Assembly (NCBI GenBank): GCA_019749895.1
Contig: JAIEPG010000002.1
Location: 66,244 to 130,243, forward strand
Source: Candidatus Babeliales bacterium
GTDB lineage: Bacteria > Babelota > Babeliae > Babelales > RVW-14
Reading direction: 5' to 3'
Length of the DNA stretch: 64,000 nt
Numbering within the stretch: the stretch's first letter is position 1; each line of letters starts with the position of its first letter. This document shows positions 1 through 64,000 of this stretch, piece after piece. The notes beneath the pieces were generated by a model. The model ran no database searches. It was given only the letters and a program-made list of their open reading frames with translations, and had not been told where the DNA came from. A program made the position numbers and the translations under genes.

Positions 1-2
1 GC

Positions 3-1133
3 TCTGGGGCAAACTGGGAACGCACACACCCCAACACGCTCGAAGAGATATTTACGTTTGTGCATCAAAGCTTACTTGCTGTGTTAAGCACACTTACACA
101 GCACGAAATTTCTTTACACAATTTTGGCGCAATCCAGCAAATGCACGACTTTTTACTCAACAAAACAAACCTCTCAACGCATTCAGCTAAAAAGATCAAC
201 GTTATTGGCGTTGATGTGCAAGGACCACTACTGCGGATTAACTACAGCTTCCCTCAGCGCTTGCACAGTGCACTTGCCACACTTACTTTTGATAAAACAA
301 CGCAAACGTGCTCACTACAATTTTCAATGATTGGATTTAACCACAACGGCCGCTGGGAACGCTGCCTGGATTTTTTAGAACTCAAGAGCATGGTTAAAGG
401 CATACCACTAGTCAAAGCCGAAGTTTTAGGCCAACGATTTAATAGTGCGTGGCAATGGCAGCTTGACGCCACAAAGCCAGAAAAGCACATCCTGTACCTT
501 TCCGATCTTTTTAAAATAGCGACCATTATTGCTTATCAATTTAACACGTTGCTGGGAAGCAATGAAGATAAGCTTTTTGATCCAACTATATCAGGTTCCA
601 TTGCCAAGATTTATGAGAACACAGACCGATCAGAATCGTATCTCATTTCTCACAAAAACGCACTACCAACACCTGCAGCAAAAAAAGCATTTTTTGATAA
701 AGCGGCACCTGTAGTTATACACCTCTCACGCCACAAGCATCGCGCGCACTGGCTGCTACCACAAGCACTTGCGTACATTCGCACAAACCCAACCCTAATC
801 ACCAACGAGTTGTTCAGCGAGGTTGTTGACATTGCCAACAAGCTTGCCACACCCGACAGTGACTATGCATTGGAAACAGAAATTTTTTTATACCGCAAAC
901 AAACCAATGCAGACAATGGGCCAAATCTTAGCGAAGCAAAAAAACGGTTTTATCAAACAACGGTAGAAAATTACTATCAGATTATGCCTCCAGAACGCAT
1001 TCAAGAAGTACGCGGTAACGCAAACAAAAATAAAACAACCAAGGGCATGCTTGCTTTGTGTCTTGAGCTGCTCAACACTGCCACCACAACCTCACGAGCA
1101 CAGAATAACAACGGTACTGATAAAAAAAATTAA
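3..1133 (+). CDS. hypothetical protein, probably 5'-partial
   Basis: The frame of the listed ORF 60..1133 (GTG at 60) stays open back to the window edge (..SGANWERTHPNTLEEIFTFVHQ..). No signal peptide and no motif I recognise. A hairpin terminator follows directly. Confidence 0.5.
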   Translation, partial: SGANWERTHPNTLEEIFTFVHQSLLAVLSTLTQHEISLHNFGAIQQMHDFLLNKTNLSTHSAKKINVIGVDVQGPLLRINYSFPQRLHSALATLTFDKTTQTCSLQFSMIGFNHNGRWERCLDFLELKSMVKGIPLVKAEVLGQRFNSAWQWQLDATKPEKHILYLSDLFKIATIIAYQFNTLLGSNEDKLFDPTISGSIAKIYENTDRSESYLISHKNALPTPAAKKAFFDKAAPVVIHLSRHKHRAHWLLPQALAYIRTNPTLITNELFSEVVDIANKLATPDSDYALETEIFLYRKQTNADNGPNLSEAKKRFYQTTVENYYQIMPPERIQEVRGNANKNKTTKGMLALCLELLNTATTTSRAQNNNGTDKKN

Positions 1134-1153
1134 GGAGCCCCTTGCGGGACTCC
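1134..1153. terminator. bidirectional stem-loop terminator between convergent genes
   Basis: GGAGCCCC-TTGC-GGGACTCC pairs at 7 of 8 positions. An A-run precedes it on the + strand, which gives a T-run for the minus-strand gene. It sits between the stops at 1133 and 1183. Confidence 0.5.
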
Positions 1154-1182
1154 TGTAAAATATTTATATCATCTTTTTACGA

Positions 1183-3555
1183 TTAAGATGAAGATGATGC
1201 ACCCGAGTCAGTGAAATATTTAGCCATAACAGTAGCCAAAGATGTTTTCTTTTTTGGACTTAAATAGCCTGCTTGAATGTACAAATGCAACAGGTTTGCA
1301 CAATCTCTAGCTAATTCCTGGTTATTTGGACCAGCTCCGGGTTTATTAAGAAAGGCTATAACCATTGCCAAAAATGCTTTACTCTTGAGCCCTGCTCGTA
1401 AACCAGTAAAGATCATAAGGCCCATTGCTTCTTGCTTGTTATAATGTTGTATCAAGTCCAAAATATTAACCCCTGCAACGGCTGCATCGCCAAGTAATAA
1501 TTCTGGTGAAAGAGCTTTCATAAATTGTGAATACTTGTGTTCTCTTGTGGAGTCATTCTTCCAGCCTAGAATTGCAACAGCTTGACTTGCCATAGCACCA
1601 AAAGCCAAATGCAAAGAACTTTCAATCATGTCACGTCTCAAGTTTTCAGCTTCTACCTCAGACAACTCCTTGGTAGACAAGTTACCGGATGCATCTTTAT
1701 ACGTGATCTTGGCACCCGTAATCAAAATACCTTTATAAAAATCATAAATATAATTTTGCGAGCCTTTTTTCAATGAACCCAATTCACACACCCACCCAAT
1801 TGGATCGTAGCCAAGAGCACCTGTTGCTAAAGCAAAATCTGTATCGATAACTTTTTTTGCCGCATAAACTTTACCCTGGCCAGGCACAAGCCTTGTTCTT
1901 ATATAACCATCCAAAGCACTTGCATTATTTTTTGTTGGAACGGTAGGTATCTTAGCAACACTTTGGTTTATGCCCGACTTCTTATCAAAACGCTTAACCA
2001 CTTTTTGACTTGGAGTTTCTACGGGTAGCACAGGAGGAGTTGGCTGAGGCGTTGAAGAGGATGGCGGCGTTGGAACAGTTGGCAAGGACTTCGTTAATTG
2101 CTCTTCCAATTCTTTTACTTTGTCATCTGCATCGTCAATATCTTGCTCTTCTTTGGCTATTTTTGCCCCATCACGTTCGTTAATCGCGGTAAGCAACATG
2201 CGCGTTGTAATCATAATAAACATATGGCGTTGCACTTGAACACCAGGAGCATTATAAATGGCATCCAAAAATTTCCCATCTTTAGCCTGTCCCTTCTTTG
2301 CAAGAACACCTGCTGGCGAATATTCACAACAAGCATCAAGAAGATCTGAAAGCGCCGAACCGTTACCCTTTACATATTCTAAAATTTTATAAGAAAGGTA
2401 CTTTGATGGAGCTACATAATTAGCGTTCTGCCCAATGTAATACAATATTGCATTAAGCGCCCACACAAGCAGAACAGGCTCATTGCCGCCAGCATTAAGC
2501 AAAGAATAAGCTGAAATTAAACTTGGACGCCTGTATTGTAACTTTTTAATAATCTCATCATACGCCTCTTGCGTATTCAAAATATTTTTCTCAATAAGAT
2601 ATCGAAAAAGATCGACCGCTTGTCTTAGCTTGTTAACATTCGGCTCCATCGGATCCATGTAATTAAAGGTAACTTTGCCGTCACTTGATAAGAAATCTAT
2701 CAACTTATCTTTGGCAAAAGCCAAAACAGCTTGATTGTCTTTAAGATTGTCCTGAGTGCGCACAATCGTAAACCAATCGGTATAGTCTGGAAGACCGCTT
2801 CCTCCTGGAGGAAAAGCCTTCAACCCTGCCTCAACTTGAGGTACCGTCATCGAAGCCCCCTTTGGCCCAGACTCTACTCCCATTTGGGCAAAAGCATGAT
2901 ATTCATGCAACATTACTGCAAAAGTATCTTTGCAAAATTGGCGAATAGCTGCGGATTCACTATCAAATGCACCACTTTTAACCTGAGCAAGAATTGCAAA
3001 AAATTCCTGACGCTTTTGTTCAATAGTTGTAACATTTTGTGCATCAGCAACAAGTGCCGCATCGAGCGGCAAGGTATTGTACGGGTCAACCCACGCACGA
3101 TACACGGCATTCAACGAATTAACATCAGTGGCAGAGCTTGCAAGATCTTCAAATTGGGCTTCTTGGGCATTTTTTAGGGCATCAAGTTGCTGTTGAAGAT
3201 TTTCGATCTGACTCTTTACTACATCAACATCAGATTGGGAAATGCTTGCACTGGCCTGCAAAGTAGCAATTTGCCCTTTCAAGGCAGACAAAGCCCCTTC
3301 AAAAACGGCTTTGTCTGGTACGGCAACCGGCCCAGAAGTTCCAGTTATTGGTGGGGTTGGTTTTGGTAGCGGTACTGGTGGCGTTGGTTTTGGCGAAGTT
3401 GCATGCACCAACATATGCAACTGGTGGGCTAACTCAACCTGCTTTGCTTTTAAAATCTCAAGCGTTTGCCGTAAATCATTAAGAGGCCCGGCGGCGCCAT
3501 GCAAACTGGAACAAACAAGAAAAAAAATGGGCACAAAAAAATACTGCTTCTTCAT
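1183..3555 (-). CDS. large exported hypothetical protein (790 aa) with conserved post-signal-peptide helix and Pro-rich linkers
   Basis: Signal-like N-terminus MKKQYFFVPIFFLVCSSLHG. It is followed by AAGPLNDLRQTLEILKAKQVELAHQL, a motif shared with the 4569..11036 and 14758..16155 proteins. Pro-rich segments are PKPTPPVPLPKPTPP and PTVPTPPSSSTPQPTPPVLP. No catalytic motif recognised. Confidence 0.75.
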   Translation of the reverse strand: MKKQYFFVPIFFLVCSSLHGAAGPLNDLRQTLEILKAKQVELAHQLHMLVHATSPKPTPPVPLPKPTPPITGTSGPVAVPDKAVFEGALSALKGQIATLQASASISQSDVDVVKSQIENLQQQLDALKNAQEAQFEDLASSATDVNSLNAVYRAWVDPYNTLPLDAALVADAQNVTTIEQKRQEFFAILAQVKSGAFDSESAAIRQFCKDTFAVMLHEYHAFAQMGVESGPKGASMTVPQVEAGLKAFPPGGSGLPDYTDWFTIVRTQDNLKDNQAVLAFAKDKLIDFLSSDGKVTFNYMDPMEPNVNKLRQAVDLFRYLIEKNILNTQEAYDEIIKKLQYRRPSLISAYSLLNAGGNEPVLLVWALNAILYYIGQNANYVAPSKYLSYKILEYVKGNGSALSDLLDACCEYSPAGVLAKKGQAKDGKFLDAIYNAPGVQVQRHMFIMITTRMLLTAINERDGAKIAKEEQDIDDADDKVKELEEQLTKSLPTVPTPPSSSTPQPTPPVLPVETPSQKVVKRFDKKSGINQSVAKIPTVPTKNNASALDGYIRTRLVPGQGKVYAAKKVIDTDFALATGALGYDPIGWVCELGSLKKGSQNYIYDFYKGILITGAKITYKDASGNLSTKELSEVEAENLRRDMIESSLHLAFGAMASQAVAILGWKNDSTREHKYSQFMKALSPELLLGDAAVAGVNILDLIQHYNKQEAMGLMIFTGLRAGLKSKAFLAMVIAFLNKPGAGPNNQELARDCANLLHLYIQAGYLSPKKKTSLATVMAKYFTDSGASSSS

Positions 3556-3667
3556 ACAAACTCCTTCTGCTTATCCAAAAAATTGAAAAAAGACTATTGT
3601 TAGTAAAGCAAAAAGATAATTCTTCGAGCAAGATTTTTTAAAATCAACACAAAAAGAAAGGCTCAAT

Positions 3668-3698
3668 AAAAAAAGGACCTCTCAACAATGAGAGGCCC
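3668..3698 (-). terminator. rho-independent terminator of the 3725..4447 phosphatase gene
   Basis: GGACCTCTCA-ACAA-TGAGAGGCCC pairs at 9 of 10 positions. On the minus strand a T7 run (A-run 3668-3674 on the + strand) follows it. Confidence 0.6.
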
Positions 3699-3724
3699 TT
3701 TGCGTGACTAACTAAAACTAAAAA

Positions 3725-4447
3725 TTATTCAGCTACTACTTCTTCCCGAGAATCACTGTCATCACTCACGCTTTCTTGAGTAACAGGAACCTCTGGCTGT
3801 TCTACCACAGATCGAAACGGCACCGCCGCTGGCACAAAACCAGCTGGGCGTTCTTGTGGAACAATCATTTGTTGGGGCTCAACTGTTGGCACAAGATTTG
3901 TTTGCTCTTCCTGTGGTGCAAATTTTTCAGCATAATAACGCTCAATAAATTGTTCTTGAGCTTTTGTTTCAATTGAATGAGGTCTCAGTCTGCGAACCAA
4001 TGCAATAGCATCTTGCGGTTTCATTGCTTTTTTTGCAACAAACCAACAGGCCAAAACGGTGCCCGTTCTGCCCTGGCCAGCAGTACAATGAACCACAGCT
4101 CCCTTATTTTTTGCTTGAACTTCATCTACTTTAGTAACGAAAGTTTCTATTTGTTCAACTGTTGGAGTATGAAAATCTTTAATTGGCAGATGCAAAACTT
4201 CAATAGCAACATCGTCTGGCACAGTAAGACCTGCAAGCATACTTTCGGTTAATGAAACAATAAGTCCAATACCCTGATCTTGCAAAGCATAAAAATTACC
4301 AACATTGGTTGGACGAGCCATGCCAGCAAGACGCGCATTTTCCTCGGTATTTACAAACGAAAAATTGCGCGGCAAAGAATTGGCAGCACTGTGCAACGCA
4401 CCGGTTAAGCCAAAAATAGCGAACAAAGAGAAAAACTGCTTTTTCAT
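3725..4447 (-). CDS. exported dual-specificity (DUSP23/VHZ-like) Cys-based protein phosphatase
   Basis: CX5R P-loop VVHCTAGQGRTGTVLACWFV, followed by RRLRPHSIETKAQEQF as in DUSP23-type enzymes. I prefer the internal ATG at 4447 (MKKQFFSLFAIFGLTGALHSAANS, signal-like) over the ORF-track start at 4543. Confidence 0.8.
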   Translation of the reverse strand: MKKQFFSLFAIFGLTGALHSAANSLPRNFSFVNTEENARLAGMARPTNVGNFYALQDQGIGLIVSLTESMLAGLTVPDDVAIEVLHLPIKDFHTPTVEQIETFVTKVDEVQAKNKGAVVHCTAGQGRTGTVLACWFVAKKAMKPQDAIALVRRLRPHSIETKAQEQFIERYYAEKFAPQEEQTNLVPTVEPQQMIVPQERPAGFVPAAVPFRSVVEQPEVPVTQESVSDDSDSREEVVAE

Positions 4448-4520
4448 AGTAAAATTCCCACACATAACAACAGACCAAATCAACCTCACTACTAAGTTTA
4501 ACATACTTTTGATTTTTAAG

Positions 4521-4557
4521 AAAAAGGGGCTTTTTTTAAACAAAAAGCCCCTTTTTC
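4521..4557 (-). terminator. rho-independent terminator of the 4569..11036 gene
   Basis: AAAAAGGGGCTTTTT / AAAAAGCCCCTTTTT inverted repeat with flanking T-runs on the minus strand, 12 nt after the stop. Confidence 0.65.
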
Positions 4558-4568
4558 TTGAGATATTA

Positions 4569-7500
4569 CTAAATTAAGCCATGATAAGAACTATCTAACA
4601 CATTCTTCAGCTGCCCGCCTTTTAAAGTTTGATTTATAAATGGCTTTCTTGCATTTTCAAGCAACTGGGCCTGTGCCTGAGTATAAATCTTGTTTTGTAT
4701 ATTTTTAACTAAAAGATCATAGTTCTTTTGAGCAAGATAAGAATAATTATCCCCATTGTTTGCACTAGAAACCGATGTGTACTGAACAGCATAATTTTGT
4801 AAAAAAACATCATTTTTATAGCCAGCTTGCAACAAAATATGTACCAAGATAAGACTTAAACGGCGCAAACTACCACTAGTTTGTAGTCGAGCAAAAACTT
4901 CGTCCGGACTATCAAGTAAAACCGGCACCGAATCAAAAACCCTTTGAAGATTTTGCCGCTGTTCTGGCGTTGCTCCAGGAGCATTGTTGTCGGCAAAATG
5001 GCTAGAAAGGTCAGCCAATAAAGCTGGTTTCGTGGGATATAAATCACCAGGTGCAGACGCACCAGAATTATAATACGTCCATGGGCTTGGTGGTGGCGGC
5101 GTATCAAGATCTACTTTGTATGCTTTGATACTATTTTCTTGCTCTTCCGTTTCTATTGAGTGTGGACGCTTGAGCCTCACTTCATCAATCGCTTCTTGGG
5201 CCGTTATATTTTTTGATTTAACAAGCCAACAAGCAAGCATAGTCCCCGTCCGTCCATAGCCACCAGCACAATGAACAACAAGCGGCTGATTGGCTTCAAC
5301 ACTTGCCAGAGTTATAAATTGTTTAATTTGTGCAAGCGTTGGCGGCGCAAAGTCTTGAATTGGGATTCTTACGTTGCGCAGCGTACTCCAGCCTGGCACA
5401 CCCAAAGCACTGGTAAACCATTCCTGTGGCAATTGCGTCTCATTTGTCAACGAAACCAGATTCTTAACACCTTCAAATTGTAATGCTTTAATGTACGCAA
5501 AAGAATAAGGTAAAGCCATGCCACCTACCCGGTGAGGACTATCGTCAATCCAAGAAAAATTATTCCCTTCAAGAAGCTCTTTTAATCGCGCTTGCAAGTT
5601 CACTGCATCACAAAACTCTAATAGTTCAATCACATTTTTTAAAACAAGCTGATTGCCATAAATTTGTGCATTAAATTCGTCCCAAAGCTTATCTTTTGTT
5701 ACTTCATTAACACTTGTTGCCAAAGGGTAAAAAGCCTTGAAAACTTGTACCCCATTTTGACCAGACAAAACAAGCTCCATGTTTTCATCAAAGAACTTTT
5801 TCTTAGAGTTTTGAATCTCGGTATCAGTCCCGGCCAATTTCGCACCCGCAGGCCCAACAAATGAGGCTACTGATGAACCCGCAGCGTTAAGATTCATGAG
5901 CTGATCATAGACCACAACTGCTTGCGCTGCTTCTTTAACTTGTGCTGCTCCTGCTCGCCCCGGCTGCTGCGCTTGTTGCAGAAATGTTTGCAGATTAGTA
6001 TTTGCAACTGTGGAATAGGGAGAACCTCCCAAGCCACCAGAACTATTCACCGACTTAAGGCTCGCAAAGAAATCAGGACGCTTCTTAATTAAGTTAACAA
6101 AGTCTGTCCAAATATCTGCAGAAAATTTAGAATAATAAGTTTTTGTAACAATCGTATTAAATATCTGCTGTGCTATTGCATGTTTAAATGATCCAATACC
6201 TCGAAGATTATCCATTTGTCTGGCATGATGATCATTTTCACGCCGCGCTAACGTTTGATAAATATTTTCTTCAGATATTCCATAATATTCATCAGCTGGA
6301 ACGTCATGAGGATAGGCAGGACTTCTATTGCCTCTAAAGAAAAAGATATCGGCATTAGCAGCATAAGACGTCTTACTCAGCAATTTATCCATAATCGCTA
6401 GAGTACCCTTCCAATATTTATCGCCAGCGGTTCCTGCTGGAATATACTCAAGTACACGGTCAAGGTACATATGCGGGTAGCTTTTTTCAGATAATGATTT
6501 TTCAATTATTTTCTTTGCAAAGCTCTCTTTTAAAGCAAGTGTTTTTAACAAATTATCAACAATAAAAGTATACGTTGTGTTTTCTTTTGTTATCATGGAG
6601 TCACTGCCATCAGTAGCATATGAAAGTCCGTTGTGGCCAGTTGGACCATCATTGGCTTGACGCATAGCCTTTGCCAAAATATTTATTGTAGGGAGATATG
6701 GAGCAAGCTTGAATCGCGCAATATCTTCTTTGGTCACCGTCCACCAAAAAGTAACCGCCTTCTTTTCTGGCGTAACTTCAACTTGTTTAAGATCTAATGC
6801 CCATGCAACCGCTTGAGCATAGTCACCAATTTTATAGAAACGACCCCACTCGTTTTCGCCACTCGTTCTGCAACCAAAGCGAGCCGTGTCAGTTTTTTTG
6901 TTGTATTCAAGAAACAGAGTTGCGCTATGAGACCTCAACGGATAATTATACTTATAACCAAGAGTACCTTTACTAAACGAAAGCCCCATCAACGTTGCAT
7001 GATTACCATGCGTACCAAAACCTACTTTCTTAATGCTATCAATTTCTGCAAGCAAGTCTTTGAGCAACTGCGGCAACGCTGGAGCATCTTTACTTGCCAG
7101 CGCCACAACAGAAGTCTTACCCAAAAAGAAACTTGTTACATTAATCAAACTTTGATGAATAAAGGTAAAAATATCTTCAAACGTGTTGACAGCTTGAAGA
7201 GAACCTCCTGCTTTATTACCAATCACAACAAGCGCTACGTTAAAATTGTTAGAGTTATCAAGTTGAGCAGCATCGTAAAGCTTGGCTGCTCCAGATAAGC
7301 TTGTTGTTGCGGCTGCTAACTTAACAGTCACGCCAGTATCAAAAGCGGTACCGTAATGCCCACCAAGTTCTTGATACGGACTAATGCCGGTAAGCAGGCG
7401 TAAATATTCATCTAGCATTGTTTTAAAGGTGAAAAGTTTGTTGTCGCGCGTGTTAAGTTTAGGATTTGCAGCACTAGTAACCACTTCATACTCACTACTT

Positions 7501-10500
7501 GCTTTAACTGCCTTTATTGACTGATCGAACGTATCAATAAATAAATCTAACAGTGACAACACCGCCACTTTACCTATATCGCCAGCATTTTTGTATGATT
7601 GTACAAACGCAGGGTCAATAAGCTCAGTAACAATACCAGTAAGCAGCAACCATTGCTTATCAAACTTTTTACGCTGAGCAAATATTTCAGGCTTTAAAAA
7701 TTTAACACGCGCAATTTTCTCATTTACCGTATTCAACAGAGCTTTATCGTTATTGAATGCCGTTACAAGAGAGATCAGAACTTGCTGAACTGGTAGGGCT
7801 TGTGTTAAATCTTTTTCCTTTGCCGGTTCAAAAAAATCAGTGTGCAGCCAAACGGTAAGCAACCCAAGCTTACCCAAGGTTGCTACCGCTTCACCAAAAT
7901 CTTTTTTGTGCTGCTTGCCACCAACATCACCCACCTTGGCAACAAACTGAATCCACTTGTCACTCACTACTTGATTAAGTGCTTCGTCTGCTATTTTTGC
8001 ATACTGAATAACTTTACCTTCTTGTTTGATTTCAGGCTCAACAAGCCCTTTCTCTTTGAGTCTTTGAATAGCAATCGCTTCAGGTTTTAAAGTACGCAAA
8101 ACAAAATTGGCAAGTGAGAATGCATTAAGTACCTGATCCGCCTCTGGCTGCTGAAACAATAATGCTTCTAAGAAACGTACCGCAAATAATCGTTTAATAT
8201 AATCGTCTGTCCCTTTTACAAAATTACGTGTTTGCAAAATATGATGTCCAACCTTAGCCAAGGTATATTTAAACAAAGCTATTTTGTTAGTTAAATCTTG
8301 ATCTAGCGTTATTGATTTTACATAAAATTCCATACGCTGTTTAATAACCATCAAAAGAACCAAAAAGCTTATCCGTAGATTCTTTTCATCGGCACCTTGT
8401 GCCACAGTGTCAAGCATAGTCATAATTTGCGGAGCCAATGCTGCTTGGTTTTTAGTCGATTTAAATGGGGCAAGGAAAGCTTGAAGTTCCGCTGCGCTCA
8501 CTCCTTCTTTAAGTTCTAACTCTAATTCTTTAAGTAAATCATCAACCTTTGTAGCATCAAAATCTGCCGGTGCAATGCTAGAAAGCAACGGCGATATTGG
8601 ATAATTTTTCCAACCTTCAAGAATATCATTGGTATTTTTTAAATCTTGCAACGTTTGCTTTGAATCCCACTGAACCACCAGCCCCTGTTGTGGGTCGACT
8701 AAAAACTTTGCACCAGGCTCACTGATCGCATCGATAAGTTTATTAATACCGGTCATAAAAATAACCGGCTTTACTGCTGTACGAAATTGTGTTCCCTCAT
8801 GCGATGTTGGTGGCGCATGCTGCCCCACCACAACGCAAGCTACACGTTCTTTTGTCTTGCTATGCATGTACGTATCAAAAGCCTCACCCATAGTACTTTT
8901 AACAATTATTTGGTTGCCATCAATCAGTCGAACAGCACCATCGGCTGGAATAATTGTTTCTCCCTTAAAAACTTCTCCCGTTAACGCTGCAGGGTTGGCA
9001 ATGTATGACGGCTCTCCCTGATTTGGATTATGCGTAATTGGACGAGCTTGCACCAAGTACAATGTTGAATCATTTCTATCAATAACAAATTCAACGTCCA
9101 TTGGCTTGAGGTAATATTCTTCAAGAACATTTGCCAACAGCTTGAGCATAAGTCCTTCGTACGATGTCAGTACTGGGCTCATGGCAAGATCTGGCGGATT
9201 ATCGCGATCTTCAAGTTTAGAATCTTGGTTAAGAGAAGGAAATTTCCTAAATGGCTTTGGTCGCACAATTGCATACATTTTGTCAAAATCGCTCAGATAG
9301 TAGGTATCAACACCAACAAGACTGTTGACCACCCCTTCATTGTGCCCATACGCGGCATCAATAGCCACAATGCCAGTTGAACGAGCCTTGACAGAATAAT
9401 CCCAATGCTCATTCAAGAGATCTTTTTTTGCAATCCCCCCGCCCGGCTCTTCGGTAAACATAACACCACATGCTGGTAATCTTCTTTCTATCATTTTGTT
9501 GTCAGGCAAAACTGGCTCTATTTGCACAGCAACATAATTGTTTGGGTTTGCAACAGATGCAGCTGTTAGAACACGCACGGCGAGGACTATAGCTTCTGGT
9601 GTAGGCGCAACATTTTGAAAGTTTGTACCATTAGTAAGCGATACCTTAACCTGCCATCCTCCTTTTTGAGCTGCTTTTAACATACCATCAAGATCAGACT
9701 CTTGTGTGTTAAAAAATGCATCCAATGAATTTTTGCTTGTAGTTTTAAAGGTATCCCATTTTTCAAACAAGTTAGGACCAGGTTTATTGAACGCTGAACG
9801 CACATTTTTTGAACGAATACCACGAATACGCTCTCCCACCATTCTTTGAATAAGCACTGGCGTAAATGGCTCATCAAATAACTCAGGATCACCACCAATC
9901 AAACGTTGCATAAAGGATTTTTCACTAAAATATGAACCAACTACCACACCCATTGCCAGCAAAATTTCTGACAGCTGCGGCGCAACGTTTGCAACACTTT
10001 CATTACCCCCGGCGTTTGCAAGCTTGTCGGTATCTTCTTTCCCGGTACTACGAACCATTAATGAACTTTTGAAACGTTTTATTTTTTCAAGTGTTTCATT
10101 AATGCCAACTTCAAATTGAGCATCAAAATCAAAGATACCAGAAACAACGTCAGGCTCTGTTGCAGCTGTATTAAAAATGGCCATAACATCATTTTCTAAG
10201 ACCTTTAAATTATCCAAAAACGTTTTTGAAAAATTTTGATCGCGCTTAAATTGATCTTGCGCAGCCTTGTCAAAACGCGCTATAAAATCCGCCCAACGAG
10301 TTTTTATATCAAATCCATTTTTTAGCAAAAATGCTTTTATAGAATCTGACGAAATACCCTTAAACTCTGGCACACGTATTTTTAACTCATAAGAACCTGT
10401 TTTGTCGGCAATCAAGTTAGTCAAAATGCTTAATGCTCGAGATATCTTTTCAAGCTCTTGCAGATTTCCTGTTTTGTAACCATAGCCCTGAACTTCAGCA

Positions 10501-11036
10501 AAAACTCGCAATGCTTCTTTGTCGTGAGGGGCAATAGCAGCAATCAAGCTGGCAATCAATTGCGAAAGTTCTTTGTCGATATCTCTAAACGGTGCTGTAT
10601 CATACGCAATAAAAGCAGCAGCGTCTGGGTTCTTTTCTTCTTCTTCATCTGATTCCCAAAACATGCCCTTGAAAGCACCCCAGATCTTCCCTGTTAAAGA
10701 TTCTTCTTGCTGCTCTTGCGCTTTTAAATCCTTTACATATTGTCTCAGCGGCTTTTTGCTTTTAACAAATTCTTGGGCCTTGGTAAAACCGGTATTGTAC
10801 TGACCCCACAACGCCTGCTCTTTGGCTTTTCTTGCTGCTTCTTTTAAATTTTTCTCCAATTCCTGCTTTTCTCTCAAATCAGTTAACGCTTGTCCCAACT
10901 GACCAAGTTTTGCTTTTAAGGCGGTAAGTCCACCCTTCAAGTTGTCTAGTGGGTTTGTGGCAGCTGTAAATGCATGATTATTAATAAAAAATAGCAAGAG
11001 AAAACACAGCACGTACTGTCTCTGTTTTTTATTCAT
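4569..11036 (-). CDS. giant exported multidomain protein (2,155 aa): PPDK_N-like ATP-grasp, phospho-His swivel domain, about 1,050 aa unknown, DUSP23-like phosphatase
   Basis: Signal-like MNKKQRQYVLCFLLLFFINNHAFTA, then the shared helix NPLDNLKGGLTALKAKLGQLGQAL. ATP-grasp motifs (about 9033-10064): LMVRSTGKED, GVMFTEEP, AAYGHNEGVVNSLVGVDTYYL, PMDVEFVIDRNDSTLYLVQARPIT. Swivel domain (about 8742-8984): VACVVVGQHAPPTSHEGTQFRTAVKPVIF, with the T-S-H His codon at 8799-8801. Phosphatase domain (about 5112-5549): LVVHCAGGYGRTGTMLACWLV and LKRPHSIETEEQE, with the Cys codon at 5268-5270. Confidence 0.8.
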   Translation of the reverse strand: MNKKQRQYVLCFLLLFFINNHAFTAATNPLDNLKGGLTALKAKLGQLGQALTDLREKQELEKNLKEAARKAKEQALWGQYNTGFTKAQEFVKSKKPLRQYVKDLKAQEQQEESLTGKIWGAFKGMFWESDEEEEKNPDAAAFIAYDTAPFRDIDKELSQLIASLIAAIAPHDKEALRVFAEVQGYGYKTGNLQELEKISRALSILTNLIADKTGSYELKIRVPEFKGISSDSIKAFLLKNGFDIKTRWADFIARFDKAAQDQFKRDQNFSKTFLDNLKVLENDVMAIFNTAATEPDVVSGIFDFDAQFEVGINETLEKIKRFKSSLMVRSTGKEDTDKLANAGGNESVANVAPQLSEILLAMGVVVGSYFSEKSFMQRLIGGDPELFDEPFTPVLIQRMVGERIRGIRSKNVRSAFNKPGPNLFEKWDTFKTTSKNSLDAFFNTQESDLDGMLKAAQKGGWQVKVSLTNGTNFQNVAPTPEAIVLAVRVLTAASVANPNNYVAVQIEPVLPDNKMIERRLPACGVMFTEEPGGGIAKKDLLNEHWDYSVKARSTGIVAIDAAYGHNEGVVNSLVGVDTYYLSDFDKMYAIVRPKPFRKFPSLNQDSKLEDRDNPPDLAMSPVLTSYEGLMLKLLANVLEEYYLKPMDVEFVIDRNDSTLYLVQARPITHNPNQGEPSYIANPAALTGEVFKGETIIPADGAVRLIDGNQIIVKSTMGEAFDTYMHSKTKERVACVVVGQHAPPTSHEGTQFRTAVKPVIFMTGINKLIDAISEPGAKFLVDPQQGLVVQWDSKQTLQDLKNTNDILEGWKNYPISPLLSSIAPADFDATKVDDLLKELELELKEGVSAAELQAFLAPFKSTKNQAALAPQIMTMLDTVAQGADEKNLRISFLVLLMVIKQRMEFYVKSITLDQDLTNKIALFKYTLAKVGHHILQTRNFVKGTDDYIKRLFAVRFLEALLFQQPEADQVLNAFSLANFVLRTLKPEAIAIQRLKEKGLVEPEIKQEGKVIQYAKIADEALNQVVSDKWIQFVAKVGDVGGKQHKKDFGEAVATLGKLGLLTVWLHTDFFEPAKEKDLTQALPVQQVLISLVTAFNNDKALLNTVNEKIARVKFLKPEIFAQRKKFDKQWLLLTGIVTELIDPAFVQSYKNAGDIGKVAVLSLLDLFIDTFDQSIKAVKASSEYEVVTSAANPKLNTRDNKLFTFKTMLDEYLRLLTGISPYQELGGHYGTAFDTGVTVKLAAATTSLSGAAKLYDAAQLDNSNNFNVALVVIGNKAGGSLQAVNTFEDIFTFIHQSLINVTSFFLGKTSVVALASKDAPALPQLLKDLLAEIDSIKKVGFGTHGNHATLMGLSFSKGTLGYKYNYPLRSHSATLFLEYNKKTDTARFGCRTSGENEWGRFYKIGDYAQAVAWALDLKQVEVTPEKKAVTFWWTVTKEDIARFKLAPYLPTINILAKAMRQANDGPTGHNGLSYATDGSDSMITKENTTYTFIVDNLLKTLALKESFAKKIIEKSLSEKSYPHMYLDRVLEYIPAGTAGDKYWKGTLAIMDKLLSKTSYAANADIFFFRGNRSPAYPHDVPADEYYGISEENIYQTLARRENDHHARQMDNLRGIGSFKHAIAQQIFNTIVTKTYYSKFSADIWTDFVNLIKKRPDFFASLKSVNSSGGLGGSPYSTVANTNLQTFLQQAQQPGRAGAAQVKEAAQAVVVYDQLMNLNAAGSSVASFVGPAGAKLAGTDTEIQNSKKKFFDENMELVLSGQNGVQVFKAFYPLATSVNEVTKDKLWDEFNAQIYGNQLVLKNVIELLEFCDAVNLQARLKELLEGNNFSWIDDSPHRVGGMALPYSFAYIKALQFEGVKNLVSLTNETQLPQEWFTSALGVPGWSTLRNVRIPIQDFAPPTLAQIKQFITLASVEANQPLVVHCAGGYGRTGTMLACWLVKSKNITAQEAIDEVRLKRPHSIETEEQENSIKAYKVDLDTPPPPSPWTYYNSGASAPGDLYPTKPALLADLSSHFADNNAPGATPEQRQNLQRVFDSVPVLLDSPDEVFARLQTSGSLRRLSLILVHILLQAGYKNDVFLQNYAVQYTSVSSANNGDNYSYLAQKNYDLLVKNIQNKIYTQAQAQLLENARKPFINQTLKGGQLKNVLDSSYHGLI

Positions 11037-11171
11037 TTCTTATCCTCAGCTTAGATTTAATTTTTTGGATTATGCGATTTACCAAAACTAAGAGTAAGTA
11101 ATTAAAAAAATGAATATCAATAATTGAGAAAGATAAGCTCAATTATTCAGCAAAAAGAAGAAAATTCTCAC

Positions 11172-11199
11172 AAAAAAAAGACCCCCAATTTCTTGGGGA
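11172..11199 (-). terminator. orphaned rho-independent terminator next to the phosphatase-tail remnant
   Basis: CCCCAA-TTTC-TTGGGG hairpin. On the minus strand a T8 run (A8 at 11172-11179) follows it. It lies 22 nt downstream of the remnant stop codon at 11221-11223. Confidence 0.55.
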
Positions 11200-11220
11200 T
11201 CTCTAAAAAATCAAAGTAAA

Positions 11221-11275
11221 TTATTTGGCTAGGCGCGATTGGTAGAACGTGCGTACAAATTGCTCTTGTTCAAAA
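11221..11275 (-). pseudogene. 3'-terminal remnant of a DUSP23-like phosphatase gene (duplicate of 11981..12035)
   Basis: About 47 of 54 nt are identical by eye to the 3' end of the intact gene at 11981. The remnant translates FEQEQFVRTFYQSRLAK* against FEQEQFVRTFYKSRLAK* in the intact gene. No upstream coding continuation exists. Confidence 0.7.
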
Positions 11276-11337
11276 GGGCTATTTTATTAAAAAAAGGCTA
11301 TTTTCAAGACTATTTTTAACAAAAAATAACTTTAAAA

Positions 11338-11364
11338 TTGACCTGGGTACCAAATTGTGGTACC
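11338..11364 (+). promoter_or_regulatory. candidate hicAB promoter with operator palindrome
   Basis: TTGACC at 11338-11343. A perfect inverted repeat GGTACCA-aattg-TGGTACC at 11346-11364 overlaps the spacer and the -10 region (TACCAT/TAAAAT). It lies about 40 nt upstream of the hicA start. Confidence 0.4.
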
Positions 11365-11404
11365 ATAAAATTAGTAAAAAAGAATAGATAGCCAAGGACT
11401 GTGA

Positions 11405-11659
11405 GTGAATAAAAAGCATAAAAAAACTTTAGAGCTCATTTTTAAGTCGCCACCGCAGCCTAACGTGCGATGGAGCGATATTGAATCTCTCCTCAGAAAT
11501 TTAGGAGCTGAAATAAGTGAGGGCAATGGGTCACGGGTGCGTATCATACTCAATGATGTTAAAGCAGTATTTCACCGACCACATCCAAAGCCCGAAACAG
11601 ACAGAGGCGCCTTGGTATCAATGAAAAGGTTCTTACAAAACGCGGGGATTAGTTTATGA
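11405..11659 (+). CDS. hicA: HicA-family mRNA interferase toxin
   Basis: 84 aa with a GTG start. Family-typical KTLELIF..VRWSDIESLLRNLGAEISEGNGSRVRIILN..AVFHRPHP. A 4-nt ATGA overlap joins it to the downstream antitoxin gene. Confidence 0.85.
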   Translation: MNKKHKKTLELIFKSPPQPNVRWSDIESLLRNLGAEISEGNGSRVRIILNDVKAVFHRPHPKPETDRGALVSMKRFLQNAGISL

Positions 11660-11979
11660 ATAATTTAATGCACTATAAAGGCTATTATGGCCACGTTACC
11701 TTTGATAATGAAGCAGAAATCTTTCATGGCGAAGTTATTGGACTGAAAGACGTTATCACCTTTCAAGGCAAAAGCGTTCAAGAGCTCAATAAAGCTTTTA
11801 AAGACTCTGTTAATGATTATCTTGCGTGGTGCCAAGAACGCAACGAAAAACCTGAGAAAACTTTTTCAGGCAATCTACGTATTCGCATTCCAGCAGAGCT
11901 TCATGCCATTCTAACCAATGAGGCTGCGTCTCACGGCCTCAGCCTCAATTCATACATTATCGAAAAGTTACAAAAATAA
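11656..11979 (+). CDS. hicB: HicB-family antitoxin with C-terminal RHH-like DNA-binding tail
   Basis: 107 aa. YKGYYGHVTFDNEAEIFHGEVIGLKDVITFQGKSVQELNKAFKDSVNDYLAWC, then FSGNLRIRIPAELHAILTNEAASHGLSLNSYI. Translationally coupled to hicA. Confidence 0.85.
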   Translation: MNNLMHYKGYYGHVTFDNEAEIFHGEVIGLKDVITFQGKSVQELNKAFKDSVNDYLAWCQERNEKPEKTFSGNLRIRIPAELHAILTNEAASHGLSLNSYIIEKLQK

Positions 11980-11980
11980 A

Positions 11981-12520
11981 CTATTTAGCCAGGCGCGACT
12001 TGTAAAACGTGCGCACAAATTGCTCTTGTTCAAACGTACTAATCGACGGATTGCGCAGCTCACGAACTTTACGGATTGCCGAGTCGGCATCAATGCCTTC
12101 GTTGGCAATTAACCAACAGGCAAGCAACGTGCCCGTGCGGCCCATGCCGTGTTTGCAATGCACAACAACGCCTTTGTCTTGCTGTTGAACCGCTTTAGCT
12201 TCACGCAAAAACTCTTCAGCTTGTGCAATAGTTGGCACGTGCAGATTGTAAATGGGCAGATGCAGGGTTTTGATACCAGGATGCTCAATAAAATATTGTG
12301 GTGGCAAGGGGTTTTTGGTCAGCGTAACAATCAACCCAACATTGTGCTCGTGCAGGTAGGCAATGTGCTCTTTGCACGCGGGTTGTGCCATACCGGCCAT
12401 TTTATTGTTGGTTTTTTCACAGATCCAAGAAAAATACTGTGGGCTAATTGAAGATGACAAATTATGGGCAATGTTCATAACAGCAACGCTCAGCATTAAT
12501 AAAAACAGTGTTCTTTTCAT
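11981..12520 (-). CDS. exported DUSP23-like Cys-based protein phosphatase
   Basis: P-loop VVVHCKHGMGRTGTLLACWLI, then LRNPSISTFEQEQF. I prefer the ATG at 12520 (MKRTLFLLMLSVAVMNIAHN), which has GGAG upstream, over the ORF-track start at 12592. Its stop is 1 nt from the convergent hicB stop. Confidence 0.8.
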   Translation of the reverse strand: MKRTLFLLMLSVAVMNIAHNLSSSISPQYFSWICEKTNNKMAGMAQPACKEHIAYLHEHNVGLIVTLTKNPLPPQYFIEHPGIKTLHLPIYNLHVPTIAQAEEFLREAKAVQQQDKGVVVHCKHGMGRTGTLLACWLIANEGIDADSAIRKVRELRNPSISTFEQEQFVRTFYKSRLAK

Positions 12521-12711
12521 AAAGGGCTCCTTGCAAAGCCCTATCTTAACAAAAAGGTGGTGGGTGTGCAAAAGCCCCCTCCCTCGATACATTTTTTCGC
12601 TTCTTCCTACGCCCTATCCTTCGACAAGCTTACACCTTCGCTCTTCATAGCTTCGGTGCACAGGCAGGACGAACGGGCTTCGGAGGACGGGTCGCTCAAA
12701 AACACTCGGGA

Positions 12712-12958
12712 TGAGCACCCTTCGAGACGCTCTACGAGCTCCTCAGGGAAAACGGATGGAAGTAAGCCTCGGCCATCCCTAAGCCTATTGAAAAACGTGG
12801 GAAAACGGATGGAAGTAAGACCCAATCATTCTGAGTCTGTTAAAAAACGTGGAAAAACGGGGAATATAGAATGTCTTCTGGTTTTAACTTTTTTTACTTC
12901 AATAGTTTTTAGTTCCCGTTCGGCCTGAGGAGCAACTCGGAGAGTTGCGTCTCGAAGG
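12712..12958. repeat. GC-rich intergenic repeat locus 1: two inverted repeat units of about 45 nt flanking short tandem repeats
   Basis: The unit CACCCTTCGAGACG..CTCCTCAGGGAAAACGG sits at 12715-12757. Its reverse complement CCGTTCGGCCTGAGGAGC..GCGTCTCGAAGG sits at 12915-12958. Between them GGGAAAACGGATGGAAGTAAG occurs twice (12746 and 12799), with a degenerate third copy. The same unit recurs at 34013-34128. Confidence 0.8.
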
Positions 12959-14665
12959 CTACAGTCCAGGCTCGTCGGATTCTTGCACGTAGGCAACTGC
13001 AAGCACTTCATCGATGGTAGTTATGCCTTCTTGAATTAACCGTACGCCATCCAGACCCAACAGCGTCATGCCGGCTTTAAGCGCCTGGTCACGCACCACA
13101 TTTGCATCGGCTCGTTGAATAATCAGGCGGGCAATGGCATCGTCAACCTCCATAACTTCAAACACCGCACAACGGCCACGGTAGCCCGTTTGTAGGCACT
13201 CGTCACAACCAACAGGCTTATAAAAAGTTATGCTGGCAGCTTGGGCAGCCGTTATGCCAAGACGGCGAATAGCTTCAGCATCGGGCTGGTAAACTTGGCG
13301 ACACTCAAGACACAAGGTACGTACCAAGCGTTGTGAGATAACCATAATTAATGAAGAAGCAATAAGAAACGGCTCAACGCCCATGTCGATCAACCGCGTA
13401 ATGGTTGCCGGTGCGCTGTTGGTGTGAATGGTGCTTAACACCAAATGACCGGTCAAGGCAGCTTGTGTTGCAATTTCTGCCGTTTCACGGTCGCGAATTT
13501 CACCAATCAGCACCACATCGGGGTCTTGTCGCAAAATAGATCGTAAAGAAACGGCAAACGTTAGCCCTGTTTTTTCATTAACCGGAACTTGATTCACACC
13601 ATGCACGGTATATTCCACCGGATCTTCAACGGTAATAATGTTAACGTCGGGCTGGTTTAAGCGATTTAAAATGGCATAGAGCGTAGACGTTTTACCAGAA
13701 CCGGTTGGACCGCTCACCAAAATAATGCCGTTAGGGCGTTCAATGGTACGCAGCATCAACTTTAAATCTCGCTCTGCCATACCAATTTTTTCTAAATCTT
13801 TAGTGCCCTTACCTTTGTCGAGCAAACGCATAACCACACGCTCACCAAAATTGCAAGGCAAAATGGACACACGAATATCAAATGCACGGTCGCCCACTTT
13901 AATTTGAATACGCCCATCTTGCGGTATCCGCTTTTCGGCAATGTTGAGATGCGCCATAATTTTTATACGCGAAACAATAGCGCCCTGGTAGCGCTTGGGC
14001 GGAATAACGCGGGAATATAAATTACCATCAATGCGGTAACGCACACGCAACTCTTTTTCATACGGTTCAATGTGAATATCTGACGCACCTTCTTTTACCG
14101 CCTGAAACATAACGTGGTTGACCAGTTTTACAATGGGCGCTTCGTTGGCCATTTCCATAATATCTTTGTCTTCAATGGAACTAAAACCGAACTCATCTTC
14201 GCCTTCGGTAAGCTCTTCCATCATTTCTTTACTACTTTCTAGCGGGTAGTATTTGTTGATGGCGTCCATAATAACTAAATCGGTAGAAACGGCATAACGC
14301 ACATCACCGGCCATGAGTAGTGAAAGATCGTCCAACGGCTGCAAGTCGTGCGGGTTGGCGGTTACCAACGTTTTTTGGCCTTCAAACATGATAGGAATTA
14401 CCATGTGCTGACGCAAAAATTTGAGTGGCACTTTGCGCAACAGCTCAAGGTCGGCCATTTGTTCGGTAATCAGCTGGATGAAGGGAAGCTGCATCTGCTC
14501 GCCCAGCGCACGAGCAACGTCATGCTTTGAAGCAAAGCCACGCTCAATAAGAATAGTACCCAGCAATTTGCCGGTCGATTTTTGTTCTTTTAAACAATCA
14601 TCAAGCTGCTCTTTGGTAACAATTCCAAGATCGATAAGAATATCACCAATTTTTTTTCTCAGCAT
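12959..14665 (-). CDS. GspE/PilB-family type II secretion / type IV pilus assembly ATPase
   Basis: N-terminal T2SSE_N-like domain (GDILIDLGIVTKEQLDDCL..LGEQMQLPFIQL). Walker A GPTGSGKTST. Asp/His boxes. Tetracysteine CLECR..CDEC. I prefer the start at 14665 (MLRKKIGD), with AAGGAG 9 nt upstream, over 14683. Confidence 0.9.
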   Translation of the reverse strand: MLRKKIGDILIDLGIVTKEQLDDCLKEQKSTGKLLGTILIERGFASKHDVARALGEQMQLPFIQLITEQMADLELLRKVPLKFLRQHMVIPIMFEGQKTLVTANPHDLQPLDDLSLLMAGDVRYAVSTDLVIMDAINKYYPLESSKEMMEELTEGEDEFGFSSIEDKDIMEMANEAPIVKLVNHVMFQAVKEGASDIHIEPYEKELRVRYRIDGNLYSRVIPPKRYQGAIVSRIKIMAHLNIAEKRIPQDGRIQIKVGDRAFDIRVSILPCNFGERVVMRLLDKGKGTKDLEKIGMAERDLKLMLRTIERPNGIILVSGPTGSGKTSTLYAILNRLNQPDVNIITVEDPVEYTVHGVNQVPVNEKTGLTFAVSLRSILRQDPDVVLIGEIRDRETAEIATQAALTGHLVLSTIHTNSAPATITRLIDMGVEPFLIASSLIMVISQRLVRTLCLECRQVYQPDAEAIRRLGITAAQAASITFYKPVGCDECLQTGYRGRCAVFEVMEVDDAIARLIIQRADANVVRDQALKAGMTLLGLDGVRLIQEGITTIDEVLAVAYVQESDEPGL

Positions 14666-14733
14666 ACTGCCCAGCTCCTTCATTTAGCATCAGATTTTTA
14701 TACGTGGTCCAGAGTGTATCAGATGGGTGGTAG

Positions 14734-14756
14734 GCGGGCAACAATTTAGCAAAATG
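14734..14756 (-). promoter_or_regulatory. 23-nt upstream motif, copy 1 (candidate -35/regulator site for the GspE-family gene)
   Basis: GCGGGCAACAATTTAGCAAAATG on the + strand. This is 21 of 23 identical to 16219-16241. On the minus strand it reads ..CTAAATTGTTGCCCGC, giving TTGCCC-N17-TACACT. Confidence 0.4.
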
Positions 14757-14757
14757 A

Positions 14758-16155
14758 CTAAAGCAAGGCATATGAATCAAAATTTCCTTGCTTCGTGAAG
14801 TACCTCGTCAGCAAAGAATCAATTTTAGCCTGTCTCTCCGCAAGAGGAATTTCTTTACTTACACCTGTGCCATGATTGTAGTACTTCTTATAAAAGCCTT
14901 CTAGCCCGGAGTGCGCAGAAAAAAAAGCTTCATTTCTACTAAGATCACTAGCAGGGTTATCATGATTAAAGTGTGAAATACTACCTTGCGGGGCAAATAA
15001 CTTATAATTAAATTCTCCACTCTTGGTACCAAATGCAATTGCACTGGTTCTATAGTGCGGTACAAGATCACCTGCTTTCAAAGATTTGTTGCTATCAAGT
15101 TGCTCCTGTGTTGCAGGAGCTCGATACGTTGAACCATTGTTCAAGGGGATCATGGTACCATCACCCTGAGCTTGCACAACAGCAACGGCCAACGAAACAA
15201 ACCAACCGGTATCGGTTAATGTTTTGGTAACTAGATTTTTAAGAACAGAAAATTGAGGCTTATGCGCATCTGTCAAATCTGCTTGCATTTTAGGCTGCGG
15301 CAAATGAACATCAATTGACGTCAAAATGTCACATTTCATAGAAGGGTCTACAGTACAATCGCGGCAATAATCTTCAGAATTACTGTAAGCGTAAATTTCA
15401 GTATCTTTAAAAGATTCAGAATGTGCCGATTTAAACCAATTAGCAAACTCTTGAAATCTTTGCTTATAGTTCACATTATTAAAAACGTCACCAGCATAAT
15501 TGGTATCGATAAAAATGAGCTTTTTAAAGGTAAAGCCAAAGCGAGCTAGCAAATCAATTAATTTAAAATCTTGACCGAGACACCCTGACCCAAGCGAAGC
15601 ATAGGTTAACTCTTTTTCTTTGCCATTAAACTTGGACAAACAAAATTCCAAGAAAAATAAATCAAAAATGCCTCTTCGCCATGAATCTATCGACAACTCA
15701 TAGCAAGCCTCAAAATGCCTAAATAAATCATGCAATTTATCAGTAGGAGTTAAACCTCTAAAACAATTATATGAACCAGGTTGAAACAGACCAGTCCCTT
15801 TTACGTGGTACTCGAGATACTTCACAAAAAACTCAGCATTTGGTTTCTCTAAAACCTTACCAGCCTCATCAACACCAAAAACATAATTGGTAAGTTCTTC
15901 TATCGCTGCTTTTTCGAGCAACGTAACGGGGTTAGTAAATTTTTTTCTCTTAAGTACTGCTGGCACACCTGGTCCCGCCGGTGCTGCTGGTCCTGCTGGT
16001 GCTGGTACAAGCGCAGACAATGCCTGCGCCAACGTTGCCAATTTTGTCTTAAGTGCCTGCAAACCAACTTGCAAACCAACCAACGGACCGGCTGCGGGCA
16101 TACATTGTGAAAAAGAGAAAAACAAAACAATAATTAATAATTTTTTAGACTTCAT
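14758..16155 (-). CDS. exported hypothetical protein (465 aa) with shared post-signal helix; possible Rossmann/methyltransferase-like core
   Basis: MKSKKLLIIVLFFSFSQCMP, then AAGPLVGLQVGLQALKTKLATLAQAL, then the Pro/Ala linker PAPAGPAAPAGPGVP. The segment YASLGSGCLGQD..KLIFIDTNY..CDILTSIDV weakly resembles SAM-MTase motifs I, II and IV. The fold call is low confidence. Confidence 0.7.
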   Translation of the reverse strand: MKSKKLLIIVLFFSFSQCMPAAGPLVGLQVGLQALKTKLATLAQALSALVPAPAGPAAPAGPGVPAVLKRKKFTNPVTLLEKAAIEELTNYVFGVDEAGKVLEKPNAEFFVKYLEYHVKGTGLFQPGSYNCFRGLTPTDKLHDLFRHFEACYELSIDSWRRGIFDLFFLEFCLSKFNGKEKELTYASLGSGCLGQDFKLIDLLARFGFTFKKLIFIDTNYAGDVFNNVNYKQRFQEFANWFKSAHSESFKDTEIYAYSNSEDYCRDCTVDPSMKCDILTSIDVHLPQPKMQADLTDAHKPQFSVLKNLVTKTLTDTGWFVSLAVAVVQAQGDGTMIPLNNGSTYRAPATQEQLDSNKSLKAGDLVPHYRTSAIAFGTKSGEFNYKLFAPQGSISHFNHDNPASDLSRNEAFFSAHSGLEGFYKKYYNHGTGVSKEIPLAERQAKIDSLLTRYFTKQGNFDSYALL

Positions 16156-16218
16156 ACCACCCCTCTCCCCAGAGCACAGCTCTTTATCCTCTAAAGAGCG
16201 TAGCGCAGGTAGCGGGGA

Positions 16219-16241
16219 GCGGGCAACAGTTTAGAAAAATG
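16219..16241 (-). promoter_or_regulatory. 23-nt upstream motif, copy 2 (upstream of 14758..16155)
   Basis: GCGGGCAACAGTTTAGAAAAATG. On the minus strand TTGCCC-N18-TACGCT. An 8-bp hairpin GCTCTTTA-tcctc-TAAAGAGC (about 16177-16199) lies in the presumed 5' UTR. Confidence 0.35.
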
Positions 16242-16251
16242 GCGAAAAAAA

Positions 16252-16276
16252 GAGGCCCGGGAAATTCCCAGACCTC
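16252..16276 (-). terminator. terminator of the OmpA/Pal-like gene
   Basis: GAGGCCCGGG-AAATT-CCCAGACCTC pairs at 8 of 10 positions. The A-run at 16245-16251 gives a T-run on the minus strand. Confidence 0.5.
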
Positions 16277-16300
16277 TTCAATGGACTCGCTTATGGCGTG

Positions 16301-16996
16301 TTATGCAAAATGAGAATCTTGCTCATCTTCCAAAACAACTTCAGCACGTCTGTTTGCAGACAATGCTTCAATCTTCTTGTCACGATCAGTTTCGTTAGTC
16401 CAAACCAATGGTGATTCATAACCAAGACCGATTGTCTTAATTTTTTCTTTTGGAAGACCTTGTGCAACCATTTCTTTCTTAACTGCTTGAGCGCGACGTT
16501 GTGAAAGTGCAAGGTTGTAGCCAGCTGAACCCATTTGGCAGGTATGGCCTTGTACTGTCACGGTCTTACCGCTTTCAATTGCTTTTTTTGCCAACTTACA
16601 GTCAGTAGCTACGACTGGCTTTTGATCATTCTTGATTTCGTTTTGGTTGAAATCAAAATGCACGCGTTGGAATTCATAATCTTCTTCAAAGGCTTCGTTG
16701 GTAACCAACAAATCTGCATCTTCTTCAGCATTGCGGTCTGCTGCGTTTGCAAGCTCATTGTCTACTTCTTGATTTGATACAACAAGATTTTCTTCATCTT
16801 CATTTACAAAAGCAAAGTCAGTCAATGATGCATCATCAAACAATTCTTCGTTTTCTGCTGTGTACACAGGAATCTCACCTTGTGTGTCAGCATGCACAAA
16901 TTTTCTGCCAGCATCGCAATGTTCAGCATCTTTCTTTTTGCCACAACCGGACACAAGAACTACTAGAGCCAGGCCCAAAAGCGTCAATTTTTTCAT
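16301..16996 (-). CDS. OmpA-family peptidoglycan-associated lipoprotein (Pal-like)
   Basis: Lipobox LLGLALVVLVSGC. An acidic linker follows. OmpA_C-like domain: VHFDFNQNEI..VTVQGHTCQMGSAGYNLALSQRRAQAV..LSANRRAEVVL. Confidence 0.85.
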   Translation of the reverse strand: MKKLTLLGLALVVLVSGCGKKKDAEHCDAGRKFVHADTQGEIPVYTAENEELFDDASLTDFAFVNEDEENLVVSNQEVDNELANAADRNAEEDADLLVTNEAFEEDYEFQRVHFDFNQNEIKNDQKPVVATDCKLAKKAIESGKTVTVQGHTCQMGSAGYNLALSQRRAQAVKKEMVAQGLPKEKIKTIGLGYESPLVWTNETDRDKKIEALSANRRAEVVLEDEQDSHFA

Positions 16997-17120
16997 CGTA
17001 TACTCCTATTATACCTGAAACAATAAAACCATTTTACTATCAGCGGTCCATACCAATTGCAACAAAAGGTATCATAAATAGTCCCATTTTACTACTAATT
17101 TATTCAGTTTGTTGATTCTA

Positions 17121-17150
17121 TTACGCACTTTTTTTAGGATAGGGTATAAT
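17121..17150 (+). promoter_or_regulatory. candidate sigma70-like promoter for rng
   Basis: Perfect TATAAT at 17145-17150, with a weak -35 TTACGC 18 nt upstream. A small hairpin GAATGA..TCATTC follows in the 5' UTR. Confidence 0.3.
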
Positions 17151-17228
17151 AGCGAATGAATCGCATTAATCATTCAAAAATTTGAAACTAAAGAAACTAT
17201 AAAAAAATTCCGTTTTTTTCGAGGCATC

Positions 17229-18740
17229 ATGGCAAAAAAAATTCTTATCAACAACGAGCTTTGGCAAACTCGCGTTGCCCTTTTAAATGACAATAAGTTA
17301 CAGGATATTTACTTTGATACCAAAAGCAAAGAAGATCTGGAGCGCTGTTATTTTAAAGGCCGCATTACCAAAGTTTTGCCAGGCATCCAAACTGCTTTTG
17401 TTGATATCGGACATAGCAAATCTGGCTTCTTGCACATTACCGAAGTAGACCGCTCACTGGCAACTGAAAAAATTTCAGAATTTTTGCAACTGGAAGATGA
17501 GGAAGAGCTGAGCAAACGCGAGCTCAAATCATCACTGGATATCAGCAAAATATTTACCGAAGGCGAAGACGTTTTGGTACAAGTTATTAAAGAACCAATT
17601 CACGAAAAAGGCGCCAAGCTAACCACTTGTTTTACCTTGCCTGGTAAATTTGTGGTACTCATGCCTAATATTCCACAAATTGGCGTTTCAAAAAAAATTG
17701 AAGACCGCGACGAGCGCACACGCTTAAAAGAAATTGTTGCACAATGCGTTCCTGAAGGTATGGGCGCTATCGCACGCACCACCGCAGAAGGCCGCCAACA
17801 AAAAGCAATTGAAAAAGATATTGAAGTTTTAATCTCAACTTGGAAATCGGTCCAAAAAAAGTTTGCCAAAGCAAAGCCTGGCGAAAAGATTCACGAAGAT
17901 CTTTCTCTGTCATTGCGTACCGTGCGCGACCACTTGGACGACGATGTTGAAGCGGTTATTACCGACGATCAGCAAGACCAAGAAAAAATTATGAGTGTGG
18001 TCAAAGCCCTAACGCCTGAATTTGCCAACCGCATCCGCTTTTATGGCGACCACCCGCCCCTGTTTGATAAATTTGATATTGAAAAGCAAATTGAAAAAGC
18101 GCTGCAAAAGAAGGTACAACTCAAGTCGGGCGGTTCGTTGATTATTGAATCTACCGAGGCGATGACGGTTGTGGACGTTAACACTGGCAAGTTTACCGGT
18201 TCCAACAATATGGAAGACACCATTTTGAAAACCAACTTGGAAGCAGCTGAAGAAATTGCCACACAACTGCGCCTGCGCAACATTGGCGGTCTTATTGTTA
18301 TCGACTTTATTGATATGGCTAACCAAGGTAACCGCCAAAAGCTTTCTCGCCATTTTGAAAAAATGTTACACGAGCGTGACAAATACCAGTCAGTTACCTT
18401 AAAAGTCTCAGAATTTGGTATTATTCAAATGACGCGTAAACGCTCTGGCAAAACATTGGTACAGCAGCTGATGCATGTGTGCCAAACGTGTCATGGCAGC
18501 GGCGCAGTTAAATCTACTTCAACACTCAGTTTTGAGTTGTTGCAAGAATTTAGCAAAGAGATTGTACGCAAAGGAATAAAAGATTCTATCGTTTTGAGCA
18601 TTCCGCTCAAGGTGTTTGACTATCTGATTCATCATGAGTATAAATCAATTTTGCAGCTTGAAAAAAGACTTGGCGTTAAAATTGTTTTAGAAAGTAATGA
18701 AGATCTTGAAGGCAACCACTTTCAGATTAATAAAGTTTAA
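17229..18740 (+). CDS. rng: ribonuclease G/E family endoribonuclease
   Basis: N-terminal S1 domain (YFKGRITKVLPGIQTAFVDIGHSKSGFLHI). Catalytic core (GGSLIIESTEAMTVVDVNTGKF, GGLIVIDFIDM). Zn-link-like CQTCHGSG. The 503-aa size fits RNase G. Confidence 0.9.
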   Translation: MAKKILINNELWQTRVALLNDNKLQDIYFDTKSKEDLERCYFKGRITKVLPGIQTAFVDIGHSKSGFLHITEVDRSLATEKISEFLQLEDEEELSKRELKSSLDISKIFTEGEDVLVQVIKEPIHEKGAKLTTCFTLPGKFVVLMPNIPQIGVSKKIEDRDERTRLKEIVAQCVPEGMGAIARTTAEGRQQKAIEKDIEVLISTWKSVQKKFAKAKPGEKIHEDLSLSLRTVRDHLDDDVEAVITDDQQDQEKIMSVVKALTPEFANRIRFYGDHPPLFDKFDIEKQIEKALQKKVQLKSGGSLIIESTEAMTVVDVNTGKFTGSNNMEDTILKTNLEAAEEIATQLRLRNIGGLIVIDFIDMANQGNRQKLSRHFEKMLHERDKYQSVTLKVSEFGIIQMTRKRSGKTLVQQLMHVCQTCHGSGAVKSTSTLSFELLQEFSKEIVRKGIKDSIVLSIPLKVFDYLIHHEYKSILQLEKRLGVKIVLESNEDLEGNHFQINKV

Positions 18741-18773
18741 TCCACTCTTCAGTAGCACAATCAAGGATACCGC

Positions 18774-20237
18774 ATGTCAGCCCAAACAAAAGGCATTTTA
18801 GAAAAATATCCCTCATACCAAGCAACTATTGGTATTGAAGTGCATGTCCAACTCAAAACAAAATCTAAAATATTTTGTGGTTGTTCCAACAATTTTGGCG
18901 ACGAACCAAATAGTAACATCTGCCAGGTATGCGCCGGCTACCCAGGTACCCTGCCCGTACTCAACAAAAAAGTTGTCGACTTTGCTATTATGGCAGGCCT
19001 AGCCGCAGATTGCTCCATAACGCCAAAAACTGACTTTGCACGCAAGCACTACATGTACCCTGACTTGCCCAAAAATTACCAAGTAACACAAGACGACAAT
19101 CCAATTTGCCAACATGGGCATATCACCATTGAGCTTGAAGATGGCTCTGAAAAACAGATTCGCATCTTGCGCATGCACATGGAAGAGGATGCGGGTAAAA
19201 ATATCCACACTACCTTGGGCACCAGCCTGGTAGATTTAAACCGTGCGGGCACGCCACTGCTAGAAATTGTTAGCCAACCAGACATTGCTAACGCACAAGA
19301 AGCACGCGCTTATTTAATGCGTTTGCGCTCAATAGTACAATATCTTGGCATCAGCGATGCCGACATGGAAAAGGGATCATTCCGTGCCGACGTTAACATT
19401 TCGGTAAAAAAGAAAGAAGCTACGCAGCTTGGCACGCGCGTTGAAGTTAAAAATATCAATTCGTTTAAATACATTGGCCAAGCAATTGATTATGAAATTG
19501 AACGGCACATTACCATGCTTGAAACGGGCGAAAAAATGCGTATGGAAACGCGCCTGTGGGACAGCAAAAATAATAAAACATTCTTCATGCGCTCAAAAGA
19601 AGAAACGGCAGACTATCGGTACTTTACTGAACCCGACTTGCCATTAATCGTTATTGACAATGCGTGGATTGAAAATTTGCGTAAACAACTTCCTGAGCTG
19701 CCACACCACAAGCTTGCGCGCTTTCAAAAAGAATATGGCCTTTCAGCGTACGAAGCCGCTATCTTGGTTGACACGCAAGAACGCGCCGACTTCTTTGAGC
19801 AAGCCGCAAAATCAGGCGCGCCAGCAAAGCCAATTGCAAACTGGATGCTGCGCAACTTATTAAGCTTTTTAAATGAAAGCAAACTGTCATTGAATGAAAG
19901 CCCGGTAACCCCTCAACATTTGGCAGCGTTGGTCAACGAGATTGAACAAGGCACCATCAACAACAAAATTGCTCAAGATGTTTTTGCTGAAATGGCAGCA
20001 ACCGGCAAAATGCCTGCGGTTATTATTGAAGAAAAAGATTTAAAACAAGTAGGCTCTAGCGATGAGCTTGAAGCAATCGTTAAAAAGATTGTTGAAGATA
20101 ACCCAGACTCAGTTGCCAAACTGAAAGCCGGCCAAGACCGCGTACTTGGTTTCTTTGTGGGCCAAGTTATGAAAGCCACGCAAGGAAAAGCAAACCCCGT
20201 GGTTATTAATGAGTTATTGAAAAAGTATTTGGGATAA
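18774..20237 (+). CDS. gatB: Asp-tRNA(Asn)/Glu-tRNA(Gln) amidotransferase subunit B
   Basis: Canonical GatB N-terminus (YQATIGIEVHVQLKTKSKIFCGC..CQVCAGYPGTLPVLN). LRMHMEEDAGK is present. The C-terminal YqeY-like tail is VGFFVGQVMKATQGKANP. Confidence 0.95.
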   Translation: MSAQTKGILEKYPSYQATIGIEVHVQLKTKSKIFCGCSNNFGDEPNSNICQVCAGYPGTLPVLNKKVVDFAIMAGLAADCSITPKTDFARKHYMYPDLPKNYQVTQDDNPICQHGHITIELEDGSEKQIRILRMHMEEDAGKNIHTTLGTSLVDLNRAGTPLLEIVSQPDIANAQEARAYLMRLRSIVQYLGISDADMEKGSFRADVNISVKKKEATQLGTRVEVKNINSFKYIGQAIDYEIERHITMLETGEKMRMETRLWDSKNNKTFFMRSKEETADYRYFTEPDLPLIVIDNAWIENLRKQLPELPHHKLARFQKEYGLSAYEAAILVDTQERADFFEQAAKSGAPAKPIANWMLRNLLSFLNESKLSLNESPVTPQHLAALVNEIEQGTINNKIAQDVFAEMAATGKMPAVIIEEKDLKQVGSSDELEAIVKKIVEDNPDSVAKLKAGQDRVLGFFVGQVMKATQGKANPVVINELLKKYLG

Positions 20238-20261
20238 CACTAAAAAAAGTTAAGCCTTGAT

Positions 20262-20287
20262 TTATTGTAGCTTAAAAACTACAATAA
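20262..20287 (+). terminator. AT-rich hairpin after gatB
   Basis: Perfect 9-bp stem TTATTGTAG / CTACAATAA with an 8-nt loop. The T-tract is weak. Confidence 0.3.
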
Positions 20288-20317
20288 AATTAGACGATTA
20301 AAAACCTGAAATCTGAG

Positions 20318-20527
20318 ATGATTATTGAACCTATAAAGATAGTAGTTTATAAGACAAAGACAGGAAAATCGCCATTTTTTACTTGGAGAGATAAACTTGA
20401 ACTAGGCGCAAGGGCCGTCATAAGAACGAGGCTTGACAGAGTTAGCGTTGGTGGGGATAAAGCAAGCCAAAATCGCGACATAGAAAAAGCAAAGCAATAT
20501 TGGCTCGAATATAAGGAACAAGGATGA
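20318..20527 (+). CDS. RelE/ParE-superfamily 'addiction module killer' toxin with an apparent internal in-frame deletion (likely inactive)
   Basis: The N-terminus (YKTKTGKSPFFTWRDKLELGARAVIRTRLDRVSVG) and the C-terminus (GDKASQNRDIEKAKQYWLEYK) both match the family. The expected central G-x-G-V-x-E-L-R..G-x-G-Y-R-x-Y block is missing. The ORF is 69 aa, whereas I recall roughly 95-110 aa for the family. Confidence 0.55.
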   Translation: MIIEPIKIVVYKTKTGKSPFFTWRDKLELGARAVIRTRLDRVSVGGDKASQNRDIEKAKQYWLEYKEQG

Positions 20528-20841
20528 AAAAAATAACAAAAAAAAGCAGGCATATTGATTATCATGAAAGATTGATTGAAGATCTAAAAGACCCAATAGA
20601 GGCAATTGCATACCTTAACGCTGCGCTCATGGACGAAGACCCTCGCATCTTCTTAATAGCCGTGAGAAATGTTATTGAAGCACATGGCATGAGCATCGCT
20701 GATATTGCAGAGCAAACCAACTTAAATAGAGAAAATCTCTATCGCACGCTCTCATCAAAAGGGAACCCCAAATTAACAAGTATCATTCCAATACTCAACT
20801 CACTCGGCTTGAATTTAGCAATTCAACCATACAAAAAATAG
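20524..20841 (+). CDS. addiction-module antidote protein (HTH, HigA-like)
   Basis: LKDPIEAIAYLNAALMDEDPRIFLIAVRNVIEAHGMSIADIAEQTNLNRENLYRTLSSKGNPKLTSIIPILNSLGLNL matches the 'probable addiction module antidote' family pattern. A 4-nt ATGA overlap joins it to the upstream toxin ORF. Confidence 0.8.
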   Translation: MKKITKKSRHIDYHERLIEDLKDPIEAIAYLNAALMDEDPRIFLIAVRNVIEAHGMSIADIAEQTNLNRENLYRTLSSKGNPKLTSIIPILNSLGLNLAIQPYKK

Positions 20842-20860
20842 AATTTATTTTAAAGAAAAA

Positions 20861-20884
20861 GAGGCTTGGTTTTCACCAAGCCTC
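20861..20884. terminator. bidirectional terminator
   Basis: Perfect 10-bp stem GAGGCTTGGT-tttc-ACCAAGCCTC, flanked by an A-run and a T-run. It sits between convergent genes. Confidence 0.7.
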
Positions 20885-20893
20885 TTTTTCTAT

Positions 20894-21277
20894 TCATGAA
20901 AGATGGAGAGCACGCTCTTCCCACGTCTTTCGCGGAGAGCTTTTTGGTTGTTGCTCCACAAGCCATGCAACATAAACTCTCAGCTTTTCAAGATTGTAGT
21001 CATGAGCTTCTTGATCAAAAAAAGCTTGCTGAAATTCAATAAAATACTTTCCGGTTAATCCCAAAAAAAACGTACGCTCATCACTCTCTTTGATGAACTT
21101 ATTTAAGTACCTAACTGGATCGCCATTAAATCGTTGTGAAATTGTTGTGATGAAAAATTCTTTATTATCATCAAACTCAGCCAACCATGCCTGTTTTTTT
21201 TCTGAGTGAGCAGCTGTATAGCCGTTACTAGAAAAACTTACCGCTAAAAAAATGGCCACAAAAAAAGCCCTAAACAT
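20894..21277 (-). CDS. small exported hypothetical protein (paralog pair member A)
   Basis: Signal-like MFRAFFVAIFLAVSFSSNGYTA. Shares AW(L/W)AEF..D..(F/Y)F.TT and FFD(Q/E)E..DY(N/D)LEKL..Y..WL with 21386..21718. Confidence 0.65.
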   Translation of the reverse strand: MFRAFFVAIFLAVSFSSNGYTAAHSEKKQAWLAEFDDNKEFFITTISQRFNGDPVRYLNKFIKESDERTFFLGLTGKYFIEFQQAFFDQEAHDYNLEKLRVYVAWLVEQQPKSSPRKTWEERALHLS

Positions 21278-21327
21278 AATCCAACGTCTCTCGCTAAATT
21301 GTTCTTAATACTATTGCTACCAAAGAA

Positions 21328-21358
21328 GAAGAGGGACTTTTTTTATAAGCCCCTCTTC
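21328..21358 (-). terminator. hairpin after 21386..21718
   Basis: GAAGAGGG / CCCTCTTC 8-bp stem with an AT-rich 15-nt loop. Confidence 0.35.
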
Positions 21359-21385
21359 TAAAAAAACTACTCTTGGCCTTCAAAC

Positions 21386-21718
21386 TTATCTTGGTTGCCA
21401 CGCAAGCCATTGTGAATAAGCAGCAAGTTTTTCAAGGTCATAATCATTCTTTTCTTCATCAAAAAACATAGTATGAAACGTTTTATAAGACGTTCTTAAT
21501 TCTTCTTGCAATTCATCACGCTTAGTCTTGTTATTCGTAAAGTCATACAAGCCATGACCAAATTTAGGGAAAATACTTCTACGAGCAGTAGTTGCAAAAT
21601 AATCTCTATCGCCATTAAATTCAGCCCACCACGCTACCCGTTCACTCTCAGTAAACGAATACCCACTGGTTGTACAACTTACCGAGAAAAAAAGCACTAA
21701 TCCAAAAGCCTTATTCAT
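21386..21718 (-). CDS. small exported hypothetical protein (paralog pair member B)
   Basis: Signal-like MNKAFGLVLFFSVSCTTSGYS. Shares motifs with 20894..21277. Confidence 0.65.
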   Translation of the reverse strand: MNKAFGLVLFFSVSCTTSGYSFTESERVAWWAEFNGDRDYFATTARRSIFPKFGHGLYDFTNNKTKRDELQEELRTSYKTFHTMFFDEEKNDYDLEKLAAYSQWLAWQPR

Positions 21719-21752
21719 AAATATCCTTAGATTTGTCTGTAATGGTTATTAG

Positions 21753-23708
21753 TTAATTTTTATCTAACAATTGTCTGTCATTTTTTGAAAAGCTTTCAAA
21801 TGTTACGAGCGGCAACCGGTTAAACATAGCCGGCTCAATACTCAAAAACCGCTCATACATCAGATCTATACTGCCAAAAAAGCCTTCGCTCGTATTCAAG
21901 CCCAGCACACGACATGCATCATGAACACGCTCAGCACTGTCGCCTTCAATTTCTACAAAAGTAGGCAACCCCGGCCATTGATCAATAGCAAGTGTGCAAT
22001 TCATGAAACTCCACTCTTCACGATAATTCTCTTGGTACGATTTAGCCTTAAGACCAAGACTTTCTAAGAGCAGACAGCCTTTTGCAAAGTTATCAATCTT
22101 TATTTCTATTTCAGAAACACCTTCTATTTTTGTACCATCAGACAGTCGCTTAATAGTCATGGTAACGCAATTACCTTCATCACGAACACGACCCCAACTG
22201 TTTGCGCCCAGTTCAAAAGTTTTACGCTTCATCAACCGGTTGGCAACAAGAAGCGTTGCCCCTCGCTCTGCCAATAATTTTTTAAATTCTTCAGGCTCAA
22301 TAGTAAATCTGATTTCATATTCAATAGCCAATGCGTCCATAACCGCCTCTCTTTGTGTGATTTTTTTATTTGATAATATTTCTCGCGTACCTGCAAAACC
22401 AATATTCTGTGCAAACCAAGCAGCAACCTTATCAGGAAGCGCACGCTTATAATCACCTTCACAAACATCCATCGTAGCAACCAATGGACCAGAAACCCGA
22501 CCAATTGCAACATCACGCAAATATTCTTCCGCACACAAGGCAATACGAAGAATAACATCTTGGGCTTTTAGAGCATCACTCAATAATAAGGCACACGTCT
22601 CAACAATAAATGCGGTATATTCTGGATCAAAGGCATCTAGAGCTGTATTATTGTTTACTAATTTAATACAACCATCTTTTCTTCGCTGCTCCATCAATTC
22701 TACAATCACACCGCTATAAATAATTTCCAAAGCTTTTGCTGCCTCTTTATTGCCAAAAACAGTTGTCAACATAACCAAAGCACGATCTTGGTTATTAGTT
22801 GACAAACCATGTATCTTTGCTTGCAATAAAATATTTTTTATATCTTGAAGAGAAAACAATGGTTGATAATCATTGGAAACAAGAAAAAGACGATACTCAA
22901 AGCCAATTGATGAAACGATTTCACTTTCGCGTGAAAAAATATCTTTTGATACAAAATCACCAAGCCCATTAAAAAAATCTTTATACCTGGCCAAAAAACC
23001 ATACTCTTCAAGCTTACAAAGAAGCCAAAAGTGATCAAATAGATCATGTATCATAAAGGCTACTTTGGAATTTGCAAGACCGTTCACCGTTAAAATTCTT
23101 TGATTCTTGAGTTGGTCAAGCAGAGGCAAATCTGGCGCGTTTTGACAGCATTCTTTTAATACAGGCACAAATTCGGGCAGAACACTGCTGCAAATACCCA
23201 CTTTTTTGAGTTGATTAAAATTGCGCTCTGTTGGTTGAGAGCTACGTTGTAGAGCATCAAAATTTTTATGTTGTTCACAACGAAGAGCAAGATCTTGATC
23301 AATCTTACCAGTATCACTGATCAAAACTCTTACCGCATGATAAAGTTGCTCAATATCATCTTTGCCAAGCGCAAGCACAGGGCGGTGTTTAGAAGATACC
23401 GCATGTTCTTTATTTCTTGCCAAAAGACGCCACGCATCAACAGCACCTTGCGCACTTTCTGCATTCATTAAAACCGCACTCAATAAATGCAAAACCATTG
23501 CATCAGATGAATCACCATTAGAAATGGTACCCTGCTGTACAATGATCTCAATTACGCGATGCTTAAGCTCCCAGAATCGAATTTGTTCATACTCACTCAT
23601 AGCAACAAGTGATTTGCCAGCAATTTTATCAATGCTTGGTGAATCAGCATATACAGCACCAAACTGTACAAGAATTGCAAAGGATATTGCTGTTACTAAT
23701 CTCCGCAT
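21753..23708 (-). CDS. exported protein with about 450-aa unknown N-domain and C-terminal CYTH (triphosphate tunnel metalloenzyme / CyaB-like) domain
   Basis: I prefer the ATG at 23708 (MRRLVTAISFAILVQFGAVYA, signal-like). The C-terminal CYTH signature starts at EYEIRFTI (an ExExK-type strand). RVRDEGNCVTMTIKR, EIEIKI and TFVEIEG follow. Confidence 0.65.
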   Translation of the reverse strand: MRRLVTAISFAILVQFGAVYADSPSIDKIAGKSLVAMSEYEQIRFWELKHRVIEIIVQQGTISNGDSSDAMVLHLLSAVLMNAESAQGAVDAWRLLARNKEHAVSSKHRPVLALGKDDIEQLYHAVRVLISDTGKIDQDLALRCEQHKNFDALQRSSQPTERNFNQLKKVGICSSVLPEFVPVLKECCQNAPDLPLLDQLKNQRILTVNGLANSKVAFMIHDLFDHFWLLCKLEEYGFLARYKDFFNGLGDFVSKDIFSRESEIVSSIGFEYRLFLVSNDYQPLFSLQDIKNILLQAKIHGLSTNNQDRALVMLTTVFGNKEAAKALEIIYSGVIVELMEQRRKDGCIKLVNNNTALDAFDPEYTAFIVETCALLLSDALKAQDVILRIALCAEEYLRDVAIGRVSGPLVATMDVCEGDYKRALPDKVAAWFAQNIGFAGTREILSNKKITQREAVMDALAIEYEIRFTIEPEEFKKLLAERGATLLVANRLMKRKTFELGANSWGRVRDEGNCVTMTIKRLSDGTKIEGVSEIEIKIDNFAKGCLLLESLGLKAKSYQENYREEWSFMNCTLAIDQWPGLPTFVEIEGDSAERVHDACRVLGLNTSEGFFGSIDLMYERFLSIEPAMFNRLPLVTFESFSKNDRQLLDKN

Positions 23709-23837
23709 ATAAAGTGCTCCCGTGCAAAACAAACAAGTAAAAAATCTATGAAAAACCAATGATTGTGGAGCACATTATAAAGAAAAAATCTATTTACTCA
23801 ACAAAAATGCATATGCCAACAACAAAAGAAGAGCTTT

Positions 23838-25217
23838 TTAATTTCTATCTTTCTCTTCTTGAGCACCCTGCGCTCTGATCAACCCTTCATGCTCTTCAAT
23901 AATCTTTGACGCAGAAAAAACAACCAACTTACGGTTATGCGTTTTTATGCGCAAAAATTTACTGTCCAGCTGAATTGCTGCACGAAAATCTTCGAGCGTA
24001 CGCACCTTCTTGCCATTAATCTCTTCAATAACATCGCCAGGGAAAAGCGTGCGACCATTGTAAGCCTGCGTGTTAGGCAATATTGATGTCACCAAAACAC
24101 GCGGCTCTTCTTGCATTTCTCGTCGATTGAAATCAACCAAAAAGGGATTAAGCTCTGCAAAAAACATAATGTGATTCATTGTTAATGGCATCACAATAAT
24201 GCCGCCCAGCATTTCAATTTCAATCTTTTCAAGTTCAGGAAAAACCATACGAATAGGCAGCGGCTCTTGAAGATCAAATGAAACGGTTGTTTCTATTTTT
24301 TTACCTGAGCGATAGACAAGAAGGGGAATTTTTTGGCCAATACGAAAGCGGTTAAGCAACGCGGTCAAAGAAACTTTACCTTCACTCCATGGCTCACGCG
24401 CCTCGCCGTACATATCTAACTCATGGCCGCCAATGTGATACAGCATATCACCCTCTTGCATGCCCGCTTTATCTAACAGCGTATTTTTGTACACGCGAGA
24501 AACATACAAACCACCAGGCTGCGGGTTGCCAAGATATTCCAGCATTTCATTAGAACCATAATTGAGCTCGCAGCCAAGACGTGGCGTGCGCAACAACATA
24601 ACATTATGCAAATCTTCAATAACACCTTTGATGTCGCTGATGGGAATAATATACCCAACGTTTTGCGCTTCAGGCACAATTGAAGTATTAATACCAATCA
24701 CATTATTATCTTTGTCTACCGTAGGCCCGCCCGAGCTACCGGGGTTGAGTGCAGCCGTAATTTGAATAAACGACTCGCCCATAATGTGTTGACGACCACT
24801 CACAATACCTTGCGTACTCTTGATAGCATCTTGCCCAAGCGGAAAACCAAGGGTAATAACTTCTTGCGTACGCACAACTGTGTCTGAGTCACCCAGATTT
24901 AAAAAGGGAACACTGCCGAGCGTCTTTTTAATTCTTTCTATCGACTCGTCGGTTGCTTTAAGCAGCGCGACATCACGCGTGGGGCACACCCCAACAATCT
25001 TTGCCTGAAATTGTTCTTTGCCAAATGAAGGCAAGTAAAATTCTATACTAATAGCCTGAGAAACCACATGATAATTGGTTACTAAATGGCCAAGCTCATC
25101 AATAAAAAAACCACTGCCATAGGCACTTGAACCGTCTGGTGCGCGATATGGCTCTGCCCAGTTAAATGCAGCCGCCTGTACCAGTACCTGTACAACGGCA
25201 TTTTGCTGATCATTCAT
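23838..25217 (-). CDS. HtrA/Deg-like trypsin-fold serine protease with PDZ, lacking a signal peptide
   Basis: Catalytic triad contexts: TNYHVV, RDVALLK, NPGSSGGP. PDZ-like GGLYVSRVYKNTLLDKAGMQEGDML. The ORF starts at MNDQQNAVVQVLVQAAAFNW, which aligns to the mature region of its two paralogs. Only 21 nt separate it from the upstream gene's stop. Confidence 0.85.
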   Translation of the reverse strand: MNDQQNAVVQVLVQAAAFNWAEPYRAPDGSSAYGSGFFIDELGHLVTNYHVVSQAISIEFYLPSFGKEQFQAKIVGVCPTRDVALLKATDESIERIKKTLGSVPFLNLGDSDTVVRTQEVITLGFPLGQDAIKSTQGIVSGRQHIMGESFIQITAALNPGSSGGPTVDKDNNVIGINTSIVPEAQNVGYIIPISDIKGVIEDLHNVMLLRTPRLGCELNYGSNEMLEYLGNPQPGGLYVSRVYKNTLLDKAGMQEGDMLYHIGGHELDMYGEAREPWSEGKVSLTALLNRFRIGQKIPLLVYRSGKKIETTVSFDLQEPLPIRMVFPELEKIEIEMLGGIIVMPLTMNHIMFFAELNPFLVDFNRREMQEEPRVLVTSILPNTQAYNGRTLFPGDVIEEINGKKVRTLEDFRAAIQLDSKFLRIKTHNRKLVVFSASKIIEEHEGLIRAQGAQEEKDRN

Positions 25218-25238
25218 CTTTCTCTCCTGCCCAAAATG

Positions 25239-26765
25239 TTATGCTTCAAGCTCTTGCACAAGTTGTGATTTCTTATAAAAATTTGTGCTGGCAAGCTTAG
25301 CTTCTTCCTGTACTACCGTTTCTATTGCCAATACCATAAAACGTTTAGACTCAGTTTTTACCGATAAAAAATCTTTGTTTTGCATCACGGCACGCCTAAA
25401 ATCTTTTAGCGTATAAACTTTTTCACCATTAACCTCTTCTACAATATCGCCAATTTCAAGAACGCGAGCACGCTGCGTTGCCGAATTATTAAAAATATGC
25501 GTTAAGATTAAGCGCGGTTTACTCTGATTTTCACGACGATGATATTTGACTAAACTGGGAAGTTCAAAAATATCCAAATGATTTTGCGTAAGTTCCATAA
25601 CCACCATGCCACCAATAATTTCATAATCAATTGTTTCATAGCCTGGGTAAAACTTACGAATGGGCAACGGCTCTTGCAAGGTAAAATCAAACGATACACT
25701 CATTTTTTTTCCACGACGGTAAAAATTCAGCGTAAGTTTTTGTTTTAATTTAAAGCGATTTAAAAGCGAAACGAGAGGCACTTTGTCTTCACTCCACGAA
25801 ACATTTGCCTCACCGTACAAATCCAGCACATGTTCGTTAATACCGTAGAGCATATCGCCTTCTTGAAGGCCTGCCTTTTCTAGCAACGTGTTTTGGTAAA
25901 CGCGCGCCATATAAAGCCCCCCAGGCAAAGGGTTGTTGAAAAACTCCAACATATCTTTGCTGCCATTGTTAAACTTGCCACCCAAAACGGGCTTGTGCAA
26001 TAACTTAGTCAAGTACAAGGCATCAATCATGTTCATCACGTCATTGACCGGAATTATGTAGCCAACATTTTGCGCTTTGGAAATAGTGGCCGTATTAATG
26101 CCAATCACATCGCCATCGGCATTAAGCGACGGCCCGCCAGAGTTGCCAGAATTGATTGGCGCGGTTATTTGAATGTACGACTCACCCCACAACCCCTCAC
26201 GCCCACTCACAATGCCTTGTGTACTCTTGAGTTTTTCTTGGCCCAGCGGGTAACCAAGCGCTAGCACTTCTTGCGTACGTACTACTTTGTCTGAATCACC
26301 AAAATTTAAAAATGGCAACGTACCAAGTGCTTCAACAATTTTTTCGCGCGCACTGTCGGTTAGTTTGAGCAACGCAATATCGCGCTCAGGACAAATGCCT
26401 ACCACATTAACATCAAAACGCTCTTTACCCAGCGAAGGCAGCTGAATTTTTATAGCAACACTTTCGTCAATCACATGATAATTTGAAATCATATGACCTT
26501 TATCGTCAATTAAAAAAGCGGTTCCCCACGCTCTACCTTGTTTGGGAGATTTAAAGGGCTCTTTCCAGTTAAATGCAGCCGTTTCAACAAACACTTGCAC
26601 CACGGTATCTTTGGCACGCTTTTGTACCTGGCGCCAGTTTGGCGCAACAGGGATTTCTGGATCTTTTGGCACGTCTACTGTGCGCTTACGCGCGAATGCT
26701 AAATCGTTAACAAAAAGACTGGCTACCACAGTTAAAAGTAGCCACGTACTAATTTTTTTTCTCAT
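25239..26765 (-). CDS. exported HtrA/Deg-like serine protease with PDZ
   Basis: MRKKISTWLLLTVVASLFVNDLAFA signal, from the ATG at 26765. Triad contexts: SNYHVI, RDIALLK, NSGNSGGP. Confidence 0.85.
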   Translation of the reverse strand: MRKKISTWLLLTVVASLFVNDLAFARKRTVDVPKDPEIPVAPNWRQVQKRAKDTVVQVFVETAAFNWKEPFKSPKQGRAWGTAFLIDDKGHMISNYHVIDESVAIKIQLPSLGKERFDVNVVGICPERDIALLKLTDSAREKIVEALGTLPFLNFGDSDKVVRTQEVLALGYPLGQEKLKSTQGIVSGREGLWGESYIQITAPINSGNSGGPSLNADGDVIGINTATISKAQNVGYIIPVNDVMNMIDALYLTKLLHKPVLGGKFNNGSKDMLEFFNNPLPGGLYMARVYQNTLLEKAGLQEGDMLYGINEHVLDLYGEANVSWSEDKVPLVSLLNRFKLKQKLTLNFYRRGKKMSVSFDFTLQEPLPIRKFYPGYETIDYEIIGGMVVMELTQNHLDIFELPSLVKYHRRENQSKPRLILTHIFNNSATQRARVLEIGDIVEEVNGEKVYTLKDFRRAVMQNKDFLSVKTESKRFMVLAIETVVQEEAKLASTNFYKKSQLVQELEA

Positions 26766-26850
26766 GCACACCCTCTCTCGTTTTTTGAAAAATCGATGAC
26801 AGTGTTAGCAGAACATAAAGTGCCATTCAAATTCAACGCATAAATAAAAA

Positions 26851-26878
26851 AGGGCGACGCCTGTTGAGACATCGCCCT
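26851..26878 (-). terminator. terminator after 26955..28583
   Basis: AGGGCGA / TCGCCCT stem with a 14-nt loop. A- and T-runs flank it on both sides. Confidence 0.5.
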
Positions 26879-26954
26879 TTTTTTGAATACTTCTGGCCTT
26901 TTAGCCACCAATGGACTTCAAATTAACCTTGCCATCAGGAAAATATGATTTTTA

Positions 26955-28583
26955 CTAATTCAACCCTTCAGCCAACAAATGAACTAGTTCAGATTTTTTG
27001 TAACCATATTGCTGGCACAAAATATCTTCTTCTTGAATAATGTCGCGCACCAGTAAACAGAAAAATGAACCGCCTTCGCATTCAATGGTCAGGTATTCAC
27101 TGCCCTTGCCGGCAATAATTGCCTCACGCAGGTCTTGCACGGTGTGCACGGTAACGCCATTAATTTTGCTCACAATGCGATCGCCTTCTCTAAAGCAGCG
27201 CGTTTTGTGCAAACTTGATGTTGGCAAAAGAGCGGTCATAATCAAACGCGGCTCAAAGCGTTTTTCTTCGCGCTCGTACTTAGTAATCATGGACATATCA
27301 AAATCAGGATAATAGCGAGCAATCTCTCTGAATATGTCGATATGATTAAGCGTTAATGTTACAAAAACCATGGCTCCCAAAACTTCGTACGGCAACGCAT
27401 CTTCATACCACGGGTAGTAGCGCTTGATGGCAAAGCTATCAGTTCCAGCTACAACAACTGATGTTTCAAGAAGTTTCCCATTGCGATAATACGTCAAGGT
27501 AGCAGTGCTGCCAAGCTCTATGCGCGCCATAAAATCACGCAATGAAACTTTGTCGCGCGTCCACGAAACATTAAGCTGGCCGTAACGGTCGATTACCGTA
27601 CCATTTACTGCGTACACAATATCGCCTTTTTGCAAGCCAGCTTGTTGGGCCAGCGAGCCCTTGCTTACTTTGGCAACATAAACACCACCATCGGTTGGGT
27701 TGCCCAAAAATTTGAGCGTATGTTCGTTAACCGGCGTCAGCTTGCAGCCCCAGCAGGGAGGACGCGTAATTTTATTTTTAATTAACTCAGCAAGCATGGC
27801 TCTAACATTGTTAATAGGAATTAAATACGCAACGCCTTCAGTGTCGGCACCCACTGCCTTGAGTACACAAATACCAACTACATTGCCATTTTCGTCAAGC
27901 GACGGCCCGCCAGAATTGCCAGGATTAATAGGCGCCGTTGTTTGAAGACATTCCCCAACACTGGTGCTTTCGCGCCCCGAAATAATGCCCAACGAACTCT
28001 TTAAATTTTCTTGGCCAAGTGGATAGCCTAAAATTAACACTTCTTGCGCTTCAGCCAAACCATCTGAATCACCACACGAAAAATAAGTCAGCTGCTCAAC
28101 CCCCAACGCCTTTTTAATTTTTTCTAAATCACGATCAACAATTTTTACCAATGCCACATCTTTTTCTGGGTTTGCACCAACAAACTCAAGTTCAAAATAT
28201 TCACGGCCAAGCGCAGGCACTTGTGCATACAGCGGATTGCCCTGGTTAACCACATGAAAGTTGGTCAATACATAACCATCACCTGAAATCACAAAACCGG
28301 TACCGCAACTAAAACTTTGGTCTGGTATTTTGTACGGCTCCATAATGTTCATCACATTGTGGCACACGGTAATGCGCAGCACGGCGTTGCCATAGGCACG
28401 GCAAATACTCGACCAATTGTGATGAGCACGTACTGGGCTTTTGTGTTCAAAATTTTCAACAGCTGGTACCGCTTGTCCCGTTGGCGTAGCATGCCTACGC
28501 TTACCAACAATCACATTGGGAAAGCCCAATGCCAAAAACAACGAGCAGGCAAGCAGACGACGAACAATCATAAACATACTCAT
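26955..28583 (-). CDS. exported HtrA/Deg-like serine protease with PDZ
   Basis: I prefer the ATG at 28583 (MSMFMIVRRLLACSLFLALGF), which has GGGAG upstream. Triad contexts: TNFHVV, KDVALVK, NPGNSGGP. Confidence 0.85.
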   Translation of the reverse strand: MSMFMIVRRLLACSLFLALGFPNVIVGKRRHATPTGQAVPAVENFEHKSPVRAHHNWSSICRAYGNAVLRITVCHNVMNIMEPYKIPDQSFSCGTGFVISGDGYVLTNFHVVNQGNPLYAQVPALGREYFELEFVGANPEKDVALVKIVDRDLEKIKKALGVEQLTYFSCGDSDGLAEAQEVLILGYPLGQENLKSSLGIISGRESTSVGECLQTTAPINPGNSGGPSLDENGNVVGICVLKAVGADTEGVAYLIPINNVRAMLAELIKNKITRPPCWGCKLTPVNEHTLKFLGNPTDGGVYVAKVSKGSLAQQAGLQKGDIVYAVNGTVIDRYGQLNVSWTRDKVSLRDFMARIELGSTATLTYYRNGKLLETSVVVAGTDSFAIKRYYPWYEDALPYEVLGAMVFVTLTLNHIDIFREIARYYPDFDMSMITKYEREEKRFEPRLIMTALLPTSSLHKTRCFREGDRIVSKINGVTVHTVQDLREAIIAGKGSEYLTIECEGGSFFCLLVRDIIQEEDILCQQYGYKKSELVHLLAEGLN

Positions 28584-28740
28584 AAAATCTCCCAAAATAG
28601 TAAAACGATAAAGCAACAGCCTAGCAATCTTTTGGCTTTTGTTAAATGACATGCACATACTCTCGACGTTTTAATAAAAAGATTGCTATAAGAAAAGATA
28701 GGTCGTATCTTTTTATCAGAGGCATGAATAACAGTATGAA

Positions 28741-29370
28741 ATGGGCCAAAATAAACAAGGGCAGGCAGTGATTGATTTTCTGGTAGGCAACATTCAAGAA
28801 GTAAACGAAAAGTCGGTAACGCTGGACATGAAGGGCATTGGGGTAACTATTGGCGTACCGCAGGCTCACAAACTTGAAAAAGATAAAGACATTCATTTAT
28901 TTACCTACCTGCACTGGAACCAAGAACAAGGTCCCAGCCTCTTTGGTTTTCTTTCAAAACTTGACCGCAAAGTTTTTTTGATGGTGATTGATTGTCCCAA
29001 AATTGGCCCCAGTATTGCCATGAGCATTTTATCGCAACTGACCGCCAACCAATTCCTTGAAGCAGTCAGCACCAACGACGAAAAGACATTAAGCTCCATC
29101 AGCGGCATTGGCGCTAAAAAAGCCGAACAAATTATTGTGCAACTTAAACATAAAGTCCAAAAATTATTACTCTCACACGAGATTGCATTTGAAGAACAGG
29201 CAAGCTTTGTACAATGGCAAAATGTCAACGAAGTACTTGGTTCACTCAATTATTCTAAACCTGAAATTGCCAAAGTTATGAGTTATTTGACTGAAAAATA
29301 TAAGAGCCAAAACTGCTCGCTGGACCAACTTATCCGCTCTGCACTCTCGTATCTTTCAGGCAACCCTTAA
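28741..29370 (+). CDS. ruvA: Holliday junction branch-migration complex subunit RuvA
   Basis: IDFLVGNIQEV..VTLDMKGIGVTIGVP, FGF..LDRKVFLMVIDCPKIGPSIAMSILS and SISGIGAKKAEQIIVQLK (HhH). The true start may be the GTG at 28768. Confidence 0.85.
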   Translation: MGQNKQGQAVIDFLVGNIQEVNEKSVTLDMKGIGVTIGVPQAHKLEKDKDIHLFTYLHWNQEQGPSLFGFLSKLDRKVFLMVIDCPKIGPSIAMSILSQLTANQFLEAVSTNDEKTLSSISGIGAKKAEQIIVQLKHKVQKLLLSHEIAFEEQASFVQWQNVNEVLGSLNYSKPEIAKVMSYLTEKYKSQNCSLDQLIRSALSYLSGNP

Positions 29371-29389
29371 GCTCTAAAACAAGGAGCTT

Positions 29390-30007
29390 GTGGTGAACAA
29401 GCGGGCGGGATTTTCCCTACTCGAATTACTAATCACGCTGGGCATTTTGGTAGTGGTTATTGGTTTTTCGCTACCCCGCTTTTCATTTTTTACCAACATA
29501 ATTTTGAATCACGAACTTGACCGACTGTTTATGGTTTGCTCATACCTGCAACAAAAAGCTATTGCTACTCACCAACCACAAACATTATCTTTTGATATTC
29601 AAAACAATCAGTACAGCTACCTGCACCACAACAAACCGCACACATTTAATTTGTCTGGTTCACTCAAATTTGGCTCACTGCCCAAAACCAAGGGCCCACC
29701 AGCATGGCCAAAAAATATTGTAAAAACGCCGGTAACGTTTCAGCCTGCACAAAAGGCAGTCTTCTTTCCTGACGGCAAAGTAAGCCCAGGAACCGTTTAT
29801 ATTGTTGATAAAGGCCAAAAAATAATGGGCGCTTTAACCTGTGCAATCTCTGAGGTATGCTACATAAGAAAGTATCGTTACAACAACAATCAATGGCAGC
29901 TGGTGCCAACAGGCAAAAAAACTTACCATGATAAAGTGGCTACGCCGCGCAGCGCTCAGTTTGATAACCGGCCTGGTTATCACGTTGCTGATGGTGCAAA
30001 ACAGTAA
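29390..30007 (+). CDS. type IV pilin-like pseudopilin (GspH/FimT-like)
   Basis: Prepilin leader and N-methylation motif KRAG|FSLLELLITLGILVVVIGFSL. GTG start with AAGGAG upstream. The last 80 nt overlap the next ORF. Confidence 0.75.
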   Translation: MVNKRAGFSLLELLITLGILVVVIGFSLPRFSFFTNIILNHELDRLFMVCSYLQQKAIATHQPQTLSFDIQNNQYSYLHHNKPHTFNLSGSLKFGSLPKTKGPPAWPKNIVKTPVTFQPAQKAVFFPDGKVSPGTVYIVDKGQKIMGALTCAISEVCYIRKYRYNNNQWQLVPTGKKTYHDKVATPRSAQFDNRPGYHVADGAKQ

Positions 30008-32696
30008 AAATATTAACCAACTCTTTCTTGCAAAGCTTACCGAGTTTTTGCAAAAAGAATGGCATGCAACTATTGTTATCAATTCCAGCTCGTTTAATTT
30101 TTTTACCAGCTCAATTGTTTTAAACCAAGGTTCTATAACTTCAACCAAACATACCGACTGTCGCTGGGGTTTTGAAAAAGGGAAAATTTATATCAGTCCA
30201 TTCGAGCTTTTGTTGCACAAAAAAATCTGCTTGTACTTAACGTTTTATAATGTTTCAGGCAGCACTGGCTTTACCGGCAACTCTCCAGACATACTTGATC
30301 ATCTCAATAATATTTTTGAAACAAAATCTGACGATCTTAAAGTGAGCCCACGCGCTATCACGCTCCATCACCTCGTTATTGACACTGCTCTGGGAGGCAT
30401 ACCGCTCCACGCAGAAATTGAGGGTACGTTTGAACTAAAAAAAAGCAAACTTGCCAACAAAGAAAGCAAATGGGACGGACAACTGACTACACAAGCAGGT
30501 AGCGTTACGGTCAACAACAAACAGCTAATAAAAAGCATCAAAGGGACATCAACGTTTGGCAAGCACAAGCGCGATGCGCTCTGGACAATTAATGCCCAAC
30601 ACCACATTGAAACACATTTAGACGAACATACGCACGACGTACACGGCACCTGCTCATGCGACAAACAAGAGATAACAGTTGTCAGCGAGCAACAAAAACT
30701 TGCTGTCAAACTAAACCACACAGCAGAAAAATTTTTAATTACGGGTAACCTGCCACTTGCATTGACCCAGCGCTGCGCCACTTTTTTTGCCAATGATACG
30801 TTACCAGCACCAACTGAAACAGTACAAGGCCTATGCACACTGGACCTGACAGTTGACTACACACACCACGCAACCGGTAGCATTACGGCAAAAAATATTC
30901 AGTACAAAGATTTTATTGTTGAGCAATGCGCATGCACTAACATAGAGCTCAACGAAAAAAATCTATCAACCAATGTACACATTCACGTATCGCCAACTAT
31001 TGGACTTGATGGCACTATTGCGTGGGACCTACAACGCAAGATAGGCTCACTGGCCTGCTCAAACAAGCAACAACTACAAATTTCTTCATCACCTGGCCAA
31101 CTAGAAGCTGGCTGGGTTATAAGCCCTGGCAGCTGCACACTTGAAGCAACCATTACCATGCCCTTTTCGTGCACCGGCACCTACATCTGCACACTGCATC
31201 ACGAGCTAGTTGACCAATTATTATCACTATGCGGTACCTGGCAGATGGACAACCAAGAACTGAATATTGAAGGCACAGCCAACAATGATTCATATGTAAT
31301 TCAAGCCCGCAGTACACCAAAGCCACACATTTCAAACATTGTTTACAAAAAAAATAATACCACCCCAGTTGTCAGCATGCATACTCAGCCCGAAAGTATG
31401 GTTTTGGCTGGCAGTATTTACTATCCATTTATTCAATCACTGCTCAGTCAACAATGCAAACGGCTTATTTTAGGAAGCAAAAACTTTTTACAGGTGAGCG
31501 TTAACCAAAAAAATTTAGAAGAAATTACCGGCTCGGTCAGCCTTGAAACAGGGAAATTTTATATTCCAGAAAGCAGAAATCTTATTGAAAAACTTGCCAG
31601 CAACTTTGCCATTTACCCACACAGCAAAAAGATTGTGCTCAGCGACAATGTGCTGGGATTTTGCAAAGGAAGCATAAGCTGTCCGCAAGCAACATTAACA
31701 TTTAATGATAACTACCACCTCAACTTTGTGCACGCACCAATTCAGATCGATAATTTATTTGTGAACTGGAAAAAAGATTTTTATGGATTCATTGACAGCA
31801 GCTTGCTGTTACTTAAATTTCCCGGCTCACCTGCCCATGCTTCAGGCAACATTGTTTTAAAAAAATCGTTACTGAAAAATAATATCTTTTCAGAAGAAAC
31901 CAATACGCGCTTTTTTTTACCGGCCAATCCGCTTGCTCAGCACAATCAAACAATTGATGTAGACCTGCGTATTGGCAACGAAATACCGGTAAAAATTGTA
32001 ACACCATCGCTAGAAACTACCGCTCATTTAGATTTGCATGTGCAGTACCAACAGCAAAACGTAGCTCACTTGCCACACGTTAACGGCTCAATTACGCTAG
32101 ACAATGGCTTTATAAAATTTTTACGCAACAAGCTATTTATTGAATACGGCAAGATACAATTTGTTACCGCACATGCTAACGACCCATTAATCGATTTAGT
32201 TGCAAAAAATAGAATTAATAAGTACATGATTAACCTGCAAGTGACAGGCTCTTTGCAAAAACCAAATATTGTTTTAGAATCGGCTCCTGTGCTGACCGAA
32301 GAGCAAATTTTGGGACTACTGCTGGCCGGCTCAGAAAATGCAACACTGCAAGCCGACCTGCCAAGTATGATTATGCAAAACCTGCACAACATTGTTTTGG
32401 GCAGCAAAGCAGTAATGCCAAAAGCTACTTCGTTTTTTGAAAAAGTTGCACGACCGTTTAAGTACGTACAAATTTCACCAAACTTTACCGACCAAACAGG
32501 CCGAGGCGGCATTCGTGGTACTATCTCAATTGATTTAAACAAACAAATACACGCGCAGCTACAAAAGAATTTTAACTTGCAAGATGATTTTGCTTTCCAA
32601 GTTGAGTACTTTCTTTCCGACGACGTTAACCTAAAAGTGGTTAAAGATCAGCGCGGTGACCTTGGGTCTGAAGTTGAAGTAAGATTTAAATTTTGA
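29928..32696 (+). CDS. TamB/AsmA-like translocation and assembly module protein
   Basis: N-terminal membrane anchor MIKWLRRAALSLITGLVITLLMV. A long beta-rich body follows. The C-terminal DUF490-like block is NGSITLDNGFIKFLRNKLFIEYGKIQF..DPLIDLVAKNRINKYMINLQVTGSLQKPNIVLESAPVLTEEQILGLLLAGS. Confidence 0.75.
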   Translation: MIKWLRRAALSLITGLVITLLMVQNSKNINQLFLAKLTEFLQKEWHATIVINSSSFNFFTSSIVLNQGSITSTKHTDCRWGFEKGKIYISPFELLLHKKICLYLTFYNVSGSTGFTGNSPDILDHLNNIFETKSDDLKVSPRAITLHHLVIDTALGGIPLHAEIEGTFELKKSKLANKESKWDGQLTTQAGSVTVNNKQLIKSIKGTSTFGKHKRDALWTINAQHHIETHLDEHTHDVHGTCSCDKQEITVVSEQQKLAVKLNHTAEKFLITGNLPLALTQRCATFFANDTLPAPTETVQGLCTLDLTVDYTHHATGSITAKNIQYKDFIVEQCACTNIELNEKNLSTNVHIHVSPTIGLDGTIAWDLQRKIGSLACSNKQQLQISSSPGQLEAGWVISPGSCTLEATITMPFSCTGTYICTLHHELVDQLLSLCGTWQMDNQELNIEGTANNDSYVIQARSTPKPHISNIVYKKNNTTPVVSMHTQPESMVLAGSIYYPFIQSLLSQQCKRLILGSKNFLQVSVNQKNLEEITGSVSLETGKFYIPESRNLIEKLASNFAIYPHSKKIVLSDNVLGFCKGSISCPQATLTFNDNYHLNFVHAPIQIDNLFVNWKKDFYGFIDSSLLLLKFPGSPAHASGNIVLKKSLLKNNIFSEETNTRFFLPANPLAQHNQTIDVDLRIGNEIPVKIVTPSLETTAHLDLHVQYQQQNVAHLPHVNGSITLDNGFIKFLRNKLFIEYGKIQFVTAHANDPLIDLVAKNRINKYMINLQVTGSLQKPNIVLESAPVLTEEQILGLLLAGSENATLQADLPSMIMQNLHNIVLGSKAVMPKATSFFEKVARPFKYVQISPNFTDQTGRGGIRGTISIDLNKQIHAQLQKNFNLQDDFAFQVEYFLSDDVNLKVVKDQRGDLGSEVEVRFKF

Positions 32697-33208
32697 AGAT
32701 CATCCTCATCAATCATGCTCAAAAGTTCATCCGGTGATTTTTCTTCAATTTTTTCTTGTGCTTCAGATTTTTGAGGTTGTTTTGCCGCAACGTTTAATTT
32801 TTTCTCTTTTTCTAAAAGTTTTTTTTCTTCTTCAGCCAAAAAACTGGTACGTGCTTTTTCTTGCTCTAAGCGTGCTTGAGCACGAGAAAGCTCTTGCTGA
32901 CTTTGTGCAAGCGCTTGTTTAAGGTGCACAACCTCTTGCTGCAACGCCTGTGCCTCTTGCGTTTGCTTTGCTATCTGAGCAGCAAGCTCTTCTCGCTTTT
33001 GAACAGCAGATTTTGCTTTTTTGTACAACTGATCAACATGATCAAGAATTCTGTACACTTTTGGCTGCGCCTCTGGAAAAGCTTGGCGAATAGCTACCAA
33101 TTCGTCACCAACTTTTTTGTACACACTCGCTATTTTTTCTGCGTTTAGACTGACAAGCGGCAATATAACAGGAACAAGCGACCACACAACTAAGCGATAT
33201 ATCTTCAT
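32648..33208 (-). CDS. exported coiled-coil hypothetical protein
   Basis: N-terminal hydrophobic segment MKIYRLVVWSLVPVILPLVSLNA. Q/E/A/K-rich heptad-like region. The 3' end overlaps the convergent TamB-like gene by 49 nt. Confidence 0.55.
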   Translation of the reverse strand: MKIYRLVVWSLVPVILPLVSLNAEKIASVYKKVGDELVAIRQAFPEAQPKVYRILDHVDQLYKKAKSAVQKREELAAQIAKQTQEAQALQQEVVHLKQALAQSQQELSRAQARLEQEKARTSFLAEEEKKLLEKEKKLNVAAKQPQKSEAQEKIEEKSPDELLSMIDEDDLQNLNLTSTSDPRSPR

Positions 33209-33337
33209 GCGAACTACCCTCTTTTCTACGAATATAGATTTACTTGGTAACTTTGTGCAAGCTTCTATAACCTTAGATGGTCAGATTGAAAAATTCAATA
33301 TGATACAAAAAGGAGAGCCCGAGGAGGGGCTTATACT

Positions 33338-33976
33338 ATGAAAAAACAATTTCGTTATAGCGCACTGATTGTTCTCTTATTGCTTGTACCCAGCGCCGGC
33401 TGGAGCAAATCACACGTTTATTTTTCGCCCGGCGACAAGCCAGGCACTGAGCTGATTAAACTGATTGATGAGGCAAAAAAAAAGATTCACGCTGCTGTTT
33501 ACATGTTTACCGACAACAAAATTGCCACCGCACTAATTAATGCAAAAAAAAGAAAAGTTGATGTACAGTTGATTGTAGACAAAACAACCACCGAATGTAT
33601 GTACGGCAAAGCATATTTTTTACAACAAAATGGTATTGATGTTTTTGTGTACAGCCCGCTTAGCTCTAAGCCAACCGGCGACAACCCGTACCAAAAGTAC
33701 CCACCACTCATGCACCACAAGTTTGCTATCATCGACAAAAAGCTGTGGACTGGCTCATTTAATTGGACACGCTCTGCCAACTACCGCAACGAAGAAAACG
33801 CCCTGCTTTTAAGCGATCAGGCGCTCCAAGTTCAATTTGAAGAACGGTTTGAGATGCTCAAACAAAAATGCGTACCGGTTGGAGCACAGCAGGTAGCTCC
33901 CGAAAATCAAGAACCATTGAGAACGCGCATGATAAATTTTTTGAATATGCTGCGTACGGCAGTTCTCGTAAACTGA
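33338..33976 (+). CDS. exported single-HKD phospholipase D / Nuc-like endonuclease family protein
   Basis: Signal-like MKKQFRYSALIVLLLLVPSAGWS. HKD motif MHHKFAIIDKKLWTGSFNWTRSAN. Confidence 0.8.
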   Translation: MKKQFRYSALIVLLLLVPSAGWSKSHVYFSPGDKPGTELIKLIDEAKKKIHAAVYMFTDNKIATALINAKKRKVDVQLIVDKTTTECMYGKAYFLQQNGIDVFVYSPLSSKPTGDNPYQKYPPLMHHKFAIIDKKLWTGSFNWTRSANYRNEENALLLSDQALQVQFEERFEMLKQKCVPVGAQQVAPENQEPLRTRMINFLNMLRTAVLVN

Positions 33977-34009
33977 TTTTAGAAACACCAAAGTTACTTG
34001 AATCACTCA

Positions 34010-34130
34010 CCCCCGTTCTCCCTGAGGAGCTCGAAGAGCGTCTCGAAGGGCGATTCTTCCAAATTTCTTTTGTTTTGCCCGCACCCTTCGAGACGTCCCG
34101 CTTCGCAGGACTCCTCAGGGAAAACGGGCT
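34010..34130. repeat. GC-rich intergenic repeat locus 2: inverted pair forming a long hairpin between convergent genes
   Basis: CCCGTTCTCCCTGAGGAGCTCGAAGAGCGTCTCGAAGGG at 34013-34053. Its inverted partner CACCCTTCGAGACGTCCCGCTTCGCAGGACTCCTCAGGGAAAACGGG is at 34082-34128. Same unit as at 12715-12958. Confidence 0.8.
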
Positions 34131-34170
34131 TAAGAATCTCCAAAGTAGATAAAAAAACTTAACAAAAAAT

Positions 34171-34827
34171 TTACAGTAAACTTTTTTTGTTCAGCAAAGC
34201 CCAATCTTGGTCAAATTTTTCTATGCCCTTGAGTGTTAATGGATGCACTACTGATTCAGCCAAAACCGCTGGCGGCAAGGTTACCACATCGGCACCCACA
34301 GCCATCACCGCATTCCAATGATCAACCGTGCGAATTGAAGCTGCCAAAATTTTACTGCTCAGATCATACTCATGCACAATGTGCATTGCATCACTCACCA
34401 AGCCAATGCCATTGCCTCCAACATCTTCAAGCCTGCCAACAAATGGCGAAATGTAGGTTACGCCAAGCTTGGCAACTAACAAGACTTGAACGGGCGAAAA
34501 AATCAACGTTATATTAAGCTTAATGCCTTCGTGTGCCAAACGAGCAATGACAGGCAAATACTCTTTGGCAAAAGGTATTTTGACAACTACATTTGGTGCC
34601 AACTGCGCAATTTCAAGCGCTTGCTTGTACACCGCCTCTGGCTCTTTTTCAACAACTTCAATACTCACATCGCCTTTCACTATGCGGCAGATGTCGAGCA
34701 GTACCTCTTTTGAATTTTGACCTTCTTTGCTCAGCGTGCTTGGGTTGGTAGTAACGCCGTCAATAATGCCGGTTGCTGCCCACTCTTTAATTAAATCACG
34801 ATTTGCCGTATCAATAAAAATTTGCAT
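34171..34827 (-). CDS. transaldolase family 3B / fructose-6-phosphate aldolase
   Basis: MQIFIDTANRDLIKEW..IDGVTTNPS, the Schiff-base Lys context VVVKIP, and ISPFVGRLED. Size 218 aa. Confidence 0.9.
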   Translation of the reverse strand: MQIFIDTANRDLIKEWAATGIIDGVTTNPSTLSKEGQNSKEVLLDICRIVKGDVSIEVVEKEPEAVYKQALEIAQLAPNVVVKIPFAKEYLPVIARLAHEGIKLNITLIFSPVQVLLVAKLGVTYISPFVGRLEDVGGNGIGLVSDAMHIVHEYDLSSKILAASIRTVDHWNAVMAVGADVVTLPPAVLAESVVHPLTLKGIEKFDQDWALLNKKSLL

Positions 34828-34841
34828 TCTTTAATTCCCTA

Positions 34842-35303
34842 CTAAAATGGAAACATTAACATGCCGTCACCACCAAAACCATCAGCTCCAGGCGAGGCAT
34901 CATCTTCACGTTCTTCTTTTGCCAGAAAAAAATCGACCCGGTAACCACTTGACAGGTAATAATAAGGCTTTGACGGGTCAAGCTTATAAAGTACCAGTGT
35001 TTTCAGATTAAAGGTTATGCTTATATCAACACAGTCACCATCTTGCACACACTCTTGCACATACGCCTCAGAAATATTGGCTCTTCTTGACCAGAAGCAA
35101 GAACTTTTGTTTATTAAGAAAAAGCCGTGCTGAAGATCTACAATATCTCTCTTAATTTCTTCACCAGAACGAACCAATTCCTCTCCTTTTGTATCACTGC
35201 CAAAATAAAGTTCCAGGCCCGTTTTGTTTCGAAACGTTACTTCTGCTTGCAACGGCAAGGCACACAACAGCATCATCAATGAAAATATTATTTGTTTATT
35301 CAT
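34842..35303 (-). CDS. small exported protein, tandem family member 1 of 10
   Basis: ATG at 35303 (MNKQIIFSLMMLLCALPLQA). It is followed by EVTFRNKTG. The tail is EEREDDASPGADGFGGDG. It starts 2 nt after the upstream stop. Confidence 0.65.
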   Translation of the reverse strand: MNKQIIFSLMMLLCALPLQAEVTFRNKTGLELYFGSDTKGEELVRSGEEIKRDIVDLQHGFFLINKSSCFWSRRANISEAYVQECVQDGDCVDISITFNLKTLVLYKLDPSKPYYYLSSGYRVDFFLAKEEREDDASPGADGFGGDGMLMFPF

Positions 35304-35730
35304 CGCCACTCTCCTCATCATACTCATGACCAGAACCATCGTCTTCTTCTGAAGATTCGCTCAGCTGGCCTACACTAAAAAACGCCTGTTCTCCTGTTGT
35401 GTTACTTGTCAAACACACGTTATATGATTCTTCGTCAAACGTTACGGTAAAAGCATTACCTTCTTGCTTTAGTTCTTCTACACATTCAGGAGAAATAGTG
35501 GCCTTGCCAATATCAGGCAACACAACAACAAACCCATCCTGAAAATCTGCATATGAAAAAAACTTTCTCTCTTTGCCGTCATGATGCATCAAACCAATTA
35601 TAAGGCGCCCATTTGTCTGATTAAAAAAAGTAACCTTGTCATGCACAACCTGATCGGGAGCGTTACCAGCACCCCACACAGAAAAACTCATCAAACAAAA
35701 AACAACCAATAATCCTGCCAATTTTTTCAT
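35296..35730 (-). CDS. small exported protein, tandem family member 2 of 10
   Basis: MKKLAGLLVVFCLMSFSVWG. Core motif VTFFNQTN. Acidic tail SESSEEDDGSGHEYDEESGDE. Confidence 0.65.
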   Translation of the reverse strand: MKKLAGLLVVFCLMSFSVWGAGNAPDQVVHDKVTFFNQTNGRLIIGLMHHDGKERKFFSYADFQDGFVVVLPDIGKATISPECVEELKQEGNAFTVTFDEESYNVCLTSNTTGEQAFFSVGQLSESSEEDDGSGHEYDEESGDE

Positions 35731-35749
35731 ACACTATTTCCTTTCATTA

Positions 35750-36430
35750 TCACCGACATTTTTTGCAATCACACACGTAACTTTGCAGCCTCATTCGGGC
35801 AAACTCTTGCTCTAAAATTTTTTCTTCTTCGTGCGGACCAACAATGTATCTCATGGCTCGTTGCCTTTGCTTGCGCTCCTTGCAACGCAAACGCTTAGCC
35901 TCTTGCAATTCACGCAATCGAGCTTCACATTTCAAACGTTCTTGCTCTTCATGCCGCCGTGCCGCCTCTGCAGCCGCCTGTGCAGCTATCAGTGCCTCTG
36001 CAGCGCTATTGTGCGCACACACCGTCAACTCATCATGTCCATAGATAAGCTTGGTAGGAAAATACCATCTGCAGCGCAATTGATCACTCACCGGCTCATA
36101 CTCCTCAATCATGAGTACAAGAGCGTTATATGAAAGACTAATTTTGTAGCCATAATCACCAATCTGCGAACACATCTCAGGCGTTAGGGTAACTTTTACG
36201 GCAACATCTCCCTCTATAAAAAACGTACATCCATGCCTAAAAGAAGCAACTAGGTAGCAACAACTACAACCCGATTCCAAAATAGTCTGGTTGTAATGAA
36301 AAAAGCAGCTATTTTCTTTGGGAAAGCAGATCGTTATAAAATTGCTTGTATCATTTCTAAACTCAACAACGCCATGCACCGGAAGCAAAAGAACGAACAA
36401 AAAGAAAACCAAGATGTATATTTTTTTCAT
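35750..36430 (-). CDS. small exported protein, tandem family member 3 of 10 (basic coiled-coil/Cys-rich tail variant)
   Basis: MKKIYILVFFLFVLLLPVHG. Core motif VVEFRNDTS. Many Cys residues. The C-terminal part is EAARRHEEQERLKCEARLRELQEAKRLRCKERKQRQR..CDCKKCR. Confidence 0.65.
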   Translation of the reverse strand: MKKIYILVFFLFVLLLPVHGVVEFRNDTSNFITICFPKENSCFFHYNQTILESGCSCCYLVASFRHGCTFFIEGDVAVKVTLTPEMCSQIGDYGYKISLSYNALVLMIEEYEPVSDQLRCRWYFPTKLIYGHDELTVCAHNSAAEALIAAQAAAEAARRHEEQERLKCEARLRELQEAKRLRCKERKQRQRAMRYIVGPHEEEKILEQEFARMRLQSYVCDCKKCR

Positions 36431-36435
36431 AATTC

Positions 36436-36912
36436 TTATTCGTCGTCAGAAAGTTCTCCGTCAAAACCGTCCAGCTCAACAAGATTCAGAATCCACGTAC
36501 CACCAGCCGTCTGATTATGAATATGCAGCGTCATATCGTTTAAAGAAAAATGAAAGGCATAGGTATGTCCATTCACAAACTCACTTCTCAATTTTTCACA
36601 ACTCAGCATCGTACCGTCATACTTAACCTCTATGGCCGCATTCGGAAACATCGCATAATGATTCTCTTCCCAACCAAAGCTAATCTGACCACCATTGGGG
36701 GTTAATTCATTGTGAGCAACCCACTCACCTGGGCTAATTTCACCATAGTGTAATTTTCGCGAACCATCGGCATTCAAAAAAAAGTACATGGTACAACCAC
36801 TGTTATTTTTCAGATCAACTGAACGCCATTCTTCTTCTGCTATTGGCATATTGATAGCAACCAATTGACCAAACAATGCATAACTTAAAACTGCAAGACG
36901 CATCATATTCAT
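36436..36912 (-). CDS. small exported protein, tandem family member 4 of 10
   Basis: MNMMRLAVLSYALFGQLVA. Core motif SVDLKNNSG. Tail VELDGFDGELSDDE. Confidence 0.6.
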   Translation of the reverse strand: MNMMRLAVLSYALFGQLVAINMPIAEEEWRSVDLKNNSGCTMYFFLNADGSRKLHYGEISPGEWVAHNELTPNGGQISFGWEENHYAMFPNAAIEVKYDGTMLSCEKLRSEFVNGHTYAFHFSLNDMTLHIHNQTAGGTWILNLVELDGFDGELSDDE

Positions 36913-36941
36913 GCTTTTACTCCGTTACCCTGTTAAAAATT

Positions 36942-37430
36942 TTATTCAGCGCCTTCCCCATCTTCTTCTCCAGAAGAACTTTCAAAACCCTCTTCATCTG
37001 AAGCTTCCAGCGCATCTACATCAACTTCATCTCCCATTTTATCGGCTATATTTCCAAAAATCAGTGCTCCATCAACACGGATACCAAAAGAAGAGGCCTC
37101 GAGACTAAATTCGAGCAGATGCATTCTTTCATGCTGCAAAACAGACCTCAAGACATCACAACAATAAATGTCTTCTTCAGCAAACACATACCATAAACTT
37201 TCTGGATCTTGCATTGCTGCCTCATCCCAAGAAACATCTTGTTGTTGGCCAGAAAAAATCTCCACCACCTGGTTACTATTTGAATCTAATAAACACGTCA
37301 TGTTGTAAGGAGAAGAATTATACAACGTCACCAAGGTTTGCCCACCACCAAAACCAGGACCTTGTGCAGCAAAAAGAGGACCCATAAAAAAGGTACAAAA
37401 AAATCCAAGTTTTAATAATTTCATAAACAC
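36942..37430 (-). CDS. small exported protein, tandem family member 5 of 10
   Basis: MFMKLLKLGFFCTFFMGPLFAA. Core motif LVTLYNSSP. Tail DEVDVDALEASDEEGFESSSGEEDGEGAE. Confidence 0.65.
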   Translation of the reverse strand: MFMKLLKLGFFCTFFMGPLFAAQGPGFGGGQTLVTLYNSSPYNMTCLLDSNSNQVVEIFSGQQQDVSWDEAAMQDPESLWYVFAEEDIYCCDVLRSVLQHERMHLLEFSLEASSFGIRVDGALIFGNIADKMGDEVDVDALEASDEEGFESSSGEEDGEGAE

Positions 37431-37438
37431 TTTCTACG

Positions 37439-37942
37439 TTAAAGTAAACCTAGCCAATGACTTGGTACAGGCTGCCAAATCACCAGCTCAGGTTCATTAT
37501 CATCAACCATTTGATCCGACCATCCATAATCAGAAGTTTGCACTAAAAATTCTGCATAGTCAGTTGTTATTCGTAATTTTTTGTTTTTTTGAAAAAAACA
37601 AAGATTGTAAGTTTGGCCATGCAAAAAATTTCCCGCAGCAAAACTACACGAAAAAAGATCTAATCCCACATACATATGAAAGGTTACTACCGACTCAGTC
37701 AAAGAGCCTTGCTCCCAAGAAACATCAAGAATGTTACCCGGCTTAATACAAGATTTTTTTGCAGTAGATTGCAACAAAAAAATAATGGATTGGTCGATAC
37801 TGCTATTTTTTAAGGCAATGGAAATTTTTGGCCGAGCAACTCTTGGCCTCAAGGCGCGTGCCCGGCGATATTGAGCACTGGCACAACAAAAATTATCAAA
37901 GACAACAACACACAAGATTAACAAAGTAGCTACTCGTTTCAT
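37439..37942 (-). CDS. small exported protein, tandem family member 6 of 10
   Basis: MKRVATLLILCVVVFDNFCCASA. Basic linker. Core motif ISIALKNSS. Tail DQMVDDNEPELVIWQPVPSHWLGLL. Confidence 0.6.
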   Translation of the reverse strand: MKRVATLLILCVVVFDNFCCASAQYRRARALRPRVARPKISIALKNSSIDQSIIFLLQSTAKKSCIKPGNILDVSWEQGSLTESVVTFHMYVGLDLFSCSFAAGNFLHGQTYNLCFFQKNKKLRITTDYAEFLVQTSDYGWSDQMVDDNEPELVIWQPVPSHWLGLL

Positions 37943-37986
37943 AAGAGCTCTCCTTGCAATTGTGCACGTACTAAGAAATTAATTAA

Positions 37987-38484
37987 TTATTTACCAGTCA
38001 TAGAAAGCTCTTCTTGCAACACAGAACTTTCAAGTACTATTTCAGACTCTTCCTGACCACCATCAACTTCGTCTTCATCAAGCTCTTGATAACTTTCTAC
38101 TGCTTGTACTGCAAAACCAAGGCCATCTGCGCTATTTCTAATTTCTAATCTTTTTGATTCATGAGAAAAATTAAGTACATAGTGCTTATCTTGCTTAAGT
38201 TCTTTTCTGGCAAAAAAGCACGCAAACAAAGAATAATCTTCCGTTTGAACATCAAAAAAAACATTGGGACAGCCGGTATTACGTTCCTGCCAACGTATCT
38301 CTTTTGAACGCCCAGGTACCAATTCAATAACTTCTTGTTCTTTGGTAGGATCTATATAAAAATAAAAAACAACGGTTTTATCAACATTTTCAAGCGTAAT
38401 TTTTTGTGTTTCAGCTTCCCCCGCCTGCAGCACACAACCAAACACACTTAAAACAAAAAACGCCGTAAATAATAAAAGCCTCAT
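37987..38484 (-). CDS. small exported protein, tandem family member 7 of 10
   Basis: MRLLLFTAFFVLSVFGCVLQA. Core motif KITLENVDK. Tail YQELDEDEVDGGQEESEIVLESS. Confidence 0.65.
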   Translation of the reverse strand: MRLLLFTAFFVLSVFGCVLQAGEAETQKITLENVDKTVVFYFYIDPTKEQEVIELVPGRSKEIRWQERNTGCPNVFFDVQTEDYSLFACFFARKELKQDKHYVLNFSHESKRLEIRNSADGLGFAVQAVESYQELDEDEVDGGQEESEIVLESSVLQEELSMTGK

Positions 38485-38495
38485 AAAAGCCCCCC

Positions 38496-39284
38496 TTAAA
38501 ATACACTATCATCATCTGAAAACAAACTACGCAGTTGCTCATTAACATCACTGTCCGACTCTTGATCGTCTTGTGCCGCTTCACCAGAAGACTCTACAGC
38601 AGATGGAATGAGTGGAGCAAGACCGTCATCAAGCAGATCATCATCTTCTTCTCCCTCTGAAATAAAAAGATAATCGCCACCAAAAAGCTCAAAAAAATCA
38701 GGTGCTTGAGAACTACCTACTTGATCGTCTTGAACTTCAAGACAGAGCTCTCCAGATAAAGGGACTTTTGGTTGATCAATCGCAGGTTCCAGCCCTTCTT
38801 GGTCGTCAGGTTTTACTTCGCCAAAAGCTTCTTGATCAGGCTCTTTTTGTGCTTCTGGTTCTGCAGAGCCTTCAACGTCTCCTTCTTTATACTGATCTAT
38901 CCAATATTCCCTGTCACCTATTTTTATTCCCAACTTAAACTCATCTTCGTTGTAAGAAAAAACACAGGGATCTTGGTTGATAAATATCGACTTTGGTAAA
39001 ACGTGTTTAATGGCATCATCACCCGCACCAACCCAAGCAATTATATCTTCGGGTTGCAACCAAGAAAGAGAAATGCCCACTAAAAGATTATCTTTTGCAG
39101 ATTTATTGGGAACCGTACTTTTTGACCAGATGCACACGCGCTTGCTCCAACCAAAGGACTCACGCATAACATTAATAACATAGTCAGTATTATTAGCAAA
39201 AAGCACACGATCTGGAGAATTGTTTGAAGCAAAAAGTACGTTTGAAAGGCTTAAAAAAAGCATTTTCACAACGGCCATTTTCAT
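38496..39284 (-). CDS. small exported protein, tandem family member 8 of 10 (long acidic tail)
   Basis: MKMAVVKMLFLSLSNVLFA. Core motif RVLFANNTD. The D/E/Q-rich tail is about 130 aa (EGEEDDDLLDD, AAQDDQESDSDVNE). A 4-nt ATGA overlap joins it to the upstream gene. Confidence 0.65.
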   Translation of the reverse strand: MKMAVVKMLFLSLSNVLFASNNSPDRVLFANNTDYVINVMRESFGWSKRVCIWSKSTVPNKSAKDNLLVGISLSWLQPEDIIAWVGAGDDAIKHVLPKSIFINQDPCVFSYNEDEFKLGIKIGDREYWIDQYKEGDVEGSAEPEAQKEPDQEAFGEVKPDDQEGLEPAIDQPKVPLSGELCLEVQDDQVGSSQAPDFFELFGGDYLFISEGEEDDDLLDDGLAPLIPSAVESSGEAAQDDQESDSDVNEQLRSLFSDDDSVF

Positions 39285-39802
39285 TTAAAAGCCCCTATTG
39301 GAACGGTGCCTATAATCCAAAATCGTTCACCATCTTCATGCTCGTGGTGTTTTTCGTCATCACTACAAGTAGGATCACCACAATCAATTTCATGATCACC
39401 CTGATCGCCCCAGCCATCGTCAAACAAATCAGCTTGACTTTGCGGTGCTAAATAGTGCACGCCCTGCCCTTTAAGAGAAAAACTTAGAGCACATTGAGAC
39501 TCATTAAATGAAAGATTGCACCAGCTGTCTGCTTCTAAACCCACAAGATTTTCTGGCTCAACCGAAAAAATATGCAAGGCTTCATTTTGACCATTTTTAT
39601 AACAAGAAATGGAAAAACCATTGTGTAATGCTTCCAGAGAACAAGAAGCACTTCCTCTGCTCATTATTAAACTCATTGCACCATTACTAAAATCGAGTCG
39701 CATTCGATAATGTGCACTCTTATTAAAAAAAATAATATCGTTGGCAAAAGCTGACTGAACAAAAATGTTTAGCAAGATAATCATCACTAATTTAATTTTC
39801 AT
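39281..39802 (-). CDS. small exported protein, tandem family member 9 of 10
   Basis: MKIKLVMIILLNIFVQSAFA. Core motif NDIIFFNKSA. Tail DDGWGDQGDHEIDCGDPTCSDDEKHHEHEDGERFWIIG. Confidence 0.65.
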   Translation of the reverse strand: MKIKLVMIILLNIFVQSAFANDIIFFNKSAHYRMRLDFSNGAMSLIMSRGSASCSLEALHNGFSISCYKNGQNEALHIFSVEPENLVGLEADSWCNLSFNESQCALSFSLKGQGVHYLAPQSQADLFDDGWGDQGDHEIDCGDPTCSDDEKHHEHEDGERFWIIGTVPIGAFK

Positions 39803-39911
39803 AATCTAAGAGCCTTTTTAAAATTGTTATTCATAAACAACACTAATCTTTTTATAAAATTAAAATCAATGATCTACAACCTTGTGTTTAAAAAAATAGT
39901 CTAAAAATAAA

Positions 39912-39966
39912 GCGAGCCTGAGTTTATTGGAATTTTTTAAAATTCACTATAAAAACTCAAGCCCGC
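39912..39966 (-). terminator. repeated long hairpin (terminator-like), copy 1
   Basis: GCGAGCCTGAGTTT..AAACTCAAGCCCGC. On the minus strand the stem contains G-U pairs and TTTATTTTT follows it. It is related in sequence to 40618-40661. Confidence 0.5.
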
Positions 39967-40029
39967 TAAAAATAACTAAAAAAATCTCATCACAAAGCTA
40001 AAAAAACAATCTTATATAAAAATCGTTTT

Positions 40030-40578
40030 TTAACGAGGCAGATAAGCAATGATCCACCATGTTTTTTCTTCTTTTATTTCTTTGTCAGGATTCAAATAAT
40101 CATCCCACCATTTTTCTTCAAGCGCTGCTTGCTCAACGCTTTCATGATCAATCGAATGTAGAACCTCTGCATGCTGCTCTTGTGCACCAGCATCATCTTC
40201 TTCCAAAACTGGTACCCCTGCTATTTCTAGAACACCATGAATATCACGTTTTTGACCATTAACCGACAAACATAAATCATTATTAGATCTTCGCAAAAAG
40301 AAACAACAACTACCTCTATCTCTCAACGATGAAATCAAATCTTGTGTTACTACAAAACGATATCCTATTTCATTAATACGATAAAGCACGGTAAAACCTT
40401 GCTGTATCTGGGTAAAAGAACAACGAATATTTTTTTGAGAGGGTATAAAATGATCTTGATCTGCAATGCTAATTGTTGCTGAATAACGCTTGTCCCAATT
40501 GCGTAAGGTAACAGAACCAACACAAACAGACTGAATAAAAATACCAAAAAACATTACTAAAAATACGTGAATGTTCAC
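40030..40578 (-). CDS. small exported protein, tandem family member 10 of 10
   Basis: MNIHVFLVMFFGIFIQSVCVG. Core motif SVTLRNWDK. Tail LEEDDAGAQEQHAE..EEKTWWIIAYLPR, which shares the W-W-I-I ending with member 9. Confidence 0.6.
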   Translation of the reverse strand: MNIHVFLVMFFGIFIQSVCVGSVTLRNWDKRYSATISIADQDHFIPSQKNIRCSFTQIQQGFTVLYRINEIGYRFVVTQDLISSLRDRGSCCFFLRRSNNDLCLSVNGQKRDIHGVLEIAGVPVLEEDDAGAQEQHAEVLHSIDHESVEQAALEEKWWDDYLNPDKEIKEEKTWWIIAYLPR

Positions 40579-40617
40579 AAAAACCCTTTAGGCAATATCA
40601 TTGTTGAAAAATAAAAA

Positions 40618-40661
40618 ACGAGCCTGAGTTTATTTGAAATGACTACAAAACTCAAGCTCGT
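40618..40661 (-). terminator. repeated long hairpin (leuS terminator), copy 2
   Basis: ACGAGCCTGAGTTT..AAACTCAAGCTCGT is a 14-bp stem with one G-U pair on the minus strand. A T6 run follows it. It lies 33 nt after the leuS stop. Confidence 0.6.
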
Positions 40662-40693
40662 TAAACTATTTCTAATAAAATAAAATCTTCTAA

Positions 40694-43141
40694 CTAGCCT
40701 TTGATGACAAAACTAATTAAGCGATCTTGCACAAAGACCGTTTTAATAAGTTCTTTGTCTTCAAGCCATTTGGCAATCTGTTCTTTGGCAAGTGGCTCTA
40801 CATCAGCCTGCACTAAGCCTTTTGTCAAAAGTATATTGCCACGCAGCTTACCATTAACTTGAATTGCATATTCAACTTGAGAAACATGCGCCAGCTCAGC
40901 GTTGTACGCAGGCCAGGTACACTGTGCCAATTGTTTATTCAACAGCTTTTCAATCAACTCACTGGCAAAATGCGGCACCATAACTGAAAGCGCGGTCAAA
41001 AATTGTTCAAGCATTTCACGGTCGAATTGCAATTTTTGACTCGTCAAATCATTCAAATATTCCATAACAGCCGATACAGCAGTGTTAACTTTAAACGTTT
41101 CCAAGCGTTGTTGGTAATCTTTTAAAAACTGATGGAAGCGTTGTTGCGCAGATTTTTCTGCTTTTTTACCAGCAGGCAACAATGTGCTTTCGGCAGTCAA
41201 AAACAACCACAAGCGATTTAAGAAACTATAAACGCCCCTGATCGATGCCGTTTGCCATTCAGTATCAAGCTCTGGTGGCCCCATAAAAAGCATGTACATA
41301 CGCAGCGTGTCGGCACCCATTTCTTCAACAATTTCGTCCGGGTTAACCACATTGCCTTTAGATTTTGACATTTTTTCAACACGCCCAGAAATGGAGCTCT
41401 TCATACACACCATGCCTTGATTGAACAGTTGTTTAAACGGTTCATCAAATGGCAAGTGACCAAGATCATGCAACACTTTAACATAAAAGCGCGCGTACAA
41501 AAGATGCAAAATGGCATGCTCAATACCGCCAACATACAAATCAACGGGCAACCAATGCTGCATGTCACGCTCACTAAATGGCTTGTCGGTTAAGCCTGGG
41601 TTTGGATAACGCAAGAAATACCAGCATGAACCTGCCCATTGCGGCATAGTGTTAGTTTCTCTCTTTGCTGGTACGCCACATTGTGGACACGGCGTATTAA
41701 CCCATTCAGTAATAGCAGCCAGCGGCGACTCACCGGTTCCCGTTGGTTGATAGCGCTCAACCTCGGGCAACACGATTGGTAATTCATTTTCTGGCACCGG
41801 AACAACACCGCAAACATCGCAATGCACCAGAGGGATAGGCTCACCCCAATAACGTTGGCGCGAGAAAATCCAGTCACGCAAACGGTATGAAACTTTGCGT
41901 TCGGCCAAGCCCTTGTGTTCACAATACTCAATAATTGCCTGACGCACATCACCCGCACGTTTGCCAGCAAACTGGGCCGGGGCCTGCAAAATGCCATGCT
42001 GCATATCGGTATAGCACACTTCTTGGTTTTGTACCTGAGCAGCCAAAACTGGATCTTCAGGGAACAAAACAGGCTTGAGCGGTATGCCGTATTTTTTAGC
42101 AAATTTAAAGTCACGCTCATCGTGCGCAGAGCATTTAACAATGCCAGTCCCATAATCTTTTATGGCAAAACTGGCAACCCAAATTGGCAGGTCACCATTA
42201 CCAACCGGATCAACAATATAGCGACCGGTAAAGATACCTTCGATCTCTTTTTCTTCAAATTTATTTTCATTACGCTTATGAAGTAAGGTTCTGCAATACT
42301 CAAGAACTTCTTTTTCACGCTCGGTACCTGCCAACAATGTCGGCAAAAATGGATGGTCCGGCGCTATAACCACAAACGTATCGGCACCAAAAGCTTCGAA
42401 ATGAGCGTTAAAGGTCTGTAAAGTAAGGTTGGTGTCTTTGACCGGCGCGGTAAAAACTAGCCCCTCACTCTTGCCAATCCAGTTGCTTTGCATAAGCTTA
42501 ACTTTTTCAGGCCACTCAAGCTTTTCAAGGCCTTGAAGCAATTTTTCGGCATAATCGGTAATCCGCAAAACCCATTGACGCACGGGCTTTTGCTCAGTTG
42601 GCGAGCCACAACGCTCACACCCGCCAGCAACAACCTCTTCATTGGCAAGGCCGGTAAGGCACTTTGGGCACCAATTAATGGGCATGCTGTCTTGGTAGGC
42701 AAGACCTGCTTTGTACATTTGCAAAAAGATCCATTGGGTCCATTTGTAGTAAGCAGGATCGGTGGTATCAACCTCTTTGCTCCAGTCGTACATAGAACCA
42801 ATGTAGGCAAGTTGGCGCTTAAAGTTGGCAACGTTGCTGGCAGTACCGCCTTTTGGATGAATTCCTTTTTTAATAGCATCGTTTTCTGCTGGCAGGCCAA
42901 AGGCGTCCCAACCCATTGGATGCAGCACATCGTAACCTTGCAGCCACTTCATGCGGGCATAAACGTCTGAAAACACATAACCCTTCCAGTGGCCCACGTG
43001 GATACCAGACCCGGACGGATAGGGAAACATGTCTAGACAATAAAACTTCTCTTTGGACTGATCATTCTTCATCTTGAAGTAAGGATCTTTTTGCCAAGAA
43101 TTACGCCATTTTTCTTCAACAATCTTAAAATCGTAACTCAT
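40694..43141 (-). CDS. leuS: leucine--tRNA ligase
   Basis: HIGH-type [17 protein letters not shown] motif KMSKSKGN. Zn-like CPKC..CERCG. CP1 editing region present. I prefer the ATG at 43141 ([16 protein letters not shown]) over the GTG at 43159. Confidence 0.95.
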
Positions 43142-43302
43142 CGTTGTGCCCTTGGTCACCGTAAATTGGTGCGTTCTTTAAGTAGCCTTTGCCTACAGCT
43201 TTAGTTGTCCCATTGTAGTCCAAAAGAGAAAAAATGGCCAAAAATAAATCACCTGCCTCTGTCTTCATAGCACTTATTAAAAATAATTACAAATGTGAAT
43301 TA

Positions 43303-43332
43303 TTGACTTTGCAAGCCTGATTTAGCTACCAT
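43303..43332 (+). promoter_or_regulatory. candidate promoter of the C11 peptidase cluster
   Basis: TTGACT-N18-TACCAT. The same TACCATAAA string as at the hicAB promoter follows it. It lies about 70 nt upstream of 43401. Confidence 0.25.
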
Positions 43333-43400
43333 AAAGATAGATAACTATGAATAAGATCGAATAAAAAGGGACTTTCTGATCCTCTGAGGGGGGAATAGTA

Positions 43401-44837
43401 ATGAAGATTTTGGCACGCAACTGTAGACCTATCGTTTCAAATAATAAAAATATTTTTCTATTTGCACTTTTTATTATTTGGGGATCATCAGACGCACAGG
43501 CTATTTCTCGACCAAAAACATCACCTACCCCTCAAATCATTGCTCAAGTCGCCAAGCAACCTGAAGCTGAGTGGACCATGCTTATTTATGCACAAGCCAA
43601 CAATTCGCTGAGCAAATTTGCACACCGCAACTTTGCTGACATGGCAACCATTGGCTCCAACCGAAACCTCAACGTTTTGGTTCAATGGTACCAACCAGGT
43701 CAACAAGGCATTTGGCGCTATCAAATTAATAAAGGTCGCATGGATCTTGATGAATGCATCACACAACCAACTGACGGCAATAAAGCCCAAGACCTTGTTG
43801 ATTCAATGGAATGGGCAGTTAAAAAGTACCCAGCAAAAAAATATTGTCTGATTTTATGGAATCATGGCATGGGAATTGTTGACCCACTGTGGGGTAACTC
43901 GATACAAATGATTCAGCCCAAAATGATGAAAAACAACCCTCGAATCCAAATAGCAGGCCTAACGCAAGCAGCACCAGCGCAGGCAAAATTTCAAAAGATT
44001 GAAAAAAAAACAGCAAAAAATCATCATCGCGGTATTTTATTTAACGAAAATTCTCGTACCTACATGACTAATCAAGTCCTTTCCCAAGCCCTGGAAGAGA
44101 TCAAAACACGCGTACTCAACAATCGCAAAATCGATCTACTCGGTATGGACGCCTGCTTGATGGCAATGATTGAAGTTGGCTACCAAGTTCGTAACTACGC
44201 TGCATACATGGTTGGCTCGCAAGAAGTTGAATTGGCTTCCGGCTGGGCATATCAACCACTCCTACAAAAGCTTACTACAGCTTCACTTACGCCGGCACAG
44301 TTTGCGCAAGAAATAGTTACCAACTACCAAAATCTTTATAAAAACAAAATACAATTTTATACACAATCAGCCATAGATCTTGAAAAAATAGATATGTTAA
44401 AAGATTCTATCGACGCAGTTGTTCACGATATTGCTGTGTGTAAAGAACTTGATCCTGCAAATTTTGCCAATATTATAAAAAAAGCACGTAACAGCTGTAT
44501 TCAGTTTAGTACGCAAAGCTACATCGACCTTCATTCATTTTTTTCTGAAGTTTTAAGCCACATAACCACAACGTATGCCAACCGCGCACAGGCAAAACGC
44601 CTGCACCCGCTTACCAACGCAGTAGCAAAACTCAAAGAATCGCTCGCTCTAAGCATGCAAATATTAGACAGTGTTGTTATTGCCAACACTTCCGGCCGTT
44701 ACCTGTCTAATGTTAAAGGGCTTTCAATTTATTATCCACAAGCCGGAACCGGCATCGACAATTCATACAGCAAAACTGAGTTTGCTCAAGATTCTTCTTG
44801 GCATATATTTTTGCAAAAAATTCTTGCTTTACAGTAG
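43401..44837 (+). CDS. exported clostripain-family (peptidase C11) cysteine protease, paralog 1
   Basis: Family-typical AEWTMLIYAQANNSL. His context LILWNHGMGI. Cys context LLGMDACLMAMIEVGYQ. N-terminal hydrophobic segment IFLFALFIIWGSSDAQA. Confidence 0.8.
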   Translation: MKILARNCRPIVSNNKNIFLFALFIIWGSSDAQAISRPKTSPTPQIIAQVAKQPEAEWTMLIYAQANNSLSKFAHRNFADMATIGSNRNLNVLVQWYQPGQQGIWRYQINKGRMDLDECITQPTDGNKAQDLVDSMEWAVKKYPAKKYCLILWNHGMGIVDPLWGNSIQMIQPKMMKNNPRIQIAGLTQAAPAQAKFQKIEKKTAKNHHRGILFNENSRTYMTNQVLSQALEEIKTRVLNNRKIDLLGMDACLMAMIEVGYQVRNYAAYMVGSQEVELASGWAYQPLLQKLTTASLTPAQFAQEIVTNYQNLYKNKIQFYTQSAIDLEKIDMLKDSIDAVVHDIAVCKELDPANFANIIKKARNSCIQFSTQSYIDLHSFFSEVLSHITTTYANRAQAKRLHPLTNAVAKLKESLALSMQILDSVVIANTSGRYLSNVKGLSIYYPQAGTGIDNSYSKTEFAQDSSWHIFLQKILALQ

Positions 44838-44845
44838 GAAACATT

Positions 44846-46159
44846 ATGAATAGTGGTAAAAAAAAAATAACGCAAATACTGCTTACCATAACACTCCTTA
44901 GCGCATCGTTTGCATCTGCCAAGCGACAACCAGAAGCAGAATGGACGGTTGTTACGTACATTCAGGCCGACAATAGCCTTGCGCCTTTTGCTTTAAAAAA
45001 CATTCAAACCATGCAGCAGGCGGGATTAAAAAATAAAATAAATATTTTAGTACACTGGAACATGCCAGAAAATAAAAAAATTGTACGCTACCTCGTTACC
45101 AAAAATGCACTAATCGAAGATAAAGATATCAAAGTAAAAACTTATGAGGACCATGAAAAAAGCTTAGTTGATACTATGAAATGGGCAGCAACTAACTACC
45201 CTGCAAAAAAATATATGCTTAATTTTTGGAATCATGGTAGCGGCATTATTGACCGCGTTAACTATTTAAAAGGCAGAAGTCAACTTCGCACTCATTGGCT
45301 AGAAACTCCAGGCCTGGAGCAAGAATCAGCATTTCGTGGCATCCTTTATAGCGATACTAACCACACGTATCTAGACAACCAACAACTCGCACGGTCACTG
45401 GAAGCAATCACGCTCACGCTAGGCAAAAAAATTGATGTGATAGGTATGGATGCGTGCTTTATGGCAATGCTAGAAATTGGGTATCAAATTAAAGATTATG
45501 CTAAAGTTTTGGTTGCTTCACAAAACTCAGAACCCGGACGAGGCTGGAATTATGCAGAGTTTTTAAATAAACTCAGCAAAGAACCACATCTGGTTAATGC
45601 ACAAAAACTTGGCAAACATATTGTTAATGCTTACCAAAAACTCTACGCAGGGGATGTTAATTTTTATACACAATCGGCAATCAACTTGCGTGCACTTGAT
45701 CCAATAAAAGAAAATATTAATCAGCTGGTTGCTTGTCTTGAGCATTGCAAAAATTTAAACGAAAAAAAAATTAGAAAAGCTATTCAAACAGCTAGCAACA
45801 TAACCCTCAAATTTCATATGCACGACTTTGTTGACCTTCATTCTTTTTATACTGCTCTGCTGAAAGCAACAAGTAAACGATCTCTCTACGATGCCAGCGA
45901 ACAACGGACAACCACTGGATATACAAAGGCATTGAAAAAGCTTCGGGCAACGCTACAAGAAGGACTTGCCACTATAAACCAAGCGGTATATACCTCAGCA
46001 GCAGCACCAACATACAACCGTGCGCGCGGCATCTCAATTTATTTACCACGAAAAAAAATCCATCATTCCTATCCAAAAACAATGTTTGCTCAAGAAAGCT
46101 TGTGGCTCCATTTTTTAGAAACATTTTTTTGCTCTCAACATGCTGTCACAAGCGAGTAG
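44846..46159 (+). CDS. exported clostripain-family (C11) cysteine protease, paralog 2
   Basis: ATG at 44846 with AGGAA upstream (MNSGKKKITQILLTITLLSASFASA). Motifs AEWTVVTYIQADNSL, FWNHGSGI, VIGMDACFMAMLEIGYQ. Confidence 0.8.
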   Translation: MNSGKKKITQILLTITLLSASFASAKRQPEAEWTVVTYIQADNSLAPFALKNIQTMQQAGLKNKINILVHWNMPENKKIVRYLVTKNALIEDKDIKVKTYEDHEKSLVDTMKWAATNYPAKKYMLNFWNHGSGIIDRVNYLKGRSQLRTHWLETPGLEQESAFRGILYSDTNHTYLDNQQLARSLEAITLTLGKKIDVIGMDACFMAMLEIGYQIKDYAKVLVASQNSEPGRGWNYAEFLNKLSKEPHLVNAQKLGKHIVNAYQKLYAGDVNFYTQSAINLRALDPIKENINQLVACLEHCKNLNEKKIRKAIQTASNITLKFHMHDFVDLHSFYTALLKATSKRSLYDASEQRTTTGYTKALKKLRATLQEGLATINQAVYTSAAAPTYNRARGISIYLPRKKIHHSYPKTMFAQESLWLHFLETFFCSQHAVTSE

Positions 46160-46162
46160 CTC

Positions 46163-47380
46163 ATGAAAAAATTGCTCGTGCTAGGCATAGTACTGGCTCT
46201 TACCACTATACCTTTGTATGCTCAAGCTGACTGGACAATTTTAAATTATATCGAAGCAAATAATAACCTTTCTTTTTTTGCCAACAACAATATTGAAGCT
46301 ATGAAACTGGTTGGCTCAACATCAAACGTTAATATCTTGGTGCAACTTTCTGAGCCAACAACAAAAAAAACCTGGCGCTATAAAATAAAACAAGGCGGGA
46401 AAACAAATCATACTTCACTGAACAAAGATATGGGCCTTGATCCTGAAAAAGAGCTGATCGATGCAGTACTATGGGCTCACACGCACTACCCAGCAAAACG
46501 CTTTATGCTTATTTTTTGGAACCATGGTGGCGGCATTATAGACAAACACAAGAGTAAAAAAATTTATGAGCAGCATCAAAAAAAATATTCGCGCACGCGC
46601 TCTATTCTTTACAATTATCAACATGAAACTTTTTTAACTAATCAACAGCTTGAAAGGGCATTAAAACAGATTAGTGAAGTTAGAGGCAAAAAAATTGATA
46701 TCATTGGCATGGACGCCTGCCTGATGGCAAGCATCGAAATTGCTTACCAAATAAAAGATTATGCTGATTATTTTATTGCTTCGGAAAATGTTGAAATTGC
46801 TCCAGGTTGGTGTTATGGCAACTTTTTGCGCAAATTGATTGCACAGAGCACCATGTCGCCACTAAAGCTTATGGAAACCATTATTTCTTCATTTGCCAGC
46901 ACCAACGCAATAAGAACCCCGCACTATACGCTTTCGGCAATAAAACTAGATCTTATGAACAAAATTTCAGACCATATTAACAACGTCATACTGGCATTTT
47001 ATGCGCATAAAGATAGCGCAGACACTAATAAAATTGAGCAGGCAATTTTAAAGGCACATGCAAAAACAAATCAATTTGAAAATACGGGGTATTTAGATGC
47101 TCACCATCTGTTTTTTAATATCGAAAAAGAAATAAAACAGCTCTTAAAACAGAGAAACGCGTCAAACAAAGAATACCTACAAACCTTGATCACTCAATTG
47201 CATGCCGCTCGCTTGGCAATTCGCCAAGCAGTTGTGTATAACCAAACAGGTAGTTCGTACCAAAAATCCAAAGGCCTTACTCTTTATTATCCAAAAAAAT
47301 CTATACATAATTCTTACGAAAACACCAGATTTGCACTCGATACTTTATGGCTCTCATTCATCAAAGAACACCGTCCTTAA
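46163..47380 (+). CDS. exported clostripain-family (C11) cysteine protease, paralog 3
   Basis: MKKLLVLGIVLALTTIPLYAQ. Motifs ADWTILNYIEANNNL, FWNHGGGI, IIGMDACLMASIEIAYQ. It starts 3 nt after the paralog 2 stop. Confidence 0.8.
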   Translation: MKKLLVLGIVLALTTIPLYAQADWTILNYIEANNNLSFFANNNIEAMKLVGSTSNVNILVQLSEPTTKKTWRYKIKQGGKTNHTSLNKDMGLDPEKELIDAVLWAHTHYPAKRFMLIFWNHGGGIIDKHKSKKIYEQHQKKYSRTRSILYNYQHETFLTNQQLERALKQISEVRGKKIDIIGMDACLMASIEIAYQIKDYADYFIASENVEIAPGWCYGNFLRKLIAQSTMSPLKLMETIISSFASTNAIRTPHYTLSAIKLDLMNKISDHINNVILAFYAHKDSADTNKIEQAILKAHAKTNQFENTGYLDAHHLFFNIEKEIKQLLKQRNASNKEYLQTLITQLHAARLAIRQAVVYNQTGSSYQKSKGLTLYYPKKSIHNSYENTRFALDTLWLSFIKEHRP

Positions 47381-47485
47381 GCTTTTAATTTCATTATTCA
47401 TCTCAATTCTTGATTACGTATCACCAAGATTTTTACACTTGGCCAGTTGTTCATTATCTTACCAACTGTAATCAAGGAGATGTTT

Positions 47486-48700
47486 ATGAAAAAACGTTTA
47501 CTGTTACTTACTTTCACCCTCATTCTTACACAACAAGCCGTAGGCGCTTTGGCTGAATGGACAGTTTTAACCTACATTCAAGGCGACAATGATCTTGACC
47601 CCTTTGCCGATTTCAACATTCGAGATATGCAAAAGGTTGGCTCAACAGCCGCTGTGAACATTGTAGTTCAATGGGACCAACCCAACAATAATAAAACATG
47701 GCGCTACAAAGTTAATAAAGGCTCACGCACCGACGTTGGCACGCTCAATTTAGAAATGGGCGTTAATGCCAAAAATGAACTTGTTAATGCAATTCAGTGG
47801 ATAAAAAATAATTACCCAGCAAAAAAATACGCTTTAATTTTGTGGGACCATGGAAATGGAGTACTTGACCGCACATTAAACAAAACACTCCAAACAAACT
47901 CCTGGCTTGGCCTTCCCGGTTGCAAAAACCTCTTCCAAGATCGAGGCATTTTGTACGATTACACCCAAGGAACTTTTTTAGACAACAGCGATCTTTTATA
48001 CGTCTTGCAGCAAGCAAAAAATATTCTTGGGCAAAATATTGATATCTTAGGCACTGATGCGTGCTACATGGGAATGCTTGAACTTGGTTACCAAGCCAAG
48101 GATTATGTAAATTATTTTGTAGCGTCGGAAGAAACTATCCCTGGCGAAGGCTGGCCATACTCAGGCTTCTTGGATCCACTAATAAAAACACCCACTCAAA
48201 GTGCATTAACGTTATCAAAAAACATAGTTTCTGCCTACAAGTCATACTATCGCACAACGCGTGATGTTACTCTGTCATCGGTTGACTTAAAGAAAATTCC
48301 AGCACTAAATACAGCACTTAACGCAGTCATTCAAGAGATTAATAGCATCGCACAAACCAACCAAGCCACAATGCGCAACGCCGTCAATAAAGCTTACACA
48401 AAATCAACTCACTTCTCTCAGTACGCTTACATTGATTTGTACACATTTTTAAACAATCTCGCATCAGAAACAAAAAAAAATAAAGCCCTTGGCACAAAGA
48501 CTCTTGCAACCACATTGACTAATGCTATGAATACATTGGCTTCTTCTGTTGTTGCAAATGCTGTAGGCGCAGCGTATCCAAAAGCACGAGGTATTTCTAT
48601 TTATTTCCCAACAGACCTTGATTTTAGCAATGGCTATACTGACACATTATTTTACCAACAATCGCAATGGGTTAACTTTTTAAATACATACGTTAGTTAA
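47486..48700 (+). CDS. exported clostripain-family (C11) cysteine protease, paralog 4
   Basis: ATG at 47486 with AAGGAGA upstream (MKKRLLLLTFTLILTQQAVGA). Motifs AEWTVLTYIQGDNDL, LWDHGNGV, ILGTDACYMGMLELGYQ. Confidence 0.8.
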   Translation: MKKRLLLLTFTLILTQQAVGALAEWTVLTYIQGDNDLDPFADFNIRDMQKVGSTAAVNIVVQWDQPNNNKTWRYKVNKGSRTDVGTLNLEMGVNAKNELVNAIQWIKNNYPAKKYALILWDHGNGVLDRTLNKTLQTNSWLGLPGCKNLFQDRGILYDYTQGTFLDNSDLLYVLQQAKNILGQNIDILGTDACYMGMLELGYQAKDYVNYFVASEETIPGEGWPYSGFLDPLIKTPTQSALTLSKNIVSAYKSYYRTTRDVTLSSVDLKKIPALNTALNAVIQEINSIAQTNQATMRNAVNKAYTKSTHFSQYAYIDLYTFLNNLASETKKNKALGTKTLATTLTNAMNTLASSVVANAVGAAYPKARGISIYFPTDLDFSNGYTDTLFYQQSQWVNFLNTYVS

Positions 48701-48719
48701 AATAAGAAAGCAGTTTTCT

Positions 48720-49337
48720 ATGAAAAAAATTATACAGAGTTCACTACTATTTTGTGGCTTTTTATCGTCATGCTTTGCTGTTGAGAGCAAAGAAAGCCTT
48801 GCAAAAAACAGTAAAGCGATAAACAATAAAAAACTTTCTGAAGCTCTTATTTCCAATAACCAACCATTTTTACATAAATATCTTGATTCAAAAAATATTG
48901 ATTCACGCGACAAAAACAATAACACCCTTCTCCATAAAGCAATAGAGCTTGGCCACGAACACGCAATAGCACTTCTTCTCAATAAAAAAGCCAATGTAAA
49001 TGCTCTCAATAACAAAAACAAAACCCCTCTTCATATTGCCGCGAAAAAAGGAAACACCAAAGTTGTTATCTCTCTGCTTGCCAACAAAGCAAAAGTAAAT
49101 GCTAAAACAAACAAAAACAAAACGGCTTTACACTACGCTGCACAAAAGGGAAATAAAGACATTGTCGCAACTCTTTTGTCACAAGGCGCTGATATTACCG
49201 CTTTTGACAGATTTGCCAGAACACCAATGCACACGGCAATTGAAAACAACCAAATTGAAGTTATGCAAATGCTTGAAAAATACGCACAAACGCTTGCCAA
49301 AAACCCAGGCAAAACAAACCAAAATGAAGACAACTAA
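48720..49337 (+). CDS. exported ankyrin-repeat protein (about 4 ANK repeats)
   Basis: Signal-like MKKIIQSSLLFCGFLSSCFA. Repeats: NNTLLHKAIELGHEHAIALLLNKKANVNA, NKTPLHIAAKKGNTKVVISLLANKAKVNA, NKTALHYAAQKGNKDIVATLLSQGADITA, ARTPMHTAIENNQIEVMQML. Confidence 0.85.
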   Translation: MKKIIQSSLLFCGFLSSCFAVESKESLAKNSKAINNKKLSEALISNNQPFLHKYLDSKNIDSRDKNNNTLLHKAIELGHEHAIALLLNKKANVNALNNKNKTPLHIAAKKGNTKVVISLLANKAKVNAKTNKNKTALHYAAQKGNKDIVATLLSQGADITAFDRFARTPMHTAIENNQIEVMQMLEKYAQTLAKNPGKTNQNEDN

Positions 49338-49366
49338 ATTTGCCTTAGCCTTAGTATAAACAAAAA

Positions 49367-49394
49367 AGCCCCTCAATCAGGAGGGGCTTTTTTG
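49367..49394 (+). terminator. rho-independent terminator of the C11/ankyrin cluster
   Basis: AGCCCCTC-aatcag-GAGGGGCT perfect 8-bp stem followed by T6. Confidence 0.75.
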
Positions 49395-49470
49395 TTTGCC
49401 ACGTAAAAAAAATTATGCTTATACTTAATGAAAATTACCATCATACCGCCCAACGTACCATGGAGAGCTC

Positions 49471-50100
49471 ATGAGCCAAACAACGCCAAAAAGTACCCCC
49501 GTCACCAAACAAGACGAAAAAATTTTAGTGGTCCCCGCCCGCAAGCTTTTTTCGAGCAATTCAATCAACGGCTTTCATCCACTTAAAGATTTCGATTTTT
49601 ACGCAAACTTGATTGCCACCAACAAAGAATTTTTGTGGCGCTCCGACATGGAACAAGACGCAACCTACAAACAAATTATCCCGTATCTTATCTTTACGTA
49701 CAACGACAAATATTTCTTAATGCAACGCAGAGGGTCTGCCAGCGAACAACGATTAAAAAATAAGCGCACGCTGGGCATTGGCGGGCATATCCGCGAAGAC
49801 GATATTGCCGGCAAAGATATTATTGACTGGGCAAAGCGCGAGTTTCACGAGGAAGTAAATTATGATGGCACGCTTGATGTTGAAATTTTGGGCCTGATTA
49901 ATGACGAAAGTAACGAGGTAGGCATGGTACACACCGGCTTTGCCTTCTTACTCAAAGGCAATAACCCCAACATCAGCATTCGCTCAGAGCTCAAAGAAGG
50001 GCATTTATTAACACTTGAAGAATGCGCAGAATATTACGACGCCATGGAAACATGGACACAACTTGTTTTTAACTTTTTACAGCAAAGAACCCAAGGATAA
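49471..50100 (+). CDS. Nudix/MutT-like phosphoesterase (degenerate Nudix box)
   Basis: IIPYLIFTYNDKYFLMQRR..LGIGGHIREDD..DWAKREFHEEVNY resembles a Nudix fold. The GX5EX7REUXEEXGU box is imperfect. Confidence 0.5.
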   Translation: MSQTTPKSTPVTKQDEKILVVPARKLFSSNSINGFHPLKDFDFYANLIATNKEFLWRSDMEQDATYKQIIPYLIFTYNDKYFLMQRRGSASEQRLKNKRTLGIGGHIREDDIAGKDIIDWAKREFHEEVNYDGTLDVEILGLINDESNEVGMVHTGFAFLLKGNNPNISIRSELKEGHLLTLEECAEYYDAMETWTQLVFNFLQQRTQG

Positions 50101-50104
50101 CGCC

Positions 50105-52003
50105 GTGAACAACGACCAACGCCTCTTTCTTGAAAACAAAGCTCTCAACCTGCGCATCGACTCAATTCGCGCAACATCGGCAAGCAAATCGGGCCACCCA
50201 ACGTCATGCCTTTCAGCAGCTGATATTATTGCTGCGCTGTTTTTTAATGTGCTCAAACACGACCTAAAAAATCCAAAAGCGGCCAACAACGATCGCTTTA
50301 TTCTTTCCAAAGGCCATGCAATACCGGTTGTTTATGCTGCCTACAAAGCGCTGGGTGTTATCAGCGATCATGAACTGCTGAGCCTGCGTAAGTTTGATTC
50401 AATTTTGGAAGGCCACCCAACACCGCGCTTTATTTATAACGAAGCAGCAACCGGCTCACTGGGGCAAGGTTTGGGCGTTGGGCTTGGTATGGCGTTGCAC
50501 GCAAAGCACCACAAGCTAAGTTTTAAAACATATGTCATGATGGGCGATGGCGAAATTGCCGAAGGTTCCATTTGGGAAGCGGCAGATTTGGCTGCACACT
50601 ACAATGTTGATAATTTGATTGGCATTGTAGACTGCAACCGCTTGGCGCAATCTGATGAAGGCATTAACGGCCACCACGTTGAAAAAATTGCCGCCAAATT
50701 TGAAGCGTTTGGCTGGAAGGCTTTTGTTATTCACGGCCACAACATGACCGAGATTATGTCAGCATTTCACGAGGCACAACAAGCAGGCAAGCCGGCTGTT
50801 ATTGTTGCAAAAACCTTTAAAGGCCACGGCTTGGCAGGTATTGAAAATAAACTCGGCTTTCACGGCAAACCGTTTAGCGCACCTGAAGAGCACGAGGCTA
50901 TTGAAAAACTCAAGAGCCATTTCAAAGAGGCGTACGAATATAATCACAATCTTGATCTCCATAAAATTCACGCACCAGAAACTACTAATTTGTGCTTTCA
51001 AAAACAACAACCAGACATTAAAATTGATCTAGCCAGCGATTCACAAGTAAAACACTTTGGTGGGTCAGAAAAAATTGCAACCCGCCAAGCATTTGGCTAC
51101 GCATTGGCAGCACTAGGCCGAGCCAGCAAGGCAGTCTTTGCGCTAGACGCTGACGTGCAAAACTCAACCTACACAGAATATTTTGAACGCGAATTCCCTG
51201 ACCGCTTTGTACAATGCTTTGTTGCTGAACAAAACATGATCAGCGTGGCAACAGGCCTGCAAGCACGCGGCAACATTCCATTTGCTGCTACCTTTGCCGC
51301 ATTTTTCACGCGCGCACACGACCAAATTAGAATGGCAGGCATTGGCCGCAATGCACTGCGTTTGTGCGGTTCGCACGTGGGCGTTTCAATTGGCGAAGAC
51401 GGCCCTTCACAAATGGGCTTAGAAGATATTGCGCTGTTTCGCAGCGTGCCAAACTCGATTGTTTTGTACCCAAGCGACGGCGTTTCTACCTACAAATTGA
51501 CGCAAGAAATGGCCAACTACCACGACGGCGTTTCGTACCTGCGCACCACACGGGCAGCAACGGCCAATCTATACGACGCCTGCGAAGAGTTCCCTGTTGG
51601 TGGCTGCAAAGTTTTGCATGAAACAGACGATCAAGATATTGTCTGCGTTATTGCGGCCGGCATTACCCTGCATGAGGCGCTTAAAGCTTATAAGCTCTTA
51701 AAAGAACAAGGCATTCACATCGCGGTTATCGATTTGTACTCAATTAAACCTATCGATGCCAAAACGATTATCAAAATTGCCTCAAAGTCACATCACGGCA
51801 TTATTACTGTTGAAGATCATTACAGCCAGGGCGGAATTGGTGAAGCAGTAGCACATGCGGTGGTTAACGAAAACATTAAAATTAAGAGTTTAGCAGTTAA
51901 ACACATCTCCCGTTCTGGCAGCCCAGCAGAGCTTTTGGCTGATGCTGGCATAGACGCTCAAAGCATTGTTGACGCAGTGCAAACACAATATAGAAACGAC
52001 TAA
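50105..52003 (+). CDS. tkt: transketolase
   Basis: SGHPTSCLSAADIIAALFF, NDRFILSKGHAIPVVYAAY, the ThDP-binding MMGDGEIAEGSIWEA, and the Pyr and C-terminal domains (FVAEQNMISVATGL, GEDGPSQMGLEDIA). I prefer the GTG at 50105, just after the upstream stop and with AAGGA upstream. The ORF-track start at 50015 would overlap the previous gene by 86 nt. Confidence 0.9.
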   Translation: MNNDQRLFLENKALNLRIDSIRATSASKSGHPTSCLSAADIIAALFFNVLKHDLKNPKAANNDRFILSKGHAIPVVYAAYKALGVISDHELLSLRKFDSILEGHPTPRFIYNEAATGSLGQGLGVGLGMALHAKHHKLSFKTYVMMGDGEIAEGSIWEAADLAAHYNVDNLIGIVDCNRLAQSDEGINGHHVEKIAAKFEAFGWKAFVIHGHNMTEIMSAFHEAQQAGKPAVIVAKTFKGHGLAGIENKLGFHGKPFSAPEEHEAIEKLKSHFKEAYEYNHNLDLHKIHAPETTNLCFQKQQPDIKIDLASDSQVKHFGGSEKIATRQAFGYALAALGRASKAVFALDADVQNSTYTEYFEREFPDRFVQCFVAEQNMISVATGLQARGNIPFAATFAAFFTRAHDQIRMAGIGRNALRLCGSHVGVSIGEDGPSQMGLEDIALFRSVPNSIVLYPSDGVSTYKLTQEMANYHDGVSYLRTTRAATANLYDACEEFPVGGCKVLHETDDQDIVCVIAAGITLHEALKAYKLLKEQGIHIAVIDLYSIKPIDAKTIIKIASKSHHGIITVEDHYSQGGIGEAVAHAVVNENIKIKSLAVKHISRSGSPAELLADAGIDAQSIVDAVQTQYRND

Positions 52004-52010
52004 TGAAAAA

Positions 52011-52035
52011 AGGCCCATTAAACGGGCCTTTTTTC
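52011..52035 (+). terminator. rho-independent terminator of tkt
   Basis: AGGCCC-attaaac-GGGCCT followed by T6. Confidence 0.7.
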
Positions 52036-52088
52036 TATTTTTCAAGAAAATTTTTGAATTCTAAATTAAATGAAGCCAGCTAAAAAAC

Positions 52089-52165
52089 TGGCGGGGCTGA
52101 CGGGACTCGAACCCGCGACCTTCCGCGTGACAGACGGACGCTCTAACCAACTGAGCTACAGCCCC
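52089..52165 (-). tRNA. tRNA-Asp (anticodon GTC), CCA encoded
   Basis: The minus strand reads GGGGCTGTAGCTCAGTTGGTTAGAGCGTCCGTCTGTCACGCGGAAGGTCGCGGGTTCGAGTCCCGTCAGCCCCGCCA. It has a 7-bp acceptor stem, GCTC/GAGC D stem, TCCGT/GCGGA anticodon stem with loop CTGTCAC, and a GCGGG/CCCGT T stem with TTCGAGT loop. Confidence 0.95.
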
Positions 52166-52281
52166 TAAAATAAGTCAAAAGAACGACTTCAGTAGTGCTA
52201 TTGTGCCATATTTAATGATTTTTGCAAGCAAATCCTAAACTTTCTTCTGTAAAGAAATGCTCGAGTACCAAGCCATCATCG

Positions 52282-52971
52282 CTACCTAGCAAGAATTTCT
52301 CGCCCTGCACCCACGGCATCTCTATGAACTTTATCTTCATCAAGAATAAAGCGACCAAGTAGGTATTGCTTAAAATGTTTCTTGCGCAGCAGTAAAGTAC
52401 AATAGCCGGTTTTCAATGGTACAACATCAAGTTCTTTAACAAGTAACTGCATCGACTGTTTTACCCGCTCAAGGTCTTCTACACAGCTGGCCATAAGTTC
52501 AATTTCGAGAAATGTACCAAGACCAGCAACTTCATCAACACATATCGTAAATGCATCGCGCTTATAAGTAGTACGCCGTTTATCAACAACATAGTGCTCA
52601 ACAAAATTGTTAACATATTTAAGATGGTCAAGATCAGCTATAATAAGCGGTTTTAAATCGAGGCTTACCAGTAAGGGATTAAGTCTTTCCAAATCTTGTA
52701 CTTGCAATGGCAAGGCAAAACTATGCTCTTCGCAATAGTCTTGAATCGCTAAATCAGGATTTTCAAGCGTTGCACGATTAAATTTTATGTCCAATTTTTT
52801 GTTGTTGCGAATGCGTACAAAAATGCCCCTTTGATAAAGCAGCACTTGAGGATTGTCCAGATAAATATCGACATCATGCTTTTGATGTAATGTATCACAT
52901 GATGAGAGGAATGAAGCAAGCTGTTGCGTCGTACGCAACTCATAACGCAGCTCAATTTCAAAATGGTTCAT
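52282..52971 (-). CDS. CYTH-domain protein (CyaB-like class IV adenylyl cyclase / triphosphatase family)
   Basis: Starts MNHFEIELRYEL (an ExExK-like first strand). Motifs FVRIRNNKKLDIKF and GTFLEIELM. Size 229 aa and no signal peptide. Confidence 0.65.
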   Translation of the reverse strand: MNHFEIELRYELRTTQQLASFLSSCDTLHQKHDVDIYLDNPQVLLYQRGIFVRIRNNKKLDIKFNRATLENPDLAIQDYCEEHSFALPLQVQDLERLNPLLVSLDLKPLIIADLDHLKYVNNFVEHYVVDKRRTTYKRDAFTICVDEVAGLGTFLEIELMASCVEDLERVKQSMQLLVKELDVVPLKTGYCTLLLRKKHFKQYLLGRFILDEDKVHRDAVGAGREILAR

Positions 52972-53013
52972 CGTTACTCCCTTGTTGTGCTACAATAAAA
53001 CTAAATATCAATT

Positions 53014-53733
53014 CTACCCGCAGCATAACCAATTTTTTATAGAAGCACACGCTTCAAGCGCTTCAACTCCATCGCAAAATTCTAAAACCACCCCGGCCTG
53101 AATGTAATAAACGCGGTCAAACACTTTACGCACAAAACTCATATCCTGACTTGAAAGAGCAATGGTTAAGCCAGATTGTGCAAGTCGTTGCAAAATAACA
53201 ACCAACAAATCGGTACTAGCAGGATCGAGCGATGCCGTGGGCTCGTCCAACAAAAGCACGCGCGGCTTGAGACACAAAGCTCGTGCTAGAGCAACACGCT
53301 GTTGCTGACCACCAGACAGTTGGGATGGGTAACGCTCAGCAAAGCCTTCCATTTCAAGTTCTTGCAACGCAGCAAGCGCTATTGCTTTTGCCTGTTCGTA
53401 CGATACGCCTCGAACAAGTAATGGATCTATACAATTTTCAAGCACTGTAAATTGTGGGAACAGATTAAAGTCTTGAAAAACATAACCAACTAATTCTGCC
53501 CGGGCTTCGCGCGCTACGCCCGGCACAGCCGACCTTTCAAGTAAAGACCGATCAAAACAAATATCGCCAGAAGTTATTGGCATAAGCCCTGCAACTGATT
53601 TTAAGAGCGTCGTTTTGCCGGCGCCACTTTTTCCAATAAAACTGGTAATACGCCCAGGTTCAAGTGTGACCGAAATGTTGTCAAGCAACAGTTGTTCTTT
53701 AATGCGTACACTTAAATTATTAACGAGAACCAT
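53014..53733 (-). CDS. polar amino-acid ABC transporter ATP-binding protein
   Basis: Walker A GKSGAGKTT. Signature LSGGQQQRVALARAL. Walker B LLLDEPTASLD. The ATG at 53733 overlaps the permease stop by 14 nt. Confidence 0.9.
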   Translation of the reverse strand: MVLVNNLSVRIKEQLLLDNISVTLEPGRITSFIGKSGAGKTTLLKSVAGLMPITSGDICFDRSLLERSAVPGVAREARAELVGYVFQDFNLFPQFTVLENCIDPLLVRGVSYEQAKAIALAALQELEMEGFAERYPSQLSGGQQQRVALARALCLKPRVLLLDEPTASLDPASTDLLVVILQRLAQSGLTIALSSQDMSFVRKVFDRVYYIQAGVVLEFCDGVEALEACASIKNWLCCG

Positions 53734-54376
53734 AACGCATCCTTCTTTCGGCATAAAACATTGCCAGATTTAAAAGCGCAGAAAAAATTAAATAAATACA
53801 GGCAACAGAACAGTAAACAGGCAGCGGGTTGAGTTCGCGCGAAATAATATTCATACCAACACGCGTCGTTTCAGTAACGCCAATGGTGGCCAACAGCGAC
53901 GTTGTTTTTAAGAGCTGCTCAAGCTCCCCAAGCAGTGCTGGCAAAACAATGCGCACAGCCTGGGGAAGTATAATGCGACGCAATGTTTGCAAGCGTGAGT
54001 ACCCCAGTACAAAGCACGCATCCCACTGCCCACGAGGCACGGCATTAATGCCAGCGCGAACAATTTCAGTAACGTAGCCGCTTGAACAAAAAGCCAGCGC
54101 TATGCCTGCAGCCGCAAAACCAGAAAGTGTAATGCCAAGCAAGCTTGGCAAAACAAAGTAAACAATAAGAATTTGGACGTACGCCGGAATGCCTTTAGTA
54201 ATAAATGTGTAGGTACGTAGTAACGTTCCCAGCTTGTTTGAACCAATTTTTTGAGAACCAAGTATTCCCAACATAGTTCCAACAACTATGCTCATGCTGC
54301 CCGCAACAAGCCAGGCGGCAAGGGTGACCCCTGCGCCTTGAGCCAATTGCGAAACGTAGGTAATAAGAACACTCAT
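53720..54376 (-). CDS. polar amino-acid ABC transporter permease
   Basis: Multi-TM protein with an EAA-like loop (GYVTEIVRAGINAVPRGQWDACFVLGYSRLQTLRRIILPQA). The ATG at 54376 forms an ATGA overlap with the binding-protein stop. Confidence 0.85.
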   Translation of the reverse strand: MSVLITYVSQLAQGAGVTLAAWLVAGSMSIVVGTMLGILGSQKIGSNKLGTLLRTYTFITKGIPAYVQILIVYFVLPSLLGITLSGFAAAGIALAFCSSGYVTEIVRAGINAVPRGQWDACFVLGYSRLQTLRRIILPQAVRIVLPALLGELEQLLKTTSLLATIGVTETTRVGMNIISRELNPLPVYCSVACIYLIFSALLNLAMFYAERRMRYGSR

Positions 54377-55164
54377 ACCATCTCCCATTTCTTTTCAAGC
54401 GTTTCAATGACACCGTTATTTTTGAGTTCTTGCACGGCCAGACTTATCTGATTAATTAAGTTTTTGTTATTGTGCTTGATCACAATGCCCATGCCCTGCT
54501 CTTGATAATCTTGCTCAAGCGCGACATCCAAAATCTGAATCTCAGGAAATTTTGCTTTGAACTTTTTGGCAATTGCCAACTCAACCAGAGCTGCCGTAGC
54601 CTTGCCATACTGCAAGTTAAGTAAGGCATCATCAACTTTTTCAGTCTGAAGCTCAACCACATTTTTGTATTTGCTCAGCACATGTGCTTGCGCAGAACTT
54701 GGTTCAACGCACACAGTTAAGCCCGTCATATCGTTAAGACTTTTGATACCCGCCGGAATTTTTTGCCAAAAAATAAGCGGGTAGGTTAATGTTGGCTCAC
54801 CCTGATAATAAACCATGGCCAGCTTTTTGAGCCTGTCCTGCGTAATGGACATGCCCCAAATAATAGCATCAATAGAACCTTGCTCAAGCGCCATCATGAG
54901 CGATGTCATTGAACCCAAATCTTTGAGGTCCAACTTTTTGTTAAGTTTGGACGCAACGGCATTGGCAATGTCAATATCAAAGCCTTCGTACTCACCCTGC
55001 TGGTTAATACTCGCAAATGGCGCATAGCCTGCAGCAGTACCAACAACGAATGTTTTGTCGTCCCGATTTACGTTTGTTTTGAATAGAAATTTGGTAGCAA
55101 AAACAACTACACAGCACACAATAATTACGACAATAGCTTTAGTTACAATTTTTTTAAATTGCAT
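54373..55164 (-). CDS. amino-acid ABC transporter substrate-binding protein (SBP family 3)
   Basis: N-terminal anchor IVVIIVCCVVVFA. Motifs FVVGTAAGYAPFASINQQGEYEGFDIDIANAVASKL and DAIIWGMSITQDR. Confidence 0.85.
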   Translation of the reverse strand: MQFKKIVTKAIVVIIVCCVVVFATKFLFKTNVNRDDKTFVVGTAAGYAPFASINQQGEYEGFDIDIANAVASKLNKKLDLKDLGSMTSLMMALEQGSIDAIIWGMSITQDRLKKLAMVYYQGEPTLTYPLIFWQKIPAGIKSLNDMTGLTVCVEPSSAQAHVLSKYKNVVELQTEKVDDALLNLQYGKATAALVELAIAKKFKAKFPEIQILDVALEQDYQEQGMGIVIKHNNKNLINQISLAVQELKNNGVIETLEKKWEMV

Positions 55165-55252
55165 AATAAACCTCTTTTTAAAAATAAGTTTTTTGAAATC
55201 TGTTACTAAAAATAAATGGTTAAGGAGTTATTTCGCACACGAAGCTGTCTTT

Positions 55253-55579
55253 TTATTCAACGCTTCTGTGCTTAATTTTATGAATAACGGCTGAGTAGCC
55301 GTGATGTGGTTCATGCTTTAGAAAGCGCGCAACGCGCGTGATGGTGGCAAGACTTGCCCCGGTAACCTGACTAATTTCGCGATATGACAATTCGCCTTTT
55401 TCGAGCAAGCGGCAAACACGCCACCGCTCGGACAAGGCAATAATTTCCTGCGGCGTGCATAAATCACGCAAGAAGCGACCCACTTCGTCAGAGGTTTTCA
55501 ACAGAAGCAAGGCTTCACACAGCTCCTCAACGGAGCTTGTCGACAGGATTCTGGTTGTTGCCTTTTCTTTCTTTTTCAT
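55253..55579 (-). CDS. YerC/YecD (TrpR-like) family DNA-binding protein
   Basis: LCEALLLLKTSDEVGRFLRDLCTPQEIIALSERWRVCRLLEKGELSYREISQVTGASLATITRVARFL is the family pattern. It sits 88 nt upstream of the ABC operon on the same strand. Confidence 0.85.
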   Translation of the reverse strand: MKKKEKATTRILSTSSVEELCEALLLLKTSDEVGRFLRDLCTPQEIIALSERWRVCRLLEKGELSYREISQVTGASLATITRVARFLKHEPHHGYSAVIHKIKHRSVE

Positions 55580-55624
55580 CGTTTTTCCGTGTTTTTCTTC
55601 AAATTTTTGTTCTCTTGTTTTATC

Positions 55625-55653
55625 ATACTAAAACAAACCGACCGCAAAGTCAA
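55625..55653 (-). promoter_or_regulatory. candidate sigma70-like promoter of the yerC-like/ABC operon
   Basis: The minus strand reads TTGACT-N17-TAGTAT. The -35 is at 55648-55653 and the -10 at 55625-55630. It lies about 45 nt upstream of the ATG. Confidence 0.45.
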
Positions 55654-55686
55654 CTACTCATACACAAATTCAGTGCCGACATTTGA

Positions 55687-55715
55687 CCGGTAAGTAGCCG
55701 GTAAACGGCCGGTAA
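55687..55715. repeat. three helically phased direct repeats CCGGTAA (11-nt period)
   Basis: CCGGTAA at 55687, 55698 and 55709. This is TTACCGG on the coding strand of the yerC-like gene. The repeats lie about 35-65 nt upstream of the candidate -35. Confidence 0.6.
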
Positions 55716-56003
55716 ATGATGAAAAACCCTAAAAATACGTTCTTATTTTTTCTTTTTAGCCAAATCATGAAAATGTTTCTTGAGAAATACATCCCACGTA
55801 ACCCAAAAAAGCGCTAATGCTATTAAAACATGTAAGTGTTCATTCATTTTTTTCTATAAAAATAAAACTGCACGCCATAAGAACATGCACAGACAAATAA
55901 CGACAACAAATAAAGTTCATACCAATGCCACATGCTTAGGTCCTAAATGATCTCAATCAAATGAGCCCAGAGGTTGTTATAAAAAACAAATCTATAAAAC
56001 TAA

Positions 56004-56198
56004 TTAAAACGACAAGCAAGCAAGAATATATGCCTGAGTAAGATTGGTATATTCCTGAAGTATCTCTTCAATACTCATTCCCTGCGCCAAAAGACCCAAG
56101 ATCAATTGGACCGTTAAGCGCGTTCCTTTGATAACTGGCTTTCCAACCATTACTTTGGGATCAACCACAATGCGATTTAAAGTTTCTAATTTGTTCAT
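56004..56198 (-). CDS. DUF433-domain protein (antitoxin-like)
   Basis: IVVDPKVMVGKPVIKGTRLTVQLILGLLAQGMSIEEILQEYTNLTQAYILACL matches the DUF433 pattern (P..GKP.I.GTR..V..IL..L..G.S.EEIL.EY). Confidence 0.75.
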   Translation of the reverse strand: MNKLETLNRIVVDPKVMVGKPVIKGTRLTVQLILGLLAQGMSIEEILQEYTNLTQAYILACLSF

Positions 56199-56390
56199 AC
56201 TTCAACCTTAAATTTTTAAAATTTTTAAAAATGCCTCTAGCTCAATAAAAAACCATACAATGCTGGACTGCCCTGGTCAAGCAAATGTCAACTCCTGCCA
56301 CTTATAACACAGTAGTTGACACCACTGAACTATGCATGGTACGAGTAAAAGAAAATATTAAGAATGGCCCCTGGATTTTGGATTAAATTT

Positions 56391-57449
56391 ATGAAAAAAA
56401 TTTTTTTTCTAGCTATCGCACAATGCTTATCACTCAGTGCCTTACTTTATTTTCTGAAAAAACCTATCCATCCAGTTAGCGGAACGGTAGCACATTATGT
56501 TGACGAACAAAGAATATTTGACGCCAAGCCCCGCTCTTTGGAAGTTGTTTTTTGGTACCCTACCAACAAATCGGTAAAAACAACGCCTCAGGAATATGGC
56601 ATCTGGAAACTCGGTGATGTAGCGGTAGATACACCGATAATCCCTGACAAACTACCACTCATTCTTTTTTCACACGGCTTTGGCGGCGACCCGTACGGAA
56701 ACTCCTGGTTTGCGCACTATTTGGCCTCGCATGGTTACATAGTTGCTTGTGTAAAACATTATGGCAACGCTTTTGGCAATATGATTCCTGAACTTGGCGC
56801 CCGCCCCTGGAACAGGCCGTTGGATATGAGCTTCATTCTTGATAAAATTTTAAGTGATCCACGCTTTAAAGATCATATCGATGCCAACCGGATAGGCGCG
56901 GCAGGTTTTTCGCAAGGCGGCATGACCACACTTTGGCTTGCTGGAGTTAAGGCTAATTTAGATCAGGAGCTCTTGTACAAATACATGGCAAGCATAAAGG
57001 ATAATGAATGGAGATCGGTCTTTGAAAACTTCACACAAAGTGATATTTCAGATGCCAATAAATCGTATCATGATGATCGGATAAAAGCTGTTTTTGCAAT
57101 GGCACCTGGGCTTGATTTTAATAATTGGATGTTTACAAAAGAAAGTTTATTAACTGTCTACACACCAATATACCTTGTTGTGGGCGATGCAGACATGGTA
57201 GTCTCAGCTGATGAACATGCAAAATTTTTTGCACAAAATATACCATCAAGCACACTCACTATACTTTCTCCAAACGTAAGTCACTGGGTCTTTATGAACG
57301 AAAGCACTCAAGAAGGCAAAAAAATTAACCCAAAAATTACTATTGATGCCCCAGGGGCAGACAGAACAAAAATTCATAAAAGCGTGGGCAGGACTGCTTT
57401 AAAGTTTTTTGATACAAATCTAAAAACATCAAGTAAAACACCCAAATAA
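56391..57449 (+). CDS. exported alpha/beta hydrolase (dienelactone hydrolase / PAF-acetylhydrolase-like)
   Basis: ATG at 56391 (MKKIFFLAIAQCLSLSALL). Motif PLILFSHGFGGDPYGNSWFAHYLASHGYIVACVKH. Nucleophile elbow GAAGFSQGG. Confidence 0.7.
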   Translation: MKKIFFLAIAQCLSLSALLYFLKKPIHPVSGTVAHYVDEQRIFDAKPRSLEVVFWYPTNKSVKTTPQEYGIWKLGDVAVDTPIIPDKLPLILFSHGFGGDPYGNSWFAHYLASHGYIVACVKHYGNAFGNMIPELGARPWNRPLDMSFILDKILSDPRFKDHIDANRIGAAGFSQGGMTTLWLAGVKANLDQELLYKYMASIKDNEWRSVFENFTQSDISDANKSYHDDRIKAVFAMAPGLDFNNWMFTKESLLTVYTPIYLVVGDADMVVSADEHAKFFAQNIPSSTLTILSPNVSHWVFMNESTQEGKKINPKITIDAPGADRTKIHKSVGRTALKFFDTNLKTSSKTPK

Positions 57450-57512
57450 CAAGCTTTAAGCCGTTATTTGGGGCCACTTTCTAAATTCCCCTTTTTGCGC
57501 TAAACTGGTTTT

Positions 57513-59495
57513 ATGTTTAATAAAAAAAATGCCTTCAAACTCTCATCACCGTTCAAGCCTGCGGGCAGCCAACCAGAAGCAATAAAACAACTTTGTGAAA
57601 ACAGACCAGGAAAATCTACCCTACTTGGCGTAACCGGCTCCGGCAAAACCTTTACCCTGGCAAATGTTATTGCTCAGCGTGGTAAAAGTGTACTCATTTT
57701 GTCGCCCAACAAAACGTTGGCAGCACAGCTGTATGAAGAATTTTCGCTTTTTTTTCCTGAAAACAAGGTCTGTTATTTTGTGAGTTATTACGACTACTAT
57801 CAACCCGAGTCGTACCTACCTGCACAAGATATTTATATCGCCAAAGAAACCAAAATTAATACCGAAATTGAACGGTTACGCGTTGAAGCAACCGCTTCAA
57901 TTATTAACCGCAACGACGTTATTGTTATTGCCTCAGTCTCGGCAATTTACTCGCTTGGTAACCCAACTGATTACCGTGAACTGACCTTCCAAATTAAAGT
58001 GGGCGACACTATCTCGCGCAAAGAGTTTGTTGAAAAGCTTATTTTTATTCAGTACAAACGCAACGACGTTGAGCTCAACTCCGGCAACTTTCGTGTAACG
58101 GGTAACTCAATTACTATTAACTTGCCCTACCTGCATGACAACATACGCGTTGAACTTTTGGGCAACACCATTGAAACTATTGAATTGTTGGACAAACGCG
58201 AACATAGAGTAGTGCAAGAACTCGACAACTTTTTAATCTTTCCAGCCAAGCACTTTTTGACCACACAAGACAAACGCGAAACCGCTATTCAAAACATTAA
58301 AGAAGATTTAGAACGAGAAGCGGCTGAACTGACCAACCCGCTCTACCGCGAACGCTTGATAACCAGAACCAAGCATGATATCGACATGATTGCAGAAACC
58401 GGTTACTGCAGCGGTATTGAAAATTACTCCCGCTACTTTGATGGCCGCATGCCAGGCAGCGCGCCCTACACCCTGTTTGATTTCTTTGACGATGATTTTT
58501 TACTGGTCATCGATGAGTCGCATATCACCATCCCGCAACTTGGCGGCATGTATAAGGGCGACTATTCGCGCAAGCAAGCATTGATTGAATATGGTTTTAG
58601 ACTGCGGACAGCAGAAGACAACCGCCCGCTCAAGTTTGAAGAAATCGAAAGATTCTTTAAAGACGTCATTTTTGTTTCTGCCACTCCAAGCGAATATGAG
58701 CTTCAACATAGCGATCAGGTTGTTGAACAAATTGCACGTCCAACAGGTATTATTGACCCGGAAGTTATTATGCGGCCACGAGAAGGCCAAATTGAAGATT
58801 TGATTAAAGAAATAAAAGATACTAATAAACGTGGCTTTAGAACACTTATCACTGTTTTGACCAAAAAATCAGCAGAAGATTTATCACAATTTCTTGAGAA
58901 CCAAAAACTTAAAGTTTGCTATCTACACAGTGAAATTAAGACACCACAACGGACTGAGATTCTGCACAAGTTACGCTTGGGCGTTTTTGACTGCTTAGTT
59001 GGTATTAACCTGTTGCGCGAAGGCTTAGACTTGCCTGAAGTGGCACTGGTTGCTATCATGGACGCCGACATTGAGGGTTTTTTACGCAATGAACGCTCGC
59101 TGATCCAAACCATTGGACGAGCGGCACGTAATGCAGAAAGCAAAGTAATTTTATATGCCGACAAGATAACCAAGTCGATCAAGCGAGCGCTTGAAGAAAC
59201 AAACAGACGCCGCGCAATTCAGACAGCTTATAACGAAGAACATGGTATTACACCGGAAACCGTAAAGCGCGAAGTAGCAAAGAGTATTTCCAAACTTCAA
59301 GAAGGTATTAAAGCCGCATCAAAAGCAGAAAAACAGGGCAAAAAAATTAAACCTAAAAACGCTGACGATGCACGCGCGCTCATTACTCAACTTGAACTTG
59401 AAATGCAACAGGCAGCAGAAGATTTAAAATTTGAACGCGCTATTGAACTGCGCGATCGTATTTTGGCACTACAAAAACAATTTTTACAAAAATAA
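57513..59495 (+). CDS. uvrB: excinuclease ABC subunit B
   Basis: Walker A GVTGSGKT. Beta-hairpin region YYDYYQPESYLP. Motif DESH. Helicase motifs present. The C-terminal UVR domain is EDLKFERAIELRDRILAL. Confidence 0.95.
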   Translation: MFNKKNAFKLSSPFKPAGSQPEAIKQLCENRPGKSTLLGVTGSGKTFTLANVIAQRGKSVLILSPNKTLAAQLYEEFSLFFPENKVCYFVSYYDYYQPESYLPAQDIYIAKETKINTEIERLRVEATASIINRNDVIVIASVSAIYSLGNPTDYRELTFQIKVGDTISRKEFVEKLIFIQYKRNDVELNSGNFRVTGNSITINLPYLHDNIRVELLGNTIETIELLDKREHRVVQELDNFLIFPAKHFLTTQDKRETAIQNIKEDLEREAAELTNPLYRERLITRTKHDIDMIAETGYCSGIENYSRYFDGRMPGSAPYTLFDFFDDDFLLVIDESHITIPQLGGMYKGDYSRKQALIEYGFRLRTAEDNRPLKFEEIERFFKDVIFVSATPSEYELQHSDQVVEQIARPTGIIDPEVIMRPREGQIEDLIKEIKDTNKRGFRTLITVLTKKSAEDLSQFLENQKLKVCYLHSEIKTPQRTEILHKLRLGVFDCLVGINLLREGLDLPEVALVAIMDADIEGFLRNERSLIQTIGRAARNAESKVILYADKITKSIKRALEETNRRRAIQTAYNEEHGITPETVKREVAKSISKLQEGIKAASKAEKQGKKIKPKNADDARALITQLELEMQQAAEDLKFERAIELRDRILALQKQFLQK

Positions 59496-59497
59496 TA

Positions 59498-60364
59498 ATG
59501 CAGAACACCAAGCTTGAGCAAGAATGTATTGATCTGTTTAATGCACAGGGTATGTCTACCCAAACCATTCGTGCATTCCAAGAAGTTATTTATAATTACT
59601 ACCACCAAGCCGGCAGAACCTTTGCATGGCGACAGGAAGTAACACCGTACCGTGTTGTTGTTTCTGAAATTATGTTGCAACAAACACAAACCTATCGGGT
59701 TGCTCCAAAATTTGATGCGTTTGTTGAACGCTTTCCAACGTTTAACGAACTCGCACATGCACCGTTTGAAGAGGTACTGCGCTTATGGAAGGGCCTGGGC
59801 TACAACCGCCGCGCTCTTAATTTACAAAAAATTGCACACAACTTGGTTACCAACTTTGACGGACAACTGCCCAATTGCCCGCAAACGCTGGCAACCCTGC
59901 CCGGCATTGGCAAGGCAACAGCTGCCTCAATCTGCGCTTTCGCACACAACACGCCAACTACTTTTATTGAAACAAATATCCGTACCGTGTTTATCTACTT
60001 TTTTTATCGAACAAAAATAGATATTTCAGACAAAGAACTCATGCCATTAATTGAAAAAACAGTCGATACTAGCAATCCGCGACATTGGTACTATGCACTG
60101 ATGGACTATGGCGTTATGCTCAAAAAAAATGTTGGTAACTTGTGCAAGCTGAGCAAGCATTATGCAAAGCAATCTAAGTTCCAGGGCTCAGACCGGCAAA
60201 TTCGCGGTATGATTTTACAGGTTTTACTCGAACACCCACTTTTATCAGAACACAAGCTTATTCAAAAAATAGACCGCCCACAAGGTCGCATACAGTTAAT
60301 TCTTGATCAACTTTGCCAAGAAGGCTTTATTCAAAAGAGTTCTCTTGGTTTAAAGCTCTCCTAA
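59498..60364 (+). CDS. HhH-GPD DNA glycosylase, MutY-like, apparently without the 4Cys Fe-S cluster loop
   Basis: FAWRQEVTPYRVVVSEIMLQQTQ, LWKGLGYNRRALNL and LPGIGKATAASICAFA (HhH-GPD). After ALMDYG only one Cys is present (NLCKL), where C-X6-C-X2-C-X5-C is expected. The C-terminal part is FQGSDRQIRGMIL. Confidence 0.65.
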   Translation: MQNTKLEQECIDLFNAQGMSTQTIRAFQEVIYNYYHQAGRTFAWRQEVTPYRVVVSEIMLQQTQTYRVAPKFDAFVERFPTFNELAHAPFEEVLRLWKGLGYNRRALNLQKIAHNLVTNFDGQLPNCPQTLATLPGIGKATAASICAFAHNTPTTFIETNIRTVFIYFFYRTKIDISDKELMPLIEKTVDTSNPRHWYYALMDYGVMLKKNVGNLCKLSKHYAKQSKFQGSDRQIRGMILQVLLEHPLLSEHKLIQKIDRPQGRIQLILDQLCQEGFIQKSSLGLKLS

Positions 60365-60506
60365 TGTTCCCACCAAATCTTAAAGAACCTTCATCTTTCT
60401 AACATTTTTCTCAAAATCTTGAGTTCTTCTTTTCTCTTGAACTAGGATAGTAAAAGCTATTTTTAGTATTTAAAGGTTTCACCCCTCAAAAAAAGAGAGA
60501 ATTGCG

Positions 60507-63500
60507 ATGAAACAAAAAAGAACATACTCGGTCCTAGGCCTTGTTTTATTGTTGAGCTTGATGCTCAATATTAACCAAGCAGCATTTGCAGGACCCGGCG
60601 ACCCCTCAACATCCGACAGTACCGATAATAAAGATAAGAAAACAGAGCAACAAACCAACGAAAAAAAATCAGACAGCTCAGATAATAAAAAAGAAACTAA
60701 CGATCAGAAGAAAAAAGACAAAGAAGCCGAAAAACAGAAAAAGAAAGAGGCTGACGATCAGAAGAAAAAAGACAAAGAAGCTGAAAAACAAAAAAAGAAA
60801 GATGCTGATAATCAAAAGAAAAGCGACACTGATAAGAAAAGTAAAGACAGCGACAAGAAAAAAGAGAGTACCAAACAAAGCAAAAAAACATCTCAAGTGG
60901 GCATGACCAAAGAACAACAGAAACAACAAAAACAAATTGAAAAAGAGAAACAAAAAAAAGCAAAAGAAGCAGCAAAACAAGCAAAGAAAAATAAGGGCAA
61001 AGCGAAAGAAAAAGAAGAAGATCAACAAATTGTAGCCGCAACAGGCCCCCAACAAAAAATCTCTAAAGATTTATTCACTGCGTTGCCAGGAACAGATTTA
61101 CAAAACATCGATATCGCTCGCGGCGGCAACGACCCATTAATTTTTGGGCTCTCAAAAGACGGAAAATTATCCAAACTCAATAAAGATTGGAACGGCTGGT
61201 CTGACATTTCTCCAACAACAGTTCTTCAAAGTTTTTCGGTTGGCGCTGATGGCACTATTTGGAGTTTAGACAAAGATGGTAACTGCTGGTACCAAGAAGA
61301 CGGACAAACAGAATGGGGACAAATTAGTACCAAAGACAAAAAATTTGCACAACTTTATGTTGGTAATAAAAATGAAGTTTGGGCCCGCGATACCGATAAC
61401 AATATTTGGAGAAAAAAGAACCCAGTTACCGAACAAACTGAGTGGCAAAAAGTTGATGGCCAAGGGGTTTTTATAGCATGTAGTGGGGACGGAACTGTTT
61501 TACTTGCAGCTAATGACCTAGTTCTTCGTACTTTTAATCGCTTTAAAAAATCATGGGAAAATATTATAAAACCAGCAACATTTGATATGGGCAACCCATT
61601 AAAAATATCAACAAAAGATAAATTTAATACTCTGTTTCTTGATTATAAAAACAACGCATGGAAACTTGCACCAGGAAGAAGCGGCAAACAAAAAACTGAT
61701 TGGCTAGCAATTGAAAGCGCTACCGGCTCTTTTAAAGATATTGCAATTGGTTACGACGGCACTATTGTAGCAATAGACAAACAAAATAATATCGTTGTTA
61801 ACAAACCATCAAAAGACGATACTGCTGCTCTAGAAAAAGCACGTGGACCAGAAATTCGTGGCACGCAAATTGTCAGACTTATTGCAGGACCAAATGTTGA
61901 CGGCATGCGAGCCTGGACCCACGCCGATAGCTATTACGACCAAAACGCTCAAGTAGACCCACCAAACAACTTTAATGAATTGTTAGTTGGTAGCTCTGGA
62001 TCGGGCTCTGTAACTTTGAATATTGAAAAACCAACTGATGAAACAACCTCTCAATCAGACGAGGGAAAAACGCAACCAGACAAAACAACAACAGAAACAG
62101 AAATAGAAAAGGCAACAAAAAAAGCAATTGCACCTTCTTCTGACGCAGGAAAAAAATTAAAAACTGATCAAGCAAAAGCAGATGACAATAAGCAAATAAT
62201 TAAAACGCAAGATAAGCGCCAAGATATTGGTTGCTTTTTTACTATCACAGCTGCACAAGATGACAACTCGACTAACGTTATTAATTTTGGCGACACGGTA
62301 AGTATTTGGTCACTCTACGCAGCAGAAGGTAATCTTAAAAAGGCTGGCTCACTAAGCAAAGAATGGAAATGGTGGGTAAGCGACAGTCATTTCATGTGGA
62401 AGCCTGATCAGTTTGATATTCGGGTGTCATTACTCAATCATCCACACGCTCAAGATGGCTGGCAAACATTTAAACTGATAAGTCCATACAATCAAACAGG
62501 CCCAATTCGTTCAAACGACACAATTATTATTCAAAGTATGGCTCCACATGCCCAAGAGCGTAACCTTTGGGTAAATCAATATAGCTGGGTTAATGCCAAA
62601 GAACATTTTGAAATAATAGTTCCTGCTATCAATACAGGATCTTGGCAGCCAAGTTTTTATGGACAACAAGACCTTGGCGGCGCACAATACTTTACACTCC
62701 AAGCAGTAAATTCAGAAGCAGATGTTCCTGATACGGGAACCTCACTCAACACTAAAGACCCAAAGAAAACTGCACGTGATGTTTTTAATATGATCAAAGG
62801 ATCAGCATTTTGGTTTGATAAAAAACTGGCAACAGCAACCGTTGCAAAATCGTTAGTAAAATCTGAATTGACATCAGGCCTTGGCGTTGTTAGAGAATTA
62901 CGCAACAATACGGACTATGAAATAACAACCAACAACTATGGAACCTGCCCCCCTCACGACACAATTCAAAACAAAAAATATGAATTACTTGAACCATTAA
63001 TTCTTGAGGGATTTGCAAAAGAGCCTTCAATCGCTGACTTTGGCCCAGACCGCATGATTACACTCAACAAAATGTTTAGCAAAGGCTTTGCTTGGATTGA
63101 CACCGCGCTTGAAAAACCTGGTAAAGCAACCATAACGTTCCTTGCACGCGCTGGTGACACTGGCGGCATCGAAGTTGTATTTAATACAAAAGCTGATACA
63201 CAAGCCAAATGGCACGTTATTATTGGCGGCAACAATAACACAACATCACAAATATTACTCGATGGCAAACTCATGGCAGAAGCGCCACTTGCCCGTGCAG
63301 TTCCAGGTAACTTCATTCCTTACTGGATTTCTATTAACAACGGCTGCATACTCGTTGGTATTGGCACACCAGGTACGAGTATCTTCATGTCTGCCTATAT
63401 GCCTGAAGCTATACCTGTTGATCGCATTGGTTTTAGCTCTCACAATGGAGCGGTTGATTACACGGAAACTAAAATTGGACAGGCACTTCAAGTTATTGCA

Positions 63501-64000
63501 GAAGACGTTTACGCAAAAGCTAAAGACATTACGTTGCCAGCTAATGGCACTCAAATTAATGTAATAGACATTCCAGTTCGCCTTCCTAACGAAGCAAGTA
63601 TTGCCTTTGCCGCTCAAGCAAAACATGATTTGGCAATTGTTTTACAAAATAAAAAAGGCGACAACAAATATCGTGTTGTTATTGGCGCTCAAGATAATAA
63701 GGTAATAAAAATTGAACGAAATGGTAAGGTTGTGCATGAGTTGATGACTGAACTACTCCCTACAGTACACGTCTCTCCAGACAAACCTACCGACTTCTGG
63801 ATAAGTATTCTTGGCGGCGCAATTATGGTTGGTCAAGGAAAAATTGGCGACAATTTATTAATGGCATGGCAAGATCCAGACGAACTTGAAGATATCACAC
63901 AACTTGGCTTTCAACCGTCTGATCACGAACAAAAAATTACCAACATAGAAATTGCACCGCCCGTTACGATAGGCATTGAAAAAACAGCTATAAAATACGA
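60507..64000 (+). CDS. large exported mosaic protein, 3'-partial (>1,164 aa): Lys-rich repeats, tectonin-like beta-propeller repeats, 2x Methyltransf_FA-like domains
   Basis: Not in the supplied ORF track because it has no stop inside the window. I translated it by hand from the ATG at 60507 and saw no in-frame stop to 64000. Signal-like MKQKRTYSVLGLVLLLSLMLNINQAAFA. K/E/D/Q-rich region at 60590-61020. Repeats of type GADGTIWSLDKDGNCWY, NEVWARDTDNNIWRK and GYDGTIVAIDKQNNIVV (about 61060-61815). Two domains with ..HDLAIVL..YRVVIGAQDNKVIKIERNG..DFWISILGGAIMVGQGKIGD..LMAWQDPD (about 63125-63470 and 63591-63960). Confidence 0.8.
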   Translation, partial: MKQKRTYSVLGLVLLLSLMLNINQAAFAGPGDPSTSDSTDNKDKKTEQQTNEKKSDSSDNKKETNDQKKKDKEAEKQKKKEADDQKKKDKEAEKQKKKDADNQKKSDTDKKSKDSDKKKESTKQSKKTSQVGMTKEQQKQQKQIEKEKQKKAKEAAKQAKKNKGKAKEKEEDQQIVAATGPQQKISKDLFTALPGTDLQNIDIARGGNDPLIFGLSKDGKLSKLNKDWNGWSDISPTTVLQSFSVGADGTIWSLDKDGNCWYQEDGQTEWGQISTKDKKFAQLYVGNKNEVWARDTDNNIWRKKNPVTEQTEWQKVDGQGVFIACSGDGTVLLAANDLVLRTFNRFKKSWENIIKPATFDMGNPLKISTKDKFNTLFLDYKNNAWKLAPGRSGKQKTDWLAIESATGSFKDIAIGYDGTIVAIDKQNNIVVNKPSKDDTAALEKARGPEIRGTQIVRLIAGPNVDGMRAWTHADSYYDQNAQVDPPNNFNELLVGSSGSGSVTLNIEKPTDETTSQSDEGKTQPDKTTTETEIEKATKKAIAPSSDAGKKLKTDQAKADDNKQIIKTQDKRQDIGCFFTITAAQDDNSTNVINFGDTVSIWSLYAAEGNLKKAGSLSKEWKWWVSDSHFMWKPDQFDIRVSLLNHPHAQDGWQTFKLISPYNQTGPIRSNDTIIIQSMAPHAQERNLWVNQYSWVNAKEHFEIIVPAINTGSWQPSFYGQQDLGGAQYFTLQAVNSEADVPDTGTSLNTKDPKKTARDVFNMIKGSAFWFDKKLATATVAKSLVKSELTSGLGVVRELRNNTDYEITTNNYGTCPPHDTIQNKKYELLEPLILEGFAKEPSIADFGPDRMITLNKMFSKGFAWIDTALEKPGKATITFLARAGDTGGIEVVFNTKADTQAKWHVIIGGNNNTTSQILLDGKLMAEAPLARAVPGNFIPYWISINNGCILVGIGTPGTSIFMSAYMPEAIPVDRIGFSSHNGAVDYTETKIGQALQVIAEDVYAKAKDITLPANGTQINVIDIPVRLPNEASIAFAAQAKHDLAIVLQNKKGDNKYRVVIGAQDNKVIKIERNGKVVHELMTELLPTVHVSPDKPTDFWISILGGAIMVGQGKIGDNLLMAWQDPDELEDITQLGFQPSDHEQKITNIEIAPPVTIGIEKTAIKY
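60701..60830 (+). repeat. 54-nt (18-aa) tandem coding repeat, about 2.3 copies
   Basis: CGATCAGAAGAAAAAAGACAAAGAAGC(C/T)GAAAAACA(G/A)AAAAAGAAAGA.GCTGA starts at 60701 and at 60755. A degenerate third copy follows. It encodes DQKKKDKEAEKQKKK(E/D)AD. Confidence 0.8.

Follow-up and report, generated by a model that had tools for sequence, protein, structure and literature searches.

A previously undescribed tandem family of small proteins with export-type N-termini and a predicted beta-sandwich core in a Candidatus Babeliales bacterium

Introduction

Cultured members of the Dependentiae/TM6 phylum are intracellular parasites of protists, including amoebae. Tandem, lineage-specific families of exported paralogues occur in host-associated bacteria, as exemplified by the chlamydial Pmp proteins and the paralogous families of Borrelia. 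Published work portrays the Dependentiae/TM6 as intracellular parasites that depend on their hosts (PMC6561590, PMC4776705), type II secretion system (T2SS) components are conserved across all TM6 genomes examined (PMC4776705), and signal peptides are borne by 44% of the coding sequences of Chromulinavorax destructans, a set in which ORFans are overrepresented and to which 78% of the ankyrin proteins belong (PMC6561590).

The array described here lies in a metagenome-assembled genome (MAG) of Candidatus Babeliales (Babeliales, phylum Dependentiae/TM6), at positions 34842-40578 of the window, that is, the whole stretch of 64,000 nucleotides analysed. It is made of ten co-oriented minus-strand genes (M1 to M10), with the leucyl-tRNA synthetase gene leuS on one side and the transaldolase gene tal on the other (Table 1), and all members are annotated as "hypothetical protein, Candidatus Babeliales bacterium". 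According to the libraries and papers searched, their ten-to-twelve-gene tandem organisation, together with a shared beta-sandwich and acidic tails, is described for the first time, and the array represents a previously undescribed family of small proteins with export-type N-termini in a parasite-of-protists bacterium.

Results

Gene content and transcription units

The ten ORFs of the first-pass annotation, made from the sequence alone, were found where it had placed them, and both the ATGA overlap between M9 and M8 (39281-39284) and the 14-nt spacing between M1 and tal are correct. The packing it described holds at these two points and requires revision at the M2/M1 junction, for which the 165-aa ORF of M1 had implied an overlap of 44 nt; this overlap is likely 8 nt because the most likely start of M1 is ATG 35303 (153 aa), which is preceded by GAGGAG and agrees with the NCBI and Logan gene calls. 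Similarly, M5 probably starts at ATG 37424 rather than at GTG 37430. The ten ORFs are genuine genes: they are syntenic in a second genome, their dN/dS is below 1, Shine-Dalgarno-like motifs precede most of the starts, and AlphaFold2 yields folds for two of the products with high or fairly high confidence.

The reported hairpin separating M10 from M9 is confirmed, with a U-run after it. With terminator hairpins on both sides, M10 is apparently a separate transcription unit. The nine other members, M9 to M1, appear to be co-transcribed with the housekeeping gene tal, probably the final gene of the unit, which counts against a role in host interaction. On the other side of tal, which is the conserved boundary of the insertion site, lie genes for a PLD protein, a 186-aa coiled-coil protein and TamB.

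Table 1. Features of the array and of its boundaries (window coordinates)
Feature	Coordinates	Strand	Description
tal	34171..34827	-	Transaldolase/FSA gene, 14 nt downstream of M1; PF00923; 96% identical to sister genome
M1	34842..35303	-	153 aa from ATG 35303 (longest ORF to 35339); signal peptide, VTFRNKT, beta core, acidic tail ending GDGMLMFPF; P0009, K2W90_01475
Hypervariable island 2	34871..35218	.	M1 core; unalignable middle between conserved 5' (signal-peptide) and 3' ends; two sister genes, R11 and R12 (blastn)
M2	35296..35730	-	144 aa; shortest core; 24-aa tail, 46% D/E; P0015
M3	35750..36430	-	226 aa; beta core, then basic, probably coiled-coil tail with Cys cluster CDCKKCR at the end
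Hypervariable island 1	35827..37015	.	M5 tail, M4 and most of M3; no nucleotide similarity to sister array (blastn synteny breaks), which has R7, R8 and R9 there
M4	36436..36912	-	158 aa; group A; tail end LSDDE; P0010
M5	36942..37430	-	162 aa from GTG 37430, likelier 160 aa from ATG 37424; R6 at 80% identity
M6	37439..37942	-	167 aa; conserved stretch EPELVIWQPVPSHWLGLL closes the tail; R5 at 81% identity
M7	37987..38484	-	165 aa; structural reference; predicted nine-strand beta-sandwich core; R4 at 82% identity
M8	38496..39284	-	262 aa; beta core and 129-aa acidic disordered tail with two conserved islands
M9	39281..39802	-	173 aa; group B; opens the tightly packed run of nine genes; R2 at 82% identity
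Terminator-like hairpin	39903..39970	-	Intrinsic-terminator-like RNA hairpin and U-run downstream of M10; dG -26.7 kcal/mol, z -6.3; conserved in sister genome
M10	40030..40578	-	182 aa; GTG start; group B; R1 at 76% identity; core omega 0.18
Second hairpin	40609..40665	-	Second copy of the M10-type terminator hairpin, downstream of leuS; dG -23.9 kcal/mol, z -6.4
leuS	40694..43159	-	Leucyl-tRNA synthetase gene; conserved upstream boundary of insertion site; 97% identical to sister genome

Architecture and predicted fold of the proteins

Each array protein displays a signal-peptide-like N-terminus, a phi-T-phi-x-N strand, a beta core of 90-115 aa and a tail. The hydrophobic N-terminus that the first-pass annotation attributed to every member is present in 10/10 according to a home-made heuristic, the sole criterion used (charge, Kyte-Doolittle hydrophobicity, small-x-small): the start is positively charged or neutral (M10 has no K/R), the 10-residue Kyte-Doolittle maximum is 1.8-3.7, and small-x-small sites occur near residue 19-21. 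Together with a sister genome (see below), signal-peptide-like N-termini are found in 22/22 family members and a lipobox in none of the 22. All ten strand motifs listed in that annotation, from VTFRNKT to VTLRNWD, are present, and its account of the tails, acidic in nine members and basic in M3, is borne out as well. The acidic tails span 14-129 aa, with 19-50% D/E and a net charge of -5 to -36, and the M3 tail contains 21% K/R. Tail disorder is predicted by modelling for M8 and from composition for the other members. In the M8 tail, the conserved islands are DFFELFGGDYLFISEGEEDDDLLDDGL and NEQLRSLFSDDDSVF; short motifs of the LIR-like, acidic dileucine and CK2-site types occur only sporadically in the tails, as expected by chance.

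A common beta fold had been put forward for these proteins and is sustained by modelling and by profile comparison. AlphaFold2 predicts a nine-strand beta-sandwich for the M7 core (pLDDT 92.5, pTM 0.83) and nine strands for the N-domain of M8 (pLDDT mostly 72-95, 58-63 at residues 41-60), with a disordered tail undocked from the domain (pLDDT 33-58). Since the M8 model was built with the family alignment, it is not independent support for the shared fold. While blastp/phmmer clusters are limited to M4-7 (group A) and M9-10 (group B), hhalign links M1-3 (CDE) to group A (E 6.6e-6, 91 columns) and to group B (E 1.1e-4, 79 columns), scores reached by 0/60 column-shuffle controls in both cases. 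M8 aligns with group A over 82 co-linear columns (E ~0.01; 0/60 controls) and with CDE over 64 (E ~0.01; 1/60 controls). Thus, profile-profile comparison firmly places M1-3, M4-7 and M9-10 in one family, and M8 is a probable tenth member given its marginal profile scores and the above-mentioned model.

Distribution, selection and gene turnover

The family is narrowly distributed: the searches located it in a pair of closely related MAGs and on a single small contig. Profile searches of Pfam, NCBIfam, PHROGs, PADLOC and PDB with the array proteins gave no match, Foldseek searches with the M7 and M8 models, including PDB and BFVD, gave none below E 0.018, HMMER over 1.84 billion representative proteins retrieved array members only, and word-index searches of 5.8 billion proteins retrieved the two MAGs only, plus one 651-bp ENA metagenome contig. 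The proposal of a locally expanded, undescribed family therefore stands, as no curated library searched describes it.

The sister MAG carries a syntenic array of 12 genes (R1-R12), bringing the family to n=22. In more distant relatives, leuS directly adjoins tal or a different gene lies between them, which identifies the array as a lineage-specific insertion. Paralogues are 10-37% identical, and orthologous cores are 80-93% identical to those of the sister genome; the proteins had been described as fast-diverging, which applies to the former but not to the latter. The dN/dS of the cores, pooled over seven clear orthologue pairs, is 0.19 (individual range 0.12-0.26), to be compared with 0.47 for signal peptides and tails and 0.03-0.18 for flanking genes. 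M2 and R10 share 88% identity (core omega 0.13), and M2 has a third-lineage orthologue, P0017, at 78%. M4 matches R7 and R8 at ~30% identity, and dS is saturated; M3 shares a tail type with its positional counterpart R9 and an identity of only 25%; the nearest relatives of M1 are R11 and R12 (31-34% identity), its core having no nucleotide-level counterpart in the sister genome. These comparisons indicate that paralogue divergence is old, that the array changes mostly through gene turnover, located in the two hypervariable islands, and through tail evolution, and that retained cores are under purifying and not positive selection. Such conserved cores do not bear the signature of an arms race at a binding surface. 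The leuS-tal site would then be an insertion hot-spot holding the array, which would evolve by birth-and-death or segment replacement of whole genes, with purifying selection acting on the cores that are retained.

Discussion

The reading to which we give an even chance is that of a lineage-restricted family of small binding modules, Sec-exported and released by the T2SS or borne by vesicles. Each protein would combine a cleavable Sec-type signal peptide, a nine-strand beta-sandwich of 90-115 aa, the first strand of which ends in a conserved Asn turn, and an intrinsically disordered tail that is acidic except in M3, where a basic coiled-coil with a Cys cluster takes its place. After export by Sec, the proteins would fold in the periplasm and cross the outer membrane via the phylum-conserved T2SS or in vesicles, thereby forming a repertoire directed at host (protist) or envelope-proximal targets, with the tails as flexible appendages bearing short motifs. 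That the proteins are exported, leave the cell and meet host targets is what we infer for them. The T2SS route is plausible, as the window encodes a T2SS/T4P ATPase and a prepilin-type protein, along with ankyrin, DSP-phosphatase and C11 proteins whose N-termini are signal-peptide-like. Eukaryote-like domains are absent from all members, none of which has a significant structural match to any known effector or binding protein, and a periplasmic or envelope residence accounts for the data as well as release outside the cell does.

Such residence is the basis of another reading, in which the proteins are inhibitors, chaperones or partners of the cell's own secreted hydrolases, or generic polyanionic buffering/holdase proteins. 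They have SPase-I-type signal peptides in which nothing specifies passage across the outer membrane, their cores are under purifying selection, and four tandem clostripain-like (C11) peptidase paralogues with signal peptides are encoded across leuS, on the opposite strand at 43401-48700 and ~2.8 kb from M10. Small beta-sandwich or beta-barrel inhibitors encoded beside cysteine proteases are known, such as staphostatins and chagasin/ICP. However, the chagasin motifs NPTTG, GxGG and RPW/F are not present as a set (only a chance GFGG occurs, in signal peptides and tails), protease inhibitors are absent among the top 50 Foldseek matches, the copy numbers are unpaired (10-12 array genes for 4 peptidase genes), and leuS and two terminators separate the array from the C11 genes, which are different transcription units. 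Moreover, secreted C11 peptidases are present in C. destructans as well (PMC6561590), but the searches found no relative of the array family in any other organism. We consider this reading unlikely, though worth retaining. The hydrophobic C-terminal motifs, which are the best-conserved parts of several tails (WWIIAY, FWIIGTV, LVIWQPV, YLFISEG, GMLMFPF), could alternatively be carried on acidic linkers to insert as donor strands into the sandwich of a neighbour, making the proteins subunits of a surface fibre or hetero-oligomer. Tandem genes for Ig-like/beta-sandwich proteins with signal peptides are a typical feature of pilus operons. This is very improbable in view of the purely acidic or polar ends of M2, M4, M5 and M7 (4/10), the basic coiled-coil of M3, the undocked tail of the M8 model, the single fimbrial Foldseek match (E 0.9) and the absence of usher, chaperone, sortase and type-V-pilus protease genes among those flanking the array.

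The array is also reminiscent of immunity-gene islands, its tandem genes being small and highly divergent and encoding signal peptides, and DSP-PTPase domains, which Pfam links to polymorphic toxin systems, are encoded ~22 kb from the array. An orphan array of periplasmic immunity proteins against interbacterial toxins targeting peptidoglycan or membranes nevertheless has a very slim likelihood: the genes next to the array include no toxin, Rhs, VgrG, CDI or T6SS gene, searches of defence/immunity models gave no match, host-dependent intracellular parasites may face fewer contact-dependent competitors, and long acidic disordered tails are, to our knowledge, atypical for immunity proteins. Finally, the recurrent N-x-S/T at the end of strand 1 (8/10 window members, 15/22 overall) had led to the speculation that the proteins are glycosylated upon reaching a eukaryotic secretory pathway; a bacterial N-glycosylation system would be a further option. 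Glycosylation is scarcely credible here and finds no support: five members have D at +2 and one has G, His replaces Asn in one member, the D/E at -2 needed by bacterial PglB is absent from every motif, and we know of no route from the bacterial periplasm to the host ER lumen. In the M7 model strand 1 closes with the conserved Asn, immediately ahead of the hairpin loop, which points to an Asx-type structural turn as the best reading of the motif.

Comparison with known systems

Like chagasin/ICP (MEROPS I42) and staphostatins, the array encodes small, putatively exported beta proteins near cysteine peptidase (C11) genes; unlike them, it lies outside the transcription unit of the peptidases and its products have neither the defining chagasin motifs nor structural matches to these inhibitors. 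As all-beta domains of ~100 residues, the modelled cores recall Greek-key beta-sandwiches (transthyretin/HIUase, PepT2 extracellular domain, VHL beta domain, XRCC4 head). Foldseek ranks 2mca first (Eubacterium rectale YP_002937094.1, NMR; TM 0.57, 96 columns), and transthyretin-like matches have a TM of 0.40-0.49. However, E is at least 0.018 and identity 6-17%, the M8 model does not have the same top matches, and the sequence-profile search against PDB chains gave no match, so that the likeness indicated by the models is one of fold class only.

Like the array, the chlamydial Pmp and Borrelia families are locally expanded in tandem, have paralogues of very low mutual identity, vary in gene content from one close relative to another, and carry export signals. 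The array proteins differ from them in being far smaller, without autotransporter or lipoprotein features and with no sequence or structural relationship to them, and in having orthologous cores under clear purifying selection. As for the ORFan secretome of the Dependentiae, the published accounts (C. destructans, PMC6561590; TM6, PMC4776705) describe the protein class and not the array family. The likeness nonetheless extends to the same phylum, to Sec-type signal peptides on proteins without homologues elsewhere, to co-occurrence with signal-peptide ankyrin, C11-peptidase and phosphatase proteins, and to a conserved T2SS as the presumed exit route.

Organization of the array and its transcription units

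An ORF listing of the window confirmed the ten minus-strand ORFs, together with the motifs and tails attributed to them by the first-pass annotation. The genes, numbered M1 to M10 from the transaldolase side, lie between leuS and tal; M10 sits 115 nt downstream of leuS, the lower nine genes are separated by intergenic gaps of -4 to +44 nt, and the transaldolase/FSA gene (PF00923) begins 14 nt past M1. At NCBI, their products belong to a Candidatus Babeliales bacterium MAG and are annotated as "hypothetical proteins" (K2W90_01475 to about 01520), and the reading of the ORFs as spurious was rejected. Two start codons were revised: M1 most likely starts at ATG 35303 (153 aa), a codon with GAGGAG in front of it that the NCBI and Logan gene calls also use and that fits the relatives of M1 in a sister genome, R11 and R12, and M5 probably starts at ATG 37424. 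A purine-rich, Shine-Dalgarno-like motif is found 6-12 nt upstream of most starts.

Two hairpins, each followed by a T-run, lie after leuS and after M10 (see the table). Both copies are stable as coding-strand RNA (z about -6.3), and the sister genome carries the leuS and M10 hairpins at matching places. leuS and M10 are each likely to form a transcription unit, and M9 through M1 together with tal a third; a scan for consensus promoters was uninformative, with fewer matches than in shuffled sequence. The terminator hairpin is present as a duplicate, ~700 nt apart, flanking M10, which points to an insertion or duplication of M10 along with a copy of the leuS terminator.

Coordinates of the array, its hairpins and other features of the window
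Feature	Coordinates	Strand	Remarks
790-aa protein	1183-3555	minus	G/N-P-L motif
DSP-PTPase (PTP-SAK / Tc-R-P) protein	3725-4543	minus	
DSP-PTPase (PTP-SAK / Tc-R-P) protein, 2155 aa	4569-11036	minus	G/N-P-L motif
DSP-PTPase (PTP-SAK / Tc-R-P) protein	11981-12592	minus	
T2SS/T4P ATPase	12959-14683	minus	T2SSE + MshEN domains
465-aa protein	14758-16155	minus	G/N-P-L motif
Prepilin-type N-methylation-motif protein	29390-30007	plus	
186-aa protein	32648-33208	minus	signal peptide, coiled-coil-like Q/E/K-rich middle, acidic tail
Array M1-M10	34842-40578	minus	
Hairpin after M10	39903-39970	minus	stem AGCGRGCTTGAGTT / AAACTCAGGCTCG, then T-run; RNA dG -26.7 kcal/mol
Hairpin after leuS	40609-40665	minus	stem AGCGRGCTTGAGTT / AAACTCAGGCTCG, then T-run; RNA dG -23.9 kcal/mol
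Four tandem Peptidase_C11 (clostripain-family) paralogues	43401-48700	plus	signal-peptide-like N-termini; divergent from leuS
Ankyrin-repeat protein, 205 aa	48720-49337	plus	signal-peptide-like N-terminus
tRNA gene	52092-52165	minus	only Rfam match in window

Signal peptides, tails and homology of the members

A signal-peptide-like N-terminus is found in 22/22 members, i.e. the ten of the window and the twelve (R1 to R12) of the sister array, R8 being extended to an upstream ATG. By this heuristic, which looks for a positive n-region, a hydrophobic h-region and a c-region with small residues at -3/-1, all of them are predicted Sec/SPase-I-type exported proteins. The lipoprotein (SPase II) reading was rejected because the regex [LVI][ASTVI][GAS]C for a lipobox had no match at the end of the signal peptide, M7 (VFGC) and R4 (VFSC) being near-matches only. 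The tails, of 14-129 aa, contain 19-50% D/E for a net charge of -5 to -36, M3 excepted, whose 105-aa tail has 21% K/R and the terminal sequence CDCKKCR. The parts of the tails that are conserved between the window and the sister genome are hydrophobic or aromatic islands, namely DFFELFGGDYLFISEGEEDD..LLDDGL and NEQLRSLFSDDD.VF in M8, EPELVIWQPVPS.WL.LL in M6, RFWIIG in M9 and WWI in M10. Matches of short-motif regexes in the family were absent or sporadic.

In pairwise searches, M4-M7 and M9-M10 each formed a clear cluster, with weak links besides. Core-only profiles including both genomes were named A (M4-M7), B (M9-M10), CDE (M1-M3) and F (M8) and compared with hhalign, which aligned A with CDE (E 6.6e-6, 91 columns, probability 85%), B with CDE (E 1.1e-4, 79 columns, probability 57%), F with A (E 0.01, 82 columns) and F with CDE (E 0.0098, 64 columns). 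All four alignments are co-linear, and reversed-profile controls reached E 0.05 or worse over short stretches. When columns were shuffled, the observed score was reached in none of 60 trials for A-CDE (35.0 against 9.6 +/- 1.4), B-CDE (28.9 against 10.1 +/- 2.4) and A-F (18.9 against 11.1 +/- 2.2), and once in 60 for CDE-F (19.0, with a shuffled maximum of 20.5); the direct links A-B and B-F were no better than shuffled controls. Judged from these profiles, nine members are homologous and joined through CDE as a hub, and the membership of M8, with E about 0.01, is probable but marginal. The proposal of one family is upheld by this comparison of group profiles for nine proteins and is marginal for M8.

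Predicted fold and the conserved Asn

The AlphaFold2 model of the M7 core (7-sequence alignment) comprises nine beta strands with a pLDDT of 92.5 and a pTM of 0.83. Nine strands are also predicted for the N-domain of mature M8, where pLDDT is mostly in the range 72-95 but falls to 58-63 at residues 41-60, which agrees with the expectation of a common beta fold, with the reservation that this model was built with a 17-sequence family alignment that may bias the result. The tail of M8 (residues 116-243, pLDDT 33-58) is predicted to be disordered and undocked.

None of the Foldseek searches (M7 and M8 against the PDB, M7 against BFVD) gave a match at E 0.001 or better. The best match of M7 in the PDB is 2mca, the Eubacterium rectale protein YP_002937094.1 (E 0.018, TM 0.57, 17% identity); transthyretin-like/prealbumin-like structures follow with TM 0.40-0.49 and E 0.023-0.18, the yardstick for a significant superposition being TM at least 0.5 with a low E-value, and the range over transthyretin-like, PepT2-ECD, VHL-beta and XRCC4-head matches is TM 0.36-0.49. 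The best E was no lower than 0.17 for M8 against the PDB and no lower than 0.019 for M7 against BFVD. Groups A and CDE had no PDB profile match, and 2mca was not recovered with M8. The models thus describe the core as a generic Greek-key beta-sandwich with no close structural relative in the PDB and BFVD searches. Chagasin/ICP inhibitors (MEROPS I42) are Ig-like sandwiches recognized by three conserved loop motifs, NPTTG, GxGG and RPW/F. Membership of the array proteins in the chagasin family was rejected, as NPTTG and RPW/F are missing and GFGG is confined to signal peptides or tails; nor do the top Foldseek matches of M7 or M8 include chagasin.

Strand 1 of the M7 model ends with the conserved Asn, right before a hairpin loop. 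The residue two positions after it is S/T in 15 of the 22 members, D in five and G in one, and R12 has a His in place of the Asn. An Asx-type turn can be capped by S, T or D, and a glycosylation sequon would be lost with an Asp. The bacterial PglB sequon (D/E-x-N-x-S/T) has an acidic residue at -2, which none of the motifs shows. The position of the Asn at the end of strand 1, the D, G and His variants and the missing -2 acid lead us to prefer a structural reading, in which the motif would form an Asx-type turn. The idea that N-x-S/T is a glycosylation site was not borne out, and the N-glycosylation-substrate reading was rejected as the sequon is not conserved across the 22 members.

Distribution of the family

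Searches of Pfam-A 2025, NCBIfam 20.0, PHROGs v4 and PADLOC-DB 2.0 gave best hits of E 0.003-0.15, which scored far under the gathering scores, and PDB sequence profiles gave 0 matches at E up to 10 for groups A and CDE. Among 5.8 billion proteins searched through a word index with M7, all 22 members and CDE as queries, only the two MAGs and one ENA protein were found, the latter on a 651-bp contig and 78% identical to M2. Against the same 5.8 billion proteins, the whole-family profile (22 sequences) returned only 7 array members; the family alignments are without any conserved 7-10-column stretch. Since a leave-out test showed that a subgroup HMM is more sensitive than the whole-family HMM, the group A profile was the one run exhaustively with HMMER against 1.84 billion cluster representatives; it gave six matches, all of them array members. 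No relatives were found when JGI metagenomes were scanned with M2 and IMG/VR with M8 as single proteins. The null results in curated libraries, the PDB and protein collections bear out the claim of the first-pass annotation that the family is undescribed: it is new in that it matches no named domain, has no structural neighbour and is very narrowly distributed.

Turnover of the array and its insertion site

The second MAG, GCA_019746485.1 (K2X40_... tags), has the same locus, with twelve small genes between leuS and tal. The flanking genes of the two genomes share 89-100% amino acid identity and seven array pairs (M10/R1, M9/R2, M8/R3, M7/R4, M6/R5, M5/R6 and M2/R10) share 76-88%; the values are about 30% for M4 vs R7/R8, 25% for M3 vs R9 and 31-34% for M1 vs R11/R12. 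In blastn, nucleotide identity is 88% from the C11 peptidase genes through M5, and no similarity was found in the blocks 37015-35827 (M5 tail, M4 and M3) and 35218-34871 (M1 core), which are separated by a conserved M2 block. While dS is 0.27-0.57 in the seven orthologue pairs, it is saturated (at least 1.2 or undefined) in the divergent pairs, which argues that these are old paralogues, differentially retained or exchanged, rather than fast-evolving orthologues. The description of the genes as fast-diverging is only partly right, since the orthologous beta cores are 80-93% identical with Nei-Gojobori omega values of 0.12-0.26 (pooled 0.19). By the same method, omega is 0.17-0.47 for whole array genes, 0.03-0.18 for flanking genes and 0.47 for pooled signal peptides and tails, the tails being 41-81% identical with indels.

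A ~2.5-kb block (window 43000-45500, about 3000-5450 of the comparison locus L002) shows 100% nucleotide identity between both MAGs. It takes in the start of leuS, the divergent promoter region and, of the C11 peptidase genes, the first and the 5' part of the second. The DNA around it is only 72-92% identical, and dS, 0.24-0.76 in other flanking genes, is 0 here. Either the two lineages recombined recently or the block is an artefact of MAG assembly or binning.

Synteny was anchored on LeuRS in GTDB representatives, a set that includes neither source MAG, and on tal for metagenomic relatives. In the closest relatives by the tal anchor (tal 59-64% identical), tal comes 136 bp after leuS (L086), or a single 329-aa gene (2528-3517), which looks like a glycosyltransferase, lies between them (L087); the latter arrangement indicates that the site accepts different cargo. 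In the nearest GTDB-representative genome, a Babeliales member whose LeuRS is only 57% identical (L004), four small ORFs, three with signal peptides, follow leuS (6475-8355), and tal is 8.6 kb further. These ORFs showed no relation to the array family in hmmsearch and hhalign; two are clear paralogues of each other. The region upstream of leuS in this genome (336-3105) encodes a trio of signal-peptide paralogues, of which two carry collagen-like G-x-T/G-P-T repeats. As the contents differ among these loci, the leuS-tal interval is a variable site and the array its lineage-specific occupant.

Other exported and secretion genes of the window

Most putative effector-like proteins of the window carry signal-peptide-like N-termini, and TamB and an OmpA-family protein are encoded there as well. 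All three DSP-PTPase proteins appear to have such N-termini and are for this reason candidate host-directed phosphatases; the 2155-aa one also has a PPDK_N ATP-binding domain. It shares with the 790- and 465-aa proteins, which have no Pfam match, a post-signal-peptide motif, G/N-P-L-x-x-L-x-x-x-L-x-x-L-K-x-K, that looks like another paralogous N-terminal module. Three C11 paralogues compared with the sister genome are 100%, 94% and 79% identical. The 186-aa protein has no Pfam match, is 89% conserved in the sister genome and echoes in its architecture the coiled-coil tail of M3; its gene shares 49 nt at the 3' end with the convergent TamB gene.

Possible roles and comparison with known systems

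Dependentiae are a widespread, almost uncultured phylum of protist parasites. In published genomes of the phylum, a large share of the proteins has signal peptides and no homologues. Here, ten "hypothetical proteins" become a defined family with a confident predicted fold, a domain plan, an insertion site that has been mapped and a mode of evolution that can be measured, which makes them a concrete candidate set for secretome and localisation work.

The best-supported reading is that the array proteins would be exported by Sec, fold in the periplasm and probably be released through the T2SS or in vesicles, to serve as small binding modules that carry flexible acidic appendages; the T2SS and signal-peptide genes of the window agree with this, and the steps past export are inferred. 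The main rival is that the proteins stay in the periplasm, where a role towards the C11 peptidases encoded nearby is one possibility; predicted Sec export suits it equally, and if it proves right the interest of the family is local only. A pilus-like assembly of the exported beta-sandwiches is less likely: pilins of the chaperone-usher or type V systems are encoded in an operon with an usher and a chaperone (or a dedicated protease) and assemble by donor-strand exchange, and no usher, chaperone or dedicated protease genes flank the array. Periplasmic immunity proteins against T6SS or polymorphic toxins, another kind of tandem array, are also less likely, as no cognate toxin or delivery gene is adjacent and the flanks are leuS, tal, C11, PLD and TamB; so is a set of glycoproteins, for which the N-x-S/T motif speaks and its D, G and His variants speak against.

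Beyond release and binding, one can imagine, as an improbable extension, a diversified repertoire of small secreted beta-sandwich binders swapped like cassettes, with acidic tails carrying host-directing motifs. Whole genes or cores would then be exchanged between conserved signal-peptide and 3'-end sequences, an idea that comes from the pattern seen for M1 and for the M4/M3 island, and eukaryote-type short linear motifs in the tails would target the binders to the trafficking or autophagy machinery of the host. If true, the phylum, which apparently lacks classical injection systems, would have a new Sec/T2SS-dependent effector architecture. Whether the proteins are released or periplasmic, the family is a clean case of a confidently predicted beta-sandwich without detectable relatives in sequence or structure libraries.

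The release of the array proteins as small binding modules is favoured because the gene content of the window agrees with published descriptions of the phylum, both for its T2SS genes and for its signal-peptide proteins (PMC4776705, PMC6561590). T2SS components are conserved across all TM6 genomes examined (PMC4776705). In Chromulinavorax destructans, signal peptides are found on 44% of CDS; ORFans are over-represented among these, and C11 peptidases and 78% of the ankyrin proteins belong to them as well (PMC6561590), a signal-peptide-like N-terminus on ankyrin proteins being a pattern reported for Dependentiae (PMC6561590). The family is familiar in kind, as a tandemly expanded, lineage-specific exported family of a host-dependent bacterium from a phylum known for signal-peptide ORFans, and with its Dependentiae genome, predicted signal peptides and lack of homologues outside the lineage, the array falls within the signal-peptide ORFan secretome described for Dependentiae (PMC6561590).

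Follow-up and report, generated by a model that had tools for sequence, protein, structure and literature searches.

The window, a 64,000-nt stretch of a 1.56-Mb Babeliales (Dependentiae/TM6) assembly, belongs to a protist-dependent bacterium and carries what we read, with a probability of about 0.72, as a conserved operon encoding four C11 peptidases, exported by Sec and descended from ancient duplications, with an ankyrin-repeat (ANK) gene added to it in a single genus. The locus comprises the following features.

40694–43159, minus strand: putative leucyl-tRNA synthetase (LeuRS) homolog, named from its sequence motifs; the divergent, conserved left border
43303–43332, plus strand: candidate sigma-70-type promoter TTGACT-N18-TACCAT from a consensus scan, with presumed promoter function
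43401–44837, plus strand: C11a, predicted exported C11 peptidase zymogen, 478 aa (PF03415, E 7e-38)
44846–46159, plus strand: C11b, predicted exported C11 peptidase, 437 aa from ATG (PF03415, E 9.8e-37)
46163–47380, plus strand: C11c, predicted exported C11 peptidase, 405 aa (PF03415, E 1.2e-39)
47486–48700, plus strand: C11d, predicted exported C11 peptidase, 404 aa (PF03415, E 1.3e-52)
48720–49337, plus strand: predicted exported ankyrin-repeat protein, 205 aa (Ank_2, E 8.4e-28; Ank_4, E 2.4e-29)
49357–49398, no strand assigned: intrinsic terminator hairpin between an A-tract and a T-tract, from fold energy
49471–50100, plus strand: NUDIX-like gene, 209 aa, the conserved right border (weak NUDIX match, E 7e-4, just under the cut-off)

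All five reading frames of the block were confirmed on the plus strand, in agreement with an earlier note on this DNA that had described four consecutive paralogs followed by an ankyrin gene. The lengths of the paralogs (478, 437, 405 and 404 aa) and the gaps behind them (8, 3, 105 and 19 nt) fit the ranges given there. The listed ORF of C11b begins at an upstream TTG (44798), and the ATG at 44846 was taken as its start; a Shine-Dalgarno AGGA, which overlaps the C11a stop codon, lies 6 nt before this ATG. The C11c gene starts 3 nt past the C11b stop codon. The listed ORF of C11d begins at TTG 47447, and the ATG behind an AAGGAG, located 6 nt ahead, was taken. The N-termini of all five proteins look by eye like signal peptides, as had been noted: a basic start leads into a hydrophobic segment and then a small-x-small cleavage-type site. 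The C11 peptidases are predicted to be exported by Sec. The source genome has three matches to secretins and two to T2SS-E-type ATPases.

By family, residues and fold, all four genes encode true C11 peptidases (clostripain family, clan CD). Each protein matches PF03415 (Peptidase_C11), with E-values from 9.8e-37 to 1.3e-52 and scores of 127–180 bits against a cut-off of 25.8 bits. Coverage of the 359-position profile is near-complete in three proteins, and C11a matches it in two stretches, the best of which spans 104–356. The paralogs are highly diverged (only 34–36% identity to C11a), and the N-terminal, His-context and Cys-context motif blocks attributed to them previously are borne out by their alignment, where W58, T59, Y63, N68, L70, W153, H155, G156, G158, D250, A251, C252 and M254 (C11a numbering) are invariant. 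The D-A-C motif is present in all four. The C11 identity proposed earlier holds: the catalytic residues align with C11 in profile searches and are intact in every paralog. The key residues are H155, R210, D250 and C252 in C11a, which has a long activation linker of 55 residues, and H122, R153, D191 and C193 in C11d.

A profile of the four paralogs matches solved C11 structures with E-values of 2e-24 to 7e-8. The AlphaFold model of C11d (pLDDT 90.5, pTM 0.89) is disordered only at residues 131–150, just before R153. The top 11 PDB matches found by Foldseek with this model are all C11 (best E 6e-19, target-normalised TM up to 0.79; 0.59–0.76 for full-length C11 chains), and nothing outside C11 in the PDB reaches E 0.01. 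The best matches to the Babeliales proteins are PmC11 of Parabacteroides merdae (3uws and 4yec) and C11 enzymes of Bacteroides (6n9j, 6nag ‘iotapain’, the 6mzo zymogen and 5dyn fragipain), reaching E 2e-24 and a target-normalised TM of 0.76. The DAC of the profile is aligned with D177 and C179 of PmC11 (3uws_B), and the equivalent of its His is PmC11 H133. The roles of D177 and C179 in PmC11 are established, the Asp, two residues ahead of the catalytic Cys, shaping the substrate pocket for Arg/Lys, and C11 enzymes are self-inhibited as zymogens (PMC4850288). Lys147 is the self-cleavage site of PmC11. The Babeliales proteins share with this group the catalytic pair and the equivalent of the pocket Asp177; they are probably also single-chain zymogens that cleave themselves in a loop, but carry Arg where PmC11 has Lys147. 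PmC11 and its Bacteroides counterparts come from free-living gut anaerobes and are mostly encoded by single genes, whereas the Babeliales enzymes form separate phylum-wide orthogroups and a conserved tandem array.

Clostripain of Hathewaya histolytica (9cip), the MEROPS C11 type enzyme, has the same fold (query-normalised TM 0.66–0.67), although the identity in the structural alignment is ~18%. The aligned residues of C11d and clostripain are H122/H176, R153/R190, D191/D229 and C193/C231, with the DRGILYD of C11d placed against N189-R190-A191-ICWD, so that the pattern R-[GA]-I-[LC]-[YFW]-[DN] around Arg190 is common to both. The candidate cleavage Arg falls exactly on clostripain R190 and follows the loop that is predicted to be disordered in the C11d model. 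Across a set of Babeliales C11 proteins (n = 57), the His is found in 55 of 56, the Cys in 55 of 57, the Asp in all 57 and an Arg or Lys at the activation site in 55 of 56; a single paralog is devoid of His, Cys and Arg together. The Arg-to-Cys spacing is 40–42 in all rows but one, where the pattern search chose the wrong residue, and 41 in clostripain. In contrast, the His-to-Arg linker is ~14 residues long in clostripain (H176 to R190) and 13–82 residues in Babeliales, where it carries clade-specific motifs. The Babeliales enzymes also differ in number, a reduced intracellular bacterium here having four to seven paralogs in its genome. Clostripain is a secreted zymogen, and its Babeliales relatives may be likened to it in this respect.

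On this model, each C11 protein would be made as a zymogen and, after export, would cleave itself within the flexible linker at the conserved Arg, the homolog of clostripain Arg190 and PmC11 Lys147. Once mature, the enzyme would use the His/Cys pair and the pocket Asp to cut proteins at bonds preceded by Arg or Lys. What chiefly distinguishes the paralogs is how long their activation linker is and which motifs it carries, and because they are kept as separate groups in a fixed order, they may divide the labour among themselves.

The paralogs form four orthogroups in the tree, kept in the order a-b-c-d, with branch support of 93–96% for the C11a clade, 99% for C11b and 90% for C11c. Judged from their sequences, the four are old groups that stem from ancient duplication, and the array of four is ancient and widespread in its lineage. 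All five genes of the block are under purifying selection, with dN/dS of 0.08 for C11a (against the same-genus genome G002), 0.12 for C11b, 0.18–0.22 for C11c and 0.14–0.21 for the ANK gene (0.08–0.22 overall). Of 151 genomes sampled across the phylum, 0.8-Mb ones included, 150 have C11 genes, as do 96 of 96 genera, which in effect makes C11 a core family there. Comparative synteny gives the locus order LeuRS, C11 array, variable slot, NUDIX-like gene and transketolase, a layout that at least seven further genera of this family share, and more if loci cut by contig ends are counted. C11a is the first gene after LeuRS across the family, and LeuRS homologs lie directly upstream of the array in G001 and G002, both of the same genus, and in G005, G008, G013, G017, G018 and G020. 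At the other border, the NUDIX-like gene is syntenic with transketolase in at least 10 genomes and is preceded by a promoter-like site of its own (49396–49425, consensus scan). The variable slot is the interval from the last C11 gene to the NUDIX-like gene; in other genera it is empty or occupied by unrelated genes.

The gene geometry and consensus motifs make it probable that the four C11 genes and the ANK gene are co-transcribed. The block is operon-like, as the earlier note had suggested, with short gaps but one, the AGGA/stop codon overlap, a conserved promoter upstream and a hairpin after the ANK gene. Between LeuRS and C11a, the ATTGACT of the -35 element and the TA...T of the -10 element do not vary across seven genera. 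The strong terminator reported previously is confirmed as an 18-bp stem with the core GCCCCUC/GAGGGGC followed by six U, folding at -27.6 kcal/mol (z = -5.2), and 0 of 200 shuffles were as good. Because an A-tract and a T-tract flank this hairpin, it may work in both directions. In G002, a long hairpin follows the ANK gene at this position too, but a different one. It is nevertheless conceivable, though improbable, that the five genes are not one unit, that C11d and/or the ANK gene have their own promoters and that the clustering reflects tandem duplication only. The 105-nt gap ahead of C11d holds a weak promoter-like site (47432–47460) and may contain an internal promoter, and promoter-like sites are no commoner in the region than in shuffled sequence. 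However, the gaps of 8, 3 and 19 nt are too small for promoters, conservation across genera is confined to the upstream promoter, and the a-b-c-d order is conserved. The sole terminator-like site on the plus strand of the block falls within the coding region of C11c and has no proper T-run, and no hairpin was found in the 19-nt gap between C11d and the ANK gene.

The likeliest role of the peptidases would be to break down or process host proteins, and possibly the bacterium’s own exported proteins, during intracellular growth in the protist. That nearly all genomes of the phylum have the family would agree just as well with a housekeeping role. It is possible, if doubtful, that the C11 enzymes mainly mature the bacterium’s own exported pro-proteins, as fragipain does, rather than digest host proteins. 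Fragipain activates the Bacteroides fragilis toxin, and its structure (5dyn) is one of the solved C11 structures that match these proteins. The near-universality of C11, which extends to genomes of 0.8 Mb, the fixed position of the C11a ortholog beside leuS and the slower evolution of C11a compared to the other paralogs (dN/dS 0.08) all favour such self-maturation, as do the signal peptides carried by a very large share of Dependentiae proteins (PMC6561590). On the other hand, no candidate substrate was found, and a set of four to seven paralogs per genome, some of them fast-evolving, resembles an outward-facing battery. Deeg et al. place secreted C11 peptidases among host-degrading enzymes, an assignment which they too inferred (PMC6561590). 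The organism of that study, Chromulinavorax destructans, belongs to the same phylum and likewise has secreted C11 peptidases and 98 ANK proteins, 78% of them with signal peptides; that account describes neither the tandem array and its synteny nor the four orthogroups or the activation-site Arg.

The ANK protein scores above the cut-offs of Ank_2, Ank_4, Ank, Ank_3 and Ank_5 (101 bits for Ank_4, 97 for Ank_2 and 93 for Ank). Of the roughly four repeats counted previously, three are canonical 33-residue repeats of the TPLH/TALH type (at about residues 67–165), and the further N- and C-terminal capping repeats are degenerate. The repeats are near the generic consensus, and the protein matches 402 PDB ankyrin chains at E ≤ 1e-8. 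Its orthologs are restricted to the same genus (83% and 61% identity), and only two close relatives exist among 5.8 billion proteins. The position of the gene is kept across ~40% protein divergence in the genus, with purifying selection; a true partner of the proteases would show the same. An ANK gene follows the array in the source genome and in G001 and G002 only, and the other 18 loci examined at family level lack the C11-array/ANK adjacency, save for unrelated ANK genes in convergent orientation in G009. Of 40 more C11 loci, taken from other families of Babeliales, a single one has an ANK gene beside it, on the upstream side. In the source genome, 73 of ~1,353 genes (5.4%) are ANK genes, the ~75 ANK ORFs have signal-like N-termini in ~80% of cases, and a co-oriented ANK gene lies downstream of 2.3% of the non-ANK genes. 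On sequence comparison, the likeliest reading of the ANK gene is a passenger confined to this genus, probably co-transcribed, in the variable 3′ slot. Its product is most likely one more of ~75 exported ankyrin effectors and not a dedicated protease subunit.

The specific ANK–C11 link that the earlier note had proposed is not supported. A synteny survey of relatives had been named beforehand as the evidence that could overturn it, and in this survey the adjacency fails outside the genus; moreover, with 5.4% of the genome made up of ANK genes, one such adjacency to C11 is expected by chance fairly often. The note had also held that a link of this kind was undescribed. This stands for C11, since we know of no ANK/peptidase self-protection pair with a C11 enzyme. 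It does not stand for peptidases in general, as such a pair is established in Bdellovibrio bacteriovorus: Bd3460, an ANK protein of 23 kDa with a signal peptide, is encoded downstream of bd3459 on the same transcript and sterically blocks the endopeptidase (PMC4686830). As in that pair, a signal-peptide ANK protein of ~23 kDa is encoded here directly downstream of a secreted peptidase gene. Co-transcription is known for the Bdellovibrio genes and probable here, where the geometry (the 19-nt gap and the terminator after the ANK gene) fits it. In addition, Bd3459 is a serine DD-endopeptidase acting on peptidoglycan and not a C11 cysteine peptidase, the Bd3459/Bd3460 synteny is common to periplasmic predators and not confined to one genus, and the sequence likeness of Bd3460 to the ANK protein is that of generic ankyrin repeats only.

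We consider it very unlikely that the ANK protein is a dedicated C11 partner, be it a Bd3460-like periplasmic self-protection inhibitor or a chaperone or targeting subunit, and we hold it just as improbable that the shared transcript serves to keep the proteases silent until they are out of the cell. Besides the Bdellovibrio precedent, such a partnership is favoured by a small signal-peptide ANK protein being encoded 19 nt past exported peptidase genes with no terminator between, by the operon terminator following the ANK gene both here and in G002, and by the constant position of the gene in all three genomes of the genus with dN/dS of 0.14–0.21. Against these stand the C11 arrays without this ANK gene in nearly every Babeliales genome, the absence of ANK orthologs outside the genus, a slot that is empty or filled differently elsewhere, repeats close to the generic consensus, and the lack of an ANK domain in any of the best 120 C11d homologs. 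C11 zymogens are, furthermore, already self-inhibiting (PMC4850288). By analogy with Bd3460, there is a slim chance that at least one of the C11 peptidases has in the ANK protein a periplasmic ‘safety catch’ of recent recruitment. If so, no ankyrin-type inhibitor would have been known before for any cysteine peptidase of clan CD, and this would suggest that some exported Dependentiae ANK proteins control the bacterium’s own secreted enzymes, besides manipulating the host.

Dependentiae are widespread, mostly uncultured protist parasites, and their exploitation of hosts is barely known. Many exported ANK proteins have already been reported for them (PMC6561590). Because about one gene in twenty is an ankyrin gene in such genomes, adjacency alone says little, which guards against over-reading the ANK neighbour. 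The operon described here is an ordinary, well-preserved exported protease operon, and it provides a concrete handle on how Dependentiae exploit their hosts, with enzymes that can be expressed and assayed.

The earlier note placed five successive plus-strand ORFs in the window, four for C11 (clostripain-type) peptidases and a fifth for an exported ankyrin-repeat (ANK) protein, and all five are present where it had located them, between a LeuRS gene and a NUDIX-like gene:

40694–43159, minus strand: LeuRS gene, left border
43401–48700, plus strand: four C11 peptidase genes, C11a–C11d
48720–49337, plus strand: ANK gene, 205 residues
49471–50100, plus strand: NUDIX-like gene, right border

Judged from the sequence, the most probable start codon of C11b is the ATG at 44846, with an AGGA 6 nt before it that overlaps the C11a stop codon, and that of C11d is the ATG at 47486, which is preceded by AAGGAG. 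With these starts, the gaps across the row are 8, 3, 105 and 19 nt. The family assignments hold: Pfam Peptidase_C11 (PF03415) is matched by each of the four large proteins at E 7e-38 to 1.3e-52, almost completely by three and in two stretches by C11a, and the ANK family matches of the fifth protein exceed the cut-offs. The N-terminal, His and Cys motif blocks reported earlier are common to all four paralogs, the other three of which are 34–36% identical to C11a.

In the intergenic region between LeuRS and C11a, an invariant ATTGACT is followed 17–18 nt downstream by TA(G/C)CAT in seven genera, and this conserved pair coincides with a promoter-like site at 43303–43332. Just 5′ of the conserved −35 box, an A/T-rich block (AATAATT.C.AAT, 43270–43300) is partly kept across genera and might serve as an operator or UP element. 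The strong terminator proposed 3′ of the ANK gene is borne out as an intrinsic terminator by an 18-bp stem with the core GCCCCUC/GAGGGGC and six following U (−27.6 kcal/mol, z = −5.2), directly behind which lies the promoter-like site of the next gene. A long hairpin is again found 3′ of the ANK gene in G002, one of two same-genus genomes (G001 and G002).

C11 peptidases are nearly universal in this phylum. PF03415 is present in all 41 of the closest genomes searched and, phylum-wide, in 150 of 151 sampled genomes and all 96 genera, compared with only 3 of 14 control genomes. The closest homologs carry the annotation Candidatus Babeliales or Dependentiae. The order of a divergent LeuRS gene, a C11 array of two to four genes, the NUDIX-like gene and a transketolase gene recurs among 20 loci of 18 related genomes; the two borders occur together in G001, G002, G005, G008, G013, G017 and G018, and a single border in several further genomes, in which the loci are cut by contig ends. 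In a maximum-likelihood tree, the array members form four orthogroups (support a 93–96%, b 99%, c 90%, d 95%), whose order is that of the array positions, with orthogroup a always first. Therefore, the duplications are older than the divergence of these genera, and the copies have remained distinct. In G017, three small, putatively exported paralogs (L035:2960–4953, 192–221 residues, each beginning with MQTKK) are inserted on the opposite strand between C11 genes one and two of the array; they have no Pfam match.

Purifying selection acts on all five genes (dN/dS 0.08–0.22). For C11c, C11d and the ANK gene, values of 0.10–0.22 lead us to reject positive selection; their lower identity to G001 accompanies a raised dS and a mosaic of identity. 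This mosaic is seen when window positions 42000–53000 are compared with the G001 locus (L031): identity is 100% at 43000–45300 (C11a and the 5′ end of C11b) and 52200–52800, 88–92% in the housekeeping flanks and only 74–82% in C11c, C11d and the ANK gene, while dS ranges from 0 to 1.14 over neighbouring genes. The pattern indicates either recent recombination of co-existing strains or chimeric metagenome bins.

In the genome under study (1.56 Mb, 16 contigs), three loci together contain seven C11 genes. The second locus (contig C16:201643–207351, ~71 kb past the window end) comprises two copies of a two-gene module, in which the C11 peptidase is preceded by a putatively exported 450–465-residue protein that has a domain like the Kdo-transferase N terminus (PF04413, E 4e-11 and 9e-21), an odd pairing for a protease; C11 genes with the same spacing are also found in G001 and G002. 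At the third locus, a methyltransferase gene lies upstream. The idea of a recurrent C11 partner gene at these other loci is rejected, the partner at the second being the Kdo-transferase-like gene and no ANK gene.

The catalytic residues align with those of solved C11 enzymes, as had been proposed. A profile of the four paralogs matches every solved C11 structure (E 2e-24 to 7e-8), and pairwise alignment with clostripain (9cip) pairs H122 of C11d with H176, D191/C193 with D229/C231, and the D-R153-GILYD stretch with N189-R190-AICWD. In PmC11, the catalytic pair is H133/C179, D177 is the main Arg/Lys pocket residue, and Lys147, with which clostripain Arg190 aligns, is the required self-activation site (McLuskey et al., PMC4850288). 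Chain B of PmC11 begins after this self-cleavage site, and its positions 30 and 32 are D177 and C179, which align with the D-A-C of our profile. Among the 57 C11 proteins encoded at 20 Babeliales loci, the His is kept in 55/56, the Cys in 55/57, the Asp in 57/57 and the basic residue in 55/56. The third gene of the G003 array (L034:5319–6608) is pseudo-peptidase-like, with His replaced by Arg, Cys by Ser and the activation Arg by Leu; such a joint loss would be expected of an Arg whose function is activation that depends on catalysis. In the G010 array, the third gene (L033:6236–7633) is also pseudo-peptidase-like (Cys to Asn). The Arg-to-Cys distance is 40–42 residues (41 in clostripain) in all rows but one, where the pattern search took the wrong residue, and the linker from His to Arg, in which clades have motifs of their own, ranges in length from 13 to 82 residues. 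In the AlphaFold model of C11d (pLDDT 90.5, pTM 0.89), the sole disordered stretch, residues 131–150, immediately precedes R153; the top 11 PDB matches of this model are all C11 peptidases.

The ANK protein has a much narrower distribution. The two same-genus genomes alone have an ortholog of it 3′ of the fourth C11 gene (83% and 61% identity), and a search of 5.8 billion proteins returned no more than two close relatives (99% and 65% identity), all remaining matches being confined to part of the protein and reflecting generic repeat similarity. A lipoprotein reading, suggested by a lipobox-like LSSC, is unsupported because the −1 position varies (FSLC in the G001 ortholog) and a signal-peptidase I site, CFA|VE, fits every ortholog. 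Legionella Dot/Icm Ank effector identity (NCBIfam) is likewise rejected: scores are 27–66 bits against cut-offs of 450–1400 and cover the repeats only, as in generic repeat similarity. The slot between the last C11 gene and the NUDIX-like gene is empty in G013, G014 and G018 and elsewhere contains:

G003: AAA ATPase
G005: DUF2807 protein
G008: 806-residue low-complexity protein
G009: two small, unrelated ANK genes, convergently oriented
G002 (L032:8470–10692): extra 740-residue protein behind the ANK gene

The latter protein and a 408-residue protein just past the C11 array of G020 (L037:5522–6748) have no Pfam match and share an SCGYHAL..N motif resembling a cysteine-peptidase or deubiquitinase active site.

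The specific ANK–C11 link that the earlier note suggested is not supported by this synteny survey, in which the adjacency is stable inside the genus only. In the 445 kb of 40 further C11 loci belonging to other Babeliales families, there are at least four ANK-like ORFs, and an ANK gene is adjacent, on the upstream side, at one locus. With gene sets from a simple ORF caller and ANK genes detected in genome and loci alike by a single-sequence phmmer query, which makes the counts lower bounds, the genome has ~75 ANK ORFs (5.4% of a rough 1,353-gene set, ~80% with signal-like N-termini), and a co-oriented ANK gene lies immediately 3′ of 2.3% of its non-ANK genes. These figures match those of Chromulinavorax, which has 98 ANK proteins, 78% with signal peptides, and a secreted C11 among its proteases (Deeg et al., PMC6561590). 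Taking distribution and background rate together, the adjacency is real within the genus, yet it is no feature of the C11 system, and the likeliest reading of the ANK protein is that of an effector confined to the genus and co-expressed with the array. That it inhibits the C11 enzymes has a genuine precedent in the Bdellovibrio peptidase–ankyrin self-protection pair Bd3459/Bd3460 (PMC4686830), but the conserved synteny expected of such a pair is lacking at this locus, and we consider this role improbable. The 402 PDB matches of the ANK protein, generic ankyrins and DARPins with Bd3460 (5cea) not among the 60 listed, are uninformative on this point; each of the best 120 C11d homologs has PF03415 alone, with no C11–ANK fusion.

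We propose that one conserved promoter would drive four zymogen genes and the ANK gene, with transcription stopping at the hairpin, and that the encoded proteins would be exported by Sec. Passage through the outer membrane is plausible because the genome has matches to secretins (three) and to T2SS-E-type ATPases (two). A 574-residue T2SS-E/PilB-type ATPase encoded in the window (12959–14683, minus strand; C16:79244–80392) and a secretin gene just 5′ of the window start are candidates for the export route of signal-peptide proteins. Each enzyme would then activate itself by a cut at the conserved Arg in the flexible linker and cleave behind Arg or Lys. The most likely role of these enzymes is breakdown of host proteins, which fits a bacterium of minimal metabolism (PMC6561590); a serious rival is that they mature exported proteins of the bacterium itself.

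NCBI names the homologs 'clostripain-related cysteine peptidase', and secreted C11 peptidases are mentioned in one Dependentiae isolate (PMC6561590); no literature joining 'Dependentiae' with 'clostripain', or 'TM6' with 'peptidase C11', was found. The array is a clearer description of an already known kind and no new system. What is added is the near-universal presence of C11 in the phylum, a conserved, probably co-transcribed array of four orthogroups, and the conservation of the predicted activation Arg beside a hypervariable linker.

Follow-up and report, generated by a model that had tools for sequence, protein, structure and literature searches.

The window, which is the whole 64,000-nt stretch of Candidatus Babeliales DNA analyzed here, ends inside a long open frame on the forward strand, to which all coordinates below refer. 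The first-pass annotation had translated this frame by hand, and a computed translation agreed with it: the frame is free of in-frame stops from the ATG at 60507 to the window end (60507-64000; 1,164 codons). It is missing from the supplied ORF list because that list leaves out ORFs cut by the window edge. The open frame starts at 60474 and has its first ATG at 60507, and the chance of a random frame staying open for 1,164 codons is ~1e-34, as calculated from the base composition (~39% GC). A Shine-Dalgarno-like purine-rich stretch, AAAAAGAGAGAA, can be read at 60490-60501, 5-17 nt upstream of the ATG, and a search of 60300-60560 gave no sigma-70-like promoter or terminator. The GC content of the gene is 0.38-0.40, as compared with 0.41 in the flanks. 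Relative to the positional ortholog, dN/dS was 0.05-0.16 for the folded domains, against 0.27-0.52 for the linkers, and every folded domain is under purifying selection. The ORF at 60507 is a real gene, cut off by the window end.

The positional ortholog (L001:4442-9829) encodes 1,795 aa, the first 1,196 of which align with aa 1-1164 of the window protein; identity across the full 1,164 aa is 77%. Identity to the orthologs P0001-P0003 is 63-72%, and ortholog lengths are 1,650–1,800 aa. By homology, the gene is predicted to run ~630 codons beyond the last 14 codons in the window (63957-64000), and the orthologs carry in this part an orphan region comprising CTa, a Gly/Ala-rich hydrophobic segment, and CTb, followed by a third FA domain (FA3) and a Pro/Gln-rich tail. 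Based on these alignments, the window appears to hold roughly the 5' two-thirds of a gene for an exported modular protein of ~1,800 aa.

The signal-like leader claimed in the first-pass annotation is present at aa 1-28 (60507-60590, including the start codon). Both its sequence features, namely a basic n-region (MKQKR), a hydrophobic core (LGLVLLLSLML), and a cleavage-like site (AFA|G), and its conservation in orthologs (MKQKRNYSIFGLVLLLSLMLNSNQVTFA in L001) identify it as a Sec-type signal peptide, and it has no lipobox Cys. A GspE/PilB-type ATPase and TamB, both likewise encoded in the window, together indicate a diderm envelope. The leader is followed by a Lys-rich polyampholyte region of low complexity (aa 29-185; 60591-61061), defined by its composition of 50 K/R and 34 D/E among 157 residues, which is probably a disordered spacer. 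As had been reported from the letters alone, it contains a 54-nt tandem repeat, which Tandem Repeats Finder placed at 60700-60822 (2.3 copies, 91% match) and which encodes units of DQKKKDKEAEKQKKK(E/D)A. The spacer is unstable in length: relative to the closest ortholog it lacks 38 aa, as judged from the landmark QQKISKDLF (aa 182 versus 220), while P0002 has other low-complexity sequence in its place and P0004-P0007 lack it.

A predicted six-bladed tectonin-type beta-propeller occupies aa 186-445 (61062-61841), supported by Pfam, phmmer, and repeats read from the sequence, where six units are legible at aa ~198-440; five or six DGT-W repeats had been noted by eye. When aa 186-441 were scanned alone, PF19193 (Tectonin) scored 42.0 bits (E 9.4e-11), above the Pfam gathering cut-off of 30 bits; a scan of the whole 1,164-aa protein did not pick it up. 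The orthologs P0003-P0006 scored 43-65 bits. Homology to Laccaria Tectonin 2 (5fsb) was significant with the single sequence (phmmer, E 1.8e-5) and with the family profile (E 2.8e-22), which also matched the fish-egg lectin 4ruq (E 7.6e-4). The suggested tectonin resemblance therefore holds. Like Tectonin 2 of Laccaria bicolor (5fsb/5fsc) and the tectonin/fish-egg lectins, the predicted propeller is built from ~40-aa blade repeats, six of them legible, with the common blade signature G-x-DG-T-(V/I)-W ... (I/C)-(Y/W)-R. However, half of its blades have degenerate motifs, the other three retaining the canonical G-x-DGT-(I/V), and a specificity for O-methylated glycans, bound at inter-blade sites, is only putative. 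In a loose HMM-alignment comparison, the aromatic (W for Y) and polar (D for N) sugar-site positions of Tectonin 2, whose site 6 comprises Ser200, Asn216, Tyr222, and Trp3 (PMC6359319), seem to be kept in some blades. Furthermore, Tectonin 2 is a free 227-aa lectin, whereas the propeller in the window, with a dN/dS of 0.16, is one module of a bacterial exported protein of ~1,800 aa.

The next part had been described as a Thr-rich acidic linker followed by a Trp-rich region. The positions were correct, and modelling suggests that the two belong to a single domain, probably a beta-trefoil interrupted by a loop. Its first segment (aa 446-505; 61842-62021; dN/dS 0.05) and its main part (aa 572-744; 62220-62738; dN/dS 0.06), which is probably MIR-like and contains an invariant WKWW motif, flank a disordered insertion rich in Thr, Lys, Asp, and Glu (aa 506-571; 62022-62219; pLDDT <50). 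The insertion is only 57% identical to its counterpart in the ortholog, contains indels, and has a dN/dS of 0.52. In P0004-P0007 it is missing, and the two Trp-rich segments adjoin directly; the ~66-aa loop is peculiar to the sub-lineage of the window. The Trp-rich domain matched no Pfam family at E<=10, including MIR and ricin-B, and had no meaningful PDB sequence match. Its AF2 model is of low confidence (mean pLDDT 53.6), and the top Foldseek matches of this model were all beta-trefoils (E 4e-5 to 1e-2; TMt 0.6-0.68), namely 1t9f, the Pmt4 MIR domain, SDF2-like proteins, the RyR/IP3R N-terminal domain, and the BoNT HCR, with alignments covering both segments around the loop. The likeness to the MIR-type trefoils (Pmt4, SDF2-like, C. 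elegans 1t9f, RyR/IP3R) would be one of fold in the predicted model; sequence-level signal to MIR or ricin-B trefoils is absent. The adjacent MID region (aa 745-868; 62739-63110) has a disordered start followed by a small beta-rich orphan module, with strands predicted at aa ~794-856 (AF2 pLDDT 40-75) and no Pfam match. In the family chassis this module stands ahead of FA1, and a local HMM detected it beside FA1 in most of the chassis proteins.

Two Methyltransf_FA (PF12248) modules complete the visible part of the protein. FA1 (aa 869-992; 63111-63482; 42.8 bits, E 5.7e-11) and FA2 (aa 1025-1150; 63579-63956; 60.4 bits, E 2.1e-16) both exceed the Pfam gathering cut-off of 24.2 bits, and the family scored 93.7 bits (E 1.1e-26) over two stretches of the whole window protein. 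The HMM of each module detects the other (2e-17 and 1e-11). The two ~115-aa copies of a Methyltransf_FA-like module recognized by eye are accordingly homologous modules of ~120 aa. Both are divergent copies, FA3 beyond the window being the most canonical, with an IGGWEN-type motif. The 32-aa linker between them (aa 993-1024; 63483-63578; 62.5% identity, dN/dS 0.27 versus the ortholog) resembles the ~40-aa linker of the crustacean '2x pfam12248' type (PMC10015273). PF12248 is also present in CPAMD8, thioester-containing proteins, and shell-matrix proteins. The window protein shares this domain with arthropod FAMeT, CPAMD8, and invertebrate thioester-containing proteins, in two copies here and three in full-length orthologs. 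Unlike FAMeT, it is bacterial and exported, carries the FA pair inside a much larger chassis, and has no DM9/DUF3421, for which Pfam gave no match in the window protein or the full-length orthologs. It shares FAMeT's domain but is not a FAMeT ortholog, and its architecture is not of the FAMeT type, in which PF12248 is joined to DM9/DUF3421 or stands alone in two copies.

The AlphaFold/Foldseek check proposed in the first-pass annotation yielded confident models for the FA pair (AF2 pLDDT 80-93 for FA1 and 88-95 for FA2), closest to tandem-repeat galectins (E ~4e-10). The other neighbours were laminin-G/LNS pairs and the receptor-binding jelly rolls of phages and adenovirus, and no SAM-methyltransferase fold was among the matches. 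Based on these models, the FA domain is predicted to be a galectin-like/ConA-like beta-sandwich and not an enzyme fold. Tandem-repeat galectins (galectin-8, galectin-9, and the Toxascaris leonina galectin) and laminin-G/LNS pairs consist, like FA1-FA2, of two linked ConA-like sandwiches. For the match to a single galectin domain, the TMt was 0.61 and the rmsd 4.8 A. Sequence identity, however, was only 10-14%, and the two domains are oriented differently relative to each other (rmsd ~15 A across the pair). The galectin family PF00337 had no Pfam match at E<=10 on FA1 or FA2; the likeness is at the fold level only. No laminin-G family matched them above threshold (Laminin_G_3, E 0.048).

The first-pass annotation regarded this domain combination as unseen in bacteria. 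It instead characterizes an unnamed family of considerable size, present in MAGs and genomes of Dependentiae, in whose members a conserved chassis, MID-FA1-FA2-CTa-CTb-FA3, bears variable N-terminal heads (~100 database representatives, all unnamed). The family search returned 501 representatives at E<=1e-3, and among the family proteins examined, 104 had CTa and CTb. A hydrophobicity heuristic assigned a signal-like N-terminus to 86 of these 104, and the full tectonin and Trp-rich head occurred in only ~20 family proteins. The window protein displays the MID-FA1-FA2 part of the chassis; CTa, CTb, and FA3 are not visible because the window ends. A tandem pair of paralogs, of which this gene is the first, occupies the conserved locus uvrB–glycosylase–[pair]–gyrB. 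L001 and L002 share the order uvrB-HhH_GPD-[pair]-gyrB, and a tandem pair adjoining gyrB recurs in L005, with which L004 is syntenic. The UvrB of the window is 97.6% identical to that of a Ca. Babeliales MAG. Collinear homology and the conserved locus place the window protein in this Dependentiae family of giant proteins. Its tectonin, trefoil-like, and FA architecture is undescribed: the Dependentiae papers searched made no mention of such a lectin-type architecture, and none of the literature searched paired tectonin with Dependentiae.

The sequence is best read as that of a Sec-exported, multivalent lectin-like protein that would bind host or envelope glycans. An exported protein binding carbohydrates or surfaces, as had been proposed, would fit the Sec-type leader and the three lectin-type folds. 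ConA-like and propeller folds are also used in protein-protein binding. On balance, we consider it probable that the protein is a modular exported lectin-like protein for host recognition or attachment, built on a conserved chassis.

An unlikely alternative is an effector or toxin that is guided by its lectin domains and inserts into membranes. Its lectin-type heads would bind a host membrane glycoconjugate, and the conserved Gly/Ala segment and a helical CTb would enter a host membrane, either vacuolar or plasma, where they would make a pore, a fusion-like contact, or an anchor, by analogy with toxins that join lectin domains to a membrane-active module. In nearly all chassis proteins, CTa and CTb are separated by an uncharged G/A/S-rich stretch of 20-64 aa that shows a glycine-zipper-like spacing, as in P0001 (AGVAAGVGISAATAGAGV). 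A jelly roll is likewise paired with a beta-trefoil in the receptor-binding domain of botulinum toxin, one of our Foldseek matches, and the conserved tandem pair could be a two-component system. Against this, the hydrophobicity of the segment is only moderate (best 19-mer Kyte-Doolittle value at least 1.5 in 64 of the 104 chassis proteins), and the stretch might instead serve as a flexible linker. Neither sequence nor profile comparisons showed any likeness to known pore-forming or translocation domains, and the C-terminal profile search gave no matches.

We consider it quite improbable that the paired giant proteins coat or organize the degenerate Dependentiae envelope, with the lectin-type domains binding the bacterium's own surface polysaccharide rather than that of the host. 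In each of the four lineages examined, the tandem pair occupies a conserved housekeeping locus (uvrB/gyrB), and purifying selection acts throughout the window gene. Tectonins reportedly bind bacterial lipopolysaccharide-type methylated glycans, which would also favour an own-surface ligand. Babeliales have reduced envelopes (PMC4776705), but the same study reported the loss of most of their LPS synthesis, which takes away an obvious self-ligand and counts against an own polysaccharide. Moreover, no S-layer-homology or cell-wall-binding motifs were found, and a constant chassis with variable heads is more like an adaptation to changing external targets.

Eukaryotic contamination, an assembly chimera, or a very recent inter-kingdom transfer is highly improbable. 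Both Pfam families (PF19193 and PF12248) are best known from eukaryotes, and the closest FA arrays outside Dependentiae include brachiopod and crinoid proteins; the label 'eukaryote-like' is apt for the domain families. However, the GC content of the gene agrees with that of its flanks, the gene is unbroken and preceded by a Shine-Dalgarno-like site, and the locus and its synteny are repeated in independent assemblies, including a closed chromosome of 1.45 Mb. Other bacterial MAGs also hold FA arrays, and the family has diversified deeply inside the phylum (33-77% identity). With native composition and an old, diversified family, recent transfer is not indicated. The least credible proposal takes the FA domains for farnesoic-acid-type O-methyltransferases with a host isoprenoid or glycan as substrate, a reading whose whole basis is the Pfam family name and the strong PF12248 matches. 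Against it, the predicted fold is galectin-like/ConA-like with the Rossmann-type SAM-binding fold absent, PF12248 is found in non-enzymatic extracellular proteins, and even for the founding FAMeT proteins methyltransferase activity is unproven (PMC10015273).

Under the preferred reading of a lectin-like protein for host attachment, the protein would be exported via its Sec-type signal peptide, and the propeller, the trefoil-like domain, and the FA sandwiches would act as multivalent modules binding glycans or surfaces. The FA domains would bind, with no methyltransferase role. The chassis, through its Gly/Ala-rich hydrophobic segment, may provide membrane anchoring; this segment lies, with a third of the protein, beyond the window and is seen in orthologs only. 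Candidatus Babeliales (Dependentiae/TM6) is a lineage of obligate protist associates. Dependentiae are host-dependent and encode many exported proteins without an assigned function (PMC6561590, PMC4776705). The eukaryote-like proteins of Legionella, Amoebophilus, and Babela (ankyrin, F-box) follow the same ecological logic of host-dependent exporters (PMC4776705, PMC6561590), but such proteins of amoeba-associated bacteria are mostly intracellular protein-interaction repeats, whereas the window protein has a lectin-type architecture. Its modules may recognize the surface of the host cell or the membrane of the host vacuole, leading to attachment, uptake, or tethering, and the variable heads would adapt the protein to different hosts.

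The window gene begins at the ATG at 60507 on the forward strand and continues to the window end. Translation of 60507-64000(+) gave 1,164 codons with zero stops, which bears out the open frame claimed in the first-pass annotation; at ~39% GC, the calculated chance of a random frame staying open over this length is ~1e-34. The frame is open from 60474, its first ATG is the one at 60507, and a purine-rich AAAAAGAGAGAA stretch lies a few bases 5' of this codon. A promoter/terminator scan of the 5' region (60300-60560) returned zero matches. Mechanical ORF lists lack the gene for the sole reason that its ORF runs past the window end. Since its positional ortholog (L001:4442-9829) is 1,795 aa long, the window truncates the gene about 630 codons early.

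All elements listed in the annotation were found in the translated sequence. A signal-like leader (aa 1-28) precedes a Lys-rich polyampholyte region (aa 29-185; 50 K/R and 34 D/E), within which a 54-nt tandem repeat occupies 60700-60822 (2.3 copies, 91%). The NCBIfam matches to this region (MAP_0585 and Asr) were compositional only, all far below the cut-offs, and were discarded. Six blade-like repeats follow (aa ~186-445), three with the canonical G-x-DGT motif and three degenerate. The Trp-rich region, delimited by sequence and clade comparison, comprises aa 446-505 and 572-744; the Thr/Lys/acidic linker lies between these two segments. Beyond the MID region (aa 745-868) lie two ~120-aa modules that are homologous to each other, FA1 (aa 869-992) and FA2 (aa 1025-1150).

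By Pfam criteria, tectonin and Methyltransf_FA domains are both present in the window protein, and both likenesses proposed in the annotation proved correct. Methyltransf_FA (PF12248) matched with an E-value of 1.1e-26, and FA1 and FA2 scanned separately scored 42.8 and 60.4 bits, respectively (cut-off 24.2). The full-length Pfam scan missed Tectonin (PF19193). Because the propeller scanned alone recovered it at 42 bits against a cut-off of 30, the miss was a filtering or composition artefact from the Lys-rich region. The propeller family profile also matched Laccaria Tectonin 2 (5fsb; E 2.8e-22) and fish-egg lectin (E 7.6e-4). A third, more canonical FA domain (FA3) is located near the C-terminus of the full-length orthologs. 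Searches of the Trp-rich domain, MID, and the C-terminal region of the orthologs against Pfam and PDB sequences gave no usable match. A profile search with the C-terminal region was uninformative, with 0 of 8,000 candidates significant, the family itself included; Gly/Ala low-complexity words probably saturated the prefilter.

In the AlphaFold2 model of aa 745-1164, both FA modules reached a pLDDT of 85-95. The nearest PDB structures to the FA1-FA2 pair in Foldseek were tandem-repeat galectins (galectin-8/-9 and Toxascaris galectin; E ~4e-10), followed by laminin-G/LNS pairs and other ConA-like jelly rolls; the TMt against a single galectin domain was 0.61. Among viral models, the pair matched phage tail and receptor-binding jelly rolls and the adenovirus galectin fibre. 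Homologues of the P0004-7 clade do not have the Thr/Lys-rich linker, which comparison with them marked as an insertion; when it is removed, aa 446-505 and 572-744 join into a single unit of ~240 aa. The structural model of this unit has low confidence (mean pLDDT 53.6), and with this query every top Foldseek match was a beta-trefoil (TMt 0.6-0.68), including MIR domains, RyR/IP3R N-terminal domains, and the botulinum HCR trefoil, with alignments covering both halves. Based on these predicted structures, the Trp-rich unit is probably a MIR-like beta-trefoil with an inserted disordered loop.

The UvrB protein of the window shares 97.6% identity with its counterpart in the Candidatus Babeliales MAG JAIERW010000004.1 and 92% with the one in CP064957.1, a closed 1.45-Mb genome. 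Both have the gene order uvrB, HhH-GPD glycosylase, two tandem giant paralogs, and gyrB on the opposite strand, and the window gene is the first member of this tandem pair. The rest of the 64-kb window contains no paralog of the gene. The tandem pair recurs in a more distant genome, L005, where it sits a few genes from gyrB-dCMP deaminase-dksA, and in its relative L004. The L004 contig is labelled 'uncultured Pseudomonadota'; this label looks wrong because the contig shares gene order and 60-75% identity with the Dependentiae-type L005, and we rejected it as a sign of spread beyond Dependentiae. Both tandem genes are split in L004 (42-2927 and 2791-3711; 3715-6495 and 6499-8175), which could reflect assembly error or pseudogenisation. 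A GTDB genome scan with two exact peptide patterns returned two loci, a pattern-dependent count that is no measure of distribution.

The positional ortholog is 77% identical to the window protein over its full length and 82% over the folded part. The latter value lies inside the range of the neighbouring genes (78-98%) and dN/dS is low, so we rejected exceptionally fast evolution. The dN/dS ratio was 0.05-0.16 in the folded domains and rose to 0.27-0.52 in the two linkers, the pattern to be expected if a modular protein is functional and its spacers are disordered; in the Lys-rich region, the two proteins differ by an indel of 38 aa. Against the same ortholog, dS was 0.9-1.7 over 61842-63956 and 0.32-0.47 over 60507-61841, about half in the 5' 1.3 kb. 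The tandem paralogs of L001 are 73.6% alike, above the 69.5% and 68.8% that each shares with its positional ortholog in L002. The 5' drop in dS and the closer similarity of the L001 paralogs suggest that the tandem copies have recombined or undergone gene conversion.

Exhaustive HMMER searching with the profile of aa 745-1164 yielded 501 representatives at E≤1e-3, of which 116 reached E≤1e-30. We placed family-specific HMMs on the best 150 of the 501 and identified a conserved chassis, MID-FA1-FA2-CTa-CTb-FA3, in which CTa and CTb are C-terminal regions known from the orthologs; both were present in 104 of the examined sequences. The N-terminal heads vary. The full tectonin plus Trp-rich head occurred in about 20, and other members had partial tectonin repeats, the Trp-rich domain elsewhere in the protein, or unrecognised heads. 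The named members are all 'hypothetical protein' entries from Candidatus Dependentiae or Babeliales. Marine invertebrates (Lingula and Anneissia), another Dependentiae MAG, and one Gammaproteobacteria-labelled MAG have tandem arrays made of FA domains only. Tectonin and FA domains stand in quite different orders and numbers in P0137 (3,805 aa; MCB9492698.1, from a MAG labelled Epsilonproteobacteria/Campylobacterota) and P0129 (1,790 aa), from which we infer that they were joined more than once or heavily shuffled.

The window gene combines an export signal and three or four predicted binding-type folds with membership of a modular family and of a conserved tandem pair. We lean toward a Sec-exported factor: the giant protein would first pass through Sec and then bind, multivalently, glycans or the surface of a protist host or the host vacuolar membrane, the chassis acting as the anchor and the heads tuning specificity. 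In nearly all chassis proteins, the CTa-CTb interval contains an uncharged Gly/Ala/Ser-rich stretch of 20-64 aa, whose best 19-mer has a Kyte-Doolittle value of at least 1.5 in 64 of the 104. A lectin-guided effector or toxin that inserts into membranes via this segment is an unlikely reading. Signal-like N-termini were found in 86 of the 104. A structural protein of the bacterium's own envelope seems doubtful. The window gene lies among housekeeping genes of bacterial type (transketolase, tRNA-Asp, amino-acid ABC transporter, UvrB, and HhH-GPD glycosylase). Its GC content (0.38-0.40) matches that of its flanks, and contamination or recent transfer is very improbable. A genuine methyltransferase is scarcely credible: no SAM-methyltransferase fold appeared among the Foldseek matches to the FA pair, and, in agreement, the literature records PF12248 in CPAMD8, thioester-containing proteins, and shell-matrix proteins.

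As a long shot beyond the binding factor favoured here, the chassis (~100 representatives) might constitute a machine, not recognised before, with which Dependentiae act on host membranes for entry or anchoring. Interchangeable heads (tectonin, trefoil, and FA/galectin-like) would choose the host glycan, the conserved internal Gly/Ala-rich segment, fusion-peptide-like or glycine-zipper-like, and the helical region after it would insert into the host membrane, and the tandem paralogs would act as a heteromeric pair.

Other genes in the window were also inspected. In the 2,155-aa ORF at 4569-11036(-), an ATP-binding (dikinase) domain of the PPDK_N type (aa 514-673, E 4.6e-24) occurs together with a dual-specificity phosphatase domain at the C-terminus (PTP-SAK; aa 1825-1969, E 1e-23); this fusion recalls the eukaryotic enzymes that phosphorylate and dephosphorylate glucans and could be an effector directed at the host. 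A GspE/PilB-type type II secretion/type IV pilus ATPase (12959-14683(-); PF00437, E 5e-138) and a TamB-like protein (29928-32696(+)) show a diderm envelope and offer Sec-exported proteins a possible way through the outer membrane. Four kilobases upstream of the window gene, 56364-57449(+) encodes an alpha/beta-hydrolase with a signal peptide and weak PAF-acetylhydrolase and PETase-like matches, which may be a secreted lipase or esterase. The 790-aa ORF at 1183-3555(-) had zero Pfam matches at E≤1e-3.

The window protein shares the Methyltransf_FA domain with FAMeT and is not its ortholog, because DM9/DUF3421 is absent; by sequence, it is not a member of the galectins or the MIR proteins either. 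The literature searched contained no paper pairing tectonin with Dependentiae and no description of this architecture or chassis, and the orthologs are public as hypothetical proteins. We rate the protein as fitting a known type, the exported eukaryote-like binding proteins of protist-associated bacteria. Methyltransf_FA was named after an enzyme activity that was never reliably shown (PMC10015273). Its bacterial occurrence, the three copies, and the confidently predicted galectin-like fold favour a role as a binding module, with relevance to CPAMD8, invertebrate thioester-containing proteins, and FAMeT. The bacterial tectonin would also lend itself to probing protist surfaces for methylated glycans.

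Dependentiae live as widespread parasites or symbionts of protists and are almost uncultured. For host recognition and entry by these bacteria, the giant exported protein of this conserved, tandemly duplicated locus, with its three predicted lectin-type folds, is a concrete candidate. Its constant chassis and swappable heads fit what would be expected for a host-range determinant. If the chassis does act as an entry machine, it would define, in bacteria, a new class of lectin-guided invasins or fusogen-like proteins and give the enigmatic Methyltransf_FA domain its first functional context.
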